NCBI GenBank assembly: GCA_965198285.1
Contig: OZ240251.1
Location: 624,220 to 688,219 of the forward strand
DNA: 64,000 nucleotides
Direction of reading: 5' to 3'
Source: Chloroflexota bacterium
GTDB lineage: Bacteria > Chloroflexota > UBA11872
The notes below the pieces were generated by a model. The model made no database searches. It saw only the letters and a list, made by a program, of their open reading frames with translations, and was not told the origin of the DNA. Shown here one piece after another: positions 1 through 64,000 of the stretch; positions within the stretch are counted from its first letter, which is position 1, and each line of letters opens with the position of its first letter. A program made the position numbers and the translations under genes.

Positions 1-366
1 GCGCCCCAGACCATCGGCATCCGGTTGGAGCAGAAGTTCAGCATCCCGCGATCGCACTCGGGGCAGTCCTCGCAGGAGTTGTTGGGCTCCACCGCCACGG
101 CGTCGCCGGTTTTCAGGTCATGCACACCAGGGCCGACGGCCTGCACCGTGGCTGTGAACTCGTGCCCGGGAATCCACGGGTCGGATCGCTCCGGGAACCA
201 CGAGTCGAATTGCCAGCCGTCCCAGTAGTGCAGGTCGGTCCCGCAGATGCCGGACACCGCGACCTGCAGCACCACCTCGCCGGCGTCGGGCGGTCGAACA
301 TCTCGCGTCTCGAGCCGCAGGTCGCCCGGCCCGTAGAGCACCGCGGCTCGCGTCTGGTTTGCCTGC
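1..366 (-). CDS. Zn-dependent alcohol dehydrogenase (MDR family), N-terminal part; continues past the window start
   Basis: Minus-strand translation from ATG 366..364: MQANQTRAAVLYGPGDLRL...GICGTDLHYW...GHEFTATV...CEDCPEC, the GroES-like domain and structural-Zn Cys cluster typical of MDR alcohol dehydrogenases. The reading frame stays open to position 1. Confidence 0.7.
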
Positions 367-460
367 ATGCGCCACCGGCTCCCGAAGCGGTCCCTTGGCA
401 CGCTATCCGAGCGAGCGGTGGGGCGCAACAGGCGCACCCCGCCTTATGGGGTGGTTGGCC

Positions 461-796
461 CTACGACTCCTGTTCAGCCGCGGCGCGCATGCGCAAGCCG
501 CGGCGCTCGCCGTGGAAGAGCAGCTTGTCCACCAGGATCTTCGGGCCCTTCACGATCAATGTGGCGTTGGGCCAGAGCGCGCCCATCTCGCCAGCGAACT
601 CATTCATGAACGACGGACCGGCCAGCGCGACCGACGACAGGTCGAGCAACACCTCGCGTGCCTCAGGCTGATAGCTGCGGCGGATGACCGCGGCGATCTC
701 GCGCGCTCGGTGCCGGGTGCCAAACGTGCGCCCATGCGCCCCTAGCTCAACTGACATCTGAGTCACTGGTCTGTCCTCCAGCCGGCGGGGCGTCAT
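461..796 (-). CDS. hypothetical protein (possible STAS-like fold)
   Basis: 111-aa ORF upstream of recA on the opposite strand. The overlapping plus-strand ORFs look like GC-rich antisense artefacts. Confidence 0.3.
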   Translation of the reverse strand: MTPRRLEDRPVTQMSVELGAHGRTFGTRHRAREIAAVIRRSYQPEAREVLLDLSSVALAGPSFMNEFAGEMGALWPNATLIVKGPKILVDKLLFHGERRGLRMRAAAEQES

Positions 797-906
797 ACAG
801 GGCTTTCTGGTCGCCGGGTCAATGTAAAGAGTAGCGACACCGGAGTACCATGAACCGCACGAGCGTGCGCCGGCCGCGCGGCGCCAGGGCTGATGGGATC
901 AGGCGC

Positions 907-1950
907 ATGGCCAACAACCAGGCAAAGGCGATCGACTCCGCCATTCAGCAGATCGAACGCAAGTTCGGCTCCGGCTCAGTCATGCGCATGGGTGACATGC
1001 AGGCCGACGCTGTCCCGACCATCTCCACCGGCTCGCTGTCGCTGGACGTGGCCCTCGGCGTGGGCGGGCTGCCGCGCGGCCGCGTGGTCGAGATCTTTGG
1101 GCCGGAGGCGTCCGGCAAGACCACCCTGGCCCTCCACGTCGTCGCCGAAGCGCAGAAGGCCGGAGGCGCTGCCGTCTACGTTGACGTCGAGCACGCCATG
1201 GACCCCACCTACGCCGAAGCTCTGGGCGTGGACGTGGGTGAGTTGATCGTGTCGCAGCCCAACGCCGGTGAAGAGGCGCTGGAGATCACCGACGTCTTCG
1301 TCCGCAGCAACGCTGTGGACCTGGTGGTGGTCGACTCGGTCGCCGCGCTGGTGCCGCGGGCGGAGATCGACGGCGACATGGGCGACCTGCAGGTGGGTTT
1401 GCAGGCGCGGCTCATGTCGCAGGCCATGCGCAAGCTCACGGCCAACATCAGCCGCTCGCGCACCATCGTCATCTTCATCAATCAGCTGCGCGAGAAGATC
1501 GGCGTTATGTTCGGCAACCCGGAAACGACACCCGGCGGCCGGGCGCTCAAGTTCTACTCGTCGGTCCGCCTGGACATCCGGCGTATCGGGCAGATCAAGA
1601 AGGGAACCGACGTCATCGGTGCGCGCACTCGCGTGCGGGTCGTCAAGAACAAGGTCGCGCCGCCCTTCCGGTTCTGCGAGTTCGACATGATGTTCGGTCA
1701 GGGCATTTCCGGGGAGGGCGACCTGCTGACCTTGGGGGTGGATCAGGGTGTGCTGACCCAGAGCGGCGCCTACTACAGCTACGGCAGCACCCGCCTGGGC
1801 ATGGGGCGCGAGAACGCCAAGACCTTCCTGCGTGAAAACTCTGACATTGCCCAGGCGCTGGACGCCGAACTGCGCGGCCTGCTGCTTGCTCGCCCGGACG
1901 ACGTCCAGGCGAACGGCGATGGGCGCGCTCAGGAAGCCGTTGCGACCTAG
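907..1950 (+). CDS. recA: recombinase RecA
   Basis: [30 protein letters not shown]...[13 protein letters not shown] (Walker A)...[34 protein letters not shown]. The call starts at the internal ATG that matches the canonical RecA N-terminus. Confidence 0.95.
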
Positions 1951-1964
1951 CCGCGCCCTCCGGC

Positions 1965-2399
1965 ATGGCGAGCCAACCTCAGCACCCCGTCATCGCCGCC
2001 GTGAGTGGCCGGCACATGGACGCCGCCGTGGTCACGACCGCGGCCCTGCTTGCACGCGAACACCGAACCGCCATCCTGCTGCTGCACGTCATCGAAGTCA
2101 GCCACCGCCAGCCCGTGGACGTCTCCAGCGACGCCATGCTCAGTCAGGCTGAAGCGGTGCTGACCAACGCCCGGCGCCTCCTGCCGTCCGATGGCGAGTC
2201 CGTGCGCAGCGAGATCAAACAGGCCCGCTCTGCCTTCAGCGCCATTGTCGAGACCAGCCTTGATGAAGAGGCCGAGACGATCGTCGTCGGAGCGCACCGG
2301 TTTCTGGGCGAACAGGACTGCGACCTTGGTCGCACCGCCACGCACGTCCTCCGCCACGCCGTGACGCCGGTCGTCGTCTGCTACGACCCGATACGCTGA
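1965..2399 (+). CDS. universal stress protein (UspA family)
   Basis: 144 aa; ...TIVVGAHRFLGEQDCDLGRTATHVLRHAVTPVVVCYDP matches the Usp C-terminal G-x2-G-x9-GS-like signature. Confidence 0.7.
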   Translation: MASQPQHPVIAAVSGRHMDAAVVTTAALLAREHRTAILLLHVIEVSHRQPVDVSSDAMLSQAEAVLTNARRLLPSDGESVRSEIKQARSAFSAIVETSLDEEAETIVVGAHRFLGEQDCDLGRTATHVLRHAVTPVVVCYDPIR

Positions 2400-2432
2400 C
2401 CGGTGGCGCTGCTGCGCGGAAAGGGTATTGGC

Positions 2433-3389
2433 ATGGCCGATGACGGCCTGATGGTCTTCGGTTGCCGCGGGCACCCTGTATTGACCGACGGCATCTGCCG
2501 CGAACTGGGCTGTGAACCCGGCGAGATCGAGATTTTCGAGTACGGCAACGACAACACGTTCGTCCGTGTGCTGGAAAACGTGCGCGAAGCCGACGTGTTC
2601 CTGGTTCAGACCTCGCGGCGTCCCGTCAACCACTCGGTGATGGAACTCTTCATCACCATTGACGCCATGCGCCGGGCCTCGGCGGCGCGCGTGACGGCGG
2701 TGTTGCCGTACTTCCCCTACATGCGCTCCGACAAGAAGGATCAGCCGCGCGTGCCGATCACCGCCCGGCTGGTGGCCGACCTGCTGGCCACGGCCGGGGC
2801 CGACCGCGTGCTCACGCTGGACCTGCACGCCGACCAGATCGGCGGCTTCTTCAGCATGCCCAGCGACCACCTCACGGGCATGCCGCTGCTCACCGACTAC
2901 TTCGCCGGGCTCGACATCGACGACCTGGTCGTGGTGGGCGACACCGGCCGCATCAAGGCCGCCAGCGAGTGCGCCCGGCGCCTGCGCACCCAGCTGGCCG
3001 TGCTGGATAAGTTCCGAGACCCCATCACCTCGGTCGTAACCATCCGCGGTCTGGCCGGCGACGTGCGCGGACGAACCGTGCTCTACGTGGAAGACGAAGT
3101 GGTAACCGGACAATCCATACGTGAGGGCCTGCGCGAGGTCCTGCGCCACAAGCCGCGGGCCATCTACGCCGCCTGCGTCCACCCCGTCTTCGTGGACGAG
3201 GCCTATGAACTGATCGAAGATTCGCCCCTGGAAGAAATGGTTGTGACGGACAGCGTGCCGTTGGATCCCGACCGTCCCACGGGCAAGATTCGTGTGATTT
3301 CGGTGGCGCCCATGCTGGCGGAGGCCATCCGCCGCATTCACACCGGTGAGTCGGTCAGCGCCCTCTTTGCCGAGGCGGCGGTGCGCTGA
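2433..3389 (+). CDS. prs: ribose-phosphate pyrophosphokinase (PRPP synthetase)
   Basis: MADDGLMVFGC...VLPYFPYMRSDKKDQPRVPITARLVADLL...LTLDLHADQIGGFF...VVVGDTGRIKAA, including the PRPP-binding motif. Confidence 0.85.
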   Translation: MADDGLMVFGCRGHPVLTDGICRELGCEPGEIEIFEYGNDNTFVRVLENVREADVFLVQTSRRPVNHSVMELFITIDAMRRASAARVTAVLPYFPYMRSDKKDQPRVPITARLVADLLATAGADRVLTLDLHADQIGGFFSMPSDHLTGMPLLTDYFAGLDIDDLVVVGDTGRIKAASECARRLRTQLAVLDKFRDPITSVVTIRGLAGDVRGRTVLYVEDEVVTGQSIREGLREVLRHKPRAIYAACVHPVFVDEAYELIEDSPLEEMVVTDSVPLDPDRPTGKIRVISVAPMLAEAIRRIHTGESVSALFAEAAVR

Positions 3390-5077
3390 TGTCCGACGCA
3401 CGCACCCAGCTCACCATCCAGAAGACCGAAGCGCGTGGCCGGCGCGGCATGGTGGCCACCAAGCATGAGGCCGCCAGCGCCGTGGGTGTGGATGTGCTGG
3501 CTGCCGGCGGTTCGGCCGTTGACGCGGCGGTGGCGGCGGCCTTTGCGGTGGGCGTAGTGGAACCCTGGAGCAGCGGCATCGGCGGCGGCGGGTATGCCGT
3601 CGTTGCTGGCCCTGACCAGGCTGAAGTTGTGGCCTTCCCCATGCGCTCGGGGTCCGGGGCCACGCCCGACCGCTATCCGCGCGACGGGCGGTCCAACGTC
3701 AGCGCCTTCCTCTGGGACGGCGTGGTGGACGACGCCAATATCCACGGCTACCAGGCCATGGGGGTTCCGGGCGCCGTGGCCGGCTTGGGCCGCCTGCACG
3801 AGCGCCATGGCCGCCTGCCCTGGCGCGACCTCGTGCGCCCGGCTGTTCATTTGGCCCGTCAGGGCTTTGAACTCGGCTGGTTCGACACGATGTACATGGA
3901 GTCCACGGCGGCCGCCGCCCGACGCCACCCCGAACTGCAACGGCACTTCTACCCCAACGGCGACCCGCCGCAGTCCGACCACATGGAGAGAATCTGCATC
4001 ACCCAGCCGGAACTCGCCGTCACGCTGGATGTTCTGGCGGAGGACGGCGTGGAGGCTTTCTATCGGGGCGACATCGCGGCGGCCATCGCCGACGCCTGCG
4101 CCGCCAACGACGGCGTCATCGAACGCTCCGACCTGGCCGCCTACCGCGCCAGCGTCTCGCCGCCACTGACGACCACGTATCGCGGTGCCGAGGTCCTCAC
4201 GCCGGGACCCGGCTGCGCCGGACCGACCACTATCGAGACGCTCAACATCTACGAACAGGCCGCCTCCGCTGAACTGGCACACGACGACGTGGATCGCCTG
4301 CACGCCTATCTCTGGTCGTCCCGCCTGGCCTTTGCCGACCGCTTCCACTTCATGACCGATCCCGAACGGGCCGACGCCCCGTGGGATGCGCTGGCTTGCA
4401 AGCAGTACGCCGCTTCGCGTGCTGCCCAGATCGCCCCCAAGGCCCCGCCCCCCATCCCCGCCGCGGGCGACGCCTGGGCCTACCAGGACCCGGCCCGCGC
4501 GCTCGAACGCCACAAGTCGGAGACCTCAACCACCCATCTCTGCACCGCCGACGCCGACGGCACGCTCGTGTCCCTCACCAACACCCTCGGCGGCGCCTGG
4601 GGTTCGGAAGTCGTGGCGGGCGAGACTGGCATCGTCTGGAACAACGGCATGTTCTGGTTCGATCCCGTGCCCGGCCGCCCAAACTCGGTCGCCCCCAACC
4701 GCACCGGTCTCAACAACATGACGCCCACAATCGTGCGCGCGACGGACGGCCGCATGCTCGCCGTTGGCGCATCCGGCGGGCGGCGCATCACCAACTGCCT
4801 CACCCAGCTCATCGCGCACGTGTTCGACTTCGGCCTTGGTGCCCAGGCCGCCGTGGCCGCGCCGCGCCTGGACGCCAGTACCCCCTGGGTCACGGTGGAT
4901 CCGCGCTTTGGCGACGATGCCATCGCCAAACTGCGGGCCCGCGGCTGGGACGTGCGCGTTCCCGTCTATCCCGGCCGCACCGCCTTCGCCAGCCCGGCCA
5001 TCATCCTGCGCGACGCCGACGGCGGCCTCGGCGCCGGCGTAGACATCTTCCACAGCGCCTCCGCCCAAGGGCTCTGA
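3389..5077 (+). CDS. ggt: gamma-glutamyltranspeptidase
   Basis: 562 aa; ...SGIGGGGYAVV...TSTTHLCTADADGTLVSLTNTLGGAWGSEVV... (catalytic Thr of the small subunit)...GASGGRRI. The ATG overlaps the prs stop (TGATG). Confidence 0.9.
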   Translation: MSDARTQLTIQKTEARGRRGMVATKHEAASAVGVDVLAAGGSAVDAAVAAAFAVGVVEPWSSGIGGGGYAVVAGPDQAEVVAFPMRSGSGATPDRYPRDGRSNVSAFLWDGVVDDANIHGYQAMGVPGAVAGLGRLHERHGRLPWRDLVRPAVHLARQGFELGWFDTMYMESTAAAARRHPELQRHFYPNGDPPQSDHMERICITQPELAVTLDVLAEDGVEAFYRGDIAAAIADACAANDGVIERSDLAAYRASVSPPLTTTYRGAEVLTPGPGCAGPTTIETLNIYEQAASAELAHDDVDRLHAYLWSSRLAFADRFHFMTDPERADAPWDALACKQYAASRAAQIAPKAPPPIPAAGDAWAYQDPARALERHKSETSTTHLCTADADGTLVSLTNTLGGAWGSEVVAGETGIVWNNGMFWFDPVPGRPNSVAPNRTGLNNMTPTIVRATDGRMLAVGASGGRRITNCLTQLIAHVFDFGLGAQAAVAAPRLDASTPWVTVDPRFGDDAIAKLRARGWDVRVPVYPGRTAFASPAIILRDADGGLGAGVDIFHSASAQGL

Positions 5078-5181
5078 AGCAACTTCACACCAGCACGGGC
5101 TACGGCTCGGTTCGAATACTTCCCGATGAACCGATTCAATCGTCTTATGGTTAAAGCACTGGCTACGGCCACGGATTTCGC

Positions 5182-6642
5182 ATGAATACGCCCTTCCACT
5201 TAACGCGCCGCCGGCTGCTTACGGTCGCGCTGGGCGGCGCGGCACTTGGAGCATTGGCCGCCTGCGGCGAGGACACGCCAGCGCCCACGGTGGAGGCGAC
5301 TGCTTCCCCGCCAGCGGCGCCGGTGCCAGCGTCACCCGCGGCTATCTCGTCGCCAGCGGCGCCGGCTTCGACTCCCGCGGTGGCCACGTCGTCACCCGCG
5401 TCGGGCCCACCCGCTGGGACCAGGCTGCCGGACATCGCGGCCCGCGTGCGGCAGGCGCAGGGCGATACCGGCATCCTGCCGCCCGCGCCGGCCACCGCGT
5501 CCGACAGCCCGATCGAGGTGCCGGCTGACATCGTGGCTGCTCGCGCCAACCGGCTGGTAACGCTTAGTGAGCGCGACCAGACCTCGGCGACCGCCTGGCG
5601 CAACATCGGCTGGAAGACCAACTTCGAGCTATCGTTGGTCAAGTTCGACGAGATCTTCTCGGGCGGCGTGCCGCGCGACGGCATCCCGCCCATCGACCGG
5701 CCAAAATTCACCGATTTCGCTGAAGCCGTTCAGTTCATCGCCGGACGCGAGCCCGTGATCGCGCTTCGCATCAACGGCCAGGCTCGCGCCTACCCACTGC
5801 AGATCCTGACCTACCACGAGATAGTGAACGACGTCATCGGCGGCCGGCCGGTCGCCGTCACGTTCTGCCCGCTGTGCAACTCGTCGGTGGTGTTCGACCG
5901 TGAGGTCCTGGGATCGGTCCTGCGCTTCGGCGTCTCCGGCAACCTGCGCAACAGCGACCTCATAATGTGGGACGACGTCACCGAAACCTGGTGGCAGCAG
6001 TTGACCGGCGAGGGCCTTGTGGGGCACCTGGCCGGGGTCACGCTGGACTTCGTCCCGTCGCAGCTGATCTCCTTCGATGAGTTCAAGGCCGCGTTTCCGG
6101 ACGGCCAGGTTCTCTCCCGCGACACCGGGTTCCCGCGGCAGTACGGCCGCAACCCCTACAGCGGCTACGACACAACCGACGGCCGGCCCTTCCTGTTCCA
6201 GGGCCGCATGGACGATCGCCTTCGGGCCACCGAGCGCGTGGTTGCGGTGGAGGTCGGCGATGAGAGTGCGGCCTATCCGTTCACCGAGCTCAGCACCCGG
6301 CGTGTCGTCAACGATGAGGTCGGGGGTGAGAAGATCGTGGTGTTCTGGACGCCCGAAACCTCGTCCGCGCTGGGCAAATCCGCTATCGCCGACGCCCAGG
6401 CGGTTGGGTCGGGCGTCGCGTATGGTCGCGTGGTCGATGGGCGCGAACTAACGTTTACTGTTCAGGACGACGCGTTCACCGACCAGGAGACGGGATCGAC
6501 TTGGGACGTCACAGGCCGCGCGCTGACAGGGCCGCTGGCCGGCGCGGAACTGCCGCCGCTGGTGCACGCCAACCACTTCTGGTTCGCGTGGGCGGCCTTC
6601 AGGCCCGCAACGCGCGTCTACACCGACACCGCGAGTCCCTGA
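5182..6642 (+). CDS. DUF3179 family lipoprotein, paralog 1
   Basis: Signal plus lipobox (LAAC). A Pro/Ala/Ser-rich linker is followed by GGVPRDGIPPIDRPKF...RAYPLQILTYHEIVNDVIGGRPVAVTFCPLCNS...WWQQLTGEG. Confidence 0.8.
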   Translation: MNTPFHLTRRRLLTVALGGAALGALAACGEDTPAPTVEATASPPAAPVPASPAAISSPAAPASTPAVATSSPASGPPAGTRLPDIAARVRQAQGDTGILPPAPATASDSPIEVPADIVAARANRLVTLSERDQTSATAWRNIGWKTNFELSLVKFDEIFSGGVPRDGIPPIDRPKFTDFAEAVQFIAGREPVIALRINGQARAYPLQILTYHEIVNDVIGGRPVAVTFCPLCNSSVVFDREVLGSVLRFGVSGNLRNSDLIMWDDVTETWWQQLTGEGLVGHLAGVTLDFVPSQLISFDEFKAAFPDGQVLSRDTGFPRQYGRNPYSGYDTTDGRPFLFQGRMDDRLRATERVVAVEVGDESAAYPFTELSTRRVVNDEVGGEKIVVFWTPETSSALGKSAIADAQAVGSGVAYGRVVDGRELTFTVQDDAFTDQETGSTWDVTGRALTGPLAGAELPPLVHANHFWFAWAAFRPATRVYTDTASP

Positions 6643-7967
6643 ACCGCCGGATCCCGCGCCGTCGCCTGCTGGCCCTGGCCTCGGCCGCTGGTCTGGCCCT
6701 GGCCGCCTGCGGCGATGCGGCCCCCAGCGAATCGATCACCACGCCGCCGGACGGTTCAAGCGCGGCTGAACAGCCACCGTTTACGGCGGTTGTCCCCCCC
6801 GACACGTCGATTGCGGGCGCTGCCAGCCGCATGCGGCTGCCGCCCGACGTCATCGCTGCCCGCCAGGCAACGCTGGTGCCCGCCGCGCTGGCGGACTTGC
6901 AGCGTGCCCGAGAGTGGCGCATCCAACAGTGGTCCACCAATTTCCGGATCGCCAGTGTCGCCCTTACGGAGTTGCACACCAACGGCCTCGAACGCTATCG
7001 CGCTGAGCCGATCGATTTGCCGCGCTTCGTCGATATCCAGAAGGCCGACACCCTTCTCGACCCTCGCGACCCGCTCATTGCGCATGCCGTCGGATCGGAC
7101 GCCCGCGCCTATCCCCTGCGACTCCTCGTCTGGCACGAGGTCGTCAACGACGTGGTCGATGGTCAGCCTCTGCTGGTCACCTACGACCCGCGCACCAACG
7201 CGGCGCAGGTGTTCGAGCGCCGTCTGCTGGGTTCGGCCATGCGCTTCCGCGCCGTCGATGGCCTCCACCGCGGCGGCCGGCTCCTCTGGGACTCCCTGAC
7301 CCAAAGCTGGTGGCGTCAGTTCACCGGCGAGGCCATCGTTGGTGACTACACCGGCCTGCGCCTCAAGCCACGACCGTCGCTGCTCGTGAGCTACGCGGAG
7401 TTCCGGCAATTGTTCCCCGAGGGCCGGGTTCTCGGTCCCGATAGCCGTCCGGATCGCGACGAAGAGTCTGAATACGGCGCCACCAACTACGCCGGCTATG
7501 ACAGCAGCCCGGAACCGCCGCCGTTGTTCGACGGCGTTCCCGACCCTCGCCTGCCGCCGACCGCGCGTGTGCTGGCGCTGGAACTCAACGGCGAGGCTGC
7601 GGCCTTCGACTTCGGCTACCTGGCCAGCCAGCGCATGGTCAACGACAACGTAGGCGGCCAGTCGATCGTGGCCCTGTGGTCGCCGGGTGCGCTGTCCGTG
7701 CTGGATACGCCGCGGATTGCCGACGCGCGCGATGTAGGAATGGCCGCCATCCACGGCCGCGAGGTCGATGGCCGCGTGCTCACGTTCGAGTTTGCAGAAG
7801 GGACCTTCCACGACCGTGAAACCGGCAGTGTCTGGAGCCTGAGCGGCCGCGCCCAATCAGGCACGCTGGCCGGCGCGCAGTTGCCGCAGCTTCTTCACGG
7901 CAGTCCGCTCTGGTTCGCCTGGGCGGCCTTCTATCCGCAGACCCGGTTGGTGACGCACCCGGCGTAG
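6588..7967 (+). CDS. DUF3179 family lipoprotein, paralog 2; start codon uncertain
   Basis: Tat-like RRRLLALASAAGLALAAC, then ...RAYPLRLLVWHEVVNDVVDGQPLLVTYDP...WWRQFTGEA. The in-frame GTG at 6588 is the most plausible start and overlaps the end of paralog 1. Confidence 0.7.
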   Translation: MGGLQARNARLHRHRESLNRRIPRRRLLALASAAGLALAACGDAAPSESITTPPDGSSAAEQPPFTAVVPPDTSIAGAASRMRLPPDVIAARQATLVPAALADLQRAREWRIQQWSTNFRIASVALTELHTNGLERYRAEPIDLPRFVDIQKADTLLDPRDPLIAHAVGSDARAYPLRLLVWHEVVNDVVDGQPLLVTYDPRTNAAQVFERRLLGSAMRFRAVDGLHRGGRLLWDSLTQSWWRQFTGEAIVGDYTGLRLKPRPSLLVSYAEFRQLFPEGRVLGPDSRPDRDEESEYGATNYAGYDSSPEPPPLFDGVPDPRLPPTARVLALELNGEAAAFDFGYLASQRMVNDNVGGQSIVALWSPGALSVLDTPRIADARDVGMAAIHGREVDGRVLTFEFAEGTFHDRETGSVWSLSGRAQSGTLAGAQLPQLLHGSPLWFAWAAFYPQTRLVTHPA

Positions 7968-8128
7968 GGACGCCTCGCGCCCGCTGCTAGCCTTTAGAAC
8001 CGATTCGGTTCCTTGAGTCAGGCAGCCAAATAGCACCCCGCCGCGGCGCTTCGGGCGGGCGCGCCGCCTTCGATCCCCGCGAGTACCTGCGCGCCCTTAG
8101 CTCCACTCTCGCCTACACGCCGCGCGTC

Positions 8129-9886
8129 ATGGTGATGGTGTGGCACACCAGCCCTGGCCTTACCGCCGGGGTGGCCGCCGTGACCGTGGTTCGCGCCCTC
8201 ATCCCAGCGGCGACGATCTGGCTGACGAAGCTGGTAATCGACGCGGTCGTCGAAGCCATCGCGGCCGGCGGGGCCGACGGGTCGGTCAACCGCGTGGTCA
8301 CGCTGGTCGTCCTGCAGCTTGTCCTGGCGCTCTTGGCCACGGCGCTCGATCACGGCGGCAACACGATGCGCACCCTGCTGGGCGACCGCTTCTCGAACCG
8401 TATCAACATCATGATCCTGGAGAAGGCCGAGACGCTGGACCTGGCCTACTTCGAGGACTCGACGTTCTACGACATGCTGGAGCGCGCCCGCCGCGAGGCC
8501 AACATGCGTCCGGCCGGCCTAGTCTCCAACACCTTTCAACTGGCAGGCAGCTTCATTCAACTCCTGTCGGTCGCGGCGTTGCTGGCGTCGCTGGCGTGGT
8601 GGATTCTGCTCGTGGTGGCGGTCACGTCCATCCCCTATCTGGGCGCGGACATGTGGTTTGCCAGGGCGCGGCATCGGCTGATGTGGCGGCGAGCGCCCGA
8701 GTCACGCCGGCTTTGGTACCTCGGCTACGTGATGACGTCGGATGAGACGGTGAAGGAAGTCCGGCTTTTCGACCTGGGCGGCCACCTCCTCGACCAGTAC
8801 CGCTCCACCTTCGCCCGCTTCTACCGCGAGAACCGCAAACTCACGCTTTCGCGCGAGAGCGTCACCTTCGCCCTGGGCATCGTGTCGGCGGGCACGGCGT
8901 CCGGGCTGTACATCTTCGTGGCCCTGGCCACCATCGCGGGCCGCCTGACGCTGGGTGACCTGACGCTCTACCACCAGGCGCTGGTGCAAACCCAGGATCG
9001 GCTTCGCCATATTTTCGCGGGTGTGAACTCGATGTACGAAGCCAACCTGTTCCTCACCAACCTCTTCGACTTCCTGGCCTTCGAGCCGGACATCCGTCCC
9101 GACCCCGGGCGTCGCGAGGTTCCTCGGCCTATCCGAGACGGCATCGAACTGCGCGACGTCAGCTTCACCTACCCGGGCGTCCGCGAACCGGTGCTGCGCG
9201 GGATCAACCTCAAGGTCAACGCCGGCGAGACCGTCGCGCTGGTCGGCGCCAATGGCGCGGGCAAGACCACCATCGTCAAGCTCCTGACCCGGCTCTACGA
9301 CCCGTCCGCCGGGCGGGTGACGATCGATGGGAGCGACATGCGCGTATACGACGTGGCCAGCGTGCGCAGCCAGATCGGGGCGATCTTTCAGGACTTCGTG
9401 CGCTTCCAGGCCACCGCGGGCGACAACATCGGCTACGGCAACCTGCCGCTGAAGGACACGCCCGGTCTGGTCGAGTCCGCGGCCCGGCGCAGCGGCGCCG
9501 CGGAGGCAATTGAGGGCTTGCCCCAGACCTACGAAACCACCCTGGGCCGCTGGTGGGGCGACGGCACCGAACTCTCAGGCGGCGAGTGGCAGAAGATCGC
9601 CCTGGCTCGCGGCTACATGCGCGACGCGCAACTGCTGATCCTGGACGAACCCACCTCGTCCCTGGACGCCCGCTCGGAGTACGAAGTCTTCCAGCGCTTC
9701 AAGGAACTCGTGGCCGGACGCATGGCCGTGTTGATCTCGCACCGCTTCTCCACCGTGCGCATGGCGGACCGTATCTACGTGATCGAGGACGGCCGGGTAT
9801 CCGAACACGGCACCCACGAGGAACTGATCGCCCTCAATGGCACCTACGCCAGTTGGTTCGGCATGCAGGCGTCCGCCTATCAATAG
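8129..9886 (+). CDS. ABC transporter, fused permease/ATPase (exporter type)
   Basis: N-terminal transmembrane domain, then GANGAGKTT (Walker A)...LSGGEWQKIALARGYM (ABC signature)...LLILDEPTSSLD (Walker B). Confidence 0.85.
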   Translation: MVMVWHTSPGLTAGVAAVTVVRALIPAATIWLTKLVIDAVVEAIAAGGADGSVNRVVTLVVLQLVLALLATALDHGGNTMRTLLGDRFSNRINIMILEKAETLDLAYFEDSTFYDMLERARREANMRPAGLVSNTFQLAGSFIQLLSVAALLASLAWWILLVVAVTSIPYLGADMWFARARHRLMWRRAPESRRLWYLGYVMTSDETVKEVRLFDLGGHLLDQYRSTFARFYRENRKLTLSRESVTFALGIVSAGTASGLYIFVALATIAGRLTLGDLTLYHQALVQTQDRLRHIFAGVNSMYEANLFLTNLFDFLAFEPDIRPDPGRREVPRPIRDGIELRDVSFTYPGVREPVLRGINLKVNAGETVALVGANGAGKTTIVKLLTRLYDPSAGRVTIDGSDMRVYDVASVRSQIGAIFQDFVRFQATAGDNIGYGNLPLKDTPGLVESAARRSGAAEAIEGLPQTYETTLGRWWGDGTELSGGEWQKIALARGYMRDAQLLILDEPTSSLDARSEYEVFQRFKELVAGRMAVLISHRFSTVRMADRIYVIEDGRVSEHGTHEELIALNGTYASWFGMQASAYQ

Positions 9887-10001
9887 CCAGCCGGGCCGTC
9901 GGCGGTAGAGCGCTCCTTGGTCTGCGAACAGCAGCCCCCGTTTTGTGGGCGAGGGCGGCGACCCGTACGATCGCGGCGGCAACTTCTTCGGGAGGCGTGT
10001 G

Positions 10002-10469
10002 ATGTCTGAGACAGCGACGTTGAAGGTGGGCGACGAGGCTCCGGACTTCGAGCTTCCGTCGAGACCTAGGGGCGAGGAGCCGTTCAAGCTGAGCGACCAT
10101 CGCGGGTCGACGGTGGTGATCAACTTCGTGCCGGCGGCGTTCTCGCCGACGTGCAGCAACCAGCTCCCCATCATCGAGGAGAAGCTGGCCGGACTCGCCG
10201 ACACGGTGACGGTCGCGATCTCCACGGACAACGGCTGGTCGCTAAAGGCCTGGGCCGAGCAGACCGGCGTGAGCTATCCCGTGCTCAGCGACTTCAACCC
10301 GCTCGGCGCGACAGCCAGCGCGTATGGCGTTTTTCTCGAGGAGACGAACATCGCCAACCGCGTGGTCATCGTGGTCGACGCCGATGGCAAGGTCGCCCAC
10401 ATCGAGACCGCTCCAGACGTGCCGGAACTGCCCGACTACGACCCCGTCATGGCGTGCCTGTCGGGCTGA
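10002..10469 (+). CDS. peroxiredoxin (AhpC/TSA, Bcp-like)
   Basis: MSETATLKVGDEAPDFELP...VVINFVPAAFSPTCSNQL..., with an ordinary peroxidatic Cys in the FxPxxFSPxC context. Confidence 0.85.
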   Translation: MSETATLKVGDEAPDFELPSRPRGEEPFKLSDHRGSTVVINFVPAAFSPTCSNQLPIIEEKLAGLADTVTVAISTDNGWSLKAWAEQTGVSYPVLSDFNPLGATASAYGVFLEETNIANRVVIVVDADGKVAHIETAPDVPELPDYDPVMACLSG

Positions 10470-10627
10470 GACCCAGGGGCGTTCGTTGCCGTAGATCAGC
10501 ACGCCGCGGTTGACCTTGCCGTTCCTGACGGCGTCAGAGGCCTTGTTGGCCGCGCGCGCGAGTTGGCGGTCGAAGGCACCGCGGCCCGTGGGCGGGCCTT
10601 GATGCGGCGGCTGCGGCAGGCCGCGAC

Positions 10628-11320
10628 CTATCTGGAACTGGGCTTTGGCAGGAACGGAATCAGCGAGCCGGCCAGGGCAGACATGTTTCGGGTCTGAACC
10701 CACACGGTCCCACTGCCCCGGAACTTCATCACCAGGCCCTCGCCACCGCCGATCAGCGACCGGATGCCGCCGACTTTGCCAATGCTGTAGTCCACCCCGT
10801 CGGTGAAGGCCACCATGTGGCCGGTGTCCACCACCAGTTCGGAGCCGTGCGTGACTTGCAGTTCCTTAACCGCACCGTAGGAGTCGAACCAGATCGTGCC
10901 GCCACCACTGTTGGAGGAGGCCCGCAGGAGGAACAGACCCTCTCCGCTGAATAAGCCGCGACCTCCCGAGAAGCTGGTGTCCAGTTCCACGTCGTCTGTG
11001 GAGGCCAGGAAGGAGCCTGATTGAACGATGAGGTTTTCGCCAACGCCCAACTCATGACCCACGATGTCACCCGGCGCGGGCGGCGAGAGACTCACCCAGC
11101 CGTTGCCGGGGCCGTGGCAGGTGAAGGTATTCACGAAGAACGACTCGCCGCCGACCATGCGCTTCAGGCCGCCCATCAGCCCGCCGCCGCCCATGCCGGT
11201 GGTCATCTCCATGTCCTGCTGGGCCACCATGGCCCCCGGCTCCGCCTTCACCGACTCGCCGCTGGACAGCTCCAGCGTCAGCATGGTGTAGGCAGGACTG
11301 TACTCGATCTCGGTCCGCAT
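10628..11320 (-). CDS. AIM24/DUF124 family protein (TIGR00266)
   Basis: MRTEIEYSPAYTMLTLELSSGESVKAEPGAMV...GLKRMVGGESFFVNTFT...GEGLFLLRASSNSGGGTIWFDSYGAV...VDTGHMVAF. Confidence 0.8.
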   Translation of the reverse strand: MRTEIEYSPAYTMLTLELSSGESVKAEPGAMVAQQDMEMTTGMGGGGLMGGLKRMVGGESFFVNTFTCHGPGNGWVSLSPPAPGDIVGHELGVGENLIVQSGSFLASTDDVELDTSFSGGRGLFSGEGLFLLRASSNSGGGTIWFDSYGAVKELQVTHGSELVVDTGHMVAFTDGVDYSIGKVGGIRSLIGGGEGLVMKFRGSGTVWVQTRNMSALAGSLIPFLPKPSSR

Positions 11321-11413
11321 ATATGAATCTCCAGGTTCGACCTCTACAGCCAGTGTAGGCGCGGCCGGCCCGGCCGGGCGCGCACCGAGCACCCCTAGGC
11401 GAGGCGCCGGTTC

Positions 11414-11665
11414 CTAGGCGTGAACGGTCTCCGTCGAAACCTGGGCGGCCGGCAGATTCCATGTGAAAGCGCTCTGCGCGACCGGCTCGCCGCCGAGGTC
11501 CTCGTAGGTCGCTTCCCAGGCCTGAATCGCGTTCAGTACGTTTCGCCGAAGCTCGTCAAGATCCTCGCCTTGCGCTACGCAGCCGGGAAGTTCATGAACC
11601 TCGGCCCAGAAACCACCCTCGTCGGGCTCGGCCTCATAGACCGCAACGGTGTACGAATGCAGCAT
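11414..11665 (-). CDS. hicB: HicB-family antitoxin
   Basis: 83 aa; MLHSYTVAVYEAEPDEGGFWAEVHELPGCVAQGEDLDELRRNVLNAIQAWE, a UPF0150/HicB fold. Its start overlaps the upstream hicA stop (ATGA). Confidence 0.7.
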   Translation of the reverse strand: MLHSYTVAVYEAEPDEGGFWAEVHELPGCVAQGEDLDELRRNVLNAIQAWEATYEDLGGEPVAQSAFTWNLPAAQVSTETVHA

Positions 11666-11880
11666 CAGAGCGCCTCCTCAAACTCGGCGACGCTGACCTC
11701 GGCCCGACGAATCAGCTTCCGAAGCAGCCCCACTTTGAGCGTGCCAGATGGTATCGATAGCAGGGTCCCGTTGGGCATGGTCACCATCCGGTAATTCTTG
11801 CGGGTCCGGCGCTCCATACCACCGAGCCGGACAAAGGCCCTTGCCGCATCGGCCTGTTTGACGTTTCGAAGAGGGGGCAT
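11665..11880 (-). CDS. hicA: HicA-family mRNA interferase toxin
   Basis: ~71 aa from the internal ATG; ...KQADAARAFVRLGGMERRTRKNYRMVTMPNGTLLSIPSGTLKVGLLRKLIRRA (YcfA/HicA-like), immediately upstream of hicB. Confidence 0.6.
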   Translation of the reverse strand: MPPLRNVKQADAARAFVRLGGMERRTRKNYRMVTMPNGTLLSIPSGTLKVGLLRKLIRRAEVSVAEFEEAL

Positions 11881-12253
11881 GCCTCCGCCTGTCCTGCCAG
11901 ATGGCTCTCGCGCTTCAAGGCAACGCCGCCCGTGTAACTCATTGCCGGGGGCATGAGGGTGCCACTGGCTCCTGAGCTCAGCAAGCACGTTATACCGACT
12001 CTCGCAGGTCGTGATGGTGAGGATTGCTCCACAGTTCGCGTACCTAGCGACCGGGGCGTTGCGATCTTTGCAGTCGTCTCGGCTGTGAGTTGCAGAGGCT
12101 TCCAGTCCCGTCTACGCCGGCCCCAGATAACGATCCATATCCGTCCCTTCCGCCGGCCGCGTCGAATGAGGTGGGCGCACGACCGACTGACAGCCCCCCA
12201 TCCGTGCGTAACAATCAATCCAGCTTTCGTCGGCTCACCTGGAGAGGTTTCCC

Positions 12254-13009
12254 GTGCAGTTCCCCAACCCCGTCCGTCAGAAGATTCAGGCTGGCCAGCC
12301 CTCCTACGGTTCGTTTCTGAACCTGGTCTCGGCCATCGCCGCCGAGGCGCTCATCGAAGCCGGCTACGAGTGGCTGGCCGTGGACGTGGAGCACGCCCAG
12401 TGGGATATCGGCACTACCACCGAGGCCTTCCGCGCGACTGAAGCCCGCGGCGGGATTCCCATGGCGCGCGTGCAGTCGCACGACCCCGTCGTCCTGGCCC
12501 GCACACTCGACGCGGGTGCCATGGGCGTCATCATTCCGCACGTCAGCACGGTCGAAGAGGCCGAGGCCATCGCCCAGGCCTGCCGCTACCCGCCGCGCGG
12601 TCAGCGCTCCGCCGGCTCTGGCCGCGCCACCATCAACATGGCCCACCGCGACCGCATCAACGATGAACTCCTCGTCTGCCCGCAGATCGAGGACATGGAA
12701 GGCGTCAACAACATCCAGGCCATCATGGCCGTGGAGGGCATCGACGTGGCCTTCATCGGCCCGAACGACCTGGCTCTATCCATGGGGCTGAGCTCCGCCG
12801 ACGCCTTTGTCAACGCCGACCACGTGGCCGCCATCGACGCGATCCTGGCCGGGGCACAGGCCAACGGCAAGCCCGCCGGCACGCCGATTTCGGACGTGGC
12901 CAAGGCCCGCGAACTGGTTGAGCAGGGGTTCACCCTCATCGACTTCGGCAACGACCTGCGCATGCTGAGCACCGCCGCCAGCGACGCCCTGGCGGGCATG
13001 AAGGCCTAG
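12254..13009 (+). CDS. HpcH/HpaI family 2-keto-3-deoxy-acid aldolase
   Basis: 251 aa; ...SFLNLVSAIAAEALIEAGYEWLAVDVEHAQWD...GVIIPHVSTVEEAEAIAQACRYPPRGQRS...CPQIEDMEGV. Confidence 0.8.
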   Translation: MQFPNPVRQKIQAGQPSYGSFLNLVSAIAAEALIEAGYEWLAVDVEHAQWDIGTTTEAFRATEARGGIPMARVQSHDPVVLARTLDAGAMGVIIPHVSTVEEAEAIAQACRYPPRGQRSAGSGRATINMAHRDRINDELLVCPQIEDMEGVNNIQAIMAVEGIDVAFIGPNDLALSMGLSSADAFVNADHVAAIDAILAGAQANGKPAGTPISDVAKARELVEQGFTLIDFGNDLRMLSTAASDALAGMKA

Positions 13010-13020
13010 CGCCGGCGCCG

Positions 13021-14040
13021 ATGAACTACGTCACCAATGCCAAAGTCGCGGTCATGGGCGCCGCCGGCGCCGTGGGTTCCAACATCGTCCAGTCGCTGCT
13101 GGCCACCGGCGCCGCCAACCGGATCGCCATGTACGACCCGTTCGGACCTGGCCTGGAAGGCGCGGCGGCGGAGATTCATCACTGCGGGTTCCCCAATGCC
13201 GAGGTCACCTGGACGACAGACGCGTCGGAAGCGCTGGCGGGCGCGGCCTATGTGCTCAGCTCGGGGGGCGCCCCGCGCCGTGAGGGCATGACCCGCGAAG
13301 ACCTCCTGCGCGGCAACGCCGAGATCGCCGCGCAACTGGGCCGCGACATTGCCGCCAACGCGCCGGACGCGCGGCTGGTCGTGATCGTCTTCAACCCCGC
13401 GGATATCACGGGGCTGGTTACGTTGGTGCACTCCGGGCTGCCCGCGGGACGTGTCACCACGCTGGCGGCCCTGGACAGCACCCGCCTACAAACCCGGCTG
13501 GCCGAGCACTTTGGCGTAGCCCAGCATCGCGTCAGCGGCTGCCGCACCTACGGCGGCCACGGACAGGAGATGGCGCTCTACAAGACCGAGACTCGCATTG
13601 ACAGCGTGCTGCTGAACGACGTCATCGCCGGTGCCGCCACCGTCAACGGCGTCGGGCTGGACGCCGACGGCTGGGCTGGTATTCGTGAGGACGTGCTGGA
13701 TGGCGGCTCGCGCATCATCAAGCTGCGCGGACGCTCGTCGTTCCAGTCGCCAGGCCACCTGACGGCCATGATGGTGCATGCCGCCGCCGGCGGCTCGTCC
13801 TTCGAGTGGCCCTGCGGTGCCTACCTGACAGGCGAGCCCTACGAACGCGTGATGATGGCCATGCCGGCGGACCTTGGGTCGGACGGCGTGGCCTGGTCCA
13901 TCCCGGAGGGTGACGCCGCCGAACTGGCGGAACTCGACGCCGCCTACGCCCACCTGCAGGCGCTGCGCGACGAGACCATTGGCATGGGCATCATTCCACC
14001 CATCGACGAGTGGTCGTCCGTCAACCCCAACCTGGCCTGA
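13021..14040 (+). CDS. malate/L-lactate dehydrogenase family oxidoreductase
   Basis: MNYVTNAKVAVMGAAGAVGSNIV (Rossmann)...NPADITGLV...HGQEM. Confidence 0.8.
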   Translation: MNYVTNAKVAVMGAAGAVGSNIVQSLLATGAANRIAMYDPFGPGLEGAAAEIHHCGFPNAEVTWTTDASEALAGAAYVLSSGGAPRREGMTREDLLRGNAEIAAQLGRDIAANAPDARLVVIVFNPADITGLVTLVHSGLPAGRVTTLAALDSTRLQTRLAEHFGVAQHRVSGCRTYGGHGQEMALYKTETRIDSVLLNDVIAGAATVNGVGLDADGWAGIREDVLDGGSRIIKLRGRSSFQSPGHLTAMMVHAAAGGSSFEWPCGAYLTGEPYERVMMAMPADLGSDGVAWSIPEGDAAELAELDAAYAHLQALRDETIGMGIIPPIDEWSSVNPNLA

Positions 14041-14046
14041 TCTCGA

Positions 14047-14505
14047 TTAGCTGAGAATTCGCAGCACCTCTTCGGGCATCAGCCGCCCGATGTTGGTGGC
14101 GCTGTACACCGCGTGCTGCACCACGCGGTTCGCGTCCAGTATGAACGCGCTGGCCTGGTGCGACTGCCGGTCCTCGTTCCGGTAGGCCCCCAACGCGTCC
14201 ACCGAGTCGGGATAGGCGAGATCACCTACCAGTGGCACGTCCAACTGCAGCCGCTCGCGCAGCCCGGCCGAGTCCGCCGCCGAGTCGACCGACAGGCCCA
14301 CCACCTGCACGCCCAGCGCCGTGAACGCATCCAGTACGTAGCTGTAGGCGGCCAACTGCCGCCGACAATGCGATCACCAGTGGCCGCGATAGAACAGCAG
14401 CACCGCCGGTGCGGCGTCCAGGTCGTCGGCAATCCGGGCCGGCGAGCCGTCGGCCCAGCGCCCCGTCAGGTCGGGAAATTGGTCACCGGGATTCAGTCGC
14501 GTCAT
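14047..14505 (-). CDS. Candidate selenoprotein: thioredoxin-fold redoxin (Prx-like) with a UxxC motif
   Basis: Minus-strand translation from ATG 14505 gives MTRLNPGDQFPDLTGRWADGSPARIADDLDAAPAVLLFYRGHW-[TGA]-SHCRRQLAAYSYVLDAFTALGVQVVGLSVDS.... The TGA (14376..14374) sits where the first Cys of the redoxin CxxC motif is expected. Ten nt downstream is a perfect hairpin GGCGGC-AGUUG-GCCGCC (14363..14347) compatible with a bacterial selenocysteine insertion element. Confidence 0.6.
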
Positions 14506-14659
14506 GACGGCGGTCCACACGAGCGCAGCGCCTCCGCAGCGTGGCGGCTGGTTGACCGGCGGTCAAACTCGGTGGGCCAGTCCGCGATGCTGCGCTTCCC
14601 GTGGCCGCTCCGGTCTGCCAGAATCGGTCAGCCGGCAGTTCCCCGCGTGAGTAAACCCT

Positions 14660-15004
14660 ATGGCGACCAATTCCGAGCCCACCGTTGTGGCCTACCTCAA
14701 GCCCGTCTGCGGCTGGAGCGCCGGCGTCCGCGCCGTGCTCGACAAGTACAGCCTGGCCTACGAGGACAAGGACATCATCAACGACGCCAGCAGCTACTAC
14801 GAGATGGTTGCCAAGAGCGGCCAGCCGCTCTCTCCCTGTGTCGTGGTAGATGGCCGCATGCTGGCTGACGTCAGCGGCGAGGAAGTCGAAGCCTGGCTGG
14901 CCTCCAAGGGCTACATCCAGCAAAACAACCTCCCCACCCCCGTCCCCATCGACCAGGCCTGCGCCGACGAAGTCCACGCCGCCAGCGTCGTCTTCGAGGA
15001 GTAG
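14660..15004 (+). CDS. glutaredoxin-like protein (CGWS motif)
   Basis: 114 aa; VVAYLKPVCGWSAGVRAVLDKYSLAYEDKDI...CVVVDGRML has a Grx-like thioredoxin fold. It is divergent from the candidate selenoprotein gene. Confidence 0.65.
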   Translation: MATNSEPTVVAYLKPVCGWSAGVRAVLDKYSLAYEDKDIINDASSYYEMVAKSGQPLSPCVVVDGRMLADVSGEEVEAWLASKGYIQQNNLPTPVPIDQACADEVHAASVVFEE

Positions 15005-15202
15005 CAAGGCCAAGAATAGGTTTCTTCGGCGACGCCGCGGTCGTCGAGGTAAGCGCTCCTGATCCGAAGAGCTGATAGCGTGCAGGGCCAACGAGTGCGT
15101 GCGTGCCGCGTACCTCTGGGGTATATTACTCTGGAAGTAGGTGCTTCCTCGGCGAGCTTGCCGTAGAGAGGGCACGACTTGGCGCGCGTTCCGATAACTG
15201 TA

Positions 15203-15526
15203 ATGGGATTTCACTGTGAGCGCTGTAGCCACGAGTGGATTCCTCGAAGCCCCGATTCGAATCCACGGGTCTGCCCCAGTTGCAAGAGCCCCTATTGGGA
15301 TACGCCGAGAAAGTCGGGTTCGGCAACGACGTATGGCGAATTCAGAAGGCGAATAAAGAGAGTACTGGAGCGCAACACAGATGGACTGTCTTGGACGGAA
15401 GTACGTACGGCGTCGAGACTACCCCAGATCTTACCAAATAACGCTTGGGTGCGGAGGCTTGGAGGCGATATCGGGCTCGAAAGGACGCGGGAGCGAGGGT
15501 CCATGATCTGGCGGCTCAAGGCCTAG
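15203..15526 (+). CDS. hypothetical zinc-ribbon protein (low-GC island)
   Basis: MGFHCERCSHEW...CPSCKSPYW (CxxC...CxxC), then a basic, possibly DNA-binding tail. Local GC is ~52% against ~67% nearby. Confidence 0.4.
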   Translation: MGFHCERCSHEWIPRSPDSNPRVCPSCKSPYWDTPRKSGSATTYGEFRRRIKRVLERNTDGLSWTEVRTASRLPQILPNNAWVRRLGGDIGLERTRERGSMIWRLKA

Positions 15527-15543
15527 CCTCGAGTGTTGAGCCA

Positions 15544-16002
15544 GTGATTGAAACGAAAGAACTAAACCCGGCCTTTTATACCGTAGGATATGAGGGTCGT
15601 TCCATCCAGGAATTGATCGATGCTCTGGAGCAGAATGCCATTAGCACAGTAATAGATATTCGCTTTTCACCTGTTAGTAGATTTCGGCCAGAGTTCAGTA
15701 AGCGAAACCTCGCTTCGCTCCTGCGATCTAGCGGTATCGACTACGTTCACTATCGCGATCTCGGCGTACCACGGGACATTCGAGATCAGGCCTTCCATCT
15801 GGGCAAGCGCGAATTCATCTGGGAGTGGTATGAGACGAATGTTGTTCGGAGACACGCGGTTCGCAATCTCCATTGGTTTTTCAACTGTGCAGACCACCCC
15901 GTAGCGCTTCTCTGCATGGAAGCCGACTCTCGAACTTGCCACCGGCACAGGTTGGCTGGGGCGCTTGAGCGCGTGTCGGGGCTGAAGTTCGTGGACATCT
16001 GA
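15544..16002 (+). CDS. DUF488 family protein
   Basis: VIETKELNPAFYTVGYEGRSIQELIDALEQNAISTVIDIRFSPVSRFRPEFSKRNLASLLRSSGIDYVHYRDLG...ALLCMEADSRTCHRHRL; the conserved C-terminal C-x-E-x5-CHR motif of DUF488 is present. A GTG start is assumed. Confidence 0.6.
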   Translation: MIETKELNPAFYTVGYEGRSIQELIDALEQNAISTVIDIRFSPVSRFRPEFSKRNLASLLRSSGIDYVHYRDLGVPRDIRDQAFHLGKREFIWEWYETNVVRRHAVRNLHWFFNCADHPVALLCMEADSRTCHRHRLAGALERVSGLKFVDI

Positions 16003-16019
16003 CGTCCGAGGGCTCAGAA

Positions 16020-16814
16020 ATGCTTGAATGGGAGACTCAGAGGATTCTCATAACGGTACGCACCTATCCGGTCCCGGCATGGCACGGCGGAGAAATCTCG
16101 TGCACCGCAGGCATCTCGGGGGCGGGGAAATGGATCCGGCTTCATCCTGTTCCCTACAGGCTCATTGACAAGGATCAGAGATTCAAGAAATACCAGTGGA
16201 TTGAAGTATCTCTGAAGAAGTCTGAAGACCCTCGTCCTGAAAGCTTCACTCCCAATCTAGATGACTTGCGAGTTGTCTCTGACGTGCTGGGGACCGGTAA
16301 CTCATGGTCTGATCGACGCGCAGTGGTGACGCCACACAGAGATGTTTCAATGTGCAACCTTCAGCGCATAAGCAGCCGTCTTGAGGGTCCAACCCTGGGA
16401 TTTGTACGCGCACGCCAAATACGCCGGCTTGAGATTGAGGCAGCAGATCCAAACTGGCGCGAAGACCAGCTCGCCAGGCTCAGTCAGCGAAGCATGTTCG
16501 TTAAGTCAGCGACAGAAATGCTGGAGAAGATTCCGTTTAAGTTTAGCTATCACTATTTTTGTGACGATTCGGACTGCAGTGGTCACGCGATGGGGTGCAA
16601 TGACTGGGAGATGTTACAGGCATACCGTCGGTGGTCGGCCGAATATGGTGAGAAATGGGAGTCTGCGTTCCGAAACAGGTTTGAGTATGAAATGTCGGAG
16701 ATAGGGGACACGCACTTCTTTGTCGGAACTCACAGTCAGTATCCCAAAACGTGGATGATTGTGGGTATTTGGTATCCGCCGAAAACTGCGTATATGGACC
16801 AACTGTTAGGCTAG
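16020..16814 (+). CDS. hypothetical protein with a Cys-rich segment (low-GC island)
   Basis: 264 aa with no recognisable family; ...FKFSYHYFCDDSDCSGHAMGCNDWE.... The ATG at 16020 has a plausible spacing from the preceding gene. Confidence 0.5.
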   Translation: MLEWETQRILITVRTYPVPAWHGGEISCTAGISGAGKWIRLHPVPYRLIDKDQRFKKYQWIEVSLKKSEDPRPESFTPNLDDLRVVSDVLGTGNSWSDRRAVVTPHRDVSMCNLQRISSRLEGPTLGFVRARQIRRLEIEAADPNWREDQLARLSQRSMFVKSATEMLEKIPFKFSYHYFCDDSDCSGHAMGCNDWEMLQAYRRWSAEYGEKWESAFRNRFEYEMSEIGDTHFFVGTHSQYPKTWMIVGIWYPPKTAYMDQLLG

Positions 16815-16869
16815 ATGAAAGTGCTAGAAAAAGGCGACAGTGTGTGTTTACTGTAGTTATGAGTTCAGT

Positions 16870-19392
16870 TTACGTCCGAAGCTCCGCCCCCAGCCTGTGC
16901 TGCAGCGCCTTTACCACCCGCGTATGCGCCCGGTCCGCCTGCTTGTCCGTCAGCGTCCGGTCCGGCGCGGCGTAGCTGAGCGCATAGGCCAGGCTGCGTT
17001 TGCCGGCGGGGATTTGCTCGCCGCGGTACTCGTCGAAGAGTCGAGCGGACTTGAGCAGCGGGCGGCCCGCGCGCTGGATCGCTTCGTACACCTCGGCCTG
17101 CGTCACCTCGGCGTCCACGACGATCGCCAGGTCGCGCAGCGCGGATGGATATTCCGACCAGGCGCTGAAGGCCGGCGGCCCGGCCGAGGCTGCGCGCACG
17201 GCGGGCATGTCCACCAGCAGTGCCCAGGCCCGTTCGTCCAGGTCGAAGGCAGCGGCGACCTCGGAATCCACCTCGCCGTAGGCGGCCACAACGCGACCTC
17301 GGTAAGTCACGGCGGCCGCGGCGCCGGGGGCGAAGGTGGGGTGCTGCAGGTCGTCGTGGTTGACCTCGGCGGCGGGCACGCCTGAGCGCGTCAGCAGTTC
17401 ATCGAGCACGCCGCGCACGAACGGTAGTTCCACGGACCGGGTTTCGTCCCAGCGGTCGGCGCTGATCCGTTCGCCGACTACGGCCGTAAGGAAGTTCGGT
17501 TCTTCCGGCAGGTCGCCGTCGCGCGCCAGGAACGAGGGCTGGTAGTCGAACAGCAGCAGGTCGCGGTCGGCGTGCCGGCGGTTAGCGCGCAGGGTTTCCA
17601 GCATGGTGCCCAGCCCGGTCAGCCGCAGGGCGTTCTCGTCCATCGACAGCGGGTTGCGCAGCCGCAGCGGCTCGCGGTCCAGCGGCAGTAGCCGGTCGGC
17701 CAGGGCCCGTCCGGCGTCGTTCATGCCCGACTCGCGCACTACGGCCCATGCGTCGGCATCGCCCAATGGCGCCTCCAGAGAGGCGTCCAGCAGGTCCGGC
17801 GGCACCAGCCGCGCCATGCGCGCCTCGCTGGTCAGGGCGTAGGTCACGCACTCGGAAAAGCCCAGGCCCGCCATCACGTCGCGCGCCTCGTCGTCGCGTT
17901 CGTCGATCTCGCCCGGCGCCAGGTCCATCACCTGGCCGGTGGGCAGGGTGTCGGGGATGCGCTCGTAGCCGACCAGGCGCGCGACTTCCTCAATCACATC
18001 CGCCGGCGCGGTCACGTCGCGGCGCCAGAACGGCGGTGTGACGCACAGATCGTCGCCGTCCTCGTCGACAGCGAACTCCAGCGCATCCAGCGCCTGCCGG
18101 ACCTCGGCGCGGTCGTAGGCCACGCCCATCAAACGCTCGATGCGGTCGAACTCAAGCAACACCGGCGCTGGATCTGAGGGGGCCGGGTAGGCGTCGGCGG
18201 AGAGGAACTCGCCCTGGCCGGCGCCGATCTCCTCGATGAGTTGCACGCAGCGACGCAGGGCCAGCACGGTCAGTTCCGGCGGCAGGCCCTTCTCGAAGCG
18301 GCGCGAGGCTTCGCTGCGTAGGGTCAGGCGGTGCGCCGTGCGGCGGATGCTGACCGGATCGAAGGTGGCCGACTCCAGCAGGACCGTTGACGTCGTGTCG
18401 TTGACCTCGGTAGCCAGGCCGCCCATCACGCCCGCCAGGGCCACCGGGCCCTCGGCGTCCACGATGCAGAGCGTTTCAGGCGTCAGCTCCCGGTCCTGCC
18501 CGTCCAGAGTCACCAGGCGTTCGCCGGGCCGGGCCGTGCGAACCCCGATGAACCCGCCGCGCACCTGTTCCCAGTCGAAGGCGTGCAGCGGCTGGCCCAG
18601 TTCCAGCATCACGTAGTTCGTCGCGTCCACGATCGTGCTGATCGGGCGGACACCCGCCTGTTCCAGGCGGTCCCGCATCCAGGCCGGAGATTCGCCCACG
18701 CGCACGTCGCGAACCAGCGCGGCCGAGTAGCGGGCGCAGAGCGCGGGGTCCTCGATCTGGAGTTCTACCGGCGGGCTCGACCCGTCCTCACTCGGTCGAG
18801 CGTCCGGGATGGGCGAACGGACCTGGGTTCCGTAAAGCGCCGCCGCCTCGCGCGCGATACCCAAAACGGAAAGCGCGTCCGGGCGGTTGGCCTTGAGTTC
18901 GAACTCCAGCACCTCGCCGCCCAGCGCCTCCGCCAGCGGACGGCCCAGCGGCGCGTCGGGGTCCAGGATCAGGATGCCTTCGTGGTCGTCGCTGATGCCC
19001 AACTCTTTGGAGGAGCACAACATGCCGCGCGAGACCACGCCCCGGATCCGTGTGGGCTTCAGTTCCTTAAGCACCGGCTCGTCGGCGTAGGGGTCCCAGA
19101 GACGGGCGCCGGTGGGGGCGAAGGCAATTCGGTCGCCCACCTTGAAGTTCCAGGCGCCGCAGACCACCTGGACTTCCTCGCTTCCCGTGTTCACGGTCGG
19201 CAGGTTCAGGCGGTCGGCGTTGGGATGGGGATCGATGCGCACGACCTCGCCCACCACCACGCGGTCCCAGTGCTCGCCGGCGCGGTGGATGGCCCCAACC
19301 TCGAATCCCGCGTTGGTCAGGCGTTGCGCCACGTCGTCAACTGACGCGTCGATCCCGGCCAGTTCGCGTAACCATGCGATGGGAACCCGCAT
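16870..19392 (-). CDS. pheT: phenylalanine--tRNA ligase beta subunit
   Basis: 840 aa; MRVPIAWLRELAGIDASVDDVAQRLTNAGFEVGAI...VVVGEVVRIDPHPNADRLNL (tRNA-binding domain)...B3/4 and B5 regions. Confidence 0.95.
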   Translation of the reverse strand: MRVPIAWLRELAGIDASVDDVAQRLTNAGFEVGAIHRAGEHWDRVVVGEVVRIDPHPNADRLNLPTVNTGSEEVQVVCGAWNFKVGDRIAFAPTGARLWDPYADEPVLKELKPTRIRGVVSRGMLCSSKELGISDDHEGILILDPDAPLGRPLAEALGGEVLEFELKANRPDALSVLGIAREAAALYGTQVRSPIPDARPSEDGSSPPVELQIEDPALCARYSAALVRDVRVGESPAWMRDRLEQAGVRPISTIVDATNYVMLELGQPLHAFDWEQVRGGFIGVRTARPGERLVTLDGQDRELTPETLCIVDAEGPVALAGVMGGLATEVNDTTSTVLLESATFDPVSIRRTAHRLTLRSEASRRFEKGLPPELTVLALRRCVQLIEEIGAGQGEFLSADAYPAPSDPAPVLLEFDRIERLMGVAYDRAEVRQALDALEFAVDEDGDDLCVTPPFWRRDVTAPADVIEEVARLVGYERIPDTLPTGQVMDLAPGEIDERDDEARDVMAGLGFSECVTYALTSEARMARLVPPDLLDASLEAPLGDADAWAVVRESGMNDAGRALADRLLPLDREPLRLRNPLSMDENALRLTGLGTMLETLRANRRHADRDLLLFDYQPSFLARDGDLPEEPNFLTAVVGERISADRWDETRSVELPFVRGVLDELLTRSGVPAAEVNHDDLQHPTFAPGAAAAVTYRGRVVAAYGEVDSEVAAAFDLDERAWALLVDMPAVRAASAGPPAFSAWSEYPSALRDLAIVVDAEVTQAEVYEAIQRAGRPLLKSARLFDEYRGEQIPAGKRSLAYALSYAAPDRTLTDKQADRAHTRVVKALQHRLGAELRT

Positions 19393-19395
19393 GGC

Positions 19396-20448
19396 TCAGC
19401 GCAACTGCCGCAGGAACCGCAGGTCGTTGCGGTAGAAGGATCGAATGTCGGTCACGCCGTACTTGAGCATGGCGATCCGTTCCACGCCCATGCCGAAGGC
19501 GAAACCCTGGTACACGTCCGGGTCGTAGCCCACGTCGGCCAGCACCTTCGGATGGACCATCCCGGATCCCAGGATTTCAATCCAGCCCGTCCCGCCGCAG
19601 ACCGCGCAGCCGTCGCCGCCGCAGACGTGGCAGGACATCTCGGCTTCGGCGCTGGGTTCGGTGAACGGGAAGTAGCTGGCGCGGATCCGCAGCTCGCGGT
19701 CGGGGCCGAACATGGCGCGCACGAAGTACGTCAACGTCCCGCGTAGGTCGGCCATGGTGATGTGCTCGTCGATGGCCAGGCCCTCCACCTGCATGAACTC
19801 GGCCTCGTGCGAGGCGTCGCGGTCCTCGTAGCGGTAGACCTTGCCCGGCACGATCACCCGCACGGGCGGGCGGACCTGCTCCATCACCCGCGCCTGGACT
19901 GGCGAAGTATGAGTGCGCAGCAAAAGCTCACCCGGCCGAGACGTGTCGTGGATGTGGAAGGTGTCCCACATGTCGCGCGCCGGATGGTCCGCCGGGATGT
20001 TCAGCAGCTCGAAGTTGTAGCGGTCCCACTCCACCTCGGGTCCGCTGACGGCGCGGAAGCCGATCGGCGCGAGCACGCGGCGAATCTCGCGCAGCGTGCG
20101 CGTCAGCGGGTGCAGGCTGCCCAGGCGCACCGGGTAGCCCGGCATGGTCACGTCCGCGCGGACACCGTCGGCGCTGCGGCGCAGGTCCGCCTGGCGGGCC
20201 TCGAACGCCTCGTCCAGTTCCCGGCGCGCGGCGTTGGCCGCTTGTCCGGCGGCTCGCCGCTCCTCGCGCGGCAGGCTGCCGACCGAACGCAGTAGGCCGG
20301 TGAGTTCGCTGCGCCGCCCCAGATGCGTCACGCGCCACTGCTCCAGCGCCGCGTCGTCCGCAGCGGCTTCGAGCTCGGCGCGCGCAGCGCCTAGCAGGGC
20401 GTCAAGTCGCTCTTGCACCGTGGGGTCAGCTTTGGGGGATTGCCGCAC
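19396..20448 (-). CDS. pheS: phenylalanine--tRNA ligase alpha subunit
   Basis: ...HPLTRTLREIRRVLAPIGFRAVSGPEVEWDRYNFELLNIPADHPARDMWDTFHI...FPFTEPSAEAEMSCHVCGG. Confidence 0.9.
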   Translation of the reverse strand: MRQSPKADPTVQERLDALLGAARAELEAAADDAALEQWRVTHLGRRSELTGLLRSVGSLPREERRAAGQAANAARRELDEAFEARQADLRRSADGVRADVTMPGYPVRLGSLHPLTRTLREIRRVLAPIGFRAVSGPEVEWDRYNFELLNIPADHPARDMWDTFHIHDTSRPGELLLRTHTSPVQARVMEQVRPPVRVIVPGKVYRYEDRDASHEAEFMQVEGLAIDEHITMADLRGTLTYFVRAMFGPDRELRIRASYFPFTEPSAEAEMSCHVCGGDGCAVCGGTGWIEILGSGMVHPKVLADVGYDPDVYQGFAFGMGVERIAMLKYGVTDIRSFYRNDLRFLRQLR

Positions 20449-21205
20449 GCTGCCGCGCGGCCTCGAACAGGATAACGGCGGCCGCGGCCCCCGCGTTCAG
20501 CGATTCCACGCCGCGAAGCATCGGTACCCCAACGGCGCCCCGGCAGGCGTCGCGCCAGGCGGACGATACGCCGCGCGTCTCGGCGCCCACCACCAGCCCG
20601 CAAGAGCCGGTCCAATCGATTCCGTGATAGGCGCCTTCGGCGTCGGCCGCCGCTGCGTAGAGATCGACATCGGCCGCCAGCGGCTGCAGATCCTCCGGCG
20701 TGCCCAAGAGGTGAATCGGCACCCGGAAGTGCGCCCCCACCCCCGCGCGCAGCGCCTTGGGGCCAAAGGGATCGGCGCTGCCCGGCGTGCGCACAATCAG
20801 CGTCGCGCCGGCCGCCGCGGCCGACCTCACCAGCGTGCCCACGTTCCCCGGATCCTGCACGCCATCGATCACAAGGATCAGGGGAACGCCATCCAACGCG
20901 GCGACCCGTGGGCGGCGTCCGATGGCCACAATGCCCTGTGGCGACCCGCTGTCCGCGGCCGCCGCCAGCACGTGCGGCGCGGCCGTCAACACCCGAGCCC
21001 CGGCCTCTGACGCCGCGTCCGCTGCCAGCTTGACGTCAGCCTTCGGGTAGTCCGCCACCAGGACGGTCTGCAATATCCCTGCCTGGGCGGCCTCCATCAC
21101 CAGGCGCGGCCCTTCCAGCAGGATCAGACCGTCGCGCTGCCGAACCGAGGCGCGATGCAAGCGACGCGCCAACGCCACCTGCGGATTGCGAACGCTCGTA
21201 ATCAT
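20426..21205 (-). CDS. TrmH/SpoU family RNA 2'-O-methyltransferase
   Basis: 259 aa; ...LVIDGVQDPGNVGTLVRSAAAAGA...GVESLNAGAAAAVILFEA (SPOUT motifs). Confidence 0.85.
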   Translation of the reverse strand: MITSVRNPQVALARRLHRASVRQRDGLILLEGPRLVMEAAQAGILQTVLVADYPKADVKLAADAASEAGARVLTAAPHVLAAAADSGSPQGIVAIGRRPRVAALDGVPLILVIDGVQDPGNVGTLVRSAAAAGATLIVRTPGSADPFGPKALRAGVGAHFRVPIHLLGTPEDLQPLAADVDLYAAAADAEGAYHGIDWTGSCGLVVGAETRGVSSAWRDACRGAVGVPMLRGVESLNAGAAAAVILFEAARQRAAIPQS

Positions 21206-21238
21206 GGCGGGCCGGCCCCCGCGCGGGCGCTGGCCGGC

Positions 21239-21592
21239 CTAGGCCGCGGCCCGAGCGGTGTCGGCCAGCGCTTCGAAGGCCGCCGGTTCGTTGGCCGCCA
21301 GGTCTGCCAGCGCTTTGCGATCCAGCGTGACGTTCGCCTCGCGCAGACCGTGCATGAAGGCGCCGTAGGTCAGACCGTGCAGGCGGGCACCGGCGTTGAT
21401 GCGCATGATCCAGAGCCGTCGCATCTGGCGTTTGCGGTTTCGCCGGTCGCGGTAGGCGTATTGCCCCGCGTGCATCAGGTCCTCATGCGCCGCACGGAAG
21501 TGCCGGCTACGCGCGCCACGGTGGCCTCGTACGGCCTTCAGCACTTTGCGGTGTCGGCGGCGCTTGGTTACGCCGCGCTTGACGCGAGCCAT
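21239..21592 (-). CDS. rplT: 50S ribosomal protein L20
   Basis: [70 protein letters not shown]. Confidence 0.95.
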
Positions 21593-21601
21593 CGGTCTGC
21601 C

Positions 21602-21796
21602 TCAGTTCGCCAGCAGGCGCTCGGCCTGACGATGCTGCCCGCGCGCCAGCGGCTGTTCCTGGTTCTTGGCGCGGCGGGCCCTACGGCTCTTGCGCCGCCG
21701 GTAGGGACCGGCCCACGACTTGGCGACGGTTATTTTGCCGCGCCGCGTGCGACGCAGACGCTTGACGGCAGCTTTACGGGTTTTGAGTTTCGGCAT
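21602..21796 (-). CDS. rpmI: 50S ribosomal protein L35
   Basis: MPKLKTRKAAVKRLRRTRRGKITVAKSWAG...; start at the internal ATG, 64 aa. Confidence 0.9.
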   Translation of the reverse strand: MPKLKTRKAAVKRLRRTRRGKITVAKSWAGPYRRRKSRRARRAKNQEQPLARGQHRQAERLLAN

Positions 21797-21990
21797 CGGG
21801 GACAAAAAGGACGCGACGCAAGGTACGGCGTCGCGCTCCCGCAAGCCTACCATAGGTCGGCGGCGGCTTCGGAACACCCGCACGAATCTATTGCCAGCCA
21901 CGGCGCGCGCTGCTTAGGCTGAACATACACCTCCCCGCTCGCTGCCCCCCCGTGGCACCGGCGCGCAACTTGCCACCCCTCGGCCGCTGC

Positions 21991-22719
21991 ATGCGAATCG
22001 CGGTTCTGACTGACGTACACGCCAACCTGACCGCCCTGCGCGCGGTGCTGGTTGATGTCCGTGCGCGCGGGCCGTTTCAACTCATCGTCTCAGGCGGCGA
22101 CCAGATCTGCGGCGGCCCGCGACCCCTGGAAACCTGGGACGAGTTGGAGGCAGCCGGCGTCACGCTGCTCAAGGGCGACACCGAACGCGACCTGGCGCTC
22201 GGGTCCTTCAAAGCGGTGCCCGGCCGGGGTCTGCGCCGCGACCTGATCCTGGCCGTCTTCGACTGGACGGTGAAACTGCTCCCGTCCGACTTGCTCCAGC
22301 GCGCCGCTGCCTTGCCCGAGCAGTTGCGGCTGCAAGTAGACGGCGGCCCCGAGTTGCTGCTCGCCCACGCCAACGGCGTCAATCTGGACGAATTCATCTG
22401 GGCCGACACACCGGCGGAAGAGCTCGGGCGCCTGATCGGCCCTAACGCGCCCGCCCTCATGGTCGTGGGACACATCCACGCCCCGCTCGAGCTTGAGTTC
22501 AAGGACACCACCATCCTCCGCCCCGGCAGCGTCGGGCTGAAGTACGAGCCCCACTGGGCCGGCGTGGCCCACTGGGCCGAGGTCTGGTGGGATTTGGAAC
22601 GCGCTGCCTGGGACTACCGCGTGCACCAGGTCGAATGGGACCACCGCCTCGAAATCGACGCCGGCCGCGCCATGGGCTACCCCGGCGTACGCATCCTGCC
22701 GGGCTACGCCGCCGGCTGA
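21991..22719 (+). CDS. metallophosphoesterase (calcineurin-like)
   Basis: MRIAVLTDVHANLTAL...SGGDQ...VVGHIHAP, i.e. the phosphoesterase motifs I to V. Confidence 0.8.
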   Translation: MRIAVLTDVHANLTALRAVLVDVRARGPFQLIVSGGDQICGGPRPLETWDELEAAGVTLLKGDTERDLALGSFKAVPGRGLRRDLILAVFDWTVKLLPSDLLQRAAALPEQLRLQVDGGPELLLAHANGVNLDEFIWADTPAEELGRLIGPNAPALMVVGHIHAPLELEFKDTTILRPGSVGLKYEPHWAGVAHWAEVWWDLERAAWDYRVHQVEWDHRLEIDAGRAMGYPGVRILPGYAAG

Positions 22720-22809
22720 CGCAACATCCGTTGAAACCAGCCGTCGGGTCTTGTCGCGCCCCTGACTGGCTGCCAAGCTTGCTAACGAACACCGATTGCG
22801 AGATATCCC

Positions 22810-23154
22810 GTGGCTACCACAACCCCCGACCAGGTCCGAGATCAGTTGCGCACCGTCATCGATCCCGAGATCGGCATCAACATCGTCGATCTGGGCCTCA
22901 TCTATGAGGTCGACGTCGCCCCCTACGTCCCCGGTGAAGGCGAACCTGCCGCGGCCGCCGGTGACGAGCGCGCCACTGTCACCATGACCCTCACCACGCC
23001 CGGCTGCCCGGCCGGGCCGTATATCCTGCAGCAGGTCAAGCAGGAAGCCGAGACCCTGGACCACGTCCGCAAGGCCGAAATCGATCTCACCTTCAATCCC
23101 ATGTGGAACGAGGAGATGATGAGCGAGGACGTGCGCTGGATTCTGGGCCGCTAG
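22810..23154 (+). CDS. DUF59/MIP18-family Fe-S cluster assembly protein (SufT-like)
   Basis: VRDQLRTVIDPEIGINIVDLGLIYEVDV...TMTLTTPGCPAGPYI. Confidence 0.8.
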   Translation: MATTTPDQVRDQLRTVIDPEIGINIVDLGLIYEVDVAPYVPGEGEPAAAAGDERATVTMTLTTPGCPAGPYILQQVKQEAETLDHVRKAEIDLTFNPMWNEEMMSEDVRWILGR

Positions 23155-23178
23155 CCCACGCTGCCTGAGCCCTTCCCG

Positions 23179-24303
23179 ATGCCTGCGCCGAACGCGAGGC
23201 GCGTGCCGGCCCGTATCGGGCGCCGGACGCTACTGACCGGCGCGGCGTTCACCGCTGCCGGTACCGGCCTTGCCGCTTGCGGTTTCGCTGGCGTCAGCCG
23301 GCGCGATCCAACCAGCGCCCCATTCATGCACGGCCTCACCCTGGCCGGACTCGCGGGGACCGACTTCGCTGAGCAGCGAGCCAGCCGACTGGTCGAGTCA
23401 TCCGTGGCGACGGGCGCCGACTGGATCTCGGTCGCCCCCGGCTGGTACCAGCCGGCGCAAGACGCGAACCACGTCCGCCCAGACCCAACCCGCACGACAC
23501 CCGATGACGACGTCCGACGCCTGATCGACCGCGCCCACACCGCCGGTCTGCGCGTCATGCTCAAGCCGTTCGTCGACAGTGACGACGGCGTCTGGCGCGG
23601 CGAATTTCGACCCGCGGATCCGGCCGCCTGGTTCGCCGACTACACGTCGATGACACGCCACTACGCCAACGTGGCCGAGAGCGCCGGGGCCGACCTGTTC
23701 TGCCTCGGTACCGACCTGGGGTTTGCCGAGACTGCGCCAGCGGCCGACTGGCAGGCACTGATCGTCGACATCCGGCGACGATTCGGCGGGCCGCTCACCT
23801 ACGCCGCCAGCCACGCCCCCTCGTCGGGCTCTGGCGGCTACGCCAACGTGCCCTTCTGGAACGACCTGGACTTCATCGGCGTCAACGCTTACTTCCCGCT
23901 GGCCGACCGCCTGATCAGCCACGCCCAACTCGCCGACGCCTGGAACGTCTGGCTGGAAGAAATCGAAAGCTGGCGCGCCGAGCGGAAGCTCGACCGCCCG
24001 GTCATCTTCACCGAGCTGGGCTACCGCAGCGCCGCCACCGCCGCTACCCAGCCGCGCGCCGCCGACCCCGTCAAGCCGCACGAAGTCGATCTCGATCTCC
24101 AGGCCAACCTCTACACCGCATTCTTCGGCTTGCCTTACCGGCGCGAGGCCCTCCAGGGCGTCTTCTGGTGGCGCTGGGACCCCGACACGACCGATGCCAA
24201 CGGTGCCGAATTTCCGCCAAACGGCAAACCCGCCGAATCCGTCCTCCGCCGCGCCTACACCGCCGCCGCCCGCCGACCGTCCCACCCGGCCTCGAAGCCG
24301 TGA
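23179..24303 (+). CDS. secreted TIM-barrel glycoside hydrolase (clan GH-A-like; GH113/GH26-like)
   Basis: Lipoprotein-type signal (LAAC)...GVNAYFPL...VIFTELGYRS, with the nucleophile Glu in a TELG context. Confidence 0.55.
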   Translation: MPAPNARRVPARIGRRTLLTGAAFTAAGTGLAACGFAGVSRRDPTSAPFMHGLTLAGLAGTDFAEQRASRLVESSVATGADWISVAPGWYQPAQDANHVRPDPTRTTPDDDVRRLIDRAHTAGLRVMLKPFVDSDDGVWRGEFRPADPAAWFADYTSMTRHYANVAESAGADLFCLGTDLGFAETAPAADWQALIVDIRRRFGGPLTYAASHAPSSGSGGYANVPFWNDLDFIGVNAYFPLADRLISHAQLADAWNVWLEEIESWRAERKLDRPVIFTELGYRSAATAATQPRAADPVKPHEVDLDLQANLYTAFFGLPYRREALQGVFWWRWDPDTTDANGAEFPPNGKPAESVLRRAYTAAARRPSHPASKP

Positions 24304-24364
24304 CGTCCACTCGGCGAGACTTCACCCACGGACCGCGACAGTCTCTCCCTGAACGGCCGCCGCC

Positions 24365-25123
24365 ATGCGCCTGAGCTTCTCCAAGCTCGCCCTCTACGAG
24401 TTCTGCCCCTACGCCTACCGCTTCCGCTACATCGAGCGCGTGCCCACGCCCTTCGCCCCCTGGCTCACCGTGGGCGCCATCGTCCACACGGTGCTGCACC
24501 GGGCGTTTGAGCGTTTGAGCGACGGCGTCCGCCTAACCCGCGCCGATCTGCATGAACTGCATGCCGCCTACTGGCGCAACGCGCCCCGGCTGGATCGCGA
24601 GCGCTTTCCGGACATCTGGGTACGCGGCCACGAACTCCTGGATGGTTTCTGGTCGGCCCGCGGCCACGCGCCGGGCCGTCCGCTCATGCTGGAACGGCGC
24701 TTTCGTCTGCGCCTGCGCCCGGACGATGCCTACACCGTGGAAGGGATCATCGACCGGGTCGACGAGCGATCCGACGGCCTGGAGATCATTGACTACAAGA
24801 GCGGCGGCCGCCCGGCGGAACTCCCCGGACGTCTGCGCACCCAGTTGCACACCTACGCGCTGGCGCTGGAACGCGGCTTCGATCGTGCCGTGTCGCGACT
24901 CACGGTCTACTACCTCAAGGACAACCAGACCGTGTCCGCGCCGCCCGACCCGGCCTTTGCCGACGACGTGCTCAGCCGCTATCAGATGCTGGCCGAGCGC
25001 GTGGGGGAGGCCGCCTTCGAGCCGACCCCTGGCAAACACTGCGAGTACTGCGACTACCGCGAGCGCTGTGCGTACCGCTGGACCGAAGACGCCAAGCGGC
25101 ACGAACCGACGGACGCCGCTTAG
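24365..25123 (+). CDS. PD-(D/E)XK nuclease superfamily protein (Cas4/RecB-like, Fe-S)
   Basis: MRLSFSKLALYEFCPYAYRFRYIERV...IIDRVDERSDGLEIIDYKSGG (D..E.K core)...CEYCDYRERCAYRW, a C-terminal Cys cluster. Confidence 0.75.
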   Translation: MRLSFSKLALYEFCPYAYRFRYIERVPTPFAPWLTVGAIVHTVLHRAFERLSDGVRLTRADLHELHAAYWRNAPRLDRERFPDIWVRGHELLDGFWSARGHAPGRPLMLERRFRLRLRPDDAYTVEGIIDRVDERSDGLEIIDYKSGGRPAELPGRLRTQLHTYALALERGFDRAVSRLTVYYLKDNQTVSAPPDPAFADDVLSRYQMLAERVGEAAFEPTPGKHCEYCDYRERCAYRWTEDAKRHEPTDAA

Positions 25124-25182
25124 TCAAGCGCCCTCGCGTCTCCGAGCTACCCGCCCAGCCTGCGTACCGAAGCGCGTCTCGC

Positions 25183-26475
25183 TTAGGCCAGACGCCCGTT
25201 CGTCATCGAGCAGACGCCCGCCTCGCAATGGTGGTCGCGGATGTGCGCCTCGAACTCGTCGCGGAACGCCCGCACGGCCCCGCGCACCGGCTGATGCGCG
25301 AACTGCCCCAGCCCGCAGAACGAGGCCATCATGCTCGCGCCCAGGTCTTCCAGCAGGTCCAGGTCGTCCAGGGATCCCTGCCCGTACATGATGCGCTCGC
25401 AGACTTGGACCAGGTTCGGCGCGCCTTCGCGGCACGGAATGCAGAACCCGCAACTCTCTTCTTCGAAGAAGAGCGCGTCGCGGTAGGCGGCGTCCACCAT
25501 GCAGACCGTGTCGTCGTAGACCACCACGCCGCCGGTACCCATGATGGTGCCCAGCGCCCCCATGGATCGCGGTTCCAGCGCGGCGTCCAGGTGCTGCGGA
25601 CCCAGTGCCGCCGACGATGCGCCGCCAGGCTTGAAGCCCTTCAGCGGCCGTCCGTCCAGCACCCCGCCGCCGTAATCAAAGATCAGCTCGCGCGCGGTGG
25701 TGCCCAGCGGCAGCTCATGCACGCCCGGTTTGGCCACCCGGCCCGACAGGCAGTACATCTTGGTGCCGGTCGCATCGCCGTGGCCCAGGTTCTGGAACCA
25801 CTCGGCCCCGTTCTGAATGATCGCCGGTGCCGCCGACAGCGTCTCCACGTTATTGATCGCCGTCGGCAACCCCCAGACGCCCACGTTGGTGGGGAAGGGC
25901 GGCTTGTAGCGCGGGTTCCCGCGCTTGCCTTCCAGCGAATTGAAGAGCGCGGTCTCCTCGCCCACGATGTAGGCGCCCGCGCCGCGGCGGAACGTGACCT
26001 CAAAGTCAAAGCCATCCTTGCCCAGGATGTCGCTGCCCAGGTAGCCGGCCTCGTAGGCCTCCCGGATCGCCGCCTGCGTGCGCTCGTGCGCCAGCCCGTA
26101 CTCGCCCCGGATGTACACGTACCCCAGCGTGGCGTTGCACGCATAGGCCGCGATCAGCATGCCTTCCAGCATCAGGTGCGGGTCCAGCTCCAGCGAGTAG
26201 CGGTTCACGTAGGTGCCTGGCTCGCTTTCGTCGCCGTTGATCACCACGTAGCGCGGCGTCTTTGGATCCGCCCTTACGAACTGCCACTTCAACCCGGTGG
26301 GAAAGAACGCCCCGCCCCGTCCGCTCAGCCCCGACTCTTTGATCAGGTCCGAGACGTCCTCGGGCGTCATCTCGCGCAGGACCTTCTCCAGAGCCTGGTA
26401 GCCGCCCGCCGCGCGGTAGCTCTCCAGCGTCCACGATTGCGGGTTGCCGAAATTCTTGGTGACGACGAGTTCCAT
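25183..26475 (-). CDS. nuoF: NADH-quinone oxidoreductase subunit F-like (51-kDa FMN/NADH-binding, [4Fe-4S])
   Basis: ...GRGGAFFPTGLKWQF...INGDESEPGTYVNRY...ESCGFCIPCREG. Confidence 0.9.
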   Translation of the reverse strand: MELVVTKNFGNPQSWTLESYRAAGGYQALEKVLREMTPEDVSDLIKESGLSGRGGAFFPTGLKWQFVRADPKTPRYVVINGDESEPGTYVNRYSLELDPHLMLEGMLIAAYACNATLGYVYIRGEYGLAHERTQAAIREAYEAGYLGSDILGKDGFDFEVTFRRGAGAYIVGEETALFNSLEGKRGNPRYKPPFPTNVGVWGLPTAINNVETLSAAPAIIQNGAEWFQNLGHGDATGTKMYCLSGRVAKPGVHELPLGTTARELIFDYGGGVLDGRPLKGFKPGGASSAALGPQHLDAALEPRSMGALGTIMGTGGVVVYDDTVCMVDAAYRDALFFEEESCGFCIPCREGAPNLVQVCERIMYGQGSLDDLDLLEDLGASMMASFCGLGQFAHQPVRGAVRAFRDEFEAHIRDHHCEAGVCSMTNGRLA

Positions 26476-26993
26476 CAGGCCTCCCGCGCACGCAGGTCGG
26501 CCAGCAGGCCGCGGGCTTTATCCGGGTCTAACGGTCCGTGCTGCTCCAGGTTCACCATCGCGGCGGGCTGCAGGTCGCATAGCCCCAGGCAGGAGACGGA
26601 TTCGATTTCGAAGAGGCCGTCCTCGGTCACCTCGCCAACGCGCCTGCCCAGTGCCTCGCTGAAGGCGTGCAGCACGGCCGGCGCGCCCGAAAGGTGGCAG
26701 CTAAGGTCCCGGCAGACCCGTAGCACGTACGTGGCCGAGGGCTTGCGGTGAAACATCGTGTAGAAGGTCAGGACGCCAAAGACTTCGCTCTCCGGCAGCC
26801 GGAGCTCCTCGGCGATCATCGTCACGGCTTCCGGCGGCACGTACGAAAAGACGTCCTGCGCCGCGTAGAGCGCTTCCAGCGTGGCGCCGGGCTCGGACTT
26901 CAGGTCGGCCAGGCGCGCTCGCAGGTCGTCCAGCTTGGCGTGGTCCCCGGGCGCAAGCGTCGAGCGACGCGGCGCGCCAGTATGAATCGCCAT
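26475..26993 (-). CDS. nuoE: NADH-quinone oxidoreductase subunit E-like (24-kDa [2Fe-2S])
   Basis: ...VLTFYTMFHRKPSATYVLRVCRDLSCHLSGAP...CLGLCDLQPAAMVN. Start at the internal ATG; overlaps the nuoF start. Confidence 0.85.
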   Translation of the reverse strand: MAIHTGAPRRSTLAPGDHAKLDDLRARLADLKSEPGATLEALYAAQDVFSYVPPEAVTMIAEELRLPESEVFGVLTFYTMFHRKPSATYVLRVCRDLSCHLSGAPAVLHAFSEALGRRVGEVTEDGLFEIESVSCLGLCDLQPAAMVNLEQHGPLDPDKARGLLADLRAREA

Positions 26994-27170
26994 TGGGCCT
27001 CCCGCGGCTAAGGGGCGAGCAGCGGCGAACGCCTGCGACCTCTGGGCGCCGCACGCCGGCAACAGGAAGCGGAGTCTACCACCGGCCCATTTCCGCCAAC
27101 GCCGCGTCCAGCGCCGCGCCCGACGCGCTACAGAAGGGTCTGCCCGACCCGGCTGCACGCCGGGTCGGTT

Positions 27171-27923
27171 CTACTCAGGCGCGCTGGGTTCACGCGAAAC
27201 CGTCCCCGTCGCGCTGTCGCCAAAGACGCTCCGGACGACTTCGGCCTCAAGCTCGCCGATATAGTTCGCGTCCCTGTCAACCAGACGGCGTTCCTGTTCG
27301 TCCAGCAGGCGTGCGCCCGCACGCGTCACCAACCCCATGCTGATCGGAAAGCCCACGCCGTGGGACGACGTCCGAATGATGTCCAGCATTGCGCGATAGA
27401 TGAGCGCGCGAGTCAGGTCCATTTCTGTGTTAGGCAAGTCGTAGTGCGCCAGGCTCGCCTGTGCCAGGTAGGCGAACGCTCCCCCCGAACCGATTGCCGC
27501 AAAGTTGGCGTAGGTCTCCTCATCACGAGGGTTGTGCACGAAAGACTCCCCGTTCTCAGCGATCTGCAGAATCCACGACCGTCCAGCCGTATGGCCAGCA
27601 AAGAGCAATGCGCTTGCTGGTGGATTCGACCTTGGCAGTCCTGGCCATCTGGCTGATGCCGCCCTCTAAACTGGATTGACGACCTCCAAAGCCCTGAGTC
27701 GCAGGTCCTCAATCGGCACTCCGTCGGCGCCGGCCGGGAAGTGCTTCGCCAGTTCTTGCTCAATGAGTTGAGTGGTTCCCAGGGACCCGGACGAACCCCA
27801 GACAACCCGCTCACCCATCCGGCGAAGCTTCTCGCTCGTAAATCGGACGTCCCCAGCGGTTATCTGGCTGTCGGCCGCCACCACGACGCCACCCCTGCAC
27901 GCCGCAGCGACGATCAGGGTCAT
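27171..27923 (-). pseudogene. proteasome-type Ntn-hydrolase (HslV/Anbu-like, peptidase T1) interrupted by an in-frame TAG
   Basis: The N-terminal ORF reads MTLIVAAACRGGVVVAADSQITAGDVRF... with Thr2 as candidate nucleophile and ends at TAG (27668..27666). The same frame continues without a further stop into ...LLFAGHTAGRSWILQ...AAIGSGGAFAYL..., giving ~250 aa if read through. Confidence 0.55.
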
Positions 27924-27930
27924 GCCCTGG

Positions 27931-28371
27931 TCATACTCCGGCTACGTCGCGCGTGGCGTATTCGGGCCAACGCTGGTGCACCGACCGCAGTAAATCCCAG
28001 AACATGATGGACATTGCCCAGTCGCGCACGTCCAGCAGATAGTTCGCTATCCGTCCGTCGGCCCCGTCCAGTGCTGCGACGGTGTCTACACCCTGTGGCG
28101 ACGCCCGATACCGGGGCCAGGACCGGCCAGGGTTCGACACAGGTTCGATCAGCCCTTCGTATTCGAGTTGGTCCAGGTCCGCGTTGATTTCGCGCGCAAA
28201 GGGGCCGTAGCCGGTGGGTTCATACACGTAGAATCCTGGCGTTTCCAGCTTTGGTCCCAGCTGCCGGCTGAAAACGAAGAGGACCTTCATCGCCCGCAGC
28301 GCGTCGATGGGCTTCGCCTCCGTTCCTTCGCGCCCCACGACAGCCAGCAACAGCCAGTCTTTCCTGGTCAT
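27931..28371 (-). CDS. hypothetical protein
   Basis: 146-aa ORF upstream of and co-oriented with the proteasome-like gene; no recognisable domain. Confidence 0.4.
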   Translation of the reverse strand: MTRKDWLLLAVVGREGTEAKPIDALRAMKVLFVFSRQLGPKLETPGFYVYEPTGYGPFAREINADLDQLEYEGLIEPVSNPGRSWPRYRASPQGVDTVAALDGADGRIANYLLDVRDWAMSIMFWDLLRSVHQRWPEYATRDVAGV

Positions 28372-28518
28372 TCGGCGGCTCCCGGCAACGCTGAACGCTG
28401 ATGATTAGCGTAGCAACTGTCCCCAAACCGTACAATATGCGAACGGAGGGATACCTATCCCTCCATCTTCCAGCCCGACGCGCTACCCTCGCGCACCTAC
28501 CTGCCCGGAGAGTCGCCC

Positions 28519-28725
28519 ATGGCGCTGACGCGGGAGCAGGCCCGCGAACTCCGCAGCCTCATGCACAGTTGGACCCGAGCCTCGAACGAGGTGGCCGAAC
28601 TACTGCGCGGCGTGGCGGTGAGCAGTGACGGTCTGGACATGAAAGCGCTGCGCGCGGCGGTGGACCGGCGCGCTGAACTGGAGGAGCTGCTGATGTCGTT
28701 CTGGTCCCGAGCCACGGCGGCCTGA
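28519..28725 (+). CDS. small hypothetical protein
   Basis: 68-aa ORF ending 1 nt before the next gene's ATG. Weak support only. Confidence 0.25.
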   Translation: MALTREQARELRSLMHSWTRASNEVAELLRGVAVSSDGLDMKALRAAVDRRAELEELLMSFWSRATAA

Positions 28726-28726
28726 T

Positions 28727-29659
28727 ATGGCTACCCGAATTGACACGGATCTCCCGTTCTCGCTGGGCGTGGTCAACAGTGAGATCTCATCGGATGTAGA
28801 TGTCGGCGTGGCCGTCGCCGCCGACCTCGGCATGTCCGGAATCGAAATCGAGGACTTTTGGGGTCGGGCGGCCTGGCAGTGCGACGACGCCGCGCTTGAG
28901 CGCACCCGCGCCTCCGTCGAACGCGGCGGTCTCAGCGTGTCCGCCGTCGGCACGCAGGCATTCAAGATCCTGATCCTGCCGCCGCGCGATGTGGGCGACC
29001 TGGCCTCGATCGACGGCTGGGACCAGCACCGCATCGAACTCGAAGGCGGCATCCGCGTCGCCCAGGCGCTTGATTCGCCCTACGTCAGGGTCTTTTCCTG
29101 CCGCCGTGACGGCATGGTGGGCATGGGCAATCCAAGCCCGCGCTACCCGGACGGCGGCCCGCTGCCGGCCGACTGCTTGGCCGGGATCGCCGCCGTATTG
29201 CGCGACGCCGGTGACCGCGCCGACGCCGCCGGCCTGACGCTGCTGGTCGAAAACGTCCGCAGCTGCTGGGGCAACACGGCCGTAAACACCGTGCGCATCC
29301 TGGAAGCCACCGATCACCCACGGGTCAAGCTGAACTGGGACCCGTCCAACGGCTTCGTGTCCGGCGGCAACCCCTTTCCGCCCGGCTACGAGCTCGCCCG
29401 TCCATGGACTGCCCATGTCCACGTCAAGGATGCGCGCGTCGTCGATCCCTCGACCGGCCTGATCGCCTGGGAGTGTGTGGGCCGCGGTGAGGTGGACTTC
29501 GTCGGCCAACTCCGTGCCCTGATCGCGGACGGATTCGGGGGCGCGGTGAACCTGGAAACGCACTGGCACCCCGAGGGCCGCAGCAAGGAAGCGAACTCAC
29601 GCGAATCCTTCGCCGGAATGCTGCAGGCGCTCGATCTCGCCCGGCGCGACGGTGCGTGA
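28727..29659 (+). CDS. sugar phosphate isomerase/epimerase (xylose isomerase-like TIM barrel)
   Basis: ...LTLLVENV...HVHVKDA...NLETHWHPEG, a typical AP-endonuclease-2/xylose-isomerase-like fold. Confidence 0.75.
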   Translation: MATRIDTDLPFSLGVVNSEISSDVDVGVAVAADLGMSGIEIEDFWGRAAWQCDDAALERTRASVERGGLSVSAVGTQAFKILILPPRDVGDLASIDGWDQHRIELEGGIRVAQALDSPYVRVFSCRRDGMVGMGNPSPRYPDGGPLPADCLAGIAAVLRDAGDRADAAGLTLLVENVRSCWGNTAVNTVRILEATDHPRVKLNWDPSNGFVSGGNPFPPGYELARPWTAHVHVKDARVVDPSTGLIAWECVGRGEVDFVGQLRALIADGFGGAVNLETHWHPEGRSKEANSRESFAGMLQALDLARRDGA

Positions 29660-31055
29660 GCCGTCGGTTCTCATCAGAGCCGACCCGCCGGTCGCCGACG
29701 CTGAGATCGCCGCCGGACAGGCCGCTGTCGGCTACGTCAACGGATTGATCCAGGGCCCCGCCGGACCAACCACGCAGCGCACGCTCGAACAGTCCATTCA
29801 GGCCGGTGAACGTCGGCTGGCTCGCTTCCGCCGCTTCCTCGCCACCCTCGGCAACCCGCAGGATGGCTTGCGCTGCGTGCACGTCGGCGGAACCTCCGGT
29901 AAGGGGTCGGTGGCCGCCAAGCTGGCGGCTGGGCTTTCTGCCACCGGCCTGCGCGCGGGCCTGCACTGCACCCCGTACCTGCAGACCGCGCTGGAAAAGT
30001 TCGACTGCGACGGCCGGCTGGCCCGTCCCTCGGAACTGGTCGAACTGGTCGACTGGATCCGCCCGCACGTCGACCGATTCGCCGCCACCGATCCCGACGG
30101 CCCGCCCACCTACGGCATGGTGTGGGTGGCGCTCACGCTGGAGTACTTCCATCGCGCGGGCGTGGACATCGCCGTGATGGAAGTGGGCGCCGGCGGTCGC
30201 TTCGACCTGACCAACGTGGTTCAACCTGACCTGGCGCTGATCACCAGCGTGGGGCCCGACCATCTCAAGAGCCTCGGCGGCACGCTGGAAACCGTGGCCT
30301 GGCACAAGGCCGGCATCTTCAAGCCCGGTGCCGCCGCCCTCTGCGGCTCGCTCCCGCCCGAGGCGCAGCCACCAGTGCGCGAAGCGGCGGCCGCTATCGG
30401 TCAACCGCTCATCGAAGTCCCGCTGGACGGCCCCGACTTCCGATCGCGCAATACCCACCTGGCCGAGGCGGCGCTGGAGGTCATCGGCACGCCTCACCGG
30501 TCACTCACGCCAGAGGTCAGGCGCGCTGCCGCCCAGGGACGCCTGGCCGGCCGCTTCGAACGCATGCCAGGCCAACCCGCCGTGTACCTGGACGGTGCCC
30601 ACAACCGCGACAAGGCGCGGGCCCTCGGCCAGGTGATTGCTGCCGCGGACCTGCCCCGCCCGCGCGTCGGACTGATCGGCATGGTCGGCTATCGCGCCGC
30701 CTCGGACGTGCTGCCGCAGCTCCTGCCCCACCTCGACTGCTGGGTAGCCACCGAGCCGCAGGTCTACCGGAAGCCGGCCCTACCCGTCGGCCTGCTCGCC
30801 GACGCGGGCGACAAACTCGGTCAGGCGCCTATCGCCCAGGCCTCGGACCCGCACGATGCGCTGCAGGCGGCGCTGGCGCTGGCCGGCAACCATGGCTCGG
30901 TCCTGGCCGGCGGCTCCGTGTACCTGGCCGGCAACCTGCGCGCCGCCTGGTACCCAACGCGGTCGGTCGTGCGCGAACGCACCATGTGGCCGGGGTCGCA
31001 CCCGACCGGGCCGCACGGACGCGCCGCGCTGGCCGATACTTACCCACAGACCTGA
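29652..31055 (+). CDS. folC: folylpolyglutamate synthase / dihydrofolate synthase (Mur ligase family)
   Basis: ...RCVHVGGTSGKGSV (P-loop)...VMEVGAGGRFDLTNVV...DGAHN. Confidence 0.8.
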   Translation: MREPSVLIRADPPVADAEIAAGQAAVGYVNGLIQGPAGPTTQRTLEQSIQAGERRLARFRRFLATLGNPQDGLRCVHVGGTSGKGSVAAKLAAGLSATGLRAGLHCTPYLQTALEKFDCDGRLARPSELVELVDWIRPHVDRFAATDPDGPPTYGMVWVALTLEYFHRAGVDIAVMEVGAGGRFDLTNVVQPDLALITSVGPDHLKSLGGTLETVAWHKAGIFKPGAAALCGSLPPEAQPPVREAAAAIGQPLIEVPLDGPDFRSRNTHLAEAALEVIGTPHRSLTPEVRRAAAQGRLAGRFERMPGQPAVYLDGAHNRDKARALGQVIAAADLPRPRVGLIGMVGYRAASDVLPQLLPHLDCWVATEPQVYRKPALPVGLLADAGDKLGQAPIAQASDPHDALQAALALAGNHGSVLAGGSVYLAGNLRAAWYPTRSVVRERTMWPGSHPTGPHGRAALADTYPQT

Positions 31056-31080
31056 CGCGAGGCCCGCAGCTATGGACGAA

Positions 31081-31482
31081 CCCGAAGACGAGGGCCTGAC
31101 CTACACGCTGGAGGAAGCCACTCAGCTCCTGCCGGAAGTGCGTCGCATCGTTGGCCGCCTGCAGCGGGTCTGGATAGACGCCGGGTCCGAACGGCGCGGG
31201 TTCGAGGCCGCCCAGACCTCCAGCCGCCGCACCCCGGTCGAGGTCAGCCTGGCCCACCAGGCGCTGGTCGCCGCCCTCTGGGACGTGCAGCCGCTCGTCG
31301 CCTGGCTCCGGTCGCGCAACATCGAGCTGCGCGACCCCGCCACCGGCCTCATCGACTTCCCCTCACAGATCGAGGGCGAAGACGCCTTCCTCTGCTGGCG
31401 CCTCGGCGAAGACGCCATCGACTACTGGCACACCCGCGACGAAGGCTTCGACAACCGCAAACCCCTCCCGCCCGACGCCTGA
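31081..31482 (+). CDS. hypothetical protein (possibly DUF2203-like)
   Basis: 133 aa from the ATG; the longer ORF upstream overlaps the folC 3' end. Confidence 0.4.
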   Translation, partial: PEDEGLTYTLEEATQLLPEVRRIVGRLQRVWIDAGSERRGFEAAQTSSRRTPVEVSLAHQALVAALWDVQPLVAWLRSRNIELRDPATGLIDFPSQIEGEDAFLCWRLGEDAIDYWHTRDEGFDNRKPLPPDA

Positions 31483-31547
31483 GCGCCCGGTCGGCCTGCT
31501 GCCATTGCCCTCTCCTGGTGGAAAGGGCAGCGCGAGGGTCTTCCCGG

Positions 31548-31820
31548 TTAGCCGCCGGCCACCGACGGCACGATCGACACCTCATCGCCCGGGCCGACTT
31601 CGGTGGCGAAGCCTTCCCGGTAGCGGATGTCCTCGCCGTCCACGTAGATGTTGACGAAACGCCGCAGTTCCCCGTCTTCGTCCAGGATGCGCTCGGAGAA
31701 TCCGGGGTGCGTGGCGTTCAGCTTTGCCACCAGGTCAGCGACGTTGGTGGCGTCGATCTCCACACTGTTCTTTCCGTCCGTCAGGCTGCGGAGCGGGGTT
31801 GGAATTCGGACACGGGGCAT
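31548..31820 (-). CDS. MoaD/ThiS-family sulfur carrier protein (C-terminal GG)
   Basis: 90 aa ending ...VSIVPSVAGG; beta-grasp sulfur carrier (CysO/MetO-like). Confidence 0.8.
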   Translation of the reverse strand: MPRVRIPTPLRSLTDGKNSVEIDATNVADLVAKLNATHPGFSERILDEDGELRRFVNIYVDGEDIRYREGFATEVGPGDEVSIVPSVAGG

Positions 31821-31840
31821 GGGTGCGTCTCCTGCGCGAA

Positions 31841-33088
31841 TTAGGCCGGCGTCAGCACGCCGCGGTCGGCCAGCGTCTGCTCGAACGACGTAATGCTCGG
31901 TCTGATCTCAAAGCGGGCGTCCACTCGGCCGTCGATGGCCTCCTGCGTCTTGAGCCCGTTGCCGGTCACCAGCGCCACCGTCAGGTCGTCCCGACCGATC
32001 ACGCCGCGCTCGGCAAGCTTGGCCAGCACCGCAATTGTGACGCCGCCGGCGGTCTCGGCAAAAACGCCCTCGGTGGAGGCCAGCAGTTGCATCGCCGCCA
32101 CGATCTCGTCGTCGGTGACCGACTCGATCACGCCATCCACCGCCTGCGCCAGCTTCAACGAGTAGAAGCCGTCCGCCGGGTTGCCGATCGCCAGCGACTT
32201 GGCCACGGTGTCGGGACGCCGCACGGGCCGGTAGGTGGTCTGGCCGCGCGCAAAGGCCTCGGCCACCGGCGCGCAGCCATCCGCCTGGGCGCCGTGGATG
32301 CGGGTGGACTGGCTATCCAGCAGCCCCACGTCCACCAACTCCTTCATGGCCTTCCCCATCTTGGTGTAGAGCGAGCCGGACGCGATCGGCGCCACGATGT
32401 GATCGGGCGCCACCCAGCCAAGCTGTTCCACCGACTCGAAGGCCAGTGTCTTGGAGCCTTCGGCGTAGTACGGGCGGATGTTGATGTTGCAGAAAGCCCA
32501 GTTATAGAGGTCGGCGATTTCGCTGCACAGCCGGTTCAGCTCGTCGTAGGTGCCGTCCACGGCCACGATGGCGGCCCCGTAGACCGCCGCCCCGCGCACC
32601 TTGCCAATCTCCAGGTCGGCCGGCATGAACACGTAGGTGGGCATGCCATGCCGCGCCCCGGCGGCGGACGCCGCCCCGGCCAGGTTGCCGGTGGAGGCAC
32701 ACGCGAAGGTCTCGAACCCGAACTCGCGGGCCTTCGTGATCGCCACCGCCACCACCCGGTCCTTGAAGGAGTAGGTGGGGTTGACGGTGTCGTTCTTGAT
32801 GTAGAGGTTGGTCAGGCCCAGCCGGTCGCCCAGGTTGTCCGCGCGCTGCAGCGGCGTGAACCCAACCGGCCAGGTCTCGTCCCAGCCCCCCTCCACCGGC
32901 AGCAACTCGTGGTAGCGCCACAGCGTGGGCGGCCGGGCGGCAATGGCATCGCGCGAGATGGTCTCGCGGATGGCGGCGTAATCGAACTGCGCTTCCAGCG
33001 GCCCGAAATCGAACTCGCAGATGTGCGTGGCCAGCAGCGGATAGGCGCGGCTGCACTCGCGACAGCGAAGCGTCTGAGTCGTGGACAT
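31841..33088 (-). CDS. threonine synthase-like PLP enzyme (MetM/ThrC-like)
   Basis: N-terminal Zn-ribbon-like CRECS...HICEF, then ...YIKNDTVNPTYSFKDRVVAV (PLP Lys)...GNLAGAASAAGARHGMPTYVFMP.... Located downstream of a SAM-I riboswitch. Confidence 0.8.
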   Translation of the reverse strand: MSTTQTLRCRECSRAYPLLATHICEFDFGPLEAQFDYAAIRETISRDAIAARPPTLWRYHELLPVEGGWDETWPVGFTPLQRADNLGDRLGLTNLYIKNDTVNPTYSFKDRVVAVAITKAREFGFETFACASTGNLAGAASAAGARHGMPTYVFMPADLEIGKVRGAAVYGAAIVAVDGTYDELNRLCSEIADLYNWAFCNINIRPYYAEGSKTLAFESVEQLGWVAPDHIVAPIASGSLYTKMGKAMKELVDVGLLDSQSTRIHGAQADGCAPVAEAFARGQTTYRPVRRPDTVAKSLAIGNPADGFYSLKLAQAVDGVIESVTDDEIVAAMQLLASTEGVFAETAGGVTIAVLAKLAERGVIGRDDLTVALVTGNGLKTQEAIDGRVDARFEIRPSITSFEQTLADRGVLTPA

Positions 33089-33293
33089 GCGGATGATCCT
33101 TGGCAGAGGCGCCGACGGAGATGTCAGCGGATGGCGAATTCCCCTATTGCCGGGTGACCCGGCCGGCCCGCGTCATGCGCGGGCGCGGGCATCGCCATCA
33201 GCCGCCGAATAGCAAGGGACGATGTGTCCATCACTCCGTCACAACCCCTTGGCGCCGTGCGCCCCGCCCTGGGGCGCTGCTTCGCGCCGGTGA

Positions 33294-33412
33294 CCCTCTC
33301 ATCTTGCAGCACGCGCTGCCGGAATTGGCACCCTCTCGAGCGTTCGCCCGAAGGTTGCCCGGCTTCGTTGGGCCGACTCCCTCCACCAATCGTGATGAGA
33401 GGTATGTCACGT
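33294..33412 (-). promoter_or_regulatory. SAM-I (S-box) riboswitch
   Basis: Minus strand: CUCUCAUCACGAUUGGUGGAGGGAGUCGGCCCAACGAAGCCGGGCAACC...GGUGCCAAUUCCGGCAGCG...GCUGCAAGAUGAGAGG. This matches the SAM-I consensus helix by helix (P1 CUCUCAUC/GAUGAGAG, and GGUGCCAAUUCC) and lies ~200 nt upstream of the ThrC-like gene. Confidence 0.8.
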
Positions 33413-33863
33413 CAAACTTGGTGTCCCGCCAGCCTAGCACCCATACCTGCCACGCTGCGGGGGCGCGTCGGCCACATCGAGCCGTTCGCTTCCGCAAGCG
33501 GCCGGCCCCGTACGTCGATCGGCGCTTGTGACACTGCGCGACCCGCCCATCGGGGCGTGCTTCATCTGCAACCCCAGGCGCCACGTGCCCGACATCGCCA
33601 CCTTCCAGGCCCTCGGCTTCTACTGGTGCAACGTGACGGTGGCCGACGCCGCCTTCTTCGCCCGCATCACCCCCGGCCCCCCATCCGCCCCGCCCCGGCC
33701 CGCGGCGACTATCCCAACTGCCTCACCAGCTAGCTGTACTGCCTACACACCTGCGAGACACCCGCCAGTCGCGGAACCTCTAACGAGACCTGGAGGCGCC
33801 ACACACCAACGTCTCAACGGAAGTTTCGATGGCTCATGCTTCGGGATACCCTCAGCGGATGCG

Positions 33864-34613
33864 TCATTCGTTCGAGCTCCGCTGCGGAGCGGTGTCGTTG
33901 ATGGCGGCCGGGGTCGGGCCGGGCGTGGCGGCGCGCGTGGTCGGCACGATCCGCACGTCATCCAGCAGGCCATTGCGCACCGCCCACACCACCACTTCCT
34001 GCTTCGAGCCGACGCCCAGCTTGCGCTGGATGCCGTAGACGGCATTGCGGATGGACACTGGCTTCAGGCTGCGGACCTCCGCGATCTGGGTGTACGACAT
34101 CCCCTGGGCGAACGACGTGAGGATCTCCCGCTCCCGCGGCGTCAGGTTGGGCCCTCCGGTCATGGCCGCTGCCGATCCGCTCCGAATGGCCGCGAACACC
34201 CGCCGGAGGACGCTGGCGGGCACGCACGGCTCGCCCGCGGCCACGGCGCGGACCGCGGCCAGGAGCCGTTCCCCATCGAAGGCCTTCTGCAGGTAGCCCG
34301 TCGCGCCGGCGGCGACCGCGTCGATCACCGCGTCTTCCTCGGTTGAGGCCGTCAGCATGAGCACGCGCGTATGCGAGGCGGACGCCATGATCTCCCGACA
34401 CGCCTCCACGCCATCTTGGTGCGGCATCATCACGTCCATCACGACGACATCGGGGGCTAGCTCCGCGGCCGCCGTCACCGCTTCCGCCCCGTCTTTGGCC
34501 TCCCCGACGACTTCGAAAGCTCCGGACCCCTCCAGGATCAGCTTGAGGCCGTCCCGCACGACCGAATGGTCGTCAGCGAGCAAGACCCGGATGCGCGGGG
34601 GCGTGGCGGCCAC
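33864..34613 (-). CDS. LuxR/NarL-family response regulator
   Basis: ...VLLADDHSVVRDGL...VVVMDVMMP (receiver)...LTPREREILTSFAQGMSYTQIAEVRSLKPVSIRNAVYGIQRKLG (LuxR HTH). Confidence 0.85.
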   Translation of the reverse strand: MAATPPRIRVLLADDHSVVRDGLKLILEGSGAFEVVGEAKDGAEAVTAAAELAPDVVVMDVMMPHQDGVEACREIMASASHTRVLMLTASTEEDAVIDAVAAGATGYLQKAFDGERLLAAVRAVAAGEPCVPASVLRRVFAAIRSGSAAAMTGGPNLTPREREILTSFAQGMSYTQIAEVRSLKPVSIRNAVYGIQRKLGVGSKQEVVVWAVRNGLLDDVRIVPTTRAATPGPTPAAINDTAPQRSSNE

Positions 34614-34614
34614 G

Positions 34615-35832
34615 CTAGGCCTCCGTTCGGTGGCGCGCGAGGGGCATCACGCATGTCACGCTCGCCCCGCCGGTCGACCCTCGCGGTTCCACGCGCAGAC
34701 ATCCGCCCAGCCGCTCGGCGTCCGCCCGCATGTTGGCGAAGCCGTGGCCGCGGTCGGCGTAGTCGACGGGGAGACCCATGCCGTCGTCCGAGACCGACAA
34801 CCGGAGACGATCCTCGCCGAAGGCGAGTTCCACCAGCACCCGGCTCGCCTCCGCATGGCGAAACGCGTTGGTGAGGGCGTTGTGGGCCATGGCGAACAGC
34901 CGGTTCCTGGCCTCCACCGAGAGGGGTGGCTCCACCCCGTGCTGGGCCAGGTCCGCCTGGACCGATGTGATCTGGGTGAAGGTCGAGACGTGGGACTCCA
35001 GGGTCCTGCCCAGCCCCCGGCCGTCGAAGATCCGCCCCACGTCAATCGGGTGTCGCAGCTGCCAGATAGCCGTCTTCGACAGCTTGGCGGTCGCGTCCAG
35101 CCTGGTTTTCACCTCCGCGTTCGAGTCGCCGACCAGGCGCTGCACCTCGTCGATCCCCAGGCCGATCATGAACGCCGACTGCGCGGTCGTATCGTGAATG
35201 GCGTGGGAGAGTTCGATGCGCTCCCGCTGCAGCGCTCGCTCCCGCGCCACCGCCTCCATCCTCCTGATCCGCTCCACCCTGGAGATCAGATTGACGACAA
35301 CCACAACCAGGTACATCCCGGCAACCCGGATGAGCAGAATCTCTTCATCATTCCCTGAGACGTCCAACCCGGGCTCGACCGCGAGGCAGAGCGCGGTGTA
35401 GACGACCGCCGTCATCGTGACCCAGGCCAGCGCGAGCCGCACCGATCCGACGACCACCGCGAACATGGCCAGGCATGGGTAATACCCCACGAAGAAGGGG
35501 GTCTCGAACCCGCGGTGCGCCGCAACGCCGGCGCTGAGCAGCGCCAGGTCCAGGGCACTTGGCGCCAGCATCCACCGCCAGGACAGGGTCCCTTTCGTGG
35601 CGAGCCGATAGTGCAAGCATCCGTTGCTGGCGAGCAGCAGCAGGGCTAGGGCAACGTTCGGAGGATAGATCACCTCGGCGACGTTGAGTGGGTACAGCCA
35701 GGCGAACGTGGCCAGCGCCCAGACGAACCAGCGTGCCCAGACATACACCCTGGCCACGAGGCGCAATTCGCCCGGCTCCGGCAAGTCGAATCTGCGCAGG
35801 AAGGCTGGAAACCCGCTGGCCGCGGTGCTCAC
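34615..35832 (-). CDS. sensor histidine kinase (HisKA_3 / NarX-like), membrane-bound
   Basis: N-terminal transmembrane helices...LSHAIHDTTAQSAFMI (H-box)...HATPase_c region GDDGMGLP. Confidence 0.85.
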   Translation of the reverse strand: MSTAASGFPAFLRRFDLPEPGELRLVARVYVWARWFVWALATFAWLYPLNVAEVIYPPNVALALLLLASNGCLHYRLATKGTLSWRWMLAPSALDLALLSAGVAAHRGFETPFFVGYYPCLAMFAVVVGSVRLALAWVTMTAVVYTALCLAVEPGLDVSGNDEEILLIRVAGMYLVVVVVNLISRVERIRRMEAVARERALQRERIELSHAIHDTTAQSAFMIGLGIDEVQRLVGDSNAEVKTRLDATAKLSKTAIWQLRHPIDVGRIFDGRGLGRTLESHVSTFTQITSVQADLAQHGVEPPLSVEARNRLFAMAHNALTNAFRHAEASRVLVELAFGEDRLRLSVSDDGMGLPVDYADRGHGFANMRADAERLGGCLRVEPRGSTGGASVTCVMPLARHRTEA

Positions 35833-36403
35833 TCGATGCAGGACGTGTCTCCAATGGATTGGATTCCGGCGGATTGCCGCTGAAATGAGATATTTCCCTC
35901 TCCCCGGGGCGGTGGGCTCAGTCTCGAGTCGGTGACGGCCACCGCCGTGACACGGGCCATGTTGAGCCTGGACGAGGTGACGAACACCGCGAAGCAGGCC
36001 AACACCGGGTTGTACAGCAGGTGGATGCCGTGGTGGCCGAGACCGCCGCCCACCGCGGCGGCCCCGATACCACCGCCGTGTCCACCGCGGATTGCGCGAA
36101 GATCCAGCGCCAGGTGATCAGCCTTCCCGATGCCAGCCGGTAGTGCGGGCAGCCCGTGAACGCGACTAGGGCGAGAAACAGCAACGCATACGCGGCATAG
36201 GTGGCTGCCCCCCACGCCGGGCGGCAGACCAGTTGCACCAAGCACGTGGCGGCGAAGAACCAGTGGATCCGGACGAGCATGGTCGCCACGTGTCGGAGAC
36301 CGTCCGGGTCGGTCCGGTCGATCGTCCAGCCGCTGACCCGCACGGCGCCGGCGGCTGCTCTGATCAGCCGCAAGCCACGGGTCCTGTGGACCGACGCAAA
36401 CAT
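35829..36403 (-). pseudogene. frameshifted paralog of the sensor-kinase N-terminal membrane domain
   Basis: Two overlapping minus-strand ORFs in different frames (35918..36403 and 35829..36245) both resemble the transmembrane region of the adjacent kinase (...GCPHYRLASGRLITWRW... vs ...GCLHYRLATKGTLSWRW...). No kinase core follows. Confidence 0.4.
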
Positions 36404-36699
36404 TCGCTGCTCCCGAACGTCCCTGAGATGCTGCAGCGCCGCCCTAGGTCTAACGAGCGCACCATCGGGTTACGCCGACCAATCTATCCGCGTTTTGTGG
36501 TGGCCGCAAGATCAAATGTGCGCCACCTGACATAGCAAACATACCCTCCCCTGATATAGCAAAAGTACCTCCCGGAATGGGGCACATGCCCGTCGCAGGG
36601 CCGGATATGTGAGCTGACATGCCCGCCAGGCTGATCGACGTCAAATTAGCATGGTCGTGTGCTGATCCCGACGGGGCCGCGCCATGAGCTTCGGCGCCC

Positions 36700-36835
36700 G
36701 AGATAGGGCAAATGAACCCTGATGGATAGGGGCATATAAACCCTATGCACAGGTTCATATGCCCATGCTTATAGCAGCACTAGTATCCTCGATTAATGTG
36801 TTGTTTGACTCTTGTCGTTGGCATGGACTACATGG
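36700..36835. promoter_or_regulatory. AT-rich element upstream of giant gene 1, with TAGGG-N8-9-CCCTA palindromes and a conserved ATGTGTTGTT...GGCATG box
   Basis: TAGGGCAAATGAACCCTGA (36706-), TAGGGGCATATAAACCCTAT inside the inverted repeat GGGCATATAAACC/GGTTCATATGCCC (36729..36764), and ATGTGTTGTTTGACTCTTGTCGTTGGCATGGA (36797..36828). A homologous block lies upstream of giant gene 2. Confidence 0.5.
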
Positions 36836-37294
36836 CAACCTATCGTGAAGTCAATCTGGTCGGCTGGCCGCCGACTCTTTGGCGCCCAATCTTCGTCGCG
36901 AGAAGGATGACTTGTCCCAATCTATGAGGAGATTAATTCCTGGACGGAAACGCGACAGCGGTCACACCGGACACCCACGCCGCCGAAACGAGCGTGCCCG
37001 AGGCCGCCTTGTAGCGTCTTACCCCCCAGGGGTCGCCCTCTGCTCCAGCCCCCGTCCCCTCCAGCTCATACCGGCAGGCCCGATCCCAACCTATCGCCGC
37101 GGTCTCTCAGTGCGCTCCCGAAGCAACCGGAGTCCTCGAACGACGCCTTCCCGCGGGCTTCGCACGTCCCGCACTCACCCGAAACAGCCTTCAACCATGC
37201 AACGCCCTACGCCGCTGCGCGCCGCTCCTCTATCGGCTGACGCCCGCGGACCGGACGGGCTGCGTCCCACACCACCACACCAGCACAGGGAGGA

Positions 37295-40200
37295 ATGATG
37301 ATGACTGGCGCCGATAGACGACGATTTCCCATCATCATTGTCGCTCTGGCCGGCTTGGCGCTTGCCGTTGGGCTGTTCGCAACCCATGTCCCGCAGGCCC
37401 ACGCCCAGGGCGCCACCATAACCTCCCTGCTGTCCCGGCTGGACGTGGGAATTTCTGAGTCCGTTAATAACGGCTACCACACTCAGGCGGCAGGATACCG
37501 CCCGCCCCCTGCGACTAATCCAATTGGAACCCTGAGTCCCGCGGGATTCAACTACCCGGCGGGATTCGGCCCCTGGTACACGGTTGAGAAGCTTCTTCTG
37601 AGTCAGGAGGGACAAGCAAACGCTATCGCCCCGGGCATCCTTAGTTTTCACATACGCGGCACTGTGACTTCCGTTGCGAGTTCCGGCACGGAACGGGCGC
37701 GCGTTTTGCCAAAGGGTGCCGGCATCGAGCTTTACCTTGAGGGAGATGACTGGTCCAGAACCTATTCCCTGGACGACGCTACTACTAGAAGAGTTGGGAA
37801 CTGTCTCGACGAAGACGGAGATGATAGGGATTGCGAAGTTGGAGAGACTACCACGGAGGAATACGAGTGGGATGATGATGACAACCGACCTCCGTTGCTT
37901 GCCGACGGCGACAAGATCATCGTCCGCCTGACGTACTCGGCGCCGCGTGCGGCCAAGCCGGGGACGCCGACGGTTACGGCGCCGACGGGGAAGTCCGGGG
38001 CGCTGGTGGTGGAGTGGACCGCGCCCACGAACGACGATCCGAAGGTGCGCGGCTACGAGGTGCACGTGTCCCCTGCCGCCGGCGAGACGGAGGCCACCGG
38101 GGTGACCAGGACCACGGGCGGCTCCAACACGCGCCTGCCGGTGCTGCTGCTTGAGCCGGACACCGCCTACGACGTGAGAGTGCGGGCGCGCACATACTTT
38201 GCCTCGGGTCCCTGGTCGGAAACGGTGCGTGCCACGACCAATCCGCTGCAGGGAACGAACAATCCCTCAGTCACGCTGGACCTCGACGGCGTCACGAAAG
38301 TCAAGGTGGGAGACAAGTTGTACAAGCGGCTCAAGGTGACGGGGATGAACAACCTGCACGCCGGCGCGTTCCCGGACAGGTTCGAGGGCCATCGCCAGAT
38401 CCACAACGTGGAGTTCCGGGTGCTGGACAGGATCCATGACTCGTACGTGTACGAAGACCTCACGCACGGCGATGGAGAAGGCGCCTTCTACGCCGGCGCC
38501 CTGACCATCGGTGAGGACGGGGAGGTGTACCACAACTTCGGGTACGAGGTGATTGCCGAGGGCCGGGCCGAGGGCGAAAAAGGAGATGGAGCGCCGGAAT
38601 ACGGGCCGTTGTACCTCTGGCTGGAGAGCACGACGGGCGTTGTCCAGATCGGCAGCACAGCCAATTCGCGCGCAACGGCGCTGTGCGTGGAGATCGCCGA
38701 CGACTCGAACATGGTCCCGACCGACCGTACCTGCTCCACGGGCGGGTCGGCGGGCCACGCGGTGGACCGGCTGACGGGCCGCTTCGTGAACGTCCCCCAG
38801 TCCCACGACGGTGAGAGCGAGTTCACCGTGCGGCTGGCCTTCGTCGAGGACGTGGGCATAAGCCCCGAATCGCTGCGCGAGGACGCGCTCGCGGCGACCG
38901 GGGGCGCGGTCACCCGGGTGCAGCGGGTGGACGACCGCAGCGACCTGTTCGAGATCACGGTGGAGCCGGACTCCGACGAGGACGTGACGATCACGCTGTC
39001 GTCGAGTGGAGACTGCGGCGAATCCGGATCGATCTGCACCCAGGAGGAGGACCCCAGGAAGCTTTACAACAGCCCGACTGCGACGGTGGCGGGTCCCATC
39101 CTGACGGCGAGCTTCCAGGGCCTGCCGTCGCAGCATGACGGGGAGACGGCGTTCAGCTTCAGGATCGCGTTCAGCGACGAGATAGCGACCGAAGAGGAGG
39201 AGTTCCGGGACCACAGCGTGGAGGTGTGGGGCGGCGAGGTGACACGGGCCGAGCCGGTGGGCCAGCGGCGCGACCTCTGGGAAGTCGAGGTCGAGCCGGC
39301 CTCGGAGGACTCGGTGATGGTCTCGCTCAAGCTGACGCAGTCCTGCGCTGCCACGGGCGCGGTGTGCACGGCGGGCGGGCGGCTCCTGTCGGTGGTCCCC
39401 GCAACGATGGTGCCCGGCCCGGCGACCTGGCCGGTGCGGGTCACCGGCGAGGCGCAGGTGGGGAAGACCCTGACCGCGGACTCGTCGAACCTCTCCGAGC
39501 GGTACGGCGTGCAGGTCACCTCCATGACCTACCGGTGGCTGGCCGATGGCGCCCGCATACCGGGGGCCAACGCCCGAACCTACCAGCCGGACGATGACAA
39601 GCAGGGCAAGAGAATCAGCGTGATGGCGACCTACACCGACGACCGGGGCAACGAGGAGACGGTGATCAGCGCGCCCACCGAGCCGCTGGCGGCCAGGGAC
39701 CGCATCAGGCGGGCCACGGGCCTGCCGCTGATCAGCGGCAGGGCGCTGGTGGGGCATACGCTGACAGCGGACACGTCGCTCATCATCGACCCTAACGGCC
39801 TGGAGAATGCCGTCTTCTACTACTTCTGGGAGGCGGACGACGACAGCATCCCGGATGCGACCGACTCTACGTACACGCCGGTGGAAGCCGACGTGGGCAA
39901 GGAAATCACTTTCATAGTGGCTTGGGTTGACGACGCTGGCCACGGACAGAACATGACCAGCCAGCCGACGATGCCGGTGATGACGGCCGAGGCCGCGGCG
40001 GCGGTGGAGTTCCGCAAGAGTCTCAGGGTCGCGGCGAATGCCGACGGGTCGGTGACCCTGTACTGGAACGCGCCCGATGAGGATGTGACCGGTTACCGGA
40101 TATTGCGCCACCGCCATTCGCTGGGCGAGCTCGATCCGCTGGTGTACGTGGCGGACACGGGCAGCACGGCGACCGCCTACACCGACACCGGTATGGTTGC

Positions 40201-43200
40201 GGGCGTGCCGCACAACTACCGCGTACAGGCCATCAGGGACGGGGTGCTGGGCGAACGGACCATACAGATCAAAATCTTCCCGGTGAGGAAGGCAACCAAC
40301 AGCCCGGCCACCGGCGCGCCCGCCATCAGCGGAACGGCGCAGGTGGGAGAGACGCTGACGGCGGACATCTCCGGCATCGCCGACGAGGATGGGCTGGAGA
40401 ACGTGACCAAGAATTATCTGTGGGCGGCAATCGGCAGCAGCGGCAAAATCGGCGCCAAGTACGCCTACCAGTGGCTGGCCGACGGCGCGGAGAGCGGTAC
40501 GGGCCAACACCATGCAGGCTATGACAATACGACCTACACCCTGGCGGAAGACGACGAGGGCAAGGCCATCAGCGTGCGGGTGACTTTCGTTGACGACGGG
40601 GGCCACCAGGAGACGCTCACCAGCGCGGCAACGGACCCGGTGGCGGCGCTGCCCCAGCCCAACAGCCCGGCCACCGGCGCGCCCGCCATCACTGGAACGG
40701 CCCAGGTGGGCGAGACGCTGACGGTGGACACGTCGGGCATCACCGACGAGGACGGGCTGGACGATTCCAGCTTCACCGTCCAATGGATAACGGACGATTC
40801 AGTCATGGTCGCCAACGCCGCCAGGTCCTACACCCCGACCGACGGCGACCGGGGCAAGTCCGTCAAGGTGCGGGTGAGCTTCACCGACGACGCGGGCAAC
40901 CCGGAGACCCGCACCAGCGCACAGACGGCGACGGTGGAGGCTCGGGCCAACTCCCCTGCGACCGGCCTGCCAACCATCAGCGGGACCGCCCAGGTGGGTG
41001 AGACGCTGACGGCGGACACCACCGGCATCGCCGACGCGGACGGGCTCACCAACGTCGGCTACACCTACCAATGGCTTGCCGACGACGCTGAAATCGCCGG
41101 TGCTACCGGCTTGACCTACACCCTCGTAGACGCCGACCAGGGCAAGTCCGTCAAGGTCAGAGTGACCTTCACCGACGGTGGCGGCAACGAGGAGACCCTG
41201 ACCAGCGCGCCGACCGCCTCGGTGGAGGCAAACCCCAACAACCCGGCCACCGGAGCGCCGACCATCATCGGCACCGCCCAGGTGGGCGAGACGCTGACGG
41301 CGGACACGTCGGGGATTGCGGATGGGGACGGGCTTTCCAACGTGGTCTATAGCTACCAGTGGGTATCCAGTGACGGAACAACCGATACGGATATAGAGAA
41401 GGCGACCGCCTCGACCTACACCCTCGTAGACGCCGACCAGGGCAAGGCCATAAAGGTCAGAGTGACCTTCACCGACGGCGGCGGCAGCGAGGAGACCCTG
41501 ACCAGCGCGCCCACGGGTCCCGTGTTTAGCGACGGCCCGCCGGGAGTGCCCCGCAACCTCACCGCCACCGCCGGAAACAAGGAGGTAACCCTGTCCTGGG
41601 ACCCGCCCGCCGACAACGGCAACGCGCCCGCAACGGGATACCGCATCGAGTGGAGGATCGACGGCAAGGACTACGACAAGAACATTTGGGGCACAGCGCG
41701 AAGTACCACCTATACGACGAACGACCAGGCCAATCTGGCCAATGGAGTCAAGTACTTCTTCCGGGTAAGGGCCGGGAACGGCAGCGGCAACCGCCAGGGA
41801 CCATACGGCCCGGCCTCCGGGGAGGTGAGCGCCACTCCCACGTCCGGCTCGGCGGTGGACCTGGGCACGCCGGTGCTGTCGAACACGGAAACCCTGCATC
41901 ACGGCATGGTGAGGCTGGACTGGGAGGACATAGAGGACGCCGGTTGGTACGTGGTCCAGTACTACGACGTCAGAGGTGGGGAGTGGTTGGACCTGCCCGC
42001 CGAGGGAGTGGACGTCGCGTTCCACGGATCAAGCGCGGTGGTGAGCAACCTGCATGGGCTCTCGTGGCTGCGGGTTGGTGCGATGAGCTGTGCCGGAGCA
42101 TCGGAGTGGTCGCAAATCGAGCAGCTGTTCGGGACCAACGCATCGGACTGGGACGGCGTGCCTGTACCGGAGGTGGAAGCAGGCGACGAGATCGAACCAT
42201 GCCCCGTGGACCTGGGCACGCCGGTGCTGTCGAACACGGAAACCCTGCACCACGGCATGGTGCAGCTGGACTGGCAGGCCATAGAGGACGCCGGTTGGTA
42301 CGTGGTCCAGTACTACGACGTCAGAGGTGGGGAGTGGTTGGACCTGCCCGCCGAGGGAGTGGACATCGCGCTCCATGGATCAAGCGCGGTGGTGAGCAAC
42401 CTGCATGGGCTCTCGTGGCTGCGGGTTGGTGCGGCCAGCTGCGACGGGGCATCGGAGTGGTCGCAGATCGAGGAGTTGTACGGGACCAATGCATCGGACT
42501 GGGAGGGCGTGCCCGTGCCCGAGGTGGCGGAGGGCGACGAGATCGAGCCATGCTCAGAAGACGCGGACACATCTGACAACAGCCCGGCCACGGGCGCGCC
42601 CACCATCAGCGGGACTGCGCGGGTAGGTGAGGTGCTGGAAGTGGACACGTCGAGCATCGCCGACGCGGACGGGTTCACCAACGCTGCCTTCACTTACCAG
42701 TGGCTTGCCGACGACTCCGAAATCGCAGGCGCTACCGGCTCCACATACACCCTGACCGATAGCGAAGAAAGCAAGGCCATCAAGGTGGAGGTGTCCTTCA
42801 CCGACGATGCCGATAACGAGGAGACGCTTACCAGCGCAGCGACAGCGGTGGTGGCGGCCAAGCCGAACTCTCCTGCCACGGGAGCGCCCACCATCAGCGG
42901 CACGGTCCAAGTCGGAGAGACCCTGACGGCGAACACGTCGGGAGTCATCGACGCAGACGGGCTTAGCAACATCCAGTACGAGTACCAGTGGCTGGCCGAC
43001 GACGCCGACATATCGGGAGCGACCAACGCCACCTACACCCTGGCAGCAGCCGACGAGGGCAAGGTCATCAAGGTTCGGGTGAGTTTCACCGACGGCGCGG
43101 GCAACGAGGAGACGCTGACCAGCGCGGCCACGGACGCGGTGGCGGCAGAGCCCCAGACCAATTCTCCCGCCACCGGAGCGCCAACCATCACCGGCACGGT

Positions 43201-43756
43201 CCAGGTGGGGGAGACGCTGACCGCGAACACGTCGGGCATCGCCGACGCCGACGGGCTTAGCAACGTCCAGTACGAGTACCAGTGGCTGGCCAGCGACTCG
43301 GACATATCGGGAGCGACCAACGCCACCTACACCCTGGCAGCAGCCGACGAGGGCAAGGTCATCAAGGTTCGGGTGAGCTTCACCGACGATGCGGGCAATG
43401 AGGAGACGCTGACCAGCGCGGCAACGGGCGCGGTGGCAGCGGCGGAGCCATCGGAGCCTCCCGCCAAGCCCAGGGGCCTCGAAGCCACGGCGACCCACGG
43501 CCAGGTGATCCTTACCTGGGACGACCCCCAGGACGACAGCATCACCGGCTACGTGATCCTGCGCCGCGTGCGGGTGAACGATACCGGGGGCGACTTCGAT
43601 GTATTGGTCTCGGACACGGGCAGCGCCGCCGCCACCTACACCGACGACATGGTGGCGGCCGGCATTACCTACACCTACCGCATCAAGGCCATCAACGGGG
43701 CCGGAACGAGCGACCGTTCCCGCTGGTACCACATCGACACCCCCGCCGCGCCGTAA
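37295..43756 (+). CDS. giant secreted repeat protein (2153 aa): signal peptide, FN3 domains, two ~110-aa HDGE(T/S)xF repeats, ~9 Ig-like ~95-aa repeats, two ~110-aa DLGTPVLSNTETLHHG repeats, C-terminal FN3
   Basis: Good RBS (GGGAGGAA) before ATG 37295. Signal RRRFPIIIVALAGLALAVGLFATHVPQAHA. Repeats of NSPATGAPTISGTAQVGETLTADTSGIADADGL...YQWLADD...GKxIKVRVTFTDxxGNEETLTSA recur about every 285 nt from ~39400 to 43440. The protein ends ...RSRWYHIDTPAAP. Confidence 0.85.
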   Translation: MMMTGADRRRFPIIIVALAGLALAVGLFATHVPQAHAQGATITSLLSRLDVGISESVNNGYHTQAAGYRPPPATNPIGTLSPAGFNYPAGFGPWYTVEKLLLSQEGQANAIAPGILSFHIRGTVTSVASSGTERARVLPKGAGIELYLEGDDWSRTYSLDDATTRRVGNCLDEDGDDRDCEVGETTTEEYEWDDDDNRPPLLADGDKIIVRLTYSAPRAAKPGTPTVTAPTGKSGALVVEWTAPTNDDPKVRGYEVHVSPAAGETEATGVTRTTGGSNTRLPVLLLEPDTAYDVRVRARTYFASGPWSETVRATTNPLQGTNNPSVTLDLDGVTKVKVGDKLYKRLKVTGMNNLHAGAFPDRFEGHRQIHNVEFRVLDRIHDSYVYEDLTHGDGEGAFYAGALTIGEDGEVYHNFGYEVIAEGRAEGEKGDGAPEYGPLYLWLESTTGVVQIGSTANSRATALCVEIADDSNMVPTDRTCSTGGSAGHAVDRLTGRFVNVPQSHDGESEFTVRLAFVEDVGISPESLREDALAATGGAVTRVQRVDDRSDLFEITVEPDSDEDVTITLSSSGDCGESGSICTQEEDPRKLYNSPTATVAGPILTASFQGLPSQHDGETAFSFRIAFSDEIATEEEEFRDHSVEVWGGEVTRAEPVGQRRDLWEVEVEPASEDSVMVSLKLTQSCAATGAVCTAGGRLLSVVPATMVPGPATWPVRVTGEAQVGKTLTADSSNLSERYGVQVTSMTYRWLADGARIPGANARTYQPDDDKQGKRISVMATYTDDRGNEETVISAPTEPLAARDRIRRATGLPLISGRALVGHTLTADTSLIIDPNGLENAVFYYFWEADDDSIPDATDSTYTPVEADVGKEITFIVAWVDDAGHGQNMTSQPTMPVMTAEAAAAVEFRKSLRVAANADGSVTLYWNAPDEDVTGYRILRHRHSLGELDPLVYVADTGSTATAYTDTGMVAGVPHNYRVQAIRDGVLGERTIQIKIFPVRKATNSPATGAPAISGTAQVGETLTADISGIADEDGLENVTKNYLWAAIGSSGKIGAKYAYQWLADGAESGTGQHHAGYDNTTYTLAEDDEGKAISVRVTFVDDGGHQETLTSAATDPVAALPQPNSPATGAPAITGTAQVGETLTVDTSGITDEDGLDDSSFTVQWITDDSVMVANAARSYTPTDGDRGKSVKVRVSFTDDAGNPETRTSAQTATVEARANSPATGLPTISGTAQVGETLTADTTGIADADGLTNVGYTYQWLADDAEIAGATGLTYTLVDADQGKSVKVRVTFTDGGGNEETLTSAPTASVEANPNNPATGAPTIIGTAQVGETLTADTSGIADGDGLSNVVYSYQWVSSDGTTDTDIEKATASTYTLVDADQGKAIKVRVTFTDGGGSEETLTSAPTGPVFSDGPPGVPRNLTATAGNKEVTLSWDPPADNGNAPATGYRIEWRIDGKDYDKNIWGTARSTTYTTNDQANLANGVKYFFRVRAGNGSGNRQGPYGPASGEVSATPTSGSAVDLGTPVLSNTETLHHGMVRLDWEDIEDAGWYVVQYYDVRGGEWLDLPAEGVDVAFHGSSAVVSNLHGLSWLRVGAMSCAGASEWSQIEQLFGTNASDWDGVPVPEVEAGDEIEPCPVDLGTPVLSNTETLHHGMVQLDWQAIEDAGWYVVQYYDVRGGEWLDLPAEGVDIALHGSSAVVSNLHGLSWLRVGAASCDGASEWSQIEELYGTNASDWEGVPVPEVAEGDEIEPCSEDADTSDNSPATGAPTISGTARVGEVLEVDTSSIADADGFTNAAFTYQWLADDSEIAGATGSTYTLTDSEESKAIKVEVSFTDDADNEETLTSAATAVVAAKPNSPATGAPTISGTVQVGETLTANTSGVIDADGLSNIQYEYQWLADDADISGATNATYTLAAADEGKVIKVRVSFTDGAGNEETLTSAATDAVAAEPQTNSPATGAPTITGTVQVGETLTANTSGIADADGLSNVQYEYQWLASDSDISGATNATYTLAAADEGKVIKVRVSFTDDAGNEETLTSAATGAVAAAEPSEPPAKPRGLEATATHGQVILTWDDPQDDSITGYVILRRVRVNDTGGDFDVLVSDTGSAAATYTDDMVAAGITYTYRIKAINGAGTSDRSRWYHIDTPAAP

Positions 43757-44105
43757 GCGACCTCCGTCGCCGGCGGCAACGCGAACGACCAGGCTGAGCC
43801 AGGCGGGCAGGACGATCCCGCCGTCGCGCCCGGCCACGCCACGCCCGGCGGTTCCGGCAAGAGGGCGATCGGCTCCGAGGTCGGCGCCGACCAGCGCGCC
43901 AACGGCCCCGCGCAGGTGACCATCGTGGCGGACCAGAATGTGTTCACCGCGCAACTCGACAACGTGAGCTTCACGTTGACCCGCACGGGCAATACGGACG
44001 CGGCGCTGGACGGTCGCGGTCACGCTGACGCAGGACCTGGAACTGTTCACGCCTGAGTACCTTCCGTAGAGCGTGCAGTTGGAGGCGGATTCGTCTTCCC
44101 GCGGC
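43757..44105 (+). pseudogene. decayed C-terminal extension of giant gene 1, homologous to giant gene 2 residues after its 4th FN3
   Basis: Right after the TAA of gene 1 the same frame reads ATSVAGGNANDQAEPGGQDDPAVAPGHATPGGSGKRAIGSEVGADQRANGPAQVTIVADQNVFTAQLDNVSFTLTRTGNTDAAL.... This is ~90% nt identical to 45565..45895 of gene 2 (PAAP-Q-ATFTEANDQAEQSGQDDP...). The TAA corresponds to CAG in gene 2, and a 1-nt indel near 44010 then shifts the frame. Confidence 0.6.
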
Positions 44106-44318
44106 GCTCAGTGCGGCGCTAGGAGGATTCGGGCCAGCGGTGGGCCACATCAGCTCTCGCCGGCCGTACCACCGGGCACCGATCGTCAGTCAACGAAGCG
44201 TGCGGTCGGCACTGGCCGGCGCGCCCATGGATGTGCCGCATTGCTTCTCAACTGGCTCCGTGCGGCTTGTGCGCTGGCGCTAGTGCTGGGAGACACGACT
44301 CTTGGCATTCACGCATTT

Positions 44319-44453
44319 CGTCGTCCGCCATAGGGGCATCCGAACCGTGCGGAATAGGGCATTTGTACCCTATATCGAGATATAAATACTTATGCAAAGA
44401 GATATAAGTACCCTATTAGATGTGTTGTTAGTCGCTTGTTAGAGGCATGCAAT
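44319..44453. promoter_or_regulatory. AT-rich element upstream of giant gene 2, homologous to the element upstream of gene 1
   Basis: ATAGGGGCAT...ATAGGGCATTTGTACCCTAT (TAGGG-N8-CCCTA palindrome), direct repeats GATATAAATAC/GAGATATAAGTAC, and ATGTGTTGTTAGTCGCTTGTTAGAGGCATGCA (44420..44451). It lies ~105 nt before ATG 44558. Confidence 0.5.
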
Positions 44454-44557
44454 AAAAGGTAATCTGTTGTTCCAGCAGATTTCAGGCTCGTCTGCTGGCC
44501 GTCGACCGCTGGGCGCTTGGCCCATCGACATTCATCGGGCTGTCTGGTGGAGGAACC

Positions 44558-47500
44558 ATGCCCCGCAGCGATCGACGACGTTTCCTCATCCTGATTGCCG
44601 CCCTGGCCGCGCTGGCCCTGCTCGTCGCCCCGGCGCAGGCCCAGGAGGGCGCCGCGCCGGACAAGCCCACGGGGCTTGTGGCCACCGCCTGGCGCGACCA
44701 GGTGGTGCTGACCTGGGACGACCCGCAGGACGACAGCATCACGGGCTACGTGATCCTGCGCCGCAACCGCAAGACCACCGTCGAGGGCCAGTTCAGCGAG
44801 CTGGCGCCGGACACGGGCAGCGCCGCCACCACCTACACCGACGCCAGCGTGACGGCCAGGACGCCCTACACCTACCGCATCAAGGCCCTCAACGAGCACG
44901 GCGTCAGCGAGCGCTCCCGCTGGTTTCACATCGACACCCCGGCGGCCCCGGAGAGGGTGCAGGCTGCCAGACTGCCAGCCAAGCCCAGGAGCCTGACCGC
45001 CGAGGTCACCCACGCCTCGGTGACGCTGACCTGGCGGGACCCGCAGGACGATTCCATCACCGGCTACGTGATCCTGCGCCGCGACAAGGCCATCCACCAG
45101 GTGGGAACCTTCGAGACCGTGGCGTCGGACACTGGCTCGGCGGGTGCCACCTACACCGACGCCACGGTGCAGCCGGACAAGCAGTACGTGTATCGCATCA
45201 AGGCGATCAACGCCGCCGGGCTGAGCGAGATCTCCAGTTGGGTGCGGGCCTACACGCCCTCAGTGCCCCTACCCGCCAAGCCCACGGGCCTCACCGCCAC
45301 GCCGTCCCACGACCGGGTGGTGCTGACCTGGAACGACCCCAACGACGCCAGCATCACCGGCTACGTGATCCTGCGCCGCACTCCCGGGGTCGACCCGGAG
45401 GGCCAGTTCGACGAGCTGGTGGCGGACACGGGCACGGCCGCCACCACCTACACCGACGACACCGTGGCGGCGGAGACTCGCTACACCTACCGCATCAAGG
45501 CCATCAACGAGTACGGGGTCAGCGAGCGCTCACGCTGGTTCCACATCAACCCCCCCGCCGCGCCGCAGGCGACCTTCACCGAAGCTAACGACCAGGCTGA
45601 GCAAAGCGGGCAGGACGATCCCGCCGGCGCGCCCGGCGGTTCCGGCAAGAAGGCGATCGGCTCCGAGGTCGGCGCCGACCAGCGCGCCAACGGCCCCGCG
45701 CAGGTGACCATCGTGGCGGACCAGGATGTGTTCACCGCGCAGCTCGACAACGTGAGCTTCACGTTGACCCGCACGGGCAATACGGACGCGGCGCTGACGG
45801 TCTCGGTCACGCTGACGCAGGACCTGGAACTGTTCACGCCTGAGTACCTTCCGCGCAGCGTGCAGTTCGAGGCGGATTCCGACACCGCGCCGCTCATTGT
45901 CTATCCCGGCGCGGTGTCGGAAGTCCACGAGGTGACGCAAGTCACCACGCTCACGGCCACGGTGGCCACCGGAACGGGCTACACACCGGGCTCGCCGGCA
46001 TCGGCGAGCACGCGGATCCTGGTGATCGACCCGGCCGTCACGGTGCGGATCGAGGAGGCCACCTACAGGTTCGACGAACACGCCACGGGCGCCGCGACGG
46101 CCGTACACGTGGTCGCTCGCACCGCATCCGGAGTGCCGTCGCCGAATACGGCGGTCTTTGCTTCCCTCAACTTGAGAGACCGAACGGCCGTGGGCAGCGG
46201 GGTCGACTACCAACGCCTGTCGGAGGTGGTGTCGTTCGAGCCGTCGGATTTCACTGCGGACGGACAGGTGTTCACGGCCCGCAAGGCGGTGCAGCTGGCG
46301 CTCGTCGACGACACGATCGCAGAGATGGACGAGACCATCGAGGTGTTGCTGGAGTACGCCCCGGGGCCGGCGGGGGTGATCGCGCTCAGGTTGTCCGACG
46401 GCACGACGTGTCCCCAGAACAGATGCACCTCGACGGTCACCATTGCCGACAACGACACGCCGCGGGTAACGACGCCCACCGTCACATCCGTGGTGGTCGC
46501 GTCCGCGCCGCAATCGGGGAACACCTACCGCTGGGGCGAGACGATCCTATTCACGGTCACCTTCAGCGAGCCGGTGCGGGTCACCGGCCGGCCGGCGCTC
46601 GAGGTCGGGCTCGACAGTGCCGCCGGGGGCGCCGTGCAGGCTCGCTTCGCGGGCCTCACGGCGACCCAGCGGCCGACCGTCGGCACCTGGCCGGTCCCCG
46701 TCAGCCAACACGTGCATTTCGCCTACACGGTGCAGCCGTCCGACCGTGACGCCGACGGCATCCGCATCGGTGTCAACGCGCTGCGACTCGCCTCCGCGGA
46801 CCGGATCCGGAGCGGCGAGACCGGTGCCGCCGCGGAGCTCGCCCATGCCGCGCTCGGCCCGCGGACCGGCCACCGGGTCGACGGCCAGCCGGCGGCGCCG
46901 GTGGCGAGCGCCGGGATCGAGATCGTCGATACGAACGGCCTTCTGCTCGAGACGCTGGCGGACGGGTCGCGCCGCCTGTGGGTGCCGGAGGGCGGCTCGG
47001 CGCGCTACGGGCTCAAGCTCGATAGCCGGCCGGCGCACCGGGTGGTGGTGTCACACCACTACATGTACCAGGGCGATCCCGACCTCGCCGTGCCGCGCAA
47101 CTTCACAGTCGACCGGTCCATCGCGCCGGACGAGTGGAGAACCAAGACAGTCTGGATAAGCGTCCGGGCGGCGCAGGACGCCGATGCGGAGAACGGCCAG
47201 CGGGTCTTCGCCAACAACTCGATGAGCCGGGACCCGAACTATCACCACCTGGTGCTTCCCGACGTGATCGCGGTCGAGGCCGACGACGAGCCGGCCTGCA
47301 CGCTGAACCTCGGCGACCTGTGGTGCGGCGTAATCACGCCGGGGAAAGTGGCACTGCCTGGAGTGGGAGGCTTTAGTGGATTCACCGCCTATCTCGGCGG
47401 ACTGTCCGACGACACGGGCGACCAGAGCTTCACCTACGGAACGAACACGTACACGGTTACTCAAGTTATTAATGAGAGAGGAATTGGCGGCACCGTCCTT

Positions 47501-47692
47501 CAGTTCGGTCTGAGCAGCCCCCTTACTGACGCCGAGCAGGCAAACCTGGTCCTGCATGTCGGCAACGACTCATTCGCGTTCAGCGATGCGGACATTCTTG
47601 GTCTTGTCTACCTATGGGAAAGCACTATGGACTGGTCCAGCCTGGACTACGTCGTCGTGCGGCTGCGTTTTCCCCCCGTGCCGCAGGGATGA
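44558..47692 (+). CDS. large secreted FN3-repeat protein (1044 aa) with C-terminal beta-sandwich/Calx-like region
   Basis: RBS GGTGGAGGA; signal RRRFLILIAALAALALLVAPAQA. Four FN3 repeats each contain LTWxDPQDDSITGYVILRR...YTYRIKAxN...SRWFHIDTPAAP, with the same FN3 flavour as gene 1. Confidence 0.85.
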   Translation: MPRSDRRRFLILIAALAALALLVAPAQAQEGAAPDKPTGLVATAWRDQVVLTWDDPQDDSITGYVILRRNRKTTVEGQFSELAPDTGSAATTYTDASVTARTPYTYRIKALNEHGVSERSRWFHIDTPAAPERVQAARLPAKPRSLTAEVTHASVTLTWRDPQDDSITGYVILRRDKAIHQVGTFETVASDTGSAGATYTDATVQPDKQYVYRIKAINAAGLSEISSWVRAYTPSVPLPAKPTGLTATPSHDRVVLTWNDPNDASITGYVILRRTPGVDPEGQFDELVADTGTAATTYTDDTVAAETRYTYRIKAINEYGVSERSRWFHINPPAAPQATFTEANDQAEQSGQDDPAGAPGGSGKKAIGSEVGADQRANGPAQVTIVADQDVFTAQLDNVSFTLTRTGNTDAALTVSVTLTQDLELFTPEYLPRSVQFEADSDTAPLIVYPGAVSEVHEVTQVTTLTATVATGTGYTPGSPASASTRILVIDPAVTVRIEEATYRFDEHATGAATAVHVVARTASGVPSPNTAVFASLNLRDRTAVGSGVDYQRLSEVVSFEPSDFTADGQVFTARKAVQLALVDDTIAEMDETIEVLLEYAPGPAGVIALRLSDGTTCPQNRCTSTVTIADNDTPRVTTPTVTSVVVASAPQSGNTYRWGETILFTVTFSEPVRVTGRPALEVGLDSAAGGAVQARFAGLTATQRPTVGTWPVPVSQHVHFAYTVQPSDRDADGIRIGVNALRLASADRIRSGETGAAAELAHAALGPRTGHRVDGQPAAPVASAGIEIVDTNGLLLETLADGSRRLWVPEGGSARYGLKLDSRPAHRVVVSHHYMYQGDPDLAVPRNFTVDRSIAPDEWRTKTVWISVRAAQDADAENGQRVFANNSMSRDPNYHHLVLPDVIAVEADDEPACTLNLGDLWCGVITPGKVALPGVGGFSGFTAYLGGLSDDTGDQSFTYGTNTYTVTQVINERGIGGTVLQFGLSSPLTDAEQANLVLHVGNDSFAFSDADILGLVYLWESTMDWSSLDYVVVRLRFPPVPQG

Positions 47693-48433
47693 CGCCCGGC
47701 TGACCGTCACGGCCGATGCGGCCGGCGCCCGCGACCTGGCGGTCGGCGGCCTCTCGCAGGGCTCCGGGATGGGCTGACTGCGGGCGCTTGGATCCGTTCG
47801 AGGAGGACTCCGGTCTGTCGTGCTCGGACCAGAACCGCCGTCTGGACACGCATCCCGAAACCGTGAGGCGCTGGAGGGACTAGGGCGTGCGGCCCAGGGC
47901 GCGTCACCGCATGATGGCGCATTTGAAGCTGCCTGACTCGCTGGGCCTCGGGCGCGGGCGCCGGCAGCCCCTGACGCTGCCAATGGCGTCGTCGGCTCGA
48001 CGCCGGCTCAGGCCAGCGATCCCAACGGCCTGACCAGCTAGCCGCCGACGGTCGATGCGCCGGTCCATCCGCTGGTGCTACGCAGGTCGCACCGCTGCCG
48101 CTTCCCGCTGCGTCGGGAAAGTGCCTGGGACGACCCGCCGGCCCGTGCTACGATAGGCGACTGCCTGAAAAGGCATCCGCGCATTTCGGCGGCGCTTGAT
48201 TCATCAGCCGCCCCCGGCAGCGCACCGGCGGAATCCGCTGGGCGCGGGCGCGACGGCACCTTAACAGGGGAAGAGTGAGTGTGAGTGCTCGCGTCATTCC
48301 ATAGTGTCTGGCGCGACGGTAGATCCACGTGATTGAGGACGACTCGGTGGCTCTGGGGTCCGGCCCAGCCGGTGCCCCGGGGATATTGCGATCTATTCAC
48401 GCCGTTATCGGCGTGTTGTGAGATTGATTTGGC

Positions 48434-49948
<1,515 letters not shown>

Positions 49949-50128
49949 AGGGAATGCGTCGCTCGGTTTCGGCCGAGCGGCCACCCAGGTTGAGCGATCA
50001 CGCGGAAATGCCGTCGCATTGACGGCTCCCGCGCGCCAGACCAAAAAAATCCATCGAGTCGACAGGAATGGCTCAGCCTCACACTCACTCTTTCCCTGTC
50101 AAGGTCCTCCATGTGCCACCATGCACAC

Positions 50129-50455
50129 GGAGCGTCGGGCCGGTCAGGCGGCCGCTCCGGTTCACGCCGGAGAGGAAAGTCCGCACTTCACAGAGCGCGG
50201 TAGCGGGTAACACCCGTCGCCCAAGTCGGTTCACGCCGGCAAGGGCCGGAACAGGGGCACAGTGACGATGCCCACGCCCCCAGCCGGGGGCGCGGGAGTG
50301 AAACGGCTAACCTCTACCTGAAGCAAGGCCAAGTCGGGACGCCACCAGGCTGCTCGCCCAGTCCCAGGTAGGCTGCACGAGGCCGGCGGCAACGCCGGTC
50401 CCAGATAGATGGCCGCCCACGACAGAATGCGGCTTATCGACCGGTCCGACGCTCT
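50129..50455 (+). ncRNA. rnpB: RNase P RNA (bacterial type A)
   Basis: GGAGAGGAAAGTCCG (P4/CR-I)...GGTAACACC...AGCAAGGCCAA...GGTAGGCTGC...CCAGATAGATGGCCGCCCACGACAGAATGCGGCTTATCG (CR-IV/V); P1 pairing GAGCGTCGGGCCGGT / ACCGGTCCGACGCTC. Strong similarity to E. coli M1 RNA motifs. Confidence 0.85.
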
Positions 50456-50581
50456 TCGGTAACCGGCGGCGCCTGTCCGGAAGCTGCGCTTGGACGCCGA
50501 TTCTCGATTCGGAACCCTTGCGTGCCCGCCAGCCGCCCAGACATCAGCCCGCCCAGCCCCCACTGGTTCGCTACAATGGCG

Positions 50582-50656
<75 letters not shown>

Positions 50657-50870
50657 CTATTCCCTACGCGAGGCGACCTCTTGGGTACCGCTCTTTTACA
50701 GCGCCCGCAGGCTGGCTTCGAGGCGCTGCTAGGTATTTCCGATTGACCAGAGGAGCCCCGTAGCTCACCGTCTCGCAACTCCATCGCTCGAACGATAGGT
50801 GACCGACGAAAGACGACAAGGCGATAGATTCCGATATAGTTGGATGATTTCGTACTTCCACGGGGACAGG

Positions 50871-51125
50871 GTGGCGCAGGTCAAGAAGAGCATCACTGTG
50901 ACGGATCGCCAGGAACAGTGGATCAGGGCGCAGATCGCGAGCGGCGAATACGGGAGTGACAGCGAGTATGTCCGTGACTTAATCCGTCGCGATCAGGACC
51001 AGAACGCGGCCTTCCGGGACTTGACGGCGGCAATTCAGAAAGGTCTGGCGAGCGGTATGAGCGACAAGCCGGTGAAGGAGGTTTGGGCGGAAGCGGAGCA
51101 ACGCTACCGAGCTAGGCATGGCTGA
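50871..51125 (+). CDS. parD: ParD-family antitoxin (RHH)
   Basis: VAQVKKSITVTDRQEQWIRAQIASGEYGSDSEYVRDLIRRDQDQNAAF...; GTG start; overlaps parE. Confidence 0.7.
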   Translation: MAQVKKSITVTDRQEQWIRAQIASGEYGSDSEYVRDLIRRDQDQNAAFRDLTAAIQKGLASGMSDKPVKEVWAEAEQRYRARHG

Positions 51126-51417
51126 CTTCCGTCTGTCCGCCCGCGCTGATGCCGATCTCGCCGGGATCGCCAACTACACGATCGAGACATTCGGCATCGA
51201 ACCGGCTCGCCAGTATCGGGACGCTCTGGAAGCTTGCTTTCATAATCTTGTGTGGAACCCGCATTTGGGTCGCAGCGTGAAACGGCTTGCGCCTAGCCTG
51301 CGGCGCTTCCAACTCCAGTCGTATGCGGTCTGTGCGACGCGGACCATGAGGGTATTCTGCTCGTCCGCATATGTTTCTTATGACACGTCGCCTTACAGAC
51401 ACAAAGCAACGTGCTAG
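51118..51417 (+). CDS. parE: ParE/RelE-family toxin (C-terminus possibly frameshifted)
   Basis: MADFRLSARADADLAGIANYTIETFGIEPARQYRDALEACFHNLVWNPHLGRSVKRLAPSLRRFQLQSY.... The canonical C-terminal ...DDGxEILRVLH-like motif (CDADHEGILLVRI) is found in the +2 frame, ending at 51383. Confidence 0.5.
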   Translation: MADFRLSARADADLAGIANYTIETFGIEPARQYRDALEACFHNLVWNPHLGRSVKRLAPSLRRFQLQSYAVCATRTMRVFCSSAYVSYDTSPYRHKATC

Positions 51418-51848
51418 TAGAGTCGGAGACGGCTATGATAACCATTCGTCCAACTACCCGCGACCAGCCTTCCAATTCTCTTCCCCTCGGTTACAATAGG
51501 AGTGTGCTTCCTTAGAAAGCGTCCTATCGCAAGCATCAATTCGAATCCATAATGATGTGCCTTTCTCGCCACCGCCGGCAGGTTCTACTTCCGGCCGGAT
51601 CGCTTCATGGTGATGTTGACGGTAGGTGGGCCTCCTGCTTGACGACGGCCACCTACGCGATAGTGACCGTCGATGCTGTCTGCATCGCGAGTCGGTGGCC
51701 GATATTCAGCCTACCGGAATCTACTTCCAGAACCGCGAGGATCACCGTGCCGGTGATCGCGGGCGCGTGCTAACTCATGCTACGCCATGCTTGCCGCGCA
51801 TTGACGCCGGGGGCGAGTATCTCTGCCGAAAGCGCTGAGCCTCGCTGC

Positions 51849-52430
51849 ATGCGCATCCGACGCTACGGACCGACCGCAATCTTGATAGTGAGTCTCACGG
51901 GCTCGTTGCTCCCAGCACTCGGACCGCGCGCCTTGAATCTCGCGGCGTGGATCGACTATATCGACCCTGACATTGATGGGTCACTCGGAAATACCTACAG
52001 CAGCGCCCTCTGGCTAGGTGTTGCTGTAATGGCTGCCGTGCTTTGCCGGCACGCCGACTATCGCCCAGGCTGGTCGAGCATCATATTGCTCGCGACAGCT
52101 CTGGCGATCGGTGAAATACATGACTTCAAGGATGAGCTGGAGGCGGCCGTTACAGAAAAGCTGTTACCTGTGAATTGGACTGTTATTCTCGCCCCAGTCG
52201 CGCTCCCGTTCCTGATCTTGGCTACCCGAGCCTTGTGGACCGCGACCCGAACGTCGACGCTTCGCGCACTACTTATTGCTTCCAGTGTCCTGGTTCTTAT
52301 AGCACTCGTGCTTGACAGCGCCAAGCCTCATGGCGTGTGGAAAAACATAGCTGAAGAATTATCGGAATTGATGGCCGCGGCGATACTGATTGCGATCCTC
52401 GCATCTGTGCTCGGCTGGGTGTCACCATAG
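51849..52430 (+). CDS. hypothetical integral membrane protein
   Basis: Several hydrophobic helices (ILIVSLTGSLLPALG..., LWLGVAVMAAVL..., LIASSVLVLIALVL...). Lower-GC island adjacent to the tRNA. Confidence 0.45.
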   Translation: MRIRRYGPTAILIVSLTGSLLPALGPRALNLAAWIDYIDPDIDGSLGNTYSSALWLGVAVMAAVLCRHADYRPGWSSIILLATALAIGEIHDFKDELEAAVTEKLLPVNWTVILAPVALPFLILATRALWTATRTSTLRALLIASSVLVLIALVLDSAKPHGVWKNIAEELSELMAAAILIAILASVLGWVSP

Positions 52431-52463
52431 CCAACGTTCGCTATCCGACGTCCACTCTGCGCG

Positions 52464-53078
52464 ATGGCCGGATTCGCGGTACTTGCTGTAGGAGCCCTGG
52501 CAATCACTGAGTACGAAATCCGTGATACTGGCGTGTACTGGGACTCGCCGGAACGTGAGCACGGGCCTCTCACCATGGTTTCCCAAACCCTTCAGGTCAA
52601 CCACGCCTATCTTTCTCGTATTGAGGTGTGGGCCACAGCTGTCGGTGGTGAGGGGGCAATCTTTATGCGCCTAACGCCCGTCGGGTCGGCGCGGCCAATC
52701 CGTGAGAGTCGCGCGGCCGTGCACCATCCTCGCTGGAGCGAGCAGACCGTTGACCTTAAATTCGTCCCCGTTCCTGATAGCCAAGGCCAGACGTACGATC
52801 TCACAATTGGGGCGTTGGTCCCAACGCCGCATGTGTTTCTCGGACTGTCAACCGACAATCCGAATTCGCTAAGCGCCGTTCGAATCAATGGGGAGCCTGA
52901 TCGCTGGGCAAATGATCTTGCGCTGCGGACGTATTGGAGGGGGCGAGCACCAGAGGCTTTAGCTGCAATGATTCAGCAGGATCCGCGAACCTTAACGATG
53001 CTTGGGGTAATGGTGATCATTGCGACGCTAAGTGTCGGTATCGTTACGCTGTGGGTGCTGTCCGCGCATCGAGGGTAG
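52464..53078 (+). CDS. hypothetical membrane-anchored protein
   Basis: N-terminal helix (FAVLAVGALAI) and C-terminal helix (LGVMVIIATLSVGIVTLWVL). Confidence 0.45.
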   Translation: MAGFAVLAVGALAITEYEIRDTGVYWDSPEREHGPLTMVSQTLQVNHAYLSRIEVWATAVGGEGAIFMRLTPVGSARPIRESRAAVHHPRWSEQTVDLKFVPVPDSQGQTYDLTIGALVPTPHVFLGLSTDNPNSLSAVRINGEPDRWANDLALRTYWRGRAPEALAAMIQQDPRTLTMLGVMVIIATLSVGIVTLWVLSAHRG

Positions 53079-53169
53079 AGTATGACAATCGAACGTCAGA
53101 ATATGAATATTTGCGTTACTTTCAGTGCAAGGACGGCCACGGCATACGCAAGCCTGTGCGTCTGCGTAC

Positions 53170-53197
53170 TTGATATCGTTGCCGTAGTGTGTATAAT
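53170..53197 (+). promoter_or_regulatory. sigma70-like promoter (TTGATA-16-TATAAT) driving a leaderless hicA
   Basis: TTGATA 53170..53175 and TATAAT 53192..53197; the GTG start at 53205 is 7 nt past the -10 box. Confidence 0.5.
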
Positions 53198-53204
53198 ACA
53201 TACA

Positions 53205-53330
53205 GTGGATAGGCGGGAAGTTCTGCGCCTGCTCCGTCGCGACGGCTGGCTGCTCAGGAACGCAAGGGGTAGCCATCACCAGTTCACGCATCCTGACAAG
53301 CCTGGGCGCGTCACGGTCAAGCACCCGTAA
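53205..53330 (+). CDS. hicA: HicA-family toxin, truncated by an in-frame TAA
   Basis: VDRREVLRLLRRDGWLLRNARGSHHQFTHPDKPGRVTVKHP-[TAA]-RDISIGTLRSIFRQAGWNWKER-[TAA]. The 21 codons after the stop continue in the same frame and match the usual HicA C-terminal tail; the second TAA overlaps the hicB ATG. Confidence 0.55.
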   Translation: MDRREVLRLLRRDGWLLRNARGSHHQFTHPDKPGRVTVKHP

Positions 53331-53398
53331 CGGGACATATCGATCGGCACGCTACGGAGCATCTTCCGTCAGGCTGGTTGGAATTGGAAGGAACGCTA

Positions 53399-53806
53399 AT
53401 GCAGTTTCCAATCGTAATTCACAAAGACGAGACAAGCGACTACGGTGTCACGGTTCCCGATTTACCCGGGTGCTTCTCAGCAGGTGACTCGTTTGAGGAC
53501 GCCGTGAGCTCGGCCCACGAAGCTGTTGCCTGCCATATCGAAGGCTTGCTTATGGATGGCGAGTCTATCCCGGAACGTAAGCCGATCGAGCTACATCAAA
53601 CCAATCAGGACTACGAGAACGGCGTCTGGGCGCTGATTGATGTTGATGTTTCTAAACTCTCGAGCAAGACGGTGCGGGTCAATATCACAATGCCTTCACG
53701 CGTGTTGTCCATTATTGATGAAGCAGCGGCTCGGGAGAGAGAGTCCCGCTCGGGGTTACTCACGCGTGCTGCCCTTCAATTCGTGGATAGGCAGACGACC
53801 GCATAG
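53399..53806 (+). CDS. hicB: HicB-family antitoxin with C-terminal RHH domain
   Basis: MQFPIVIHKDETSDYGVTVPDLPGCFSAGDSFEDAVSSAHEAVACHIEGL...VNITMPSRVLSIIDEAAARERESRSGLLTRAALQFV. Confidence 0.75.
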   Translation: MQFPIVIHKDETSDYGVTVPDLPGCFSAGDSFEDAVSSAHEAVACHIEGLLMDGESIPERKPIELHQTNQDYENGVWALIDVDVSKLSSKTVRVNITMPSRVLSIIDEAAARERESRSGLLTRAALQFVDRQTTA

Positions 53807-53896
53807 GTAGCTAGGATTTAGTTCCGTCTGAAACTGGACTCTCCAGAACCACCACGTGAAGCAACCAGCGGCTTGCAGTCTGTGGTGTTCGCCCCG

Positions 53897-54886
53897 CTAG
53901 GTCGCCGTTGTAAGTTCAAGCGGATAAATCGGCGTGTCCTTACCGTAATGCAACCGCAGCGCCCAATCCCAGATACTGAAGTACGGCACCGGCGTCAACG
54001 TCGTGCCTTCCAGCGGACCTGAGGTAGCCAGGCCGCTCAGCACGTCCCAGCGGCTGCCGGTCTCCCGGTCGGTCAGGTCGGTCCCGTCGGCGCTAAAGCT
54101 CAGGTGGCGTCCATTGACCCGCGCCTCGTAGGTACGCACCAGCCGCCGCTCGGGCTCCGCAAACGCCACCACCGGGGTAGTACCCACCACGGCCTGCTGC
54201 ACGCCAAGCCGAGCCGTCTCGTCAAAGTAAAACCCGGCCGCCGCGCCGTCGATCTCGACGCCGATCACCCAGATGTCCTTGGGCAACCGCTGGTTGTGGA
54301 AGGCGCTGTTTGGCGCGCTCAACGACAGCCGCTGTTTCAACACCAGCGTCGTCGGGTGCTGCTCGAGCCACGATCCCCAGGGTGTCAGCGTGGCGACCAC
54401 CGGCTTCAGCCTGGCGCCGTCCAGCGGACCGTCCAGCGCCTCCCCGAACACCTGGCTCCAGATGCTGCCGGTCTCGTGGTCCCACCAGGTCTGAGCCCCT
54501 TTGTAGAGTGCCCCCTGCACCCCCAGCGTCAGGGTCTGCCCTTCCCACATCCGTTCGTACACAAGGCCCGTGTAGCAAAGCGGGCACCACGTGATCGCCA
54601 CCGGTACCCCGCCCACCACGTCATTCACGATCTCGTAGCTCACCAGCGGCTCGATGGGGTACGCGCGGGCGTCGCCGTTGATCTCCACCGCCAGCACCAT
54701 CTCTTCCGGTGCCAGGGCGATGTTGTCGGGCGTCGTCAGGCCCGGCTCGTAGATAGGCTGAATCCCGTCCCGCAGCGTCCGCACGTCCCAGCGCAGTTCA
54801 TAGGCCGTGGACTGCTGCGGCAGGAAGAGCAGCGCTCCTAGGACCGCCGCCACGGCCAGCGCCCCAAGCACGCGTCGTCGTCTCAT
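53897..54886 (-). CDS. DUF3179 family protein, paralog 3
   Basis: MRRRRVLGALAVAAVLGALL (signal/anchor)...RAYPIEPLVSYEIVNDVVGGVPVAITWCPLCYTG...WWDHETGS; same family as the two tandem genes at 5.2-8.0 kb. Confidence 0.75.
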   Translation of the reverse strand: MRRRRVLGALAVAAVLGALLFLPQQSTAYELRWDVRTLRDGIQPIYEPGLTTPDNIALAPEEMVLAVEINGDARAYPIEPLVSYEIVNDVVGGVPVAITWCPLCYTGLVYERMWEGQTLTLGVQGALYKGAQTWWDHETGSIWSQVFGEALDGPLDGARLKPVVATLTPWGSWLEQHPTTLVLKQRLSLSAPNSAFHNQRLPKDIWVIGVEIDGAAAGFYFDETARLGVQQAVVGTTPVVAFAEPERRLVRTYEARVNGRHLSFSADGTDLTDRETGSRWDVLSGLATSGPLEGTTLTPVPYFSIWDWALRLHYGKDTPIYPLELTTAT

Positions 54887-54999
54887 GCCACGATCGTAAA
54901 CCGGCGCAGGGGGCAGACACATGCGGATGCATCGGGCGGGCACCCATGGCACAGCGTGAAGGAGGAGCCGTTGGATGCGAATCGACGCGCAGCGGACCC

Positions 55000-56424
55000 A
55001 TGCCACTGATGCGTCGGTGCATTCCTCGCCGCCGCCTGCTGGCACTCGCGGCGGCGACGCCCGTACTGGCGGCCTGCGCCGAACCGGTCGCGCCGCGTCG
55101 CCTGTCCCAACTCTGGCCCGAACCGCCGCTGGACCGCGCCGCGGCCCTCACCACCGCCGGCTGGCAGGGCTACTGGTACGCCCGCTACGTCGGCGGCCTC
55201 ATCGCGACGCAGCCCGGCCTGGGGGTACCGGCCACCACGCTGGAAGCCGAAAGCCGAGCGACCCTTGCCTCCGCGCGGCCGGGCGCCGCGCCAATTGCGC
55301 TCCCGTACGCAACCGCGACCGTAGACGACCCCTCAACTTCCGGCGGAGACGTGCGCGTTCAGCAGACCGACGGCGTCGTCCGCGTGCGCACCGCCGCCCT
55401 CTACATGCGCCTGCTGCAGGCTCTGGCGCAAGCCCATCGCGTGCGCACGGCCGAAGCGCCGCCCGGCGCGGCCCGAACCCACGAACGTCGGCTGGCGTCG
55501 GCCTATGCCGCGCTCGGCGTCGAAGCCTCCAACCGCGTCCAGGCCGACCTGCTCCGCCCCAGCCTGGGCGTCCTCTTCGATTCGGATGACACCTACGACC
55601 CGCTCGGCAACATCGACCTCATCTGGGCCACGGCCGACGCGGCTCGCCTTGCGCTGAATTCCGGCTCGAGAGAAGTCGCCGCCAGGCTGCAAGCCACAGC
55701 CGACCAGTTGTACGCCGTCTATCGCACCAGCCTTCCCCGCTCAATTGATGAGGCCCATCGCATGGTCCGCGCCCAGGCCCGCCTCCAGCTGGTGACGGGC
55801 CGCGACGACTTCCGCGCCTTCATTCCAGTCCAGCAGCGCCGCATCGCCTACTGGCTCCGCGACCGGCAGCCCGCCGACATCCTGGAAGCGGCCAACGCCC
55901 TGTCGGCGCTGATCCGGTTGACCCCGCTCATGCCACCCGACAGCGGCGTTCGGGAACGCGCCGGCGACCTGTTCCTGGACTTGGCGACGTCCTTCGACCG
56001 GGACAATGGCTGGCTGCGCGATCGATTTGCCTATACCGCCGCCGAGGTCGCGGCGCTGCTGCGGGCACTGCGCCTGACGGCCTTCCACGGCCCGCCGCCC
56101 ATCGAGCGACGCTTCGCCCGCGACCTCCTGGTGACGGTCTGGGATTCGCTCGTGAACCGCAGCCGGCTCATGCGCGGCGCGCCGCCCGGTCGGGCCAACG
56201 GCGTGGCGCAACCCTGGGAGCAGCACCTGGACGCCTCCGCCTACCGCCACCCAGCCGTACGCACCGACGCCGCCCCACTCTTCGCCCGCGCCGTCTCCCG
56301 CGATGCCTCCGGCTGGATCGCCGTCGACCCCTCGCTGGAAACCGCGCCGGCTCTTGAACTGGCCCTTGAATCGCTCTGGCTCCACGCCAGCTTCGAGGCA
56401 CTCAGCGGTGAGGCCGCCGCCTGA
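55000..56424 (+). CDS. hypothetical lipoprotein
   Basis: MPLMRRCIPRRRLLALAAATPVLAAC (Tat-like signal plus lipobox); Ala/Arg-rich helical body; no recognisable domain. Confidence 0.5.
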   Translation: MPLMRRCIPRRRLLALAAATPVLAACAEPVAPRRLSQLWPEPPLDRAAALTTAGWQGYWYARYVGGLIATQPGLGVPATTLEAESRATLASARPGAAPIALPYATATVDDPSTSGGDVRVQQTDGVVRVRTAALYMRLLQALAQAHRVRTAEAPPGAARTHERRLASAYAALGVEASNRVQADLLRPSLGVLFDSDDTYDPLGNIDLIWATADAARLALNSGSREVAARLQATADQLYAVYRTSLPRSIDEAHRMVRAQARLQLVTGRDDFRAFIPVQQRRIAYWLRDRQPADILEAANALSALIRLTPLMPPDSGVRERAGDLFLDLATSFDRDNGWLRDRFAYTAAEVAALLRALRLTAFHGPPPIERRFARDLLVTVWDSLVNRSRLMRGAPPGRANGVAQPWEQHLDASAYRHPAVRTDAAPLFARAVSRDASGWIAVDPSLETAPALELALESLWLHASFEALSGEAAA

Positions 56425-56478
56425 CCAGATGTTTCACGTGAAATATCCGGCTCGTCCGGCAGCCCGCGCGCCTCTAGG

Positions 56479-57282
56479 TCAGGGCAAATGTTTCACGTGA
56501 AACATTCGCGGATGCCATCGCCGCAGTAACAGCGTTCCGACCCCGCCGCTGACGGTGCCGGCGCTCACGATCATGGCCAGCCGCAGTCCCTCGCCCACGA
56601 TGATGGGATCGGCGCGAATCGCCTCGATCCAGAAACGCCCGACCGAGTAAGCCGCCAGCACGCCCAACGCTAGGTCGCCCGCACGCAACCCGCGCCCGCG
56701 CCTCACCACCGCCAACGCTCCCAGAAAGACGACCAGCGCCCACAGCGACTCGTACAGAAACGTGGGGTGGAACCCGTTCTGTTCCAGGTAAAGCAGCGGC
56801 CGGTACTCCTCATTTACCGACAGCGCCCACGGCAAGTCCGTCGGCGCCCCGAACGACTGCTGGTTGAAATAGTCGCCCCAGCGCGCAATGGCGACGGCTA
56901 GCGGAAACCCCAGCGCCGCCGCGTCCAGCCAGCGCAGCAAATCAAGACGCGCCAGCCGCGCATACACCACCATGGCCACCAGCCCCCCGGCCAGCGCCCC
57001 ATGCAGGGCCACCCCGCCCTCCCAAATCAACCACGCCAGCCCCGGCTCGTCCGCAAACCGCCGCTCCCACTCAAAGACCAGGTAATACACCCGCGCCCCC
57101 AAAATCCCCGCCGGAACCGCCACCACCAGCAACGGCAGCGCGTGCCTCACATCCAGCCCCACGCGCCCCGCCTGCCACCGCGCCACACACGCCCCCGCCA
57201 GCACCCCCACCGCCAGCAACAGCCCCCACCAGCGCACCACCCCCCACGCCGGAACCGCAAACTCCGAATACGGCTCAGGCAT
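56479..57282 (-). CDS. lgt: prolipoprotein diacylglyceryl transferase
   Basis: ...GARVYYLVFEWERRF...LIWEGGVALHGALAGG...GDYFNQQSFGAPTDLPWAL.... The 3' end of the ORF runs through an ATGTTTCACGTGAAACAT palindrome. Confidence 0.8.
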   Translation of the reverse strand: MPEPYSEFAVPAWGVVRWWGLLLAVGVLAGACVARWQAGRVGLDVRHALPLLVVAVPAGILGARVYYLVFEWERRFADEPGLAWLIWEGGVALHGALAGGLVAMVVYARLARLDLLRWLDAAALGFPLAVAIARWGDYFNQQSFGAPTDLPWALSVNEEYRPLLYLEQNGFHPTFLYESLWALVVFLGALAVVRRGRGLRAGDLALGVLAAYSVGRFWIEAIRADPIIVGEGLRLAMIVSAGTVSGGVGTLLLRRWHPRMFHVKHLP

Positions 57283-57355
57283 TAGCGGCTACCCGCGCGG
57301 GTGGACAGTGGCCCTCGCTGTGAGTAACGAGGGCAAGGCTTGGGCGAAAGTGAGC

Positions 57356-57940
57356 CTAGCGGCTTGGGTGACTTATCTGTCTGCGGAGTTGCGCCAATCG
57401 CTGTCGAGAGGCCGTTCTTGGTCGCTTCTTGAGGTTGAGAGGCGGATCAAGTCTTTCCAGAACGACGTCCTCGATTCGCTCGAGTAAGTCGCGATCATCG
57501 ACTGGCGCGACCGCGACCCTTAGGTGGTCCTTGATCCACTCCGCGACCTTTTGACGATCTTCTGGTACCAAGTGTTTGGGCTTCTCCACGCGCAACTCCA
57601 ACGGTTCCAAGAGAAGCGCCGAGATAGCAAGTGCGAAGGTTGACCTCCTTGCAGTCGCTCTGATGTGGGGCCTCATCCTGCTCGCGAGAGTGGACTTCGG
57701 CCTCTTTCCGTTCTGCGTGGCGCCTGCTTGGCCGATGTAGATCATTTCCGAGATTGAGGAACTTAGAACCTGGCCGATCAGTTCCCGCGCTGTTGAATCA
57801 GCCCACCAGGAATAGAGGCCCGGTTTGCTGGCGGCAATAGGATCTGCTGGGAAAGTGCTCGGGTCTTCTGCGCGGGAACGGTCCGAAAGTAAGTCAACGA
57901 CATGATCGAAGTCGATCTGATTCGTACCCGACAGATTCAA
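57356..57940 (-). CDS. GIY-YIG-like nuclease domain protein (hypothetical)
   Basis: ...KPGLYSWWADSTAR...MIYIGQAGATQNGKRPKSTLASRMRPH has GIY-(10-11)-YIG spacing and the conserved Arg. Sits in a lower-GC stretch. Confidence 0.45.
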   Translation of the reverse strand: MNLSGTNQIDFDHVVDLLSDRSRAEDPSTFPADPIAASKPGLYSWWADSTARELIGQVLSSSISEMIYIGQAGATQNGKRPKSTLASRMRPHIRATARRSTFALAISALLLEPLELRVEKPKHLVPEDRQKVAEWIKDHLRVAVAPVDDRDLLERIEDVVLERLDPPLNLKKRPRTASRQRLAQLRRQISHPSR

Positions 57941-57992
57941 CCGTCTACCTCCAGGGACTGTCGTAACAAGCGATCCACCGCCGAGTGGCCGA

Positions 57993-58613
57993 TCATCCGG
58001 CAGCGGTCAAACCTGAGCTTTTCGTCCCTTTGGCGATCAGGAAGTCCAACACGTCGGCGTCGTACTGCCACTGCGCAATCTCGGCTGTCTCCCGGAACTC
58101 GCCGGTCGCGGTTCTTTCGAGCATCTGCTCAGTCGTCATCTCGTAGCGCAACTCGAACCGCCGAATCCGTCGGCGCAGCATGCGCTTGTGGTCGCTGAGC
58201 CGTCTGGGCTTTCCGTCCTTCGGAGGCTCACTCAACGCCCGGCGCTGCGTAGACGCCCTGACCGGAGGACCGCTAGTGGCGTTCCGACGAGTACGCGCTG
58301 CGTGGCCGCGAGCATTTCTCGCGGTCGAGCCTGAGCCAGCCGTGCGTTTCGTCGCGTTGGCTTCCAGATCCGCCAATTCGTCGGCGTCGTACTGCCATCT
58401 CGAGATCTCTGCCGTCTCCCGGAGCTCACCGCTGGCAGAGCGCTCAAGCATCCGCTCGGTCGTCATTTCGTAGCGCAACTCAAACCGCTGGATGCGACGC
58501 CGCAGGGTGCGTTTGTAGTCGCTGAGTCGACGGACCTTCAAGGCCTTCGGAAGGTTGTTCAACTCCCCGTTCCTCGTAGACATCGCGACGTCACCACTGC
58601 CAACAGTTCCCAA
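57993..58613 (-). CDS. hypothetical protein with a tandemly duplicated ~60-aa domain
   Basis: The two copies are RRLSDYKRTLRRRIQRFELRYEMTTERMLERSASGELRETAEISRWQYDAD and RRLSDHKRMLRRRIRRFELRYEMTTEQMLERTATGEFRETAEIAQWQYDAD. The DNA copies are 58080..58200 and 58370..58490. Confidence 0.45.
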   Translation of the reverse strand: MGTVGSGDVAMSTRNGELNNLPKALKVRRLSDYKRTLRRRIQRFELRYEMTTERMLERSASGELRETAEISRWQYDADELADLEANATKRTAGSGSTARNARGHAARTRRNATSGPPVRASTQRRALSEPPKDGKPRRLSDHKRMLRRRIRRFELRYEMTTEQMLERTATGEFRETAEIAQWQYDADVLDFLIAKGTKSSGLTAAG

Positions 58614-58681
58614 TCAAGATGCACCCAACAGTCCCCATCAGCAAGCCCTCACCCACCCCGTCTGCGGGACAACATTGGGCC

Positions 58682-64000: not shown

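Follow-up and report, generated by a model that had tools for sequence, protein, structure and literature searches.

The window, which is the whole 64-kb stretch of DNA that was analysed, carries on its minus strand a small redoxin gene with a single in-frame TGA, divergent from a glutaredoxin-like gene on the plus strand. The features relevant to this gene are listed below.

14047..14505, minus strand: inferred selenoprotein gene, from ATG 14505-14503 to TAA 14049-14047, with 152 sense positions and Sec at position 44
14376-14374, minus strand: in-frame TGA, codon 44, inferred to encode Sec and aligned with the first Cys of WCxxC in Cys homologues
14367-14365, minus strand: codon TGT of Cys47, the putative resolving partner in U-x-x-C, aligned to the peroxidatic Cys of true peroxiredoxins
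14363-14347, minus strand: SECIS-like hairpin within the coding sequence (GGCGGC 14363-14358, AGUUG 14357-14353, GCCGCC 14352-14347)
14353..14355, minus strand: Leu codon TTG in the hairpin loop, source of the invariant loop U-U and false start of the 102-aa protein predicted by gene callers
14660..15004, plus strand: glutaredoxin-like gene with the motif C-G-W-S (PF00462), divergent from the probable selenoprotein gene
10002-10469, plus strand: ordinary Cys peroxiredoxin gene

An earlier reading of this DNA, made from the sequence alone, had reported the minus-strand ORF, a glutaredoxin-like divergent neighbour and an ordinary Cys-peroxiredoxin at 10002. All three were found where it had placed them, the neighbour being recognized by its match to PF00462. 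The ORF translates as MTRLNPGDQF...AVLLFYRGHW, TGA, SHCRRQLAAY... and continues for 108 sense codons past the TGA to a TAA, which gives an active site of W-U-S-H-C when the TGA is read as selenocysteine (Sec). The start codon ATG 14505 was conserved among relatives. A GTG at 14520 was also considered as the start and was ruled out, since in one relative (L001) the frame is interrupted by a TGA at -12 and the conserved codon is the ATG at 14505.

With the TGA read as Cys, the Pfam profile PF00578 (AhpC-TSA) covered residues 6-131 (profile positions 1-123 of 124) at E = 9e-20 and 71.3 bits, against a cut-off of 26. Because this match spans the TGA, both halves of the frame belong to a single domain. 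The domain begins at residue 6, so that a signal peptide is predicted to be absent, and with neither signal peptide nor membrane anchor the protein is expected to be cytoplasmic. The best profile matches to solved structures were BCP of A. pernix (2cx3, E = 1.6e-19) and ResA of B. subtilis (3c71, E = 5.6e-16). When aligned with solved Prx, BCP and ResA structures, Sec44 fell on the conserved Thr/Ser of the peroxiredoxin motif PxxxTxxC and Cys47 on the peroxidatic Cys, and the position of the catalytic Arg was occupied by Ala (Ala, Ser or Pro in the core family). A peroxiredoxin proper, including Sec-Prx/PrxU, was therefore rejected as the identity of the protein, as two members of the catalytic triad are replaced (Thr by Sec or Cys, Arg by Ala, Ser or Pro). 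Sec at the Thr position of peroxiredoxins together with the missing catalytic Arg points to a thioredoxin-style UxxC Prx-like oxidoreductase. The PRX_like2 group of CDD is characterized by a CxxC motif with the second Cys at the peroxidatic position and by the lack of the Thr/Arg triad; compared by description, it agrees with the active-site alignment obtained here. None of the NCBIfam models reached its cut-off (PrxU, NF040737, 23.7 against 270 bits; SelL-related, NF040769, 26 against 120 bits; PRK13189, 36.5 against 211 bits), and a SelL-related redox protein was rejected at that score. The predicted structure of a Cys-form proxy (P0014) had a pLDDT of 46, too low for the model to be of use.

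A genome scan yielded 22 Chloroflexota loci with 67-95% identity to the query, several of them on closed chromosomes and many from sponge metagenomes. The closed genomes of this clade were OZ253587.1, OZ242271.1, OY764080.1, OZ244802.1, CBDHGI010000006.1 and ENA ERZ25072076 ctg246032; the closed ENA contig is a separate assembly with ~98% DNA identity to the window. W-TGA-S-H-C was present at the same codon in 22/22 clade loci, with the frame intact downstream. In all 23 distinct clade sequences codon 44 was TGA, never TAA or TAG, and these sequences were without any other internal stop or frameshift and terminated in TAA or TAG. Both the TGA and the gene order were kept in three divergent clade members with 59-70% identity (L067-L069, obtained from an NCBI assembly, a JGI metagenome and the open-ocean BATS metagenome), and the TGA was found at the same codon in the separate lineages L029, L045/L047 and L071-L075. 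Altogether, TGA stood at codon 44 in about 35 loci, comprising all TGA-bearing relatives examined and drawn from independent assemblies that include closed long-read chromosomes; no other stop codon was seen at this position, and the true terminators of these genes were TAA or TAG. Relative to the window, dN/dS (Nei-Gojobori) was 0.23-0.42 before the TGA (codons 1-43) and 0.05-0.17 after it (codons 45-152); the part after the TGA is more tightly constrained by purifying selection than the part upstream of it.

Cys-form homologues with 29-42% identity were found in Actinoallomurus, Ktedonobacteria, Gemmatimonadota, Dehalococcoidia and other groups. The codon of the first Cys was TGC or TGT in 26 Cys homologues, where it lies within an invariant LFYRGhWCxxC. 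Alignment with these homologues confirmed the earlier claim that the TGA falls on the first Cys of FYRGHWCxxC, and TGA against TGC/TGT at the same position is, judged by the aligned codons, a classical Sec/Cys pair. The second Cys of the motif (Cys47) was invariant in the family alignment, its codon varying synonymously between TGT and TGC in the clade. TGA was also the commonest ordinary stop in this genome (43 of 66 long ORFs), and the adjacent MDH gene terminates in TGA; a genome-wide reassignment of UGA is thereby ruled out.

Starting 10 nt after the UGA, the mRNA can form a hairpin with a 6-bp stem (GGCGGC/GCCGCC) and a 5-nt apical loop (AGUUG), the loop lying 16 nt after the UGA. Published criteria for the bacterial Sec insertion element (bSECIS) are an upper stem of 4-16 bp, an apical loop of 3-9 nt, a UGA-to-loop distance of 16-37 nt, and a G at loop position 1 or 2 with G or U after it (PMC13188914). 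The hairpin agrees with each of these (6 bp, 5 nt, 16 nt and an A-G-U loop), the spacing lying at the lower limit of the published range. The sequence-only reading had described a perfect hairpin at this position and had considered it compatible with a bacterial SECIS; the first statement was correct as made, and the second was strengthened both by the published criteria (PMC13188914) and by compensatory covariation. In all TGA forms the register was identical (counted from the UGA, nucleotides 11-16 pair with nucleotides 22-27), 6/6 pairs were standard and the loop was N-G-U-U-R. The Cys forms, by comparison, reached a maximum of 4/6 pairs, and 0/26 had the stem. Taken by itself the local fold was unremarkable (z = -1.9), and the chance rate of a 6/6 stem in the exact register was 0.375% of positions in the window, or 0.22% when a G was also required within the first two loop positions; the case for a hairpin beyond chance comes from conservation and not from the local fold. 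A composite motif consisting of the TGA, 10 nt, a 6-bp stem and an NGUUR loop occurred 36 times in 1.51 Mb (window and loci, both strands), always at the Sec codon of this family and nowhere else in the sequence scanned. An extended lower stem that pairs the UGA region was predicted for the window and was rejected, as it is lost in L001 and other members.

The UGA and the hairpin very probably belong to a genuine selenoprotein gene with a SECIS supported by covariation. We estimate a probability of roughly 85% that the gene encodes a cytoplasmic thioredoxin-fold Prx-like thiol-disulfide oxidoreductase in which the attacking residue is selenocysteine. Following the established bacterial mechanism, SelB-GTP with Sec-tRNA(Sec) would bind the hairpin loop as the UGA enters the ribosomal A site, delivery of Sec would compete with release factor 2, and the remaining 108 codons would then be translated. 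The protein would probably not be a classical peroxidase and may act as a thioredoxin/ResA-type U-x-x-C redox centre. Its selenolate would attack an oxidised substrate (a disulfide, a sulfenic acid, possibly a peroxide) and form a selenenyl-sulfide with Cys47, which could then be reduced by a thiol partner, perhaps the product of the divergent Grx-like gene. This neighbour was adjacent and divergent in 22/22 clade loci of the genome scan and in L067 and L069 (the L068 sequence ends before this side of the locus), and it was not adjacent in the other Sec lineages examined. With synteny confined to the Chloroflexota clade, the Grx-like protein is a candidate redox partner only, and a role as family-wide partner was rejected because the synteny is absent outside this clade.

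A different explanation is that the UGA is read through with insertion of another residue, either by near-cognate Trp or Cys decoding or with Cys supplied by a tRNA(UCA)/SelB-like system, the hairpin then being a recoding signal. A tRNA(UCA)/SelB-like system delivering Cys has reportedly been described by Mukai and colleagues. The evidence for read-through is equally compatible with such recoding, and selA, selB, selC and selD were found neither in the window nor in the fetched loci. Specifically, a scan of the window and of 25 Sec-form loci detected no tRNA(Sec), and tblastn searches with E. coli SelA, SelB and SelD as queries gave no matches in the window or in 61 loci. A SelA tblastn search against plasmids returned no Chloroflexota matches; the matches to the E. 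coli SelA query were dominated by enterobacteria. The sequence-only reading had expected the Sec machinery to lie outside the window, in agreement with its absence from the window and fetched flanks, and the presence of this machinery in the host is assumed here. Some Chloroflexi have been described as decoding Sec, with an unusual 8/4 tRNA(Sec) among the components reported (PMC1794560, PMC5389517), and our literature search retrieved no reports on Sec in sponge-associated Chloroflexota or SAR202. Several observations speak against insertion of another residue. The UGA lies exactly on the redox-active Cys position, as in other Sec/Cys pairs, the hairpin with its loop G-U fits the Sec-specific bSECIS model, and PF00578 UxxC proteins are already an established selenoprotein family (PMC2398784). 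Furthermore, Cys could be reached by a one-base change to TGC or TGT, the codons used by the 26 homologues, and the maintenance of UGA and hairpin over many lineages in spite of this suggests a benefit specific to Sec. We therefore consider recoding to another residue unlikely. It is very unlikely that the clade is without canonical SelA/SelB and that the UGA with its AGUUG hairpin is a Sec-independent recoding signal, used in several phyla and served by a non-canonical reader (e.g. a SelB-like factor or an unusual tRNA(UCA)).

At least 30 public assemblies, closed chromosomes among them, show the probable selenoprotein gene as two ORFs, one of 43 aa and one of ~100 aa (102 aa here). It appears as two fragments because gene callers end the first ORF at the UGA and take the TTG of the hairpin loop, where the ORF 14047..14355 begins, as a new start. 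When the post-TGA fragment was searched exhaustively against a representative library of 1.84 billion proteins (50% identity), 59 clusters were obtained. Over half of these were 100-117-aa proteins aligned from residue 1, whereas full-length Cys forms align from approximately residue 50, and most of the library clusters nearest to the fragment were likewise truncated. Truncated relatives in the databases start with MA[AD][YF]; for those retrieved from the library the start was MAD[F/Y] in 8/8. This library search suggests that Sec forms dominate the nearest sequence space. A quick NJ tree, based on retrieval patterns that favoured Cys forms, placed three Sec lineages among the Cys forms. Five distant truncated forms whose DNA was informative (L071-L075) all showed a 43-48-aa ORF, an 18-nt gap and a ~110-aa ORF, with TGA at the same codon (5/5).

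The public gene calls match exactly what is expected if the UGA terminates translation, yielding a 43-residue peptide, and if a 102-residue part is made separately from TTG 14355, in which case a non-covalent assembly of both pieces is conceivable. TTG can serve as a start codon, and its conservation at this site is high. The Leu codon in the loop was, however, always either TTG or TTA, whose shares among all Leu codons of this genome are 8.1% and 0.4%, and TTA was present in at least seven loci (including L013, L014, L016, L021, L068 and L029). Since TTA is no start codon, the conserved TTG/TTA reflects the loop and not a start site, and a Shine-Dalgarno sequence is absent before the TTG. Six codons, among them that of the essential Cys47, separate the TGA from the TTG; within the clade all their changes were synonymous (TCG/TCA, CAT/CAC, TGT/TGC, CGG/AGG/CGC/CGA), which indicates translation in this frame. 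A product begun at the TTG would be devoid of the entire active site, and a start site leaves the covariation of the stem unexplained. We find it hardly credible that the gene is expressed as two separate pieces.

The hairpin could also be something other than a SECIS, namely a by-product of the conserved ...CRRQLAA... peptide or an unspecific element for pausing or stability; the UGA would then be decoded, or tolerated, in some other way. The stem does lie inside a conserved coding segment, chance 6-bp stems occur at ~0.4% of positions in GC-rich genomes, and the local fold is, as noted above, unremarkable by its z value. Constraint on the protein could in part account for conservation of the stem; compensation between the two arms argues against this. 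In a 16-sequence alignment 100% of 96 cells were paired, as opposed to 9-59% when the partner was slid by 1-3 columns, and the covariation score was reached by 0/500 shuffles. Four of the six pairs were altered on both sides (14 cells; G-C to C-G, U-A or A-U). Within the clade the fifth pair was G-C, G-U or A-U, the A-U pair having arisen where Ala was replaced by Val on one arm and the opposite arm compensated with the synonymous codon change CGG to CGA. In L067 and L068 the second pair had changed from G-C to C-G, an Ala to Gly replacement on one arm being matched on the other by the synonymous codon CGC for CGG. The amino acids encoded by the two arms covaried with pairing preserved (R..A, R..D, H..G, D..D and S..D). 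The five distant forms L071-L075, from contigs with a GC content of 0.47-0.72, had differing and mutually compensated stems (GUCGGC/GCCGAC, GUCAGC/GCUGAC, ACCGGC/GCCGGU, AUCGGC/GCCGAU and GUCAGC/GCUGAU), with loop AGUUG and the 10-nt offset retained in 5/5. Cys forms with similar peptides were without the stem. This applied to L048, which encodes ...QLAAY (3/6 pairs), and to L043 and L044, the nearest relatives of the Sec form L029 (2/6 and 4/6 pairs). The stem was thus present if and only if the TGA was present, and a hairpin unrelated to Sec insertion is highly improbable.

The probability of a pseudogene, a nonsense mutation or a sequencing or assembly error at codon 44, two of which the sequence-only reading had named as ways in which it might fail, is negligible: a lone TGA in an ordinary redoxin gene does resemble a fresh nonsense mutation within one genome, and the Cys-form relative L042 has such a lesion, but that lesion is of a different kind (CAG to TAG, two codons past the CxxC, at a non-Cys codon, in a single genome), and these readings fail because every orthologue, in about 35 independent assemblies including the closed long-read chromosomes, has the same TGA, followed by a strongly constrained frame in which secondary stops and frameshifts are absent.

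Prx-like selenoproteins have been known since 2005, when a Sargasso Sea study reported a 'Prx-like protein' (PMC1088965). The GOS study listed 225 sequences as 'Prx-like 1, pfam00578, UxxC' (PMC2398784), a 2026 review lists a 'Prx-like thiol:disulfide oxidoreductase, PF00578, UxxC/UxxU' (PMC13188914), and the group is also treated in PMC1794560. The suggestion in the sequence-only reading of a UxxC selenoprotein of the Prx-like type is in line with this family (PMC1088965, PMC2398784). The present gene shares with it the PF00578 domain, a U-x-x-C rather than a T-x-x-U motif, many Cys homologues, abundance in marine metagenomes and a SECIS-like element directly downstream in the coding region. 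It differs in its host, which is an uncultured marine/sponge Chloroflexota and not a deltaproteobacterium or an unassigned read, and in its motif W-U-S-H-C. The gene is thus probably a new member of the Prx-like UxxC selenoproteins, placed there by domain and motif; the reference members of that family include the Geobacter protein WP_010940744.1.

Sec-peroxiredoxins (TxxU; PrxU, NF040737) belong to the same Pfam family and have the same fold, redox-defence context and number of Sec residues (one per protein). In those proteins, however, Sec occupies the peroxidatic Cys site, whereas here it is found at the Thr site, three residues closer to the N-terminus, and the peroxidatic site still has its Cys. 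The cd02970 peroxiredoxin-like family proteins with UxxS are listed as a recent selenoprotein family (PMC13188914) and resemble the present protein in their Prx-like scaffold and in having Sec first in the motif; the second position, Ser in their UxxS, is an invariant Cys here. The W-C-x-x-C motif of ResA is similar to that of the present family. In contrast to ResA, the protein is predicted to be cytoplasmic, without signal peptide or anchor; it is also without the Thr/Arg of BCP and, unlike both, would carry Sec.

The minimal SECIS of E. coli fdhF is, according to what Liu et al. reportedly found in 1998, a 17-nt upper stem-loop located ~11 nt after the UGA. The hairpin described here is likewise 17 nt long, begins 10 nt after the UGA, has G-U in the apical loop and lies within the coding sequence. 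Unlike the fdhF element it has no bulged U, its loop is AGUUG and not of the GGUC type, and it has no conserved lower stem; binding of SelB to it is putative.

These results do not overturn current understanding; as the protein is of a recognised selenoprotein kind, the finding is chiefly an annotation correction, unsurprising to specialists and useful for annotation. Split genes of this family may be rescued by a simple rule, which is a TGA followed after 10 nt by a 6-bp stem with an NGUUR loop, in the context FYRGxW-x-xxC. The gene implies that an abundant clade of marine and sponge-symbiont Chloroflexota decodes selenocysteine, and if so the clade would depend on selenium. Such a dependence is relevant to the exchange of trace elements within sponge holobionts, and the gene to the way in which these aerobes cope with oxidative stress. 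The element also offers a case useful for modelling of the SelB-SECIS interaction, in that the stem of a SECIS within a coding region drifts by compensatory changes and the encoded amino acids change with it, whereas loop and 10-nt spacing are constant.

The window was also searched for a second selenoprotein gene, and none was found in its 64 kb. A scan for hairpins combined with TGA gave, besides the present gene, only off-frame junk, and at 66% GC a scan by GC3 for ORF pairs joined by a TGA gave too much noise to be informative. The DUF3179 family has known Sec forms. Two DUF3179 genes are present in the window, one of them a Cys form and the other without the Cys.

Truncated C-terminal fragments of the Prx-like selenoprotein family in public data are a systematic annotation artefact. 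Gene callers placed the start of the C-terminal fragment at a TTG within the SECIS loop, both among the protein-library relatives retrieved with the post-TGA fragment (P0257-P0310) and at homologue loci L071-L075, and many 100-117-aa 'proteins' with the N-terminus MAD[F/Y] have therefore been produced. The Cys forms have the active-site motif C-P-[Y/F]-C. Of the first three Sec lineages encountered, with TGA at the first Cys of WCxxC, two had another residue in place of the Pro, as did several lineages found later; the resulting motifs were U-S-H-C, U-G-Y-C, U-A-Y-C, and U-T-H-C.

Damaged or misplaced relatives were also encountered. A Ktedonobacteraceae Cys-form homologue (L042, 6001-6372) carried a TAG, derived from CAG, two codons past CxxC in a single MAG; either an assembly error or an ordinary nonsense mutation is the probable cause. 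Frameshifts were present in homologue L053. The 6.3-kb contig L003 (JAKZSW010000072.1) is labelled 'Candidatus Tectimicrobiota', and its identity to the Chloroflexota clade was 93% in the selenoprotein gene and 93-98% in the neighbours. This contig was probably mis-binned rather than acquired by horizontal transfer.

Upstream of the selenoprotein gene in the window, no sigma-70-like promoter was detected. The following element lies between the selenoprotein gene and the divergent Grx-like gene:

14534-14548, minus strand: 15-nt motif GCCGCCACGCTGCGG, 25-40 nt upstream of the selenoprotein ATG

The motif was nearly invariant across most of the marine and sponge-associated clade while the flanking intergenic sequence was variable, and it may act as a regulatory site or form part of the 5' UTR.

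On the other side of the Grx-like gene, a swap-in/swap-out island extends to pheT (window 15004-16869; counterpart 7444-9352 in L064). In the window it contains three genes, all of them also found in homologue locus L002:

15179-15526: Zn-ribbon-like ORF
15445-16002: DUF488 protein
16020-16814: 264-aa protein with no Pfam match

In the approximately 98% identical closed contig (L064/L065) the equivalent spot is occupied by DarT together with Macro, a pair that resembles the DarTG toxin-antitoxin or defence systems. The island of locus L001 holds a third version, different from both.

RNA genes and elements noted in the window include the following:

33296-33401, minus strand: SAM-I riboswitch (Rfam RF00162, 77 bits), ordinary
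48426-49946, plus strand: 16S rRNA gene
50136-50452, plus strand: RNase P RNA (rnpB), directly after the 16S rRNA gene
50582-50656, plus strand: tRNA-Met, after rnpB
61686-61760, plus strand: tRNA, first of an unusual tandem pair
61765-61840, plus strand: tRNA, second of the pair, 4 nt after the first

Over the 13 kb that the window still covers beyond the 16S, rnpB, and tRNA-Met genes, no 23S rRNA gene was present. The rRNA arrangement is unlinked in the window, and rnpB stands where the usual spacer and 23S would be. The first tandem tRNA folds into a perfect class-I cloverleaf with the anticodon loop CUACUAA (anticodon ACU); it is nominally Ser/AGU, yet lacks the long variable arm typical of tRNA-Ser. 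In the second, the anticodon loop is 8 nt long (ARAGORN called the 4-base anticodon UGCA), the CCA end is encoded, and the Rfam score is weaker (40 bits). With no UCA anticodon in either, neither is tRNA-Sec.

Two adjacent genes of the DUF3179 family (PF11376), which has Sec forms (UxxC/T) according to the list in PMC13188914, were also present:

5182-6642, plus strand: Cys form, ...TFCPLCNSS...
6501-7967, plus strand: Cys lost, ...TYDPRTNAA...

Follow-up and report, generated by a model that had tools for sequence, protein, structure and literature searches.

The closest described counterpart of the locus analysed here is PDC-M19, a phage-defence candidate with a two-gene definition in PADLOC. 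The PDC set holds 145 candidate systems from Payne et al., who found them by 'guilt-by-embedding' in BREX, DISARM and type I RM loci (10.1101/2024.01.29.577857). The names 'PDC-M19' and 'DUF488-N3' are absent from searchable paper text. In the window, by which we mean the whole 64-kb stretch of DNA analysed, ORF2 and ORF3 match the A and B models of this system and lie adjacent on the same strand. ORF2 matches PDC-M19A (PDLC04505; E 1.6e-30, 104.6 bits), its DUF488 part aligning to positions 143-286 of the 294-position profile; ORF3 matches PDC-M19B (PDLC04508; E 9.6e-59), residues 6-257 lying on profile positions 3-264 of 269. In contrast to the two-gene definition, the window system has a third gene, ORF1, which has no PADLOC model though it precedes the ORF2/ORF3 pair in ~80% of loci, and which annotators often miss. 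The pair is already catalogued as candidate PDC-M19; added here are ORF1, the variants of the partner slot, and carriage by IS1 elements, plasmids and prophages.

A second point of comparison is YeaO of E. coli, which belongs to the same Pfam family as ORF2 and for which a genetic connection with a transposase gene of IS4 has been reported. In a yeaO deletion, CRISPR spacers derive almost solely from the IS4 transposase gene insG, and the authors proposed that YeaO regulates IS4 mobilisation (10.1101/2024.05.24.595836). Unlike ORF2, yeaO is a stand-alone gene and its product falls in another DUF488 clade.

The original prediction had described a low-GC island of three same-strand genes between a glutaredoxin gene and pheT, and the gene calls and their coordinates bear out both layout and flanks (Table 1). 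The cassette (15179-16814) has a GC content of 0.532 against a mean of 0.66 over the 64 kb and is the lowest-GC 1636-nt stretch of the window (z = -3.54, sliding windows); 152 of 62,364 sliding windows have a GC content at or below that of the cassette, and all 152 start at 15173-15326. The codon-level check that had been suggested agrees, with GC3 of 0.57-0.61 in the cassette genes and 0.86-0.90 in the flanking genes. Spacers of 175 nt and 55 nt surround the cassette, an 18-nt gap separates ORF2 from ORF3, and the boundaries of the island are identical in two syntenic loci, L001 and L003. The island is a genuine self-contained three-gene operon.

Table 1. Features of the low-GC island and its flanks (window coordinates)
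Feature	Position	Strand	Remarks
Glutaredoxin	14660-15004	+	left flank
Low-GC island	15005-16869	.	glutaredoxin stop to pheT stop; from the GC profile
Conserved upstream block, putative promoter/operator	15110-15138	+	TACCTCTGGGGTATATTACTCTGGAAGTA; -10-like TATATT between CTCTGG direct repeats
ORF1, 115-aa Zn-ribbon protein, putative DNA-binding regulator	15179-15526	+	C13, C16, C32, C35
ORF2, DUF488 protein	15544-16002	+	152 aa from GTG 15544; PF04343, PDC-M19A
ORF3, 264-aa dual OB-fold protein	16020-16814	+	PDC-M19B; contains CDDSDCSGHAMGC; CCHC knuckle C181, C186, H189, C193
pheT	16870-19392	-	right flank

ORF3 had been described as belonging to no recognisable family. This stands for Pfam and NCBIfam, neither of which contains a family that matched, and falls elsewhere, as ORF3 matches both the PADLOC model PDC-M19B and PHROG 25907 (2.7e-49). 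The family comprises ~2,700 clusters at 50% identity and has no Pfam entry of its own. Membership in the Pfam family DuOB (PF22557) was considered and is not supported for the core family, with 0 of 54 core members matching at E <= 1; DuOB is matched by phage gp43 and the pSOG2 relatives only (E ~0.002, 18.7 bits, below the 27-bit cutoff), and searchable paper text gave no relevant paper under that name. An exact look-up of the window ORF3 sequence returned no record. PDB searches with single sequences and profiles of all three ORFs gave nothing meaningful, a match to 6c3a (E 0.003) being a local alpha/beta segment. The structural model of ORF3 (pLDDT 91) contains two OB folds, and its top fold matches are RPA, PriB, Ten1, RecO and HIN; the modelled barrels resemble those of the OB-fold single-stranded DNA binders RPA, PriB, Ten1/Stn1 and RecO and of the tandem-OB HIN domains. 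Aromatic and basic residues are conserved (Y16, W38, R40, F55, K57 and R72). Considering the modelled fold together with these residues, we infer that ORF3 binds single-stranded nucleic acid; its two OB folds may engage single-stranded or otherwise exposed nucleic acid.

ORF2 is a DUF488 protein with a C-terminal CHR motif, as the original prediction had it: it scores 81 bits against PF04343 (cutoff 22.2, E 1.4e-22), and C132-H133-R134 is invariant in 35 sequences. The residues D38, R40, H69, R80, C124, E126, D128 and C132-H-R-H-R136 are invariant, and the conserved motif reads C124-x-E-x-D-P-x-x-C132-H-R-H-R. The start codon is ambiguous. GTG at 15544 is more likely than TTG at 15445, which would give 185 aa and an 82-nt overlap with ORF1; a further candidate at 15508 is CTG in the window and TTG in L003. 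A frameshifted ORF1-ORF2 fusion was considered and rejected, because ORF1 showed no match to the long PDC-M19A profile and other genomes keep the same overlapping layout. The AF2 model of ORF2 has a pLDDT of 90.6, and the solved folds closest to the DUF488 model, by two methods and with weak matches, are PTP/DSP phosphatases; the weakly similar proteins are cysteine phosphatases of the PTP/dual-specificity fold (SsoPTP, laforin/SEX4, DUF442, and the baculovirus and PIR1 RNA 5'-phosphatases). The PTP active-site signature, C-X5-R in the loop that follows the central strand, does not hold for ORF2: the window has C124-MEADS-R130, and position 130 is T, R, M or V family-wide. DUF488 would be a Rossmann-like alpha/beta domain with a conserved Cys/His/Arg-rich pocket at the C-terminal ends of the strands, and it may act on, or sense, a phosphate-bearing nucleic-acid or nucleotide ligand.

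Across loci, ORF3 is the invariant partner; next to it there is in every case a small domain, DUF488 or ASCH, which stands alone or is fused to ParB_N(-HTH). The slot is filled by DUF488 of three types, by ParB_N-DUF488 fusions (L015, L061, L067 and L071) or by ParB_N-HTH-ASCH proteins; in L025 and L026, ORF3 is paired with a DUF488 of the short, YeaO-like clade (DUF488-N3a). The ParB_N-HTH-ASCH proteins lie directly upstream of the ORF3 homologue in L027, L058, L066 and L082, at the DUF488 position, whereas the window DUF488 is free-standing and carries neither ParB nor ASCH. DUF488 would occupy the slot taken in sister systems by the ASCH domain, which we take to be a predicted reader of modified nucleic acid or bases. 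ORF2 and ORF3 are an obligate pair, accompanied by a third, regulator-like gene.

That third gene, ORF1, belongs to a family of at least 289 members (55-68% identity). It starts at TTG 15179, where L001 and L003 have GTG, and its N-terminus, MARVPITVMG, is conserved family-wide. The four cysteines are invariant in 34 sequences and form a four-Cys zinc ribbon of the CxxC...CxxC type; 25 of 34 members match Zn_ribbon_PF0610, and all 34 scanned give weak, sub-threshold matches to Zn_ribbon_8. The zinc ribbon had been predicted correctly, while the supposed basic tail is in fact a conserved C-terminal domain of ~65 aa. Neither Pfam nor the PDB yielded a sequence match for residues 48-115; a possible HTH or winged-helix domain is suggested by the sequence pattern and by the name that JGI gives to some homologues, 'predicted Zn-ribbon and HTH transcriptional regulator'.

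A motif of the type GTATAT(T/A)AC travels with the cassette, upstream of ORF1, which is consistent with the role of possible regulator first suggested for this protein. In 62 loci, the regions upstream of ORF1 contain GTATAT/ATATAC at 1.52 per 150 nt, compared with 0.023 in background, an enrichment for which AT-rich promoters could account in part. Positions 15121-15129 are the sole GTATATWAC in the 64-kb window. The upstream block is identical at 29 of 29 positions in the window, L001 and L003, compared with 61-73% identity in the intergenic DNA around it. Judged from its sequence, the block is a putative promoter/operator; simple scans for sigma-70 promoters and terminators found nothing. 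The DNA upstream of ORF1 contains GTATATTAC, beside CTCTGG elements. We propose that ORF1, which combines a zinc ribbon with a helix-turn-helix-like domain, recognises the repeats of GTATAT(T/A)AC type that lie upstream of its own gene, including the DNA that contains GTATATTAC, and that this binding would autoregulate the operon.

Whether the trio occurs together in other genomes had been raised as a check, and it does: the order and spacing of ORF1-ORF2-ORF3 are kept in 65 of 82 loci, which span Chloroflexota, Acidobacteriota, Proteobacteria, Nitrospirota and others. The flanks elsewhere are unrelated housekeeping genes or transposases, and transposases are the only recurrent neighbours. RecA or RuvB adjoins the cassette in a few other loci. 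One reading of the island is that its genes are ordinary low-GC host housekeeping genes, for DNA/RNA repair or nucleotide metabolism, or else decaying, functionless remnants of an insertion. Stable inheritance at one site in related Chloroflexota genomes, the lack of mobility genes in the window, and the RecA and RuvB neighbours speak for housekeeping genes. Against this, a search of 185,579 species genomes found only 239 relatives, dispersed over phyla and in unrelated contexts, some copies are bounded by IS ends, and the identity of the cassette is decoupled from that of its flanks; none of the three ORFs matched a characterised housekeeping family, another check that had been suggested. Decay is excluded by intact reading frames and a dN/dS of 0.07-0.11 across the cassette (0.067 for ORF1 relative to L001, 0.106 for ORF2); the cassette is under purifying selection. 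The distribution and selection data largely refute this reading, and we hold it to be very improbable.

The cassette moves between distant bacteria and, in some genomes, does so as cargo of an IS1-family transposon. In four loci (L012, L020, L074 and L079), terminal inverted repeats of IS1 type (GGTAGTG...) enclose a transposase and the trio in units of 3.1-3.25 kb, the arrangement of an IS1-family transporter IS with passenger genes. An 8-bp target duplication is a hallmark of the IS1 family, and 8-bp target-site duplications are present at L012, L074 and L079; L020 has the inverted repeats only. Metagenome contigs were searched for unoccupied target sites of the insertions in L074 and L079, and none was found. 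An IS1-type DDE transposase (PF03400) adjoins the cassette in up to 18 other loci. IS4-type (DDE_Tnp_1) transposases directly adjoin it in ~10 loci, and a SWIM+DDE_Tnp_1 transposase and the trio form a conserved block in differing flanks; the ends of these latter units are unproven, because they yielded a single 16/16 pair of terminal repeats (L080), without duplication. Relatives are further present on conjugative plasmids, on Sulfolobus plasmids and on one viral contig, as well as in Gordonia phages, where they lie in the lysogeny module; the plasmid relatives adjoin primase/toprim, DUF1419 and large helicase genes, or KfrA. The core clade was also considered as phage-borne, which was rejected since a single viral contig was recovered. 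A hidden DUF488 in the Gordonia phage 'immunity repressor' gp44 and in the neighbour of Sulfolobus pSOG2 was rejected by hhalign, and gp44 is unrelated to ORF1.

The horizontal acquisition that had been predicted from composition alone is thus borne out by patchy distribution, unrelated flanks, IS1-bounded copies with duplications, and plasmid and phage relatives. In 71 of 78 loci, the cassette has a lower GC content than its host; low GC thus characterises the cassette in general and provides no clock for a recent arrival. In the window, the insertion is not recent, because related Chloroflexota genomes with a flank dS of ~0.4 carry it at the same Grx/pheT site. The window island contains no tRNA, integrase, transposase, flanking direct or inverted repeats, or IS1 ends of the GGTAGTG type; unlike an IS1-family transporter IS, this copy lacks transposase, inverted repeats and duplication. 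Its history is decoupled from that of its flanks, with exchange of alleles: the cassette is 97-100% identical to that of L003 (flanks ~85-95%), and in the comparison with L001 the identity is 58-68% for the ORF3 core and 90-94% for the flanks. The window cassette either lost its transposase or never had one, and it is fixed between grx and pheT, with recombination still exchanging it.

The cassette might be an accessory of transposons or other mobile elements, controlling or assisting its carrier and having no part in defence; it could, for example, bind and process DNA ends or the single-stranded intermediates of transposition or of conjugative entry, repress transposition, or counter host defence during establishment. 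The trio within IS1-type ends, the conserved block with IS4-type transposases in ~10 loci, the recurrence of transposases alone as neighbours, the plasmid relatives beside the genes listed above, and OB folds suited to single-stranded DNA all fit such a role, as does the skew of spacers to insG in the yeaO deletion (10.1101/2024.05.24.595836). However, most loci, the window included, have no transposase despite strong purifying selection, and yeaO is a single, indirect observation from a different DUF488 clade. Moreover, the cassette is carried by phages, by plasmids and with transposases of two unrelated families, which speaks for portable cargo rather than a transposition factor of one mechanism. 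We consider an accessory role unlikely.

We put at about even the chances of the explanation that we prefer: the cassette is a mobile three-gene operon, most likely for anti-phage or anti-mobile-element defence or exclusion, that is, PDC-M19 plus a regulator. In this scheme, an autoregulated module borne by mobile elements would target nucleic acid of foreign or competing origin, whether for defence or in conflict between elements. Unlike the embedding on which the PDC definitions rest, the cassette usually does not adjoin known defence genes, and no enrichment of defence genes was found among the immediate neighbours in 80 loci. None of the three proteins has a recognisable nuclease domain or any other domain with an obvious killing or effector role. 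Also counting against defence, a transposon-borne cassette inserting by chance would likewise give 'embedding' in restriction or BREX loci, and viral contigs seldom carry the core clade.

Part of the same evidence would suit a selfish three-component addiction module of toxin-antitoxin type, in which DUF488 or ORF3 is toxic, another component neutralises it and ORF1 autoregulates, thus stabilising the carrier element or region. The operon is small, tightly coupled and autoregulated in appearance; it is found on IS elements, plasmids and prophages, survives as an isolated islet amid housekeeping genes, and shows the low GC and patchy spread typical of addiction modules. An Unstab_antitox gene adjoins the cassette in L002, and a HipA-like gene adjoins the phage homologue. 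Yet no known toxin or antitoxin family was matched in Pfam, NCBIfam or PADLOC, and TA pairs do not typically consist of proteins of 264 aa and 152 aa whose nucleic-acid-binding architecture is elaborate and which have ParB/ASCH variants. We regard an addiction module as rather doubtful. It overlaps with the defence explanation, because many TA modules double as defence.

A more specific and quite speculative reading, which we think improbable, is a transposon-carried system in which DUF488 is a novel type of nucleic-acid-directed enzyme of phosphatase-like fold, delivered by the dual-OB protein to single-stranded or exposed DNA. It would police mobile DNA, either as immunity carried by insertion sequences or by controlling transposition or the DNA of excised elements. 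If true, this would give a first function to DUF488, a widespread prokaryotic orphan domain, and to the ORF3 family, and IS1-type elements would disseminate such systems across phyla. A real link between DUF488 and insertion sequences would also tie the cassette to the so far unexplained phenotype of yeaO and IS4 in E. coli. The trio is a compact, clonable system with which to test a catalogued defence candidate, and it illustrates that 'guilt-by-embedding' predictions are open to confounding by transposon-borne cargo.

No fourth conserved gene was found among the cassette loci. A conserved gene or RNA between ORF3 and the right IS1 end was considered and rejected, the spacer not being conserved; a small Lys-rich ORF lies 3' of ORF3 in L012 and L020 only.

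Between the glutaredoxin gene (grx) and pheT lies a three-gene operon that is functional and mobile and has an architecture for binding nucleic acid: a Zn-ribbon protein (ORF1), a DUF488 protein (ORF2) and a dual OB-fold protein (ORF3). The predicted low-GC island was borne out as the most extreme in the window: over the 1636 nt that span ORF1 to ORF3 (15179-16814) GC is 0.532, whereas the window averages 0.66 (z = -3.54), and in the profile of 1636-nt windows this is the deepest dip, with all equal-or-lower windows beginning at 15173-15326. GC3 is 0.57-0.61 in the trio versus 0.86-0.90 in grx, pheT, pheS and the Ldh-like gene. Around the island there is no tRNA, integrase or transposase, nor any flanking repeat. 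The ORF1 start is placed at 15179 because the N-terminus MARVPITVMG is conserved. For ORF2, GTG 15544 is more likely than TTG 15445, since it lies 18 nt past the ORF1 stop and the family and PADLOC alignments begin there; the alternative-start position 15508 reads CTG in the window and TTG in the related Chloroflexota locus L003.

Coordinates of features in the window and, where a locus is named, in comparison loci
Feature	Position	Strand	Remarks
Island	15004-16870		glutaredoxin stop to pheT stop; three co-oriented ORFs
Upstream block	15110-15138		29 nt, 5' of ORF1; identical in three Chloroflexota loci, surrounding spacer diverged
ORF1	15179-15526	+	115 aa
ORF2	15445 or 15544 to 16002	+	DUF488
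ORF3	16020-16814	+	264 aa
SAM riboswitch	33296-33401	-	Rfam RF00162, 77 bits
AT-skewed stretch	~39500-43500		about 4 kb, strongly positive (up to +0.33); GC normal
16S rRNA gene	48426-49946
RNase P RNA	50136-50452
tRNA-Met	50582-50656
Second low-GC island	~50700-54400		GC 0.55-0.59; beside tRNA-Met
Two ORFs in second island	51777-52430, 52464-53078		both without Pfam family
HicB-like antitoxin in second island	53378-53806
Low-GC patch	60751-61840
SeqA_N + Mrr_N domain protein	60751-61458
tRNA, anticodon ACT	61686-61760
tRNA, four-base anticodon	61765-61840		'tgca', given by ARAGORN as undetermined; Rfam tRNA score only 40 bits
L012, Lys-rich ORF	7448-7663	-
L020, Lys-rich ORF	2943-3185	-
L016, transposase copies and ORF1 fragment	8291-9833, 12171-13188
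L049, ORF1 5' fragment	10127-10210
L083, phage gp44-gp43	4030-5834

The ORF1 family counts at least 289 proteins, each of about 114 aa, which some sources name 'predicted Zn-ribbon and HTH transcriptional regulator'; original annotations often leave ORF1 uncalled (e.g. Bradyrhizobium sp. 83012). In the family alignment, the four cysteines of its predicted zinc ribbon are invariant; the supposed basic tail is instead a conserved C-terminal domain of ~65 aa. ORF2 is, as first called, a clear DUF488 protein with the CHR motif (PF04343, 81 bits), and it matches PADLOC PDC-M19A (1.6e-30). In its model (pLDDT 90.6), a four-stranded alpha/beta domain, all the invariant polar residues lie at C-terminal ends of strands; the CX5R phosphatase signature is unconserved across the DUF488 family aligned. 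A phosphatase-like nature is a lead, short of family membership.

The original prediction found no recognisable family for ORF3, which holds for the Pfam and NCBIfam families searched; yet ORF3 matches PHROG 25907 (2.7e-49) and, along its whole length, PDC-M19B (9.6e-59). The family comprises 2742 clusters at 50% identity (E <= 1e-3), essentially without exception stand-alone proteins of ~265 aa. A confident model (pLDDT 91.3, pTM 0.89) shows two OB-like barrels, the second with a CCHC knuckle (C181, C186, H189, C193) and a long helix. The zinc site is dispensable, because a plasmid clade lacks C186, H189 and C193. Across bacterial, phage and archaeal relatives, Y16, P17, C28, R40, P43, F55, K57, D70, R72, S75, W96, R99, Y177 and C181 are invariant and E74, D195, W196 and E197 nearly so, a pattern suggestive of a specific pocket or an active site rather than generic DNA coating.

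Scanning one genome per species gave 239 ORF3 relatives, for which 80 loci were fetched; two more came by exact look-up. ORF1-ORF2-ORF3 co-occur with order and spacing kept in 65 of these 82 loci, and in L013, below the detection thresholds used. The co-occurrence on which the original prediction turned thus extends over several phyla, with hosts including Chloroflexota, Acidobacteriota, Alpha-, Beta- and Deltaproteobacteria, Nitrospirota and one Candidatus Eisenbacteria genome. Clustering every neighbouring ORF of the loci yielded no conserved fourth gene. In exceptional loci, ORF3 is preceded by a short DUF488 protein like E. coli YeaO (L025, L026), a ParB_N-DUF488 fusion (L015, L061, L067, L071; ORF1 retained in L071), DUF488 fused to another N-terminal domain (L019) or a ParB_N-HTH_ParB-ASCH protein (L027, L058, L066, L082). 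The partner slot is occupied by DUF488 or ASCH, and since the partners vary, ORF3 is the constant component. ASCH is a PUA-like domain, a predicted reader of modified nucleic acids (PMC4738411), and CTP binding has been shown for ParB-fold fusions to DUF488-HTH (PMC12704722).

Distant ORF3 relatives (27-36% identity) occur on plasmids, a viral contig, phages and archaeal plasmids. Conjugative plasmids (pRL8, IncP pYS1 and others) pair one convergently with DUF488; on the viral contig it adjoins a DNA methyltransferase, on Sulfolobus conjugative plasmids an integrase, and in Gordonia phages the lysogeny module has it directly 3' of a 316-aa HTH 'immunity repressor'. DUF488 was ruled out as the partner in the phages and Sulfolobus plasmids. 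In Gordonia phage Nymphadora (L083), the last base of gp44 is the first of gp43, the ORF3 homologue; gp44, the annotated repressor, combines HTH_31 with an uncharacterised ~240-aa C-terminal domain, and a HipA-like gene and an integrase are adjacent.

The upstream block carries TATATT between CTCTGG repeats, and the sole GTATATWAC of the 64-kb window is at 15121. Among 62 distant loci, GTATAT/ATATAC averages 1.52 copies in the 150 nt 5' of ORF1 versus 0.023 per 150 nt in the rest of these loci, an enrichment to which AT-rich promoter composition contributes; (A/G)GTATAT(T/A)AC frequently occurs there in 3-5 copies. An alphaproteobacterial clade has another palindrome: in L010, L018, L034, L035, L043, L051 and L057, GTATATTAC-type repeats are swapped for AAATATTGATTAGCTAATCAATATTT, which may be a co-evolved operator variant. 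The motif moves with the cassette, which would be consistent with autoregulation by ORF1.

Transposases are the only recurrent neighbours of the trio: an IS1-family DDE transposase in up to 18 loci and an IS4-type SWIM+DDE_Tnp_1 transposase in 10, both usually directly 5' of ORF1 and divergently oriented. Terminal inverted repeats starting GGTAGTG bracket transposase and trio as a 3.1-3.25 kb unit in four of the IS1-type loci, with repeat matches of 17/17 (L012), 24/24 (L074), 17/19 (L079) and 27/27 (L020); the first three have 8-bp target-site duplications (CATTTTAA, CTTGGGTT and CGGCAATC, respectively), the last none. Target duplications of 8-9 bp are an IS1 signature. In those genomes the trio is therefore transposon passenger cargo. 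No empty target sites for the L074 and L079 insertions were found in metagenome contigs. In the IS4-type group, homology between genomes covers exactly transposase and trio, with unrelated flanks (e.g. L014 vs L028, 5729-8789, 78%). In 71 of 78 loci the cassette has a lower GC than its host, and in none is it clearly higher (means 0.508 and, for flanks, 0.590); thus low GC is a cassette property and no marker of recent arrival. On the opposite strand, L012 and L020 have a small Lys-rich ORF with a KGGKARAAKLSPKRRKEIAKKAAKSRW-type tail in the interval from ORF3 to the right IS1 repeat; L074 and L079 lack it. L016 holds three SWIM+DDE_Tnp_1 copies, one followed by a partial inverted ORF1 5' region, and L049 a similar fragment, which suggests truncated or rearranged transposase-plus-trio copies. 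Linkage to transposases would fit an accessory function for the carrier element, as would the report that E. coli deleted for yeaO takes its CRISPR spacers almost exclusively from insG, the gene for the IS4 transposase (10.1101/2024.05.24.595836); we consider such a role unlikely.

The island occupies the identical grx/pheT site in two related Chloroflexota genomes (L001, L003). Against L001, dN/dS is 0.067, 0.106 and 0.081 for ORF1, ORF2 and ORF3 (dS 0.65, 0.61 and about 2.0) and 0.06-0.16 for the flanks (dS 0.27-0.44), so purifying selection on all three genes matches the flanks in strength. In a sliding comparison with L003, the cassette (15212-16875) is 97-100% identical and the flanking housekeeping genes about 85-95%; with L001, the flanks are 90-94% identical and the ORF3 core (16112-16560) just 58-68%. 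By this comparison, cassette and flanks have uncoupled histories. Together with distribution and selection, this largely excludes housekeeping genes or a decaying remnant. The mosaic pattern points to ongoing allele exchange within a fixed locus, a behaviour that would be common among conflict genes.

Tentatively, the trio is a candidate for a role in defence or inter-element conflict, given this exchange, its PADLOC candidacy, its carriage on IS elements, plasmids and in a prophage immunity region, and its ParB and ASCH variants, which are characteristic of DNA-surveillance systems. However, defence-island context was not seen (the remaining nearest neighbours have ordinary housekeeping functions, with few known defence genes) and no killing or effector domain is recognisable. 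Moreover, the 145 PDC candidates originate from genes lying within BREX, DISARM and type I RM loci (10.1101/2024.01.29.577857), and IS-borne cargo would equally appear embedded in RM/BREX loci. An addiction module is improbable, more so than the accessory role. Because the catalogue entry PDC-M19 already covers ORF2 and ORF3 as a pair, the island adds a member to this candidate system; new as far as checked are the third gene (ORF1), the upstream motif travelling with the cassette, the logic of the DUF488/ASCH/ParB slot, the assigned folds and the demonstrated IS1-bounded copies.

Elsewhere in the window, no 23S rRNA gene follows the 16S rRNA gene, and this genome may have unlinked rRNA genes. 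The SeqA_N + Mrr_N protein precedes two unusual tRNAs.

Follow-up and report, generated by a model that had tools for sequence, protein, structure and literature searches.

The operon studied here, which lies on the minus strand of a 64,000-nucleotide stretch of Chloroflexota DNA (the window), appears to serve methionine biosynthesis of the MetM/MetO type under SAM feedback. Judging from the sequence, we put the probability at about 80% that its product is homocysteine and not threonine. The "threonine synthase" label of its first gene is very probably a misannotation, because the clade of the enzyme, its linkage to a sulfur carrier, the SAM-I and T-box elements, the neighbouring genes, the co-occurrence with canonical threonine synthase (ThrC) and the residue substitutions all match the MetM/MetO route. 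That route is itself already known (Streptomyces, 2024); what is added here is a marine Chloroflexota case.

In Streptomyces albulus, according to PMC12172450 (citing Hasebe et al. 2024, Appl Environ Microbiol 90:e01247-24), metM and metO are a ThrC-like gene and a carrier gene with a SAM riboswitch upstream. By the same account and 10.1101/2024.10.14.618325, the route converts O-phosphohomoserine and the carrier thiocarboxylate to homocysteine. The latter source, the GapMind preprint, states that MetM "is often misannotated" as threonine synthase.

The window operon resembles that of S. albulus, as described there, in architecture: a ThrC-homologous PLP enzyme stands beside a ThiS/MoaD carrier, with a SAM riboswitch on the 5′ side. 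It differs in its origin from Chloroflexota, with marine relatives, and in a carrier that ends at GG. Further differences are that no MoeZ or Mec gene is found nearby in the window, that the fourth zinc-ribbon Cys is an Asp, and that the leader is long, lacks a terminator and contains an extra conserved element.

The MetM-like enzyme, a ThrC homologue of 415 aa, is encoded at 31841..33088 (−), and a Shine-Dalgarno-like AAGGA, read from the sequence at 33097..33101 (−), is located 8 nt 5′ of its start codon. The threonine-synthase fold that the original prediction had proposed was borne out by matches to Pfam PALP (231.8 bits) and to the NCBI thrC model TIGR00260 (251.9 bits against a cut-off of 167.1). 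Among solved structures, too, the top matches are genuine threonine synthases (2ZSJ, E 4.7e-57), with the alignment beginning only at residue 52-58. It is worth stressing that the equivalog threshold of TIGR00260 is passed, which speaks against a MetM assignment. The model of long ThrC forms, NF006050, scores 278.7 bits, under its cut-off of 303, and cysteate synthase (TIGR03844) gives a weak match of 73.6 bits, far under its cut-off of 324.9.

When compared with bona fide ThrC, the enzyme falls outside. In phmmer searches members of its clade score at least 432 bits and any other ThrC at most 216 bits, and a neighbour-joining tree sets the clade apart from canonical ThrC with a bootstrap of 100/100. 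Identity is at least 48.7% within the clade and at most 42% to ThrC, the solved Aquifex aeolicus and Bacillus subtilis enzymes included. The closest relatives of the window protein come from marine metagenomes, and its clade also holds cyanobacterial members (Pseudanabaena, Synechococcales) at 55-56% identity.

At 27 positions the clade is fixed for a residue that differs from ThrC, with L136, A137, N203, R205, Y208, S212, A236-G238, K297, S298, D306, G307 and T381 among them. Three ThrC-invariant segments are replaced clade-wide (STGNTS by STGNLA, NSVNPYR by NINIRPYY and GNAGN by ASGSL), and the clade further features K243, K297/S298, D306/G307, T381 and an 8-residue insertion. The ThrC-invariant set that we compared (STGNTS, NSVNPYRxEGQ, GNAGN, TIATA, SW and GLKD) is not retained in the window protein. 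In Thermus thermophilus ThrC, phosphate is presumably bound by Thr, Asn, Ser and Arg residues of the STGNTS loop and the NSVNPYR segment. The core and the SFKDR motif are kept in the clade, and Lys109 of that motif (codon 32762..32764, −), which aligns with SFKDRG of the A. aeolicus and B. subtilis enzymes, is the predicted PLP Schiff-base lysine, a role established for this lysine in fold-type II PLP enzymes.

An N-terminal zinc ribbon had also been proposed, and this held in part. Aligned homologues reveal a zinc-ribbon-like motif at residues 9-27 (C9-x2-C12 ... H22-x-C24-x2-D27; 33008..33064, −), with C9, C12, H22 and C24 unchanged throughout the family. Most homologues have a fourth Cys, C27 (CxxC...CxxC); in the window protein and its closest relatives this residue is Asp27. 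Long ThrC forms and cysteate synthase also possess such a ribbon, so it has no diagnostic value.

The second gene (31548..31820, −) encodes a MetO/CysO-type sulfur carrier of 90 aa with a ThiS/MoaD beta-grasp fold, assigned by its Pfam and NCBIfam matches, its homology to CysO and its linkage to the enzyme gene. The two genes are on one strand, separated by 20 nt, with AGGAG 5′ of the carrier ATG. The carrier matches Pfam ThiS (54.4 bits) and the NCBIfam SAMP1/moaD_arch models, and its best solved relative is Mycobacterium tuberculosis CysO (3DWG_C, E 3.7e-19), aligned through the terminal GG; 4N6E_B, also of the ThiS/MoaD family, is another of the top relatives. The protein ends in ...PSVAGG, the Gly-Gly codons occupying 31556-31551 with the stop codon directly after, in agreement with the GG-terminated MoaD/ThiS carrier originally described. 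An exact GG terminus was present in 36 of 74 carriers. Since the window carrier ends at GG, it would need no C-terminal trimming and hence no JAMM protease for maturation.

The SAM-I (S-box) riboswitch aptamer with helices P1-P4 was located at 33296..33401 (−), within about 10 nt of the element first reported at 33412..33294. The covariance-model search matched the full RF00162 model (1-108) at 77.1 bits (E 2e-16), well over the gathering threshold of 44.4, and with our own covariance model the aptamer scored 92.6 bits. Between 33050 and 33520, no Rfam family besides RF00162 was found at E<=1. Across 29 homologous leaders, 94% of the cells in P1-P4 pairs are canonical and 23 of 30 pairs have double-sided changes, counts that lean toward the RF00162 model because the leader alignment was fitted to it. 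None of 500 shuffles reached the values of the aptamer, and slid controls were 40-46% paired.

The aptamer precedes the ThrC-like gene by 207 nt on the same strand, in the 5′ leader of the enzyme/carrier operon. A SAM-I element stands directly 5′ of the orthologue in 24 of 80 species from four phyla, the loci belonging to Chloroflexota, Verrucomicrobiota, Actinomycetota and one deltaproteobacterium. By analogy with the SAM-I family, the aptamer is expected to bind SAM and to act as an OFF switch.

The related loci point in the same direction as the regulation. In about 64 of 80 species the enzyme gene is directly followed by the carrier gene, a linkage that spans phyla and in which the genes often overlap by 4 nt. 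NIL domains, which are methionine-associated, occur in 52 of 80 loci; short ORFs of ~80 aa next to the carrier, at first sight a second ThiS, encode NIL-domain proteins. Aspartokinase is present in 7 related loci, and CysK/M genes in about 20, in addition to the ThrC-like gene and not replacing it. In the actinobacterial locus L017 we observed a T-box whose specifier, GAA-C-AUG-A, contains the codon AUG and is methionine-specific.

For the genes expected to activate and process the carrier, the outcome was divided. None of the called genes of the window encodes a ThiF/MoeZ, rhodanese or JAMM protein, which counts against the MetM/MetO assignment. Among 81 related loci, ThiF-type E1 genes adjoin the orthologue in 26 and Prok-JAB proteases are found in 17; a carrier-ThiF fusion is present in L055 and apparently in L007.

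Several relatives carry a canonical ThrC as well. It is encoded in the same locus in L006, L045 and L053 (TIGR00260 306-330 bits), and four more paralogues of ~355-375 aa (L041, L051, L054 and L063) fall with ThrC in the tree. In Nonomuraea gerenzanensis, a cultured actinomycete, the arrangement is likewise SAM-I, ThrC-like gene and 91-aa ORF, the last known by position and length, and a separate canonical thrC is present in the same genome (the copy being L088); the ThrC-like protein of this species and that of the window are 52% identical. Homologue searches that started from an Acidimicrobiia protein or from the Nonomuraea one gave close relatives only, Nonomuraea alone came up in the plasmid search, and Streptomyces is absent from the 80 loci of the genome-contig search. 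Taken together, the distinct clade, the carrier linkage, the frequency of SAM-I and the methionine T-box support the homocysteine route suggested in the original prediction, and the separate clade with canonical paralogues in the same loci and genome supports its view of the ThrC label as mistaken.

We weighed three other explanations. The enzyme might be a genuine or bifunctional threonine synthase/deaminase, with the riboswitch balancing the branch point of the aspartate family and the MoaD-like gene a passenger. The TIGR00260 score, the ThrC structures as closest solved relatives and the shared PLP lysine and many core residues are all in its favour, as is a homologue from Microcystis aeruginosa. 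This "distinctive-lineage ThrC" is 51.6% identical to MetM and has a MetO-like gene adjacent and no SAM riboswitch; it is described as a moonlighting threonine synthase/deaminase (PMC12172450). In vitro it was reported to have weak activity both as a threonine synthase and as a threonine deaminase, and in vivo it left methionine levels unraised (PMC12172450), an observation that also goes against the MetM interpretation. Nevertheless, we consider a threonine synthase unlikely: the clade is separated from all canonical ThrC at 100/100 with ThrC-invariant residues replaced, relatives have canonical paralogues, the carrier is linked in most species with ThiF, JAB and NIL as frequent neighbours, and the regulators found are all of the methionine type (SAM-I, AUG T-box) and none of the threonine type.

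Alternatively, the pair could use the thiocarboxylate to make another sulfur compound, such as cysteine from O-phosphoserine, by chemistry of the CysM/CysO kind on a ThrC scaffold, or some thio-amino-acid destined for a cofactor or a natural product. This would fit the resemblance of the carrier to CysO, a protein of cysteine synthesis, and to 4N6E_B, the CysK/M-like genes of some relatives, and the fact that cysteate synthase, too, is a ThrC homologue. However, SAM-I and the Met-specific T-box indicate methionine rather than cysteine, the CysK/M genes are additional to the ThrC-like gene, NIL domains are common, the cysteate synthase score is far too low, and the characterised Streptomyces system of the same architecture yields homocysteine; we regard this explanation as quite improbable. 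Finally, the enzyme could be a homocysteine synthase that uses free sulfide, the carrier being dispensable or serving molybdopterin synthesis or tRNA thiolation. The window indeed has no E1 or JAMM gene, and the carrier also matches MoaD and SAMP1 models. Yet the tight linkage of the carrier across phyla, often with a 4-nt overlap, and the adjacent ThiF and JAB genes and carrier-ThiF fusions of relatives make this highly improbable.

The preferred MetM/MetO assignment can be set against other known systems. In the CysM/CysO system, as predicted for the window pair, an O-phospho amino acid is the substrate of a fold-type II PLP enzyme and the carrier thiocarboxylate is the sulfur donor. The window pair is like M. 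tuberculosis CysM/CysO/Mec+ (3DWG) in its CysO-homologous carrier, and unlike it in that the enzyme is a ThrC homologue and not a CysK/CysM, the expected reaction leads from O-phosphohomoserine to homocysteine, and the regulation is of the SAM type. In the HcyS/MetY/HcyF/HcyD system of Wolinella succinogenes, reportedly described by Krishnamoorthy and Begley in 2011, homocysteine synthesis draws on the thiocarboxylate of a protein and involves an E1-like activator as well as a JAMM hydrolase; the enzyme there is the fold-type I MetY acting on O-acetylhomoserine, and not one of the ThrC fold. With canonical ThrC (2ZSJ of A. aeolicus, 6CGQ of B. subtilis, 1UIM of T. thermophilus and 2D1F of M. 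tuberculosis) the window protein shares the fold, SFKDR and probably the substrate, at 39% identity over the catalytic core. It departs from these enzymes in ~55 extra N-terminal residues, in the replaced STGNTS, NSVNPYR and GNAGN (PLP-phosphate loop) segments, and in its regulation and gene neighbourhood.

By analogy with CysO, HcyS and MetO, we propose that activation of the carrier, by adenylation and conversion to a C-terminal thiocarboxylate, would fall to an E1-like ThiF/MoeZ enzyme whose gene is in another part of the genome. The ThrC-like enzyme would take O-phospho-L-homoserine as its substrate and, like ThrC, split off the phosphate; the thiocarboxylate would then attack C-gamma, in place of the attack of water at C-beta that gives threonine. 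Homocysteine would be released, possibly via a carrier-homocysteine adduct cut by a JAMM hydrolase, and methylated to methionine. Abundant SAM would bind the aptamer in the leader and, as in other members of the riboswitch family, turn expression off.

How the aptamer is read out is less apparent from the leader. A putative extended −10 promoter element, TGCTAGGCT, lies at 33431..33439 (−); in the form TGCTAGGCT or TGCTATGCT it is kept 5′ of the leaders of L001, L084 and L086, and in L026 and L148 it follows TTGACA by ~17 nt on the 3′ side. Consensus scans of 31300-33900 for promoters and terminators called nothing, so the −10 element is deduced from conservation only, and the leader length of ~335 nt depends on it.

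Directly after P1, folding predicts a GC-rich nested stem-loop (33251..33290, −), with compensatory changes in L082. It occupies the terminator position of related S-box leaders, but lacks a U tract and is immediately followed by a Shine-Dalgarno-like AAGGGG. A canonical terminator 30-100 nt past the aptamer was observed in 17 of 28 homologous leaders but is lacking in the window lineage; the actinobacterial ones among the homologous leaders abut the Shine-Dalgarno sequence. Whether the leader was folded freely or under constraints (with the aptamer imposed or with P1 blocked), neither the Shine-Dalgarno sequence nor the AUG clearly differed in accessibility. An anti-Shine-Dalgarno segment pairing with both the 3′ side of P1 and the Shine-Dalgarno sequence was rejected, as a manual search gave 5-bp matches only. 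The absence of a terminator and of a convincing sequestering helix from the window leader is a further point against the MetM assignment. In the window lineage the read-out is most likely not a canonical intrinsic terminator and is instead translational or Rho-dependent.

It may also proceed via another conserved element of the leader, located 3′ of the aptamer and 5′ of the start codon. A candidate upstream ORF (uORF) at 33124..33234 (−), starting with GUG at 33234 or AUG at 33231 and ending with UGA at 33126-33124, includes a conserved AUG-GCG-AUG-CCC (Met-Ala-Met-Pro) at 33198-33187. The motif AUG-GCG-AUG-CCN stands 86-114 nt 5′ of the gene in the window and in L001, L082, L084, L086, L026, L012, L058, L107, L126 and L148. 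Most of these loci have a start in frame with it that is preceded by an SD-like sequence, and its Pro codon differs among loci in the third base (CCC/CCU/CCG). Three nt past the AUGCC motif begins a conserved hairpin, GCCCGCG-CAUGA-CGCGGGC (33166..33184, −), whose arms covary: GCCCAC/GUGGGC in L082, GCCCCGAG/CUCGGGGC in L026 and L148, GCCCC/GGGGC in L012 and GGCCUG/CAGGCC in L058. RNAalifold on five close leaders produced mostly alignment noise, with support limited to the small hairpin and a portion of one long-range helix.

The motif also occurs apart from the aptamer. It is present and the riboswitch absent in L026, L084 and L058. In L107 and L126, also riboswitch-free, the motif stands between a sigma-70 promoter and a canonical terminator. 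In Rfam searches at E<=1 the window leader matched no known RNA family other than SAM-I, and the leader of L084, which lacks the aptamer, matched none; no other riboswitch was found at 11 further loci without SAM-I. The window holds one copy of the motif. In a metagenome scan for TGATGGCGATGCCNNNGCCC, 117 of the 120 matches listed were chance occurrences inside coding regions and 3 were true copies, each 5′ of a ThrC-like gene; because these listed true copies all precede ThrC-like genes, there is no evidence for a wider methionine regulon of the motif.

We tentatively suggest, as a possibility that we rate below even odds by some distance, that the leader is a two-input regulator in which SAM-I is combined with a second, previously undescribed methionine-responsive element: a short translated uORF, conserved only in its Met-(Ala/Ile)-Met-Pro codons, and the covarying hairpin 3 nt later. 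Ribosome pausing at the Met codons of the uORF would report the supply of Met-tRNA in the style of leader-peptide attenuation, and in relatives without the riboswitch the motif element would act alone. In the window lineage, the SAM-I platform may control the ribosome-binding site of the uORF, the AAGGGG after the post-aptamer hairpin. This extra conserved element is the only part of the system that may be new biology.

In public databases "threonine synthase" is the label given to thousands of proteins of this clade, which come from Chloroflexota, Nitrospirota, Verrucomicrobiota, Actinomycetota, Cyanobacteria and Aquificota. The regulatory elements (SAM-I in four phyla and a single Met T-box) and the clade-specific residues offer independent and portable criteria for telling MetM from ThrC. 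Reading these proteins as MetM removes a false second thrC and closes apparent gaps in the methionine pathway of abundant uncultured marine and groundwater lineages.

The only riboswitch that an Rfam scan of the whole window detects is a SAM-I (S-box) aptamer on the minus strand at 33401-33296. It matches the RF00162 model over its full length and well above the gathering score (77.1 vs 44.4 bits, E 2e-16), and no other Rfam family was found in 33050-33520 at E<=1. The original prediction had the element and its strand right; its boundaries, given as 33412..33294, needed trimming. On the same strand, 207 nt downstream of the aptamer, lies the gene of a ThrC-like PLP enzyme of 415 aa (33088-31841), followed after a 20-nt gap containing AGGAG by the gene of a 90-aa carrier (31820-31548).

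The enzyme belongs to fold-type II (Pfam PALP, 231.8 bits), and its best matches among solved structures are genuine threonine synthases (2ZSJ, 6CGQ, 1UIM, 2D1F), in line with the ThrC fold initially proposed. It passes the cut-off of the NCBI thrC equivalog model TIGR00260 (251.9 bits against 167.1), but its 278.7 bits with NF006050, the model for long ThrC, stay under the cut-off of 303. Alignments to the solved proteins begin at residue 52-58, which makes the ~55 residues at the N-terminus an extension. This carries a zinc-ribbon-like motif (33008-33064, minus strand), which in most homologues reads CxxC...CxxC. The Zn ribbon announced for the N-terminus thus holds for C9, C12, H22 and C24, invariant in our alignment, and fails at the fourth cysteine, which is Asp27 in the window and its nearest relatives. 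The invariant His22 could be a candidate zinc ligand. The carrier is a member of the ThiS/MoaD family and, as expected, ends in ...PSVAGG directly before the stop codon. Its best solved relative is CysO of M. tuberculosis (3DWG_C, E 3.7e-19), with an alignment that reaches the terminal Gly-Gly.

The nearest relatives of the window enzyme, at 96% and 85–89% identity, were found in metagenome assemblies of Chloroflexota, several of which derive from TARA ocean sampling. The gene pair and the genes downstream of it (DUF2203, FolC-like and others) are kept in relatives of 96%, 87% and 77% identity; in the 79%-identical relative L084 the pair is kept and the downstream genes differ. The L084/L085 contigs also have a third ThrC-like gene (9567-10703, minus strand), oriented convergently with the carrier gene; its 378-aa PALP product is divergent and scores under every thrC cut-off.

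For a wider comparison we used 80 loci, each from a different species and each encoding a relative of the window enzyme; they span Chloroflexota, Nitrospirota, Verrucomicrobiota, Actinomycetota, Cyanobacteria, Aquificota and other groups. Scored against the window protein, members of its clade reach at least 432 bits, and all other ThrC-like proteins of the same loci or annotated genomes stay at or below 216 bits. Clade members are at least 48.7% identical to one another, and no compared protein outside the clade exceeds 42% identity to them. A neighbour-joining tree set sampled clade members against the solved enzymes of A. aeolicus and B. subtilis, three long ThrC forms and eight short paralogues (~352-375 aa). 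The clade was monophyletic in 100/100 bootstraps, and the window enzyme fell outside canonical ThrC. Four of the short paralogues (L006, L045, L053 and the Nonomuraea copy L088) score 306-330 bits with TIGR00260; the other four (L041, L051, L054, L063; ~355-375 aa, PALP family), which group with canonical ThrC in the tree, were called canonical solely by size and tree position and share their loci with a clade gene. In L006, L045 and L053 the long paralogue has a canonical short ThrC in its locus, and in Nonomuraea gerenzanensis the 11.85-Mb record encodes a clade member alongside a canonical ThrC.

At 27 alignment positions canonical ThrC has one fixed state and the clade another. The ThrC segment STGNTS becomes STGNLA (L136, A137), NSVNPYRxEGQ becomes NINIRPYYAEGS (N203, R205, Y208, S212), and the glycine-rich PLP-phosphate loop GNAGN becomes ASGSL. 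Further replacements are TIATA to TxAKS, SW to DG and GLKD to GLKT, and the clade also carries an insertion of 8 residues. It keeps the SFKDR lysine motif as well as the core. In the T. thermophilus enzyme, bound phosphate steers the addition of water to C-beta, and we take the STGNTS and NSVNPYR segments to contain the residues that bind this phosphate, whether of substrate or of product. If this is right, the changes in the clade sit exactly where a switch from beta-addition of water to gamma-replacement by sulfur would be expected. Judging by the score gap, the tree, the co-occurrence and the substitutions, we would say that the window enzyme is a paralogue distinct from threonine synthase. 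Every named database entry for clade proteins is labelled threonine synthase, the output expected of a generic thrC model, and these names therefore carry no evidential weight. The suspicion that the ThrC label is a misannotation is supported by the separate clade and its fixed differences.

Linkage to CysO-type carriers is conserved: in about 64 of the 80 loci such a gene lies directly downstream of the clade gene on the same strand, often with a 4-nt overlap. Among 74 carriers, 36 end exactly at GG, the window's included; the remainder extend 1-12 residues beyond it, and trimming by a JAMM protease would be needed. We clustered the neighbouring ORFs and annotated recurrent clusters, and clade genes in the relatives proved linked to genes for E1, JAMM and NIL-domain proteins. 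ThiF-family E1 enzymes occur in 26 related loci, Prok-JAB (JAMM) proteases in 17, CysK/CysM-like enzymes in about 20 and aspartokinase in seven. Carrier-ThiF fusions, in which a ThiS domain ending in GG precedes a ThiF domain, are also found near the ThrC-like gene. One is a 416-aa Chloroflexota ORF (L055, 11764-13014) assigned by Pfam; a 372-aa ORF from the same phylum (L007, 11701-12819) appears to be another, as it matches both the carrier and the ThiF cluster. No ThiF/MoeZ gene was seen among the called genes of the 64-kb window. A NIL-domain protein of ~80 aa lies near the ThrC-like and carrier genes in 52 of the 80 loci (e.g. L019, 7273-7515, and L003, 7494-7733), and the domain is fused to the carrier in L068 (7275-7790) and L073; the window and its close relatives have no such neighbour. 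NIL domains are tied to methionine through MetN and through the NIL-ferredoxin partner of the archaeal homocysteine route.

Regulation across the clade is likewise of the methionine type, as had been argued from the riboswitch. A covariance model built from the window aptamer, refined on its matches and run against all 82 sources, placed SAM-I immediately upstream of the clade gene in 24 of the 80 loci and in the 96%-identical relative L001, and essentially nowhere else. Further aptamers were found in L082/L083, L086 and Nonomuraea (68.7 bits with Rfam in the latter), and covariation across the aptamers of clade loci is strong. An Actinobacteria MAG (L017) carries, in place of the SAM riboswitch, a T-box leader (5664-5918, 102.2 bits) whose specifier loop, GAA-C-AUG-A, presents a methionine codon; the operon under its control consists of the ThrC-like and carrier genes, thiF and a cysK-like gene. 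The related-locus leaders that we scanned contain no regulator of the threonine type.

A canonical intrinsic terminator follows the aptamer by 30-100 nt in 17 of 28 homologous SAM-I leaders. A distance of 8-25 nt separates aptamer and start codon in two Acidimicrobiales MAGs (L029, L035) and in Nonomuraea (L087), an arrangement that implies translational control; the corresponding distance in L077 is 63 nt. The terminator scan found none in the ~210-nt spacers of the window, L001, L082 and L086. At the terminator's position the window has a GC-rich nested hairpin (33290-33251, minus strand), followed by AAGGGG instead of a U tract.

The spacer also contains a second conserved element (33124-33234, core 33166-33201, minus strand), an AUG-GCG-AUG-CCN motif that can be read as part of a short uORF and is followed by a covarying hairpin. 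The block CUGAUGGCGAUGCC at 33201-33188 is kept in all close relatives, and the hairpin (33184-33166) starts 3 nt past it. In its general form, AUG-RYN-AUGCC followed by a hairpin with covarying arms, the motif precedes the ThrC-like start by 86-114 nt in the window and seven other loci (L001, L082, L084, L086, L026, L012, L058), and it recurs in at least three metagenome contigs (L107, L126, L148). Since L084, L026, L058 and these three contigs lack a SAM-I aptamer, the element is more than a component of the riboswitch platform; it matched no Rfam family in the window leader (E<=1) or in L084. L107 and L126 show a textbook arrangement, in which the motif stands between a sigma-70 promoter and a strong intrinsic terminator, the latter immediately ahead of the SD.

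One tentative reading is a two-input leader, in which the aptamer would be combined with a Met-codon-sensing leader peptide (uORF and hairpin); we regard it as possible rather than probable. The candidate uORF has in-frame starts with good SD sequences in L084, L012 and L058. Its length varies from 6 to 36 codons, its conserved residues are only Met-(Ala/Ile)-Met-Pro, and the Pro codon varies in its third base (CCC, CCU, CCG) with the first two invariant. The element may instead act purely as RNA by pairing with the translation-initiation region: the paired stretch measures 13 bp in L026 and 8-9 bp in the metagenome contigs L107, L126 and L148, and in the window 8 bp can form between the motif and UCGCCAUC, which lies about 40 nt ahead of the AUG.

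The surroundings of the operon differ between the window and L001. In L001 the riboswitch has a divergently oriented 16S gene as its immediate upstream neighbour; in the window the two are separated by about 14.6 kb of extra DNA (about 33800-48400) with genes for a histidine kinase and a LuxR-type response regulator and ORFs of 1044 aa and 2153 aa, the larger of which encodes a tandem-repeat protein. This segment is a strain-specific island or rearrangement. Beyond it, at 48426-50653 on the plus strand, the 16S rRNA gene is followed after 190 nt by RNase P RNA and a tRNA, with no 23S rRNA there and the same order in L001; it looks like an unlinked rRNA gene, possibly co-transcribed with RNase P RNA. 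A proteasome-like gene (27171-27923, minus strand) is divided into two ORFs of 145 and 85 aa in the window and is a single 250-aa gene in L001; the split may reflect a frameshift, decay to a pseudogene or a mistake in the assembly. The window also has three DUF3179 paralogues (5182-6642, 6501-7967, 53897-55045), the first two overlapping as called.

A thiocarboxylate route from O-phosphohomoserine to homocysteine is known from Streptomyces albulus (Hasebe et al. 2024). In the accounts given by PMC12172450 and 10.1101/2024.10.14.618325, the ThrC homologue of this route is named MetM and its carrier MetO, with MoeZ and Mec in accessory roles. A SAM riboswitch precedes metM in S. albulus (PMC12172450). 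The individual steps are set out in the GapMind preprint of 2026 (10.1101/2024.10.14.618325), which notes that MetM "is often misannotated" as threonine synthase. Reported identities to MetM are 51.6% for a cyanobacterial homologue encoded beside a MetO-like gene (PMC12172450) and 33% for B. subtilis ThrC (separate preprint). In agreement with the match to the Streptomyces pair suggested at the outset, the window operon has the three-part architecture described for metM-metO. The window enzyme shares a clade with cyanobacterial members and with the Nonomuraea protein, which is 52% identical to it and is encoded in a SAM-I / ThrC-like / 91-aa ORF locus.

The enzyme might instead be a genuine threonine synthase or a bifunctional threonine synthase/deaminase, with the riboswitch balancing the aspartate branch and the MoaD-like gene a passenger. 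The chief published counter-evidence concerns a Microcystis homologue, for which weak activities of threonine synthase and deaminase were reported in vitro and no increase in methionine was observed in vivo (PMC12172450). Given the separate clade, the retained canonical ThrC copies and the recurrent carrier, we hold this to be very improbable. We assign a probability of about 0.8 to the prediction that the window encodes a MetM/MetO-type homocysteine synthase operon under a SAM-I riboswitch. In such a system a ThiF/MoeZ enzyme encoded outside the window would adenylate and thiocarboxylate the carrier; the PLP enzyme would eliminate phosphate from O-phosphohomoserine and the thiocarboxylate attack C-gamma; homocysteine would then be released, possibly through an adduct and a JAMM hydrolase. 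SAM binding would turn expression off.

This kind of system is already known from Streptomyces, and by analogy the window operon would be a further member. For the family as a whole, the analysis corrects a widespread misannotation as threonine synthase, and we consider this correction useful and well supported.

Follow-up and report, generated by a model that had tools for sequence, protein, structure and literature searches.

Genes 1 and 2 of the window, a stretch of 64,000 nucleotides from a Chloroflexota genome, encode further FN3/Ig/cadherin-type adhesin-like proteins, a kind whose enrichment in sponge-associated Chloroflexota is already known. The interpretation that we favour, with moderate confidence, is that both are secreted modular adhesion or host-contact proteins of Dehalococcoidia, which belong to a recombination-driven family of secreted 'beads-on-a-string' proteins that is specific to a lineage of uncultured Dehalococcoidia and greatly expanded there. 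A sequence-only reading of this DNA had described two neighbouring giant ORFs and proposed that they are adhesins or S-layer-associated surface proteins. Both ORFs are present, gene 1 at 37295..43756 (2153 aa) and gene 2 at 44558..47692 (1044 aa), on the + strand like every feature given below. The adhesin or surface part of that proposal is the most reasonable reading because the proteins are predicted to be secreted, acidic and all-beta with intramodule Cys pairs, because module shuffling characterizes their family, in which relatives also have LRR, cadherin-like and FlgD_ig modules, and because FN3 proteins are reported to be enriched in sponge-associated Chloroflexota (Robbins et al. 2021, PMC8163846). 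The S-layer part was not borne out, since neither protein matches an SLH or S-layer family in Pfam or NCBIfam.

Each protein begins with a putative signal peptide, MMMTGADRRRFPIIIVALAGLALAVGLFATHVPQAHA followed by Q in gene 1 (aa 1-37, 37295..37405; hydrophobicity and AxA before Q38) and MPRSDRRRFLILIAALAALALLVAPAQA followed by Q in gene 2 (aa 1-28, 44558..44641; hydrophobicity with AxA and RRxFL motifs). These calls, including the cleavage sites, were derived from the -3/-1 rule and hydrophobicity; of the Sec signals claimed previously, the N-terminal signal peptides with AxA stand, and the Sec type is deduced from the same rule and hydrophobicity. The n-region M(M/L)TRTDRRRFP(I/V)L is kept in many paralogs, and a Tat-like RRxF(L) motif (DRRRFPI in gene 1, DRRRFLI in gene 2) is conserved across the family. 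The h-regions of both signal peptides are strongly hydrophobic (Kyte-Doolittle 2.4-2.6), which is more Sec-like, and export via a cleavable signal peptide is most likely of the Sec type despite the Tat-like RRRF motif.

The lack of an obvious sorting anchor had also been pointed out, and this was confirmed. Hydrophobic 19-aa windows in gene 1 occur at the N-terminal signal peptide only (aa 9-15 onward, Kyte-Doolittle 1.9-2.6), and those of gene 2 are likewise confined to it. LPXTG is absent from both proteins, as is any C-terminal hydrophobic window; the PEP motif of PEP-CTERM proteins is missing too, and the two sequences end in ...HIDTPAAP and ...RLRFPPVPQG; and there is no lipobox cysteine, the first Cys being at aa 170 in gene 1 and aa 618 in gene 2. 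With regard to other routes, Pfam gave no RTX/type I secretion match (PF00353) in either protein, both having N-terminal signal peptides, and no T9SS-type C-terminal Por_Secre_tail/FlgD_ig domain. Because the known anchors are absent, surface retention, if any, must be non-covalent, and since no anchor was found the proteins may simply be released. Both are acidic (D+E 14.7% vs K+R 6.5% in gene 1; 11.8% vs 7.9% in gene 2), and their cysteines form intramodule pairs only.

Gene 1 consists of a signal peptide, a HEAD domain, four FN3 domains, M320, two HDGE repeats, nine Ig-like repeats and two DLGTPVL repeats. The FN3 and Ig-like folds, for which a domain search had been proposed, were upheld by Pfam, NCBIfam and PDB matches. 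HEAD (aa 38-225, 37406..37969), overlooked in the earlier reading, is a new all-beta domain of about 185 aa with a Cys pair at 170/180 and no Pfam family. It is followed by FN3 a (aa 226-317, 37970..38245), which matches Pfam fn3 and, over aa 218-321, the neogenin and contactin FN3s in PDB, and by the strain-variable M320 (aa 318-492, 38246..38770; Cys 464/480, no Pfam match). FN3 b (aa 898-992, 39986..40270) was assigned by Pfam, with Fibcon and Fn3-like matches at aa 907-985, and FN3 c (aa 1413-1502, 41531..41800) gave the strongest of the Pfam fn3 stretches (at aa 1419-1500) and matches titin FN3 to 3e-10. FN3 d (about aa 2053-2153 plus the TAA stop, 43451..43756) is of the LTWDDPQDD flavour, judged by its identity to the FN3s of gene 2. 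In total, gene 1 scored 118 bits in four stretches against Pfam fn3 (PF00041) and gene 2 scored 89 bits in three (cut-off 25). Both genes had been thought to open with FN3 of the same flavour. This holds for gene 2, but gene 1 opens with HEAD and carries its LTWDDPQDDSITGYVILRR FN3 last, and its first FN3 is of another flavour than the LTWDDPQDD type. Between the terminal FN3 (about aa 2046-2153) and the first FN3 of gene 2 the identity is 65%, and across the gene 2 FN3s it is 65-70%.

The repeat families of gene 1 agree well with the earlier description. The two HDGE(S/T)xF repeats of about 110 aa (aa 493-601 and 603-709, 38771..39421) were delimited by self-similarity, share 36-39% identity and have a Cys pair each. 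A census found 115-120 HDGE copies in 79-82 related proteins, and a word-based search with the pair returned 22 metagenome proteins, none of them annotated. In Pfam the HDGE repeat gave weak Big_12 similarity only (E 0.009, 2 of 11 members), and its profile had no credible relative among PDB sequences. The Ig-like repeats of about 95 aa are nine in number (starts at aa 709, 807, 1002, 1123, 1219, 1315, 1762, 1858 and 1955). They are arranged as Ig-like 1-2 (aa 710-897, 39422..39985; ZirU_fam, IG_AIR9 and self-similarity), 3-6 (aa 1000-1412, 40292..41530; TRF period 288 bp, 2.9 copies) and 7-9 (aa 1761-2052, 42575..43450; TRF period 294 bp, 2.7 copies). They matched NCBIfam ZirU_fam (NF040485; 212 bits in eight stretches, cut-off 100), Pfam IG_AIR9 (PF23197; 39.4 bits, cut-off 27.5) and, in PDB, T4 Hoc (5vf3, E 1.6e-4) and a phage tail protein (9c2d, E 1.4e-6). 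The two DLGTPVL repeats (aa 1503-1760, 41801..42574) are found with DLGTPVLSNTE at aa 1503-1623 and 1625-1759 (TRF period 351 bp with 91% matches over 2.0 copies), and each has a Cys pair. They have no Pfam match and score only 5-7 bits against a small local FN3 HMM; in hhalign their profile aligned to the FN3 profile with 89.3% probability (E 2e-6, 71 columns), and the repeat is probably a divergent FN3-like domain.

Gene 2 contains a signal peptide, three FN3 domains, Calx-beta-like modules, M640 and a tail domain. The three FN3s (aa 34-336, 44657..45565) are of the LTWDDPQDD flavour, with Pfam fn3 and titin (2.4e-27) matches. M380 (aa 378-489), which has no Pfam match, and a Calx-beta-like module (aa 490-637) follow at 45689..46468. 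The score against Calx-beta (PF03160) was 23.2 bits for the whole protein and 27.1 bits for isolated aa 490-640, borderline at a cut-off of 27, and PF03160 is precomputed on the gene 2 orthologs P0045-P0047. Thus, of the Calx-beta-like C-terminal half suggested before, a borderline match at aa ~490-600 stands but the whole half does not. P0045 and P0052 have two copies of the 380-640 unit. M640 (aa 638-794, 46469..46939; about 155 aa), with a DxDxDG-like motif (SDRDADGIRIG), is common to many proteins: 176 copies in 90 proteins, often in tandem, with 55-66% identity across dozens of proteins. Its profile found nothing in Pfam or PDB. M795 (aa 795-904, 46940..47269) has no Pfam match and occurs in 20 related proteins. 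The tail domain (aa 905-1044, 47270..47692; Cys 914/923), recognized from its positions in other proteins, sits N-terminally or internally in relatives. It is possibly related to HEAD, the two aligning in hhalign with 80.5% probability with one alignment pair and 14.9% with larger alignments. Most modules of both genes other than FN3 and Ig have no Pfam family match.

The product of gene 1 had no exact match in the assembly index, and homologs of both genes were found in metagenome assemblies only. The 38 genome loci belong nearly all to Dehalococcoidia MAGs, together with Tepidiformaceae and Ca. Latescibacterota. From the way in which the MAGs are named, a single 'Langseth' MAG title and the LRR/FN3/cadherin content, we infer that this Dehalococcoidia lineage is sponge-associated. 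The module census showed the same approximately ten modules in differing orders in dozens of ORFs of 1000-4000 aa. LRR and cadherin-like modules are also present in relatives, and in most members one end carries conserved FN3 modules. Two loci, L022 and L016, keep the order HEAD-M320-HDGE2-Ig2-FN3-Ig3-DLG2-Ig..., which in L022 is one ORF of 3227 aa ending ...FN3-FN3; because they keep the same module order, the architecture of gene 1 did not arise by accident of assembly. L017 and L025, relatives from Latescibacterota, have LRR, PPC and, at the C-terminus, FlgD_ig. We read these FlgD_ig tails as T9SS-like sorting domains, which point to extracellular cargo. The Latescibacterota FN3s are 60-62% identical, and the family has apparently been exchanged between phyla.

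HEAD and M320 co-occur in 41 proteins and are the most divergent parts of gene 1 against other relatives too, M320 being 57-80% identical to them. M320 was poorly modelled by AF2 (pLDDT ~45-70). A 720-aa model returned generic FN3 chains only in Foldseek, and HEAD was modelled alone because these matches were uninformative on it; the resulting model is confident. No recognisable ligand-binding relative of HEAD was found. Its top Foldseek matches were lectins and CBMs and were non-significant (E at least 0.046, TM<0.3). The notion of variable loops on a constant core was unsupported at this resolution, as the entropy of strands and loops was alike (1.13 vs 1.12 bits).

The weak resemblance to lectins and CBMs bears on a possibility that the proteins are substrate-capture scaffolds, whose unassigned terminal modules would bind carbohydrates and keep polysaccharides, dissolved or from the sponge, close to the cell where they can be degraded. 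Spacers of the FN3, Ig and Calx-beta kinds are widespread among proteins that act on polysaccharides, the relative L003 joins Ig/FN3 modules to Sulfatase/SGSH_C domains, and attachment genes have been linked to the use of glycosaminoglycans and sialic acid (PMC8163846). However, no CBM or lectin family matched at any threshold, the Foldseek matches of HEAD are below significance as given above, and Pfam found no catalytic domain in either protein of the window; we regard this explanation as quite unlikely. Similarly doubtful is a more ambitious proposal, that HEAD and M320 are a new lineage-restricted recognition cassette swapped by recombination. Paralogous heads exchanged between strains would retarget a constant Ig/FN3 stalk and provide variable host or partner recognition in symbiotic Dehalococcoidia, possibly by mimicking or engaging host immune adaptors. 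The HEAD beta-sandwich has no solved structural relative, with eukaryotic TRAF/MATH peptide-binding domains as faint best matches, and comparison with MATH/TRAF-C domains (TRAF6, TRAF1, TRAF3, USP7, SPOP) gave no homology-level structural or sequence-family match.

To see the variation between strains, we compared the locus with the same-species contig L001, whose flanks are 96-98% identical at the nucleotide level. Codons 493-2052 of gene 1 are nearly unchanged (dS at most 0.09, 95-100% aa identity), in contrast to codons 1-492 (dS 0.17-0.90, 49-85% aa identity), and HEAD is hypervariable between strains. From this alignment, the 5' cassette of gene 1 (aa 1-492) is judged to be replaced and highly divergent in L001. 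Since the head has a dN/dS ratio of 0.5-0.8, which does not exceed 1, the divergence reflects allele or cassette replacement, not demonstrated positive selection. The copy-number comparison across relatives that had been suggested revealed one more Ig-FN3 unit in L001, at the Ig 7-9 region. Moreover, the DNA after gene 1 resembles gene 2: in blastx it is 70% identical in frame past the stop and then 83% identical in another frame with an internal stop, and the TAA stop of gene 1 aligns with CAG (Q337) of gene 2. On this alignment, the 'intergenic' DNA is a pseudogene remnant that the earlier reading had passed over, in which codons 337-443 of gene 2 persist as a decayed copy (43757..44099) that covers the linker and the start of the first Calx-like module.

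An in-frame stop interrupts gene 1 of L001, and frameshifted tails are seen at the ends of many database homologs; some of the family may be in decay, or errors may be present in the assemblies. This raises the question whether the window itself holds collapsed or mis-joined repeats or pseudogenes, with ORFs that are not functional proteins. The gene fragment directly after gene 1, the Ig-FN3 unit by which the window is short of L001 and the 75-91% identity of the tandem repeats at the DNA level (TRF) all fit such an artefact or decay. Nevertheless, both ORFs run unbroken over 6.5 and 3.1 kb in a genome of 67% G+C, L001, L016 and L022 share one module order, gene 2 keeps its length of 1044 aa and has 95-98% identity in L001 and P0046, and dN/dS is below 1 in every segment with measurable dS, which makes this explanation very improbable. 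The neighbours examined are mostly chromosomal housekeeping genes together with a two-component system and a 16S rRNA gene, and because of this genomic setting the ideas of a diversity-generating retroelement and of a phage origin of the Hoc-like Ig repeats were dropped. A promoter and terminator scan of 36.4-48.5 kb gave nothing above shuffles.

Another explanation is that these proteins are structural components of the cell envelope, an S-layer, sheath or coat that covers the cell and does not bind a partner. Proteinaceous S-layers occur in cultured Dehalococcoidia, proteins that are secreted, acidic, all-beta and repetitive would suit such a role, and the conserved FN3 at one end of most members could be an envelope-proximal attachment module. 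On the other hand, the SLH/S-layer searches mentioned above were negative, each lineage has dozens of differently shuffled paralogs, the head is variable between strains and the sister strain has a nonsense allele. The paralogs, head and allele are unlike a single essential lattice protein, and we consider an envelope coat unlikely.

If the adhesion and host-contact reading is right, the N-terminal cleavable signal peptide would export each protein, and outside the cell its independent beta-sandwich modules, stabilized by intramodule disulfides, would fold into a long and acidic rod. The Ig-like and FN3 repeats would serve as spacer or stalk, and ligands would be bound by the non-repeated terminal modules, for which the candidates are the N-terminal HEAD and M320 in gene 1 and M640, M795 and the tail in gene 2; possible targets are host matrix, host cells or other microbes. 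Recombination at the repeated modules may replace the head cassette, add or remove Ig-FN3 units and leave gene fragments behind, and retention at the cell surface, if any, would be non-covalent. The architecture, the family, its shuffling and the variation between strains were shown by the sequence comparisons; the export route, the extracellular or surface location, adhesion and the sponge association are what we infer.

On the same reading, the locus would be a concrete, well-resolved case of FN3/Ig-rich attachment proteins, which for sponge-associated Chloroflexota have so far been reported mainly as domain counts. It would show how about ten modules, several without annotation, are shuffled to build them, would pinpoint the N-terminal HEAD-M320 cassette as the strain-variable part, and would illustrate change by cassette replacement, repeat gain or loss and leftover fragments in proteins from which every standard anchor is absent. 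The locus alone opens no long-standing question. HEAD, M320, HDGE, M640 and M795 are candidate new domain families for curation, and HEAD is a defined domain with a confident model that is suited to binding tests.

Finally, these proteins can be compared with known systems. Adhesins of the LapA, SiiE and MpIBP type have BIg/Ig-like spacer arrays with terminal ligand-binding modules, leave the cell C-terminus first by type I secretion, have RTX repeats and stay lodged in TolC-like pores. Gene 1 resembles them in its size above 2000 aa, its array of ~95-aa Ig-like extenders and its non-repeated end modules, and the likeness of the present proteins extends to acidity, Ca-binding-like DxDG motifs and varying repeat copy number. 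Gene 1 is unlike them in the N-terminal signal peptide, the lack of an RTX match or a retention module, and the N-terminal position of the putative binding head. In Salmonella, ZirU is a single protein of small size whose export goes through ZirT, its partner in the outer membrane. The Ig-like module of gene 1 is homologous to that of ZirU, as it exceeds the ZirU_fam cut-off in eight stretches, and the likeness to ZirU/ZirS is at the module level only: unlike ZirTSU, gene 1 is a 2153-aa protein of a Chloroflexota host in which Ig is one of ten module kinds, and no ZirT-like exporter gene was found among the neighbours examined. The sequence similarity of the Ig-like repeats to phage T4 Hoc and plant/protist AIR9 A9 is likewise at the domain level only, and in the case of Hoc the neighbouring genes offer no phage context. 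The sponge-associated FN3/cadherin/Ig/LRR 'eukaryotic-like' attachment proteins are a class defined by domain counts only (PMC8163846; Kamke et al. 2014, PMC3909097), in which the present architecture, HEAD, M320, HDGE and M640 and the replacement of the head cassette were not described. Genes 1 and 2 are like this class in being secreted by prediction and having multiple FN3 domains, with paralogs that add cadherin-like, LRR and Calx-beta modules, in belonging to an expanded family, and in their host taxon, since Chloroflexota is the one reported to be FN3-rich.

For gene 1 (37295..43756, +, 2153 aa) and gene 2 (44558..47692, +, 1044 aa), the reading with the best support is that they encode adhesin-type proteins, secreted and rod-like, from a family that has expanded and shuffled its modules; we infer this function and location from the following evidence. 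In such rods, the Ig and FN3 arrays would serve as spacers, and candidate binding parts would be the terminal modules that are not repeated. The two reading frames stand as the sequence-only reading had drawn them, and its claim of FN3 domains in both genes is borne out by Pfam fn3, with four matches in gene 1 (118 bits) and three in gene 2 (89 bits).

The gene 1 protein begins with a signal peptide (aa 1-37), followed by a module that we call HEAD (aa 38-225), the first FN3 (aa 226-317), a module M320 (aa 318-492) and a pair of HDGE repeats (aa 493-709), after which come two Ig, FN3, four Ig, FN3, two DLG (DLGTPVL) repeats, three Ig and FN3. The LTWDDPQDD-type FN3, which had been thought to open the protein, is actually its last domain (aa 2053-2153), 65% and 70% identical to the first and third FN3 of gene 2, respectively. 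Self-comparison of the protein revealed three repeat classes in the numbers previously proposed: nine repeats of ~95 aa (starting at aa 709, 807, 1002, 1123, 1219, 1315, 1762, 1858 and 1955), two HDGE(S/T)xF repeats (aa 493-601 and 603-709) and two DLGTPVLSNTE repeats (aa 1503-1623 and 1625-1759). DNA arrays that agree with them were detected by Tandem Repeats Finder, at periods of 288 bp, 351 bp (91% matches) and 294 bp. The Ig-like fold suggested for the ~95-aa repeats is supported by NCBIfam ZirU_fam (212 bits, eight stretches) and Pfam IG_AIR9 (39 bits), and these repeats also match T4 Hoc and a phage tail protein, both with solved structures. Profile-profile comparison of DLG with FN3 (89.3%, E 2e-6) indicates that DLG is a putative divergent FN3, while the sole Pfam trace for HDGE was a faint hint of Big_12.

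The gene 2 protein consists of a signal peptide (aa 1-28), three FN3 (aa 34-336), an acidic linker, a module M380, a Calx-beta-like module (aa 490-637), M640 (aa 638-794), M795 (aa 795-904) and a tail domain (aa 905-1044). The Calx-beta score was 27.1 bits for the isolated segment and 23.2 bits in context, against a gathering score of 27 bits, and PF03160 is on record for gene 2 orthologs. HEAD, M320, HDGE, DLG, M380, M640, M795 and the tail had no Pfam match at E<=1, M640 had none in PDB either, and NCBIfam gave nothing besides ZirU_fam for the two whole proteins. AlphaFold2 with 38 family sequences produced a confident all-beta model of HEAD (pLDDT 87.6, pTM 0.83) and a poor one for the remainder of gene 1 residues 1-720. 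Foldseek found no significant match to the HEAD model, and HMMER, run in full against 1.84 billion cluster representatives, recovered HEAD in only 19 clusters. Comparison of HEAD with the gene 2 tail by hhalign scored 80.5% in one run and 14.9% in another, so the runs disagree. That the proteins form a scaffold for glycan capture is a less well supported reading of these modules than the adhesin-type one.

The only hydrophobic segment of each protein is N-terminal. The n-region of the signal peptide, M(M/L)TRTDRRRFP(I/V)L, is near-invariant among paralogs and genomes (window 37295-37405 and 44558-44641; many N-termini of ORFs from loci L004-L023); it matches the twin-arginine (Tat) motif RRxF(L), but the h-regions are very hydrophobic, which is more typical of Sec. 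Judging from sequence, export by Sec is more likely than by Tat for this family. Neither protein has LPXTG, a PEP motif or a lipobox, in line with the earlier statement that no anchor is recognizable. Cysteines occur solely as intramodule pairs and the composition is strongly acidic. These features are consistent with extracellular rods that are disulfide-bonded and lack a known anchor. An S-layer or coat component, the former of which had been proposed beside an adhesin, is less well supported for such proteins than the adhesin-type rod. Separately, a Tat-like RRxF(L) motif is unusual on proteins of 1000-3700 aa.

Homologs were found in metagenome assemblies only, labeled 'fibronectin type III domain-containing protein' or 'hypothetical protein' with no functional name. 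A scan of species-representative genomes gave 38 loci, nearly all from 'MAG: Dehalococcoidia bacterium', with two from Tepidiformaceae and two from Ca. Latescibacterota. Many database homologs are shortened by frameshifts and garbage tails were seen, so their short lengths are uninformative. When 12 module sequences were compared with the stop-to-stop ORFs of 42 fetched loci and with all fetched proteins, the same modules appeared in many orders in dozens of ORFs of 1000-4000 aa, most of which end in FN3-FN3 with a conserved C-terminus, ...RSRW(F/Y)HIDTPAAP. In paralogs, these head or FN3 modules are found joined to arrays of LRR, to cadherin-like domains and to a sulfatase. The Latescibacterota relatives (L017 9461-12928 and L025 9401-12280) carry FN3 modules that share 60-62% identity with the gene 2 ones and are joined to LRR or PPC and a C-terminal FlgD_ig, which can be read as a putative T9SS-type sorting domain. 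This suggests that FN3 modules may have been exchanged between phyla while sorting signals are lineage-specific, and argues that the family consists of extracellular cargo whose sorting signals suit each lineage; no such signal is present in the Dehalococcoidia members.

Could the locus be a partial artefact or a pseudogene? A Tepidiformaceae MAG (L022) encodes one ORF of 3227 aa with the order HEAD-M320-HDGE2-Ig2-FN3-Ig3-DLG2-Ig8-FN3-FN3, and another locus, L016, has the same order up to its contig end. Thus, the gene 1 order represents a conserved architecture, not an assembly accident, and the artefact or pseudogene reading is less well supported. In the L022 ortholog (956-10636), a Lysyl_oxidase domain (PF01186, E 1.4e-12; aa 2370-2499) lies inside the Ig array and is absent from the window protein; lysyl oxidases are cross-linking enzymes of the animal matrix.

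L001, a circular contig of 3.74 Mb from the same species, is syntenic with the window with flanks of 96-98% nucleotide identity; its gene 1 is interrupted by a single in-frame stop where the window has Y763 (L001 12400-12700; ANART*QPDD vs ANARTYQPDD in the window), and has an additional N-terminal cadherin-like domain ahead of HEAD and, close to the 3' end, one further Ig-FN3 unit. Over codons 1-492, dS between the two was 0.17-0.90 and amino acid identity 49-85%, compared with dS <=0.09 in the rest of the gene, and dN/dS was 0.5-0.8 in this divergent 5' part. These values show that a divergent allele or paralog has replaced the 5' cassette; positive selection is not demonstrated. Against the other long relatives, too, conservation within gene 1 is lowest in HEAD and M320. 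At the 3' end of gene 1, its TAA stop lines up with CAG (Q337) in gene 2, and the homology runs on in frame beyond the stop: 43757-44099 corresponds to gene 2 codons 337-443 (linker and start of the first Calx-like module) with 70-83% amino acid identity, one frameshift and one stop, and is therefore a decayed duplicate of gene 2 sequence. The 3' end of gene 1 was derived from a gene 2-like gene, and the decayed copy is direct evidence of FN3 modules as recombination joints.

Both genes sit among ordinary chromosomal ones (pheT, an ABC transporter, gamma-glutamyltranspeptidase and a HisKA_3/LuxR two-component pair). Gene 2 is followed after 730 bp by a complete bacterial 16S rRNA gene (48426-49946), and then by RNase P RNA (50136-50452) and tRNA-Met (50582-50656); across the whole window no 23S match was reported, so the 16S and 23S appear to be unlinked. 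Right after this cluster, a stretch of lower G+C (0.56-0.61) holds ParD/ParE and HicA/HicB toxin-antitoxin pairs (50799-51414 and 53082-53803), which may be a small integrated island beside tRNA-Met. Directly upstream of the HisKA_3 kinase (34618-35832, -) is a membrane-protein ORF of 161 aa (35921-36403, -) without a Pfam match, similar by eye to the N-terminal membrane region of the kinase. In L001, gene 1 has as neighbors the kinase, the LuxR-type regulator and, at the position corresponding to this ORF, a gene of 190 aa; another locus (L003) has a kinase-regulator pair of similar type at ~8 kb from a HEAD-type gene. A SAM riboswitch (33296-33401, -; 77 bits) is located upstream of a PLP-dependent enzyme (31844-33088, -) and a ThiS-family sulfur carrier (31551-31820, -). 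The 64-kb window also contains three DUF3179 paralogs (5182-6639, 6501-7964 and 53900-55045 (-)), the first two adjacent with listed ORFs overlapping by ~140 bp, and, at 61686-61840, two adjoining tRNAs with odd anticodons by ARAGORN (Ser with ACT, the other with a 4-base TGCA), both confirmed as tRNAs by Rfam (66 and 40 bits).

Finally, this kind of protein is already known, and what is new concerns individual members and modules: several domain families without annotation, a confidently modeled HEAD without a solved structural relative and almost restricted to this lineage, a head cassette that is variable and swapped, and no standard anchor of any type. From MAG naming, one 'Langseth' MAG and the LRR/FN3/cadherin repertoire, we infer a sponge-dwelling lineage. 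In sponge-associated MAGs, genes with FN3 domains are enriched; they are especially abundant in Chloroflexota, are laterally transferred and have been interpreted as attachment factors (PMC8163846; also PMC9531527, PMC3909097). The adhesin-type reading of gene 1 and gene 2 fits this published work.
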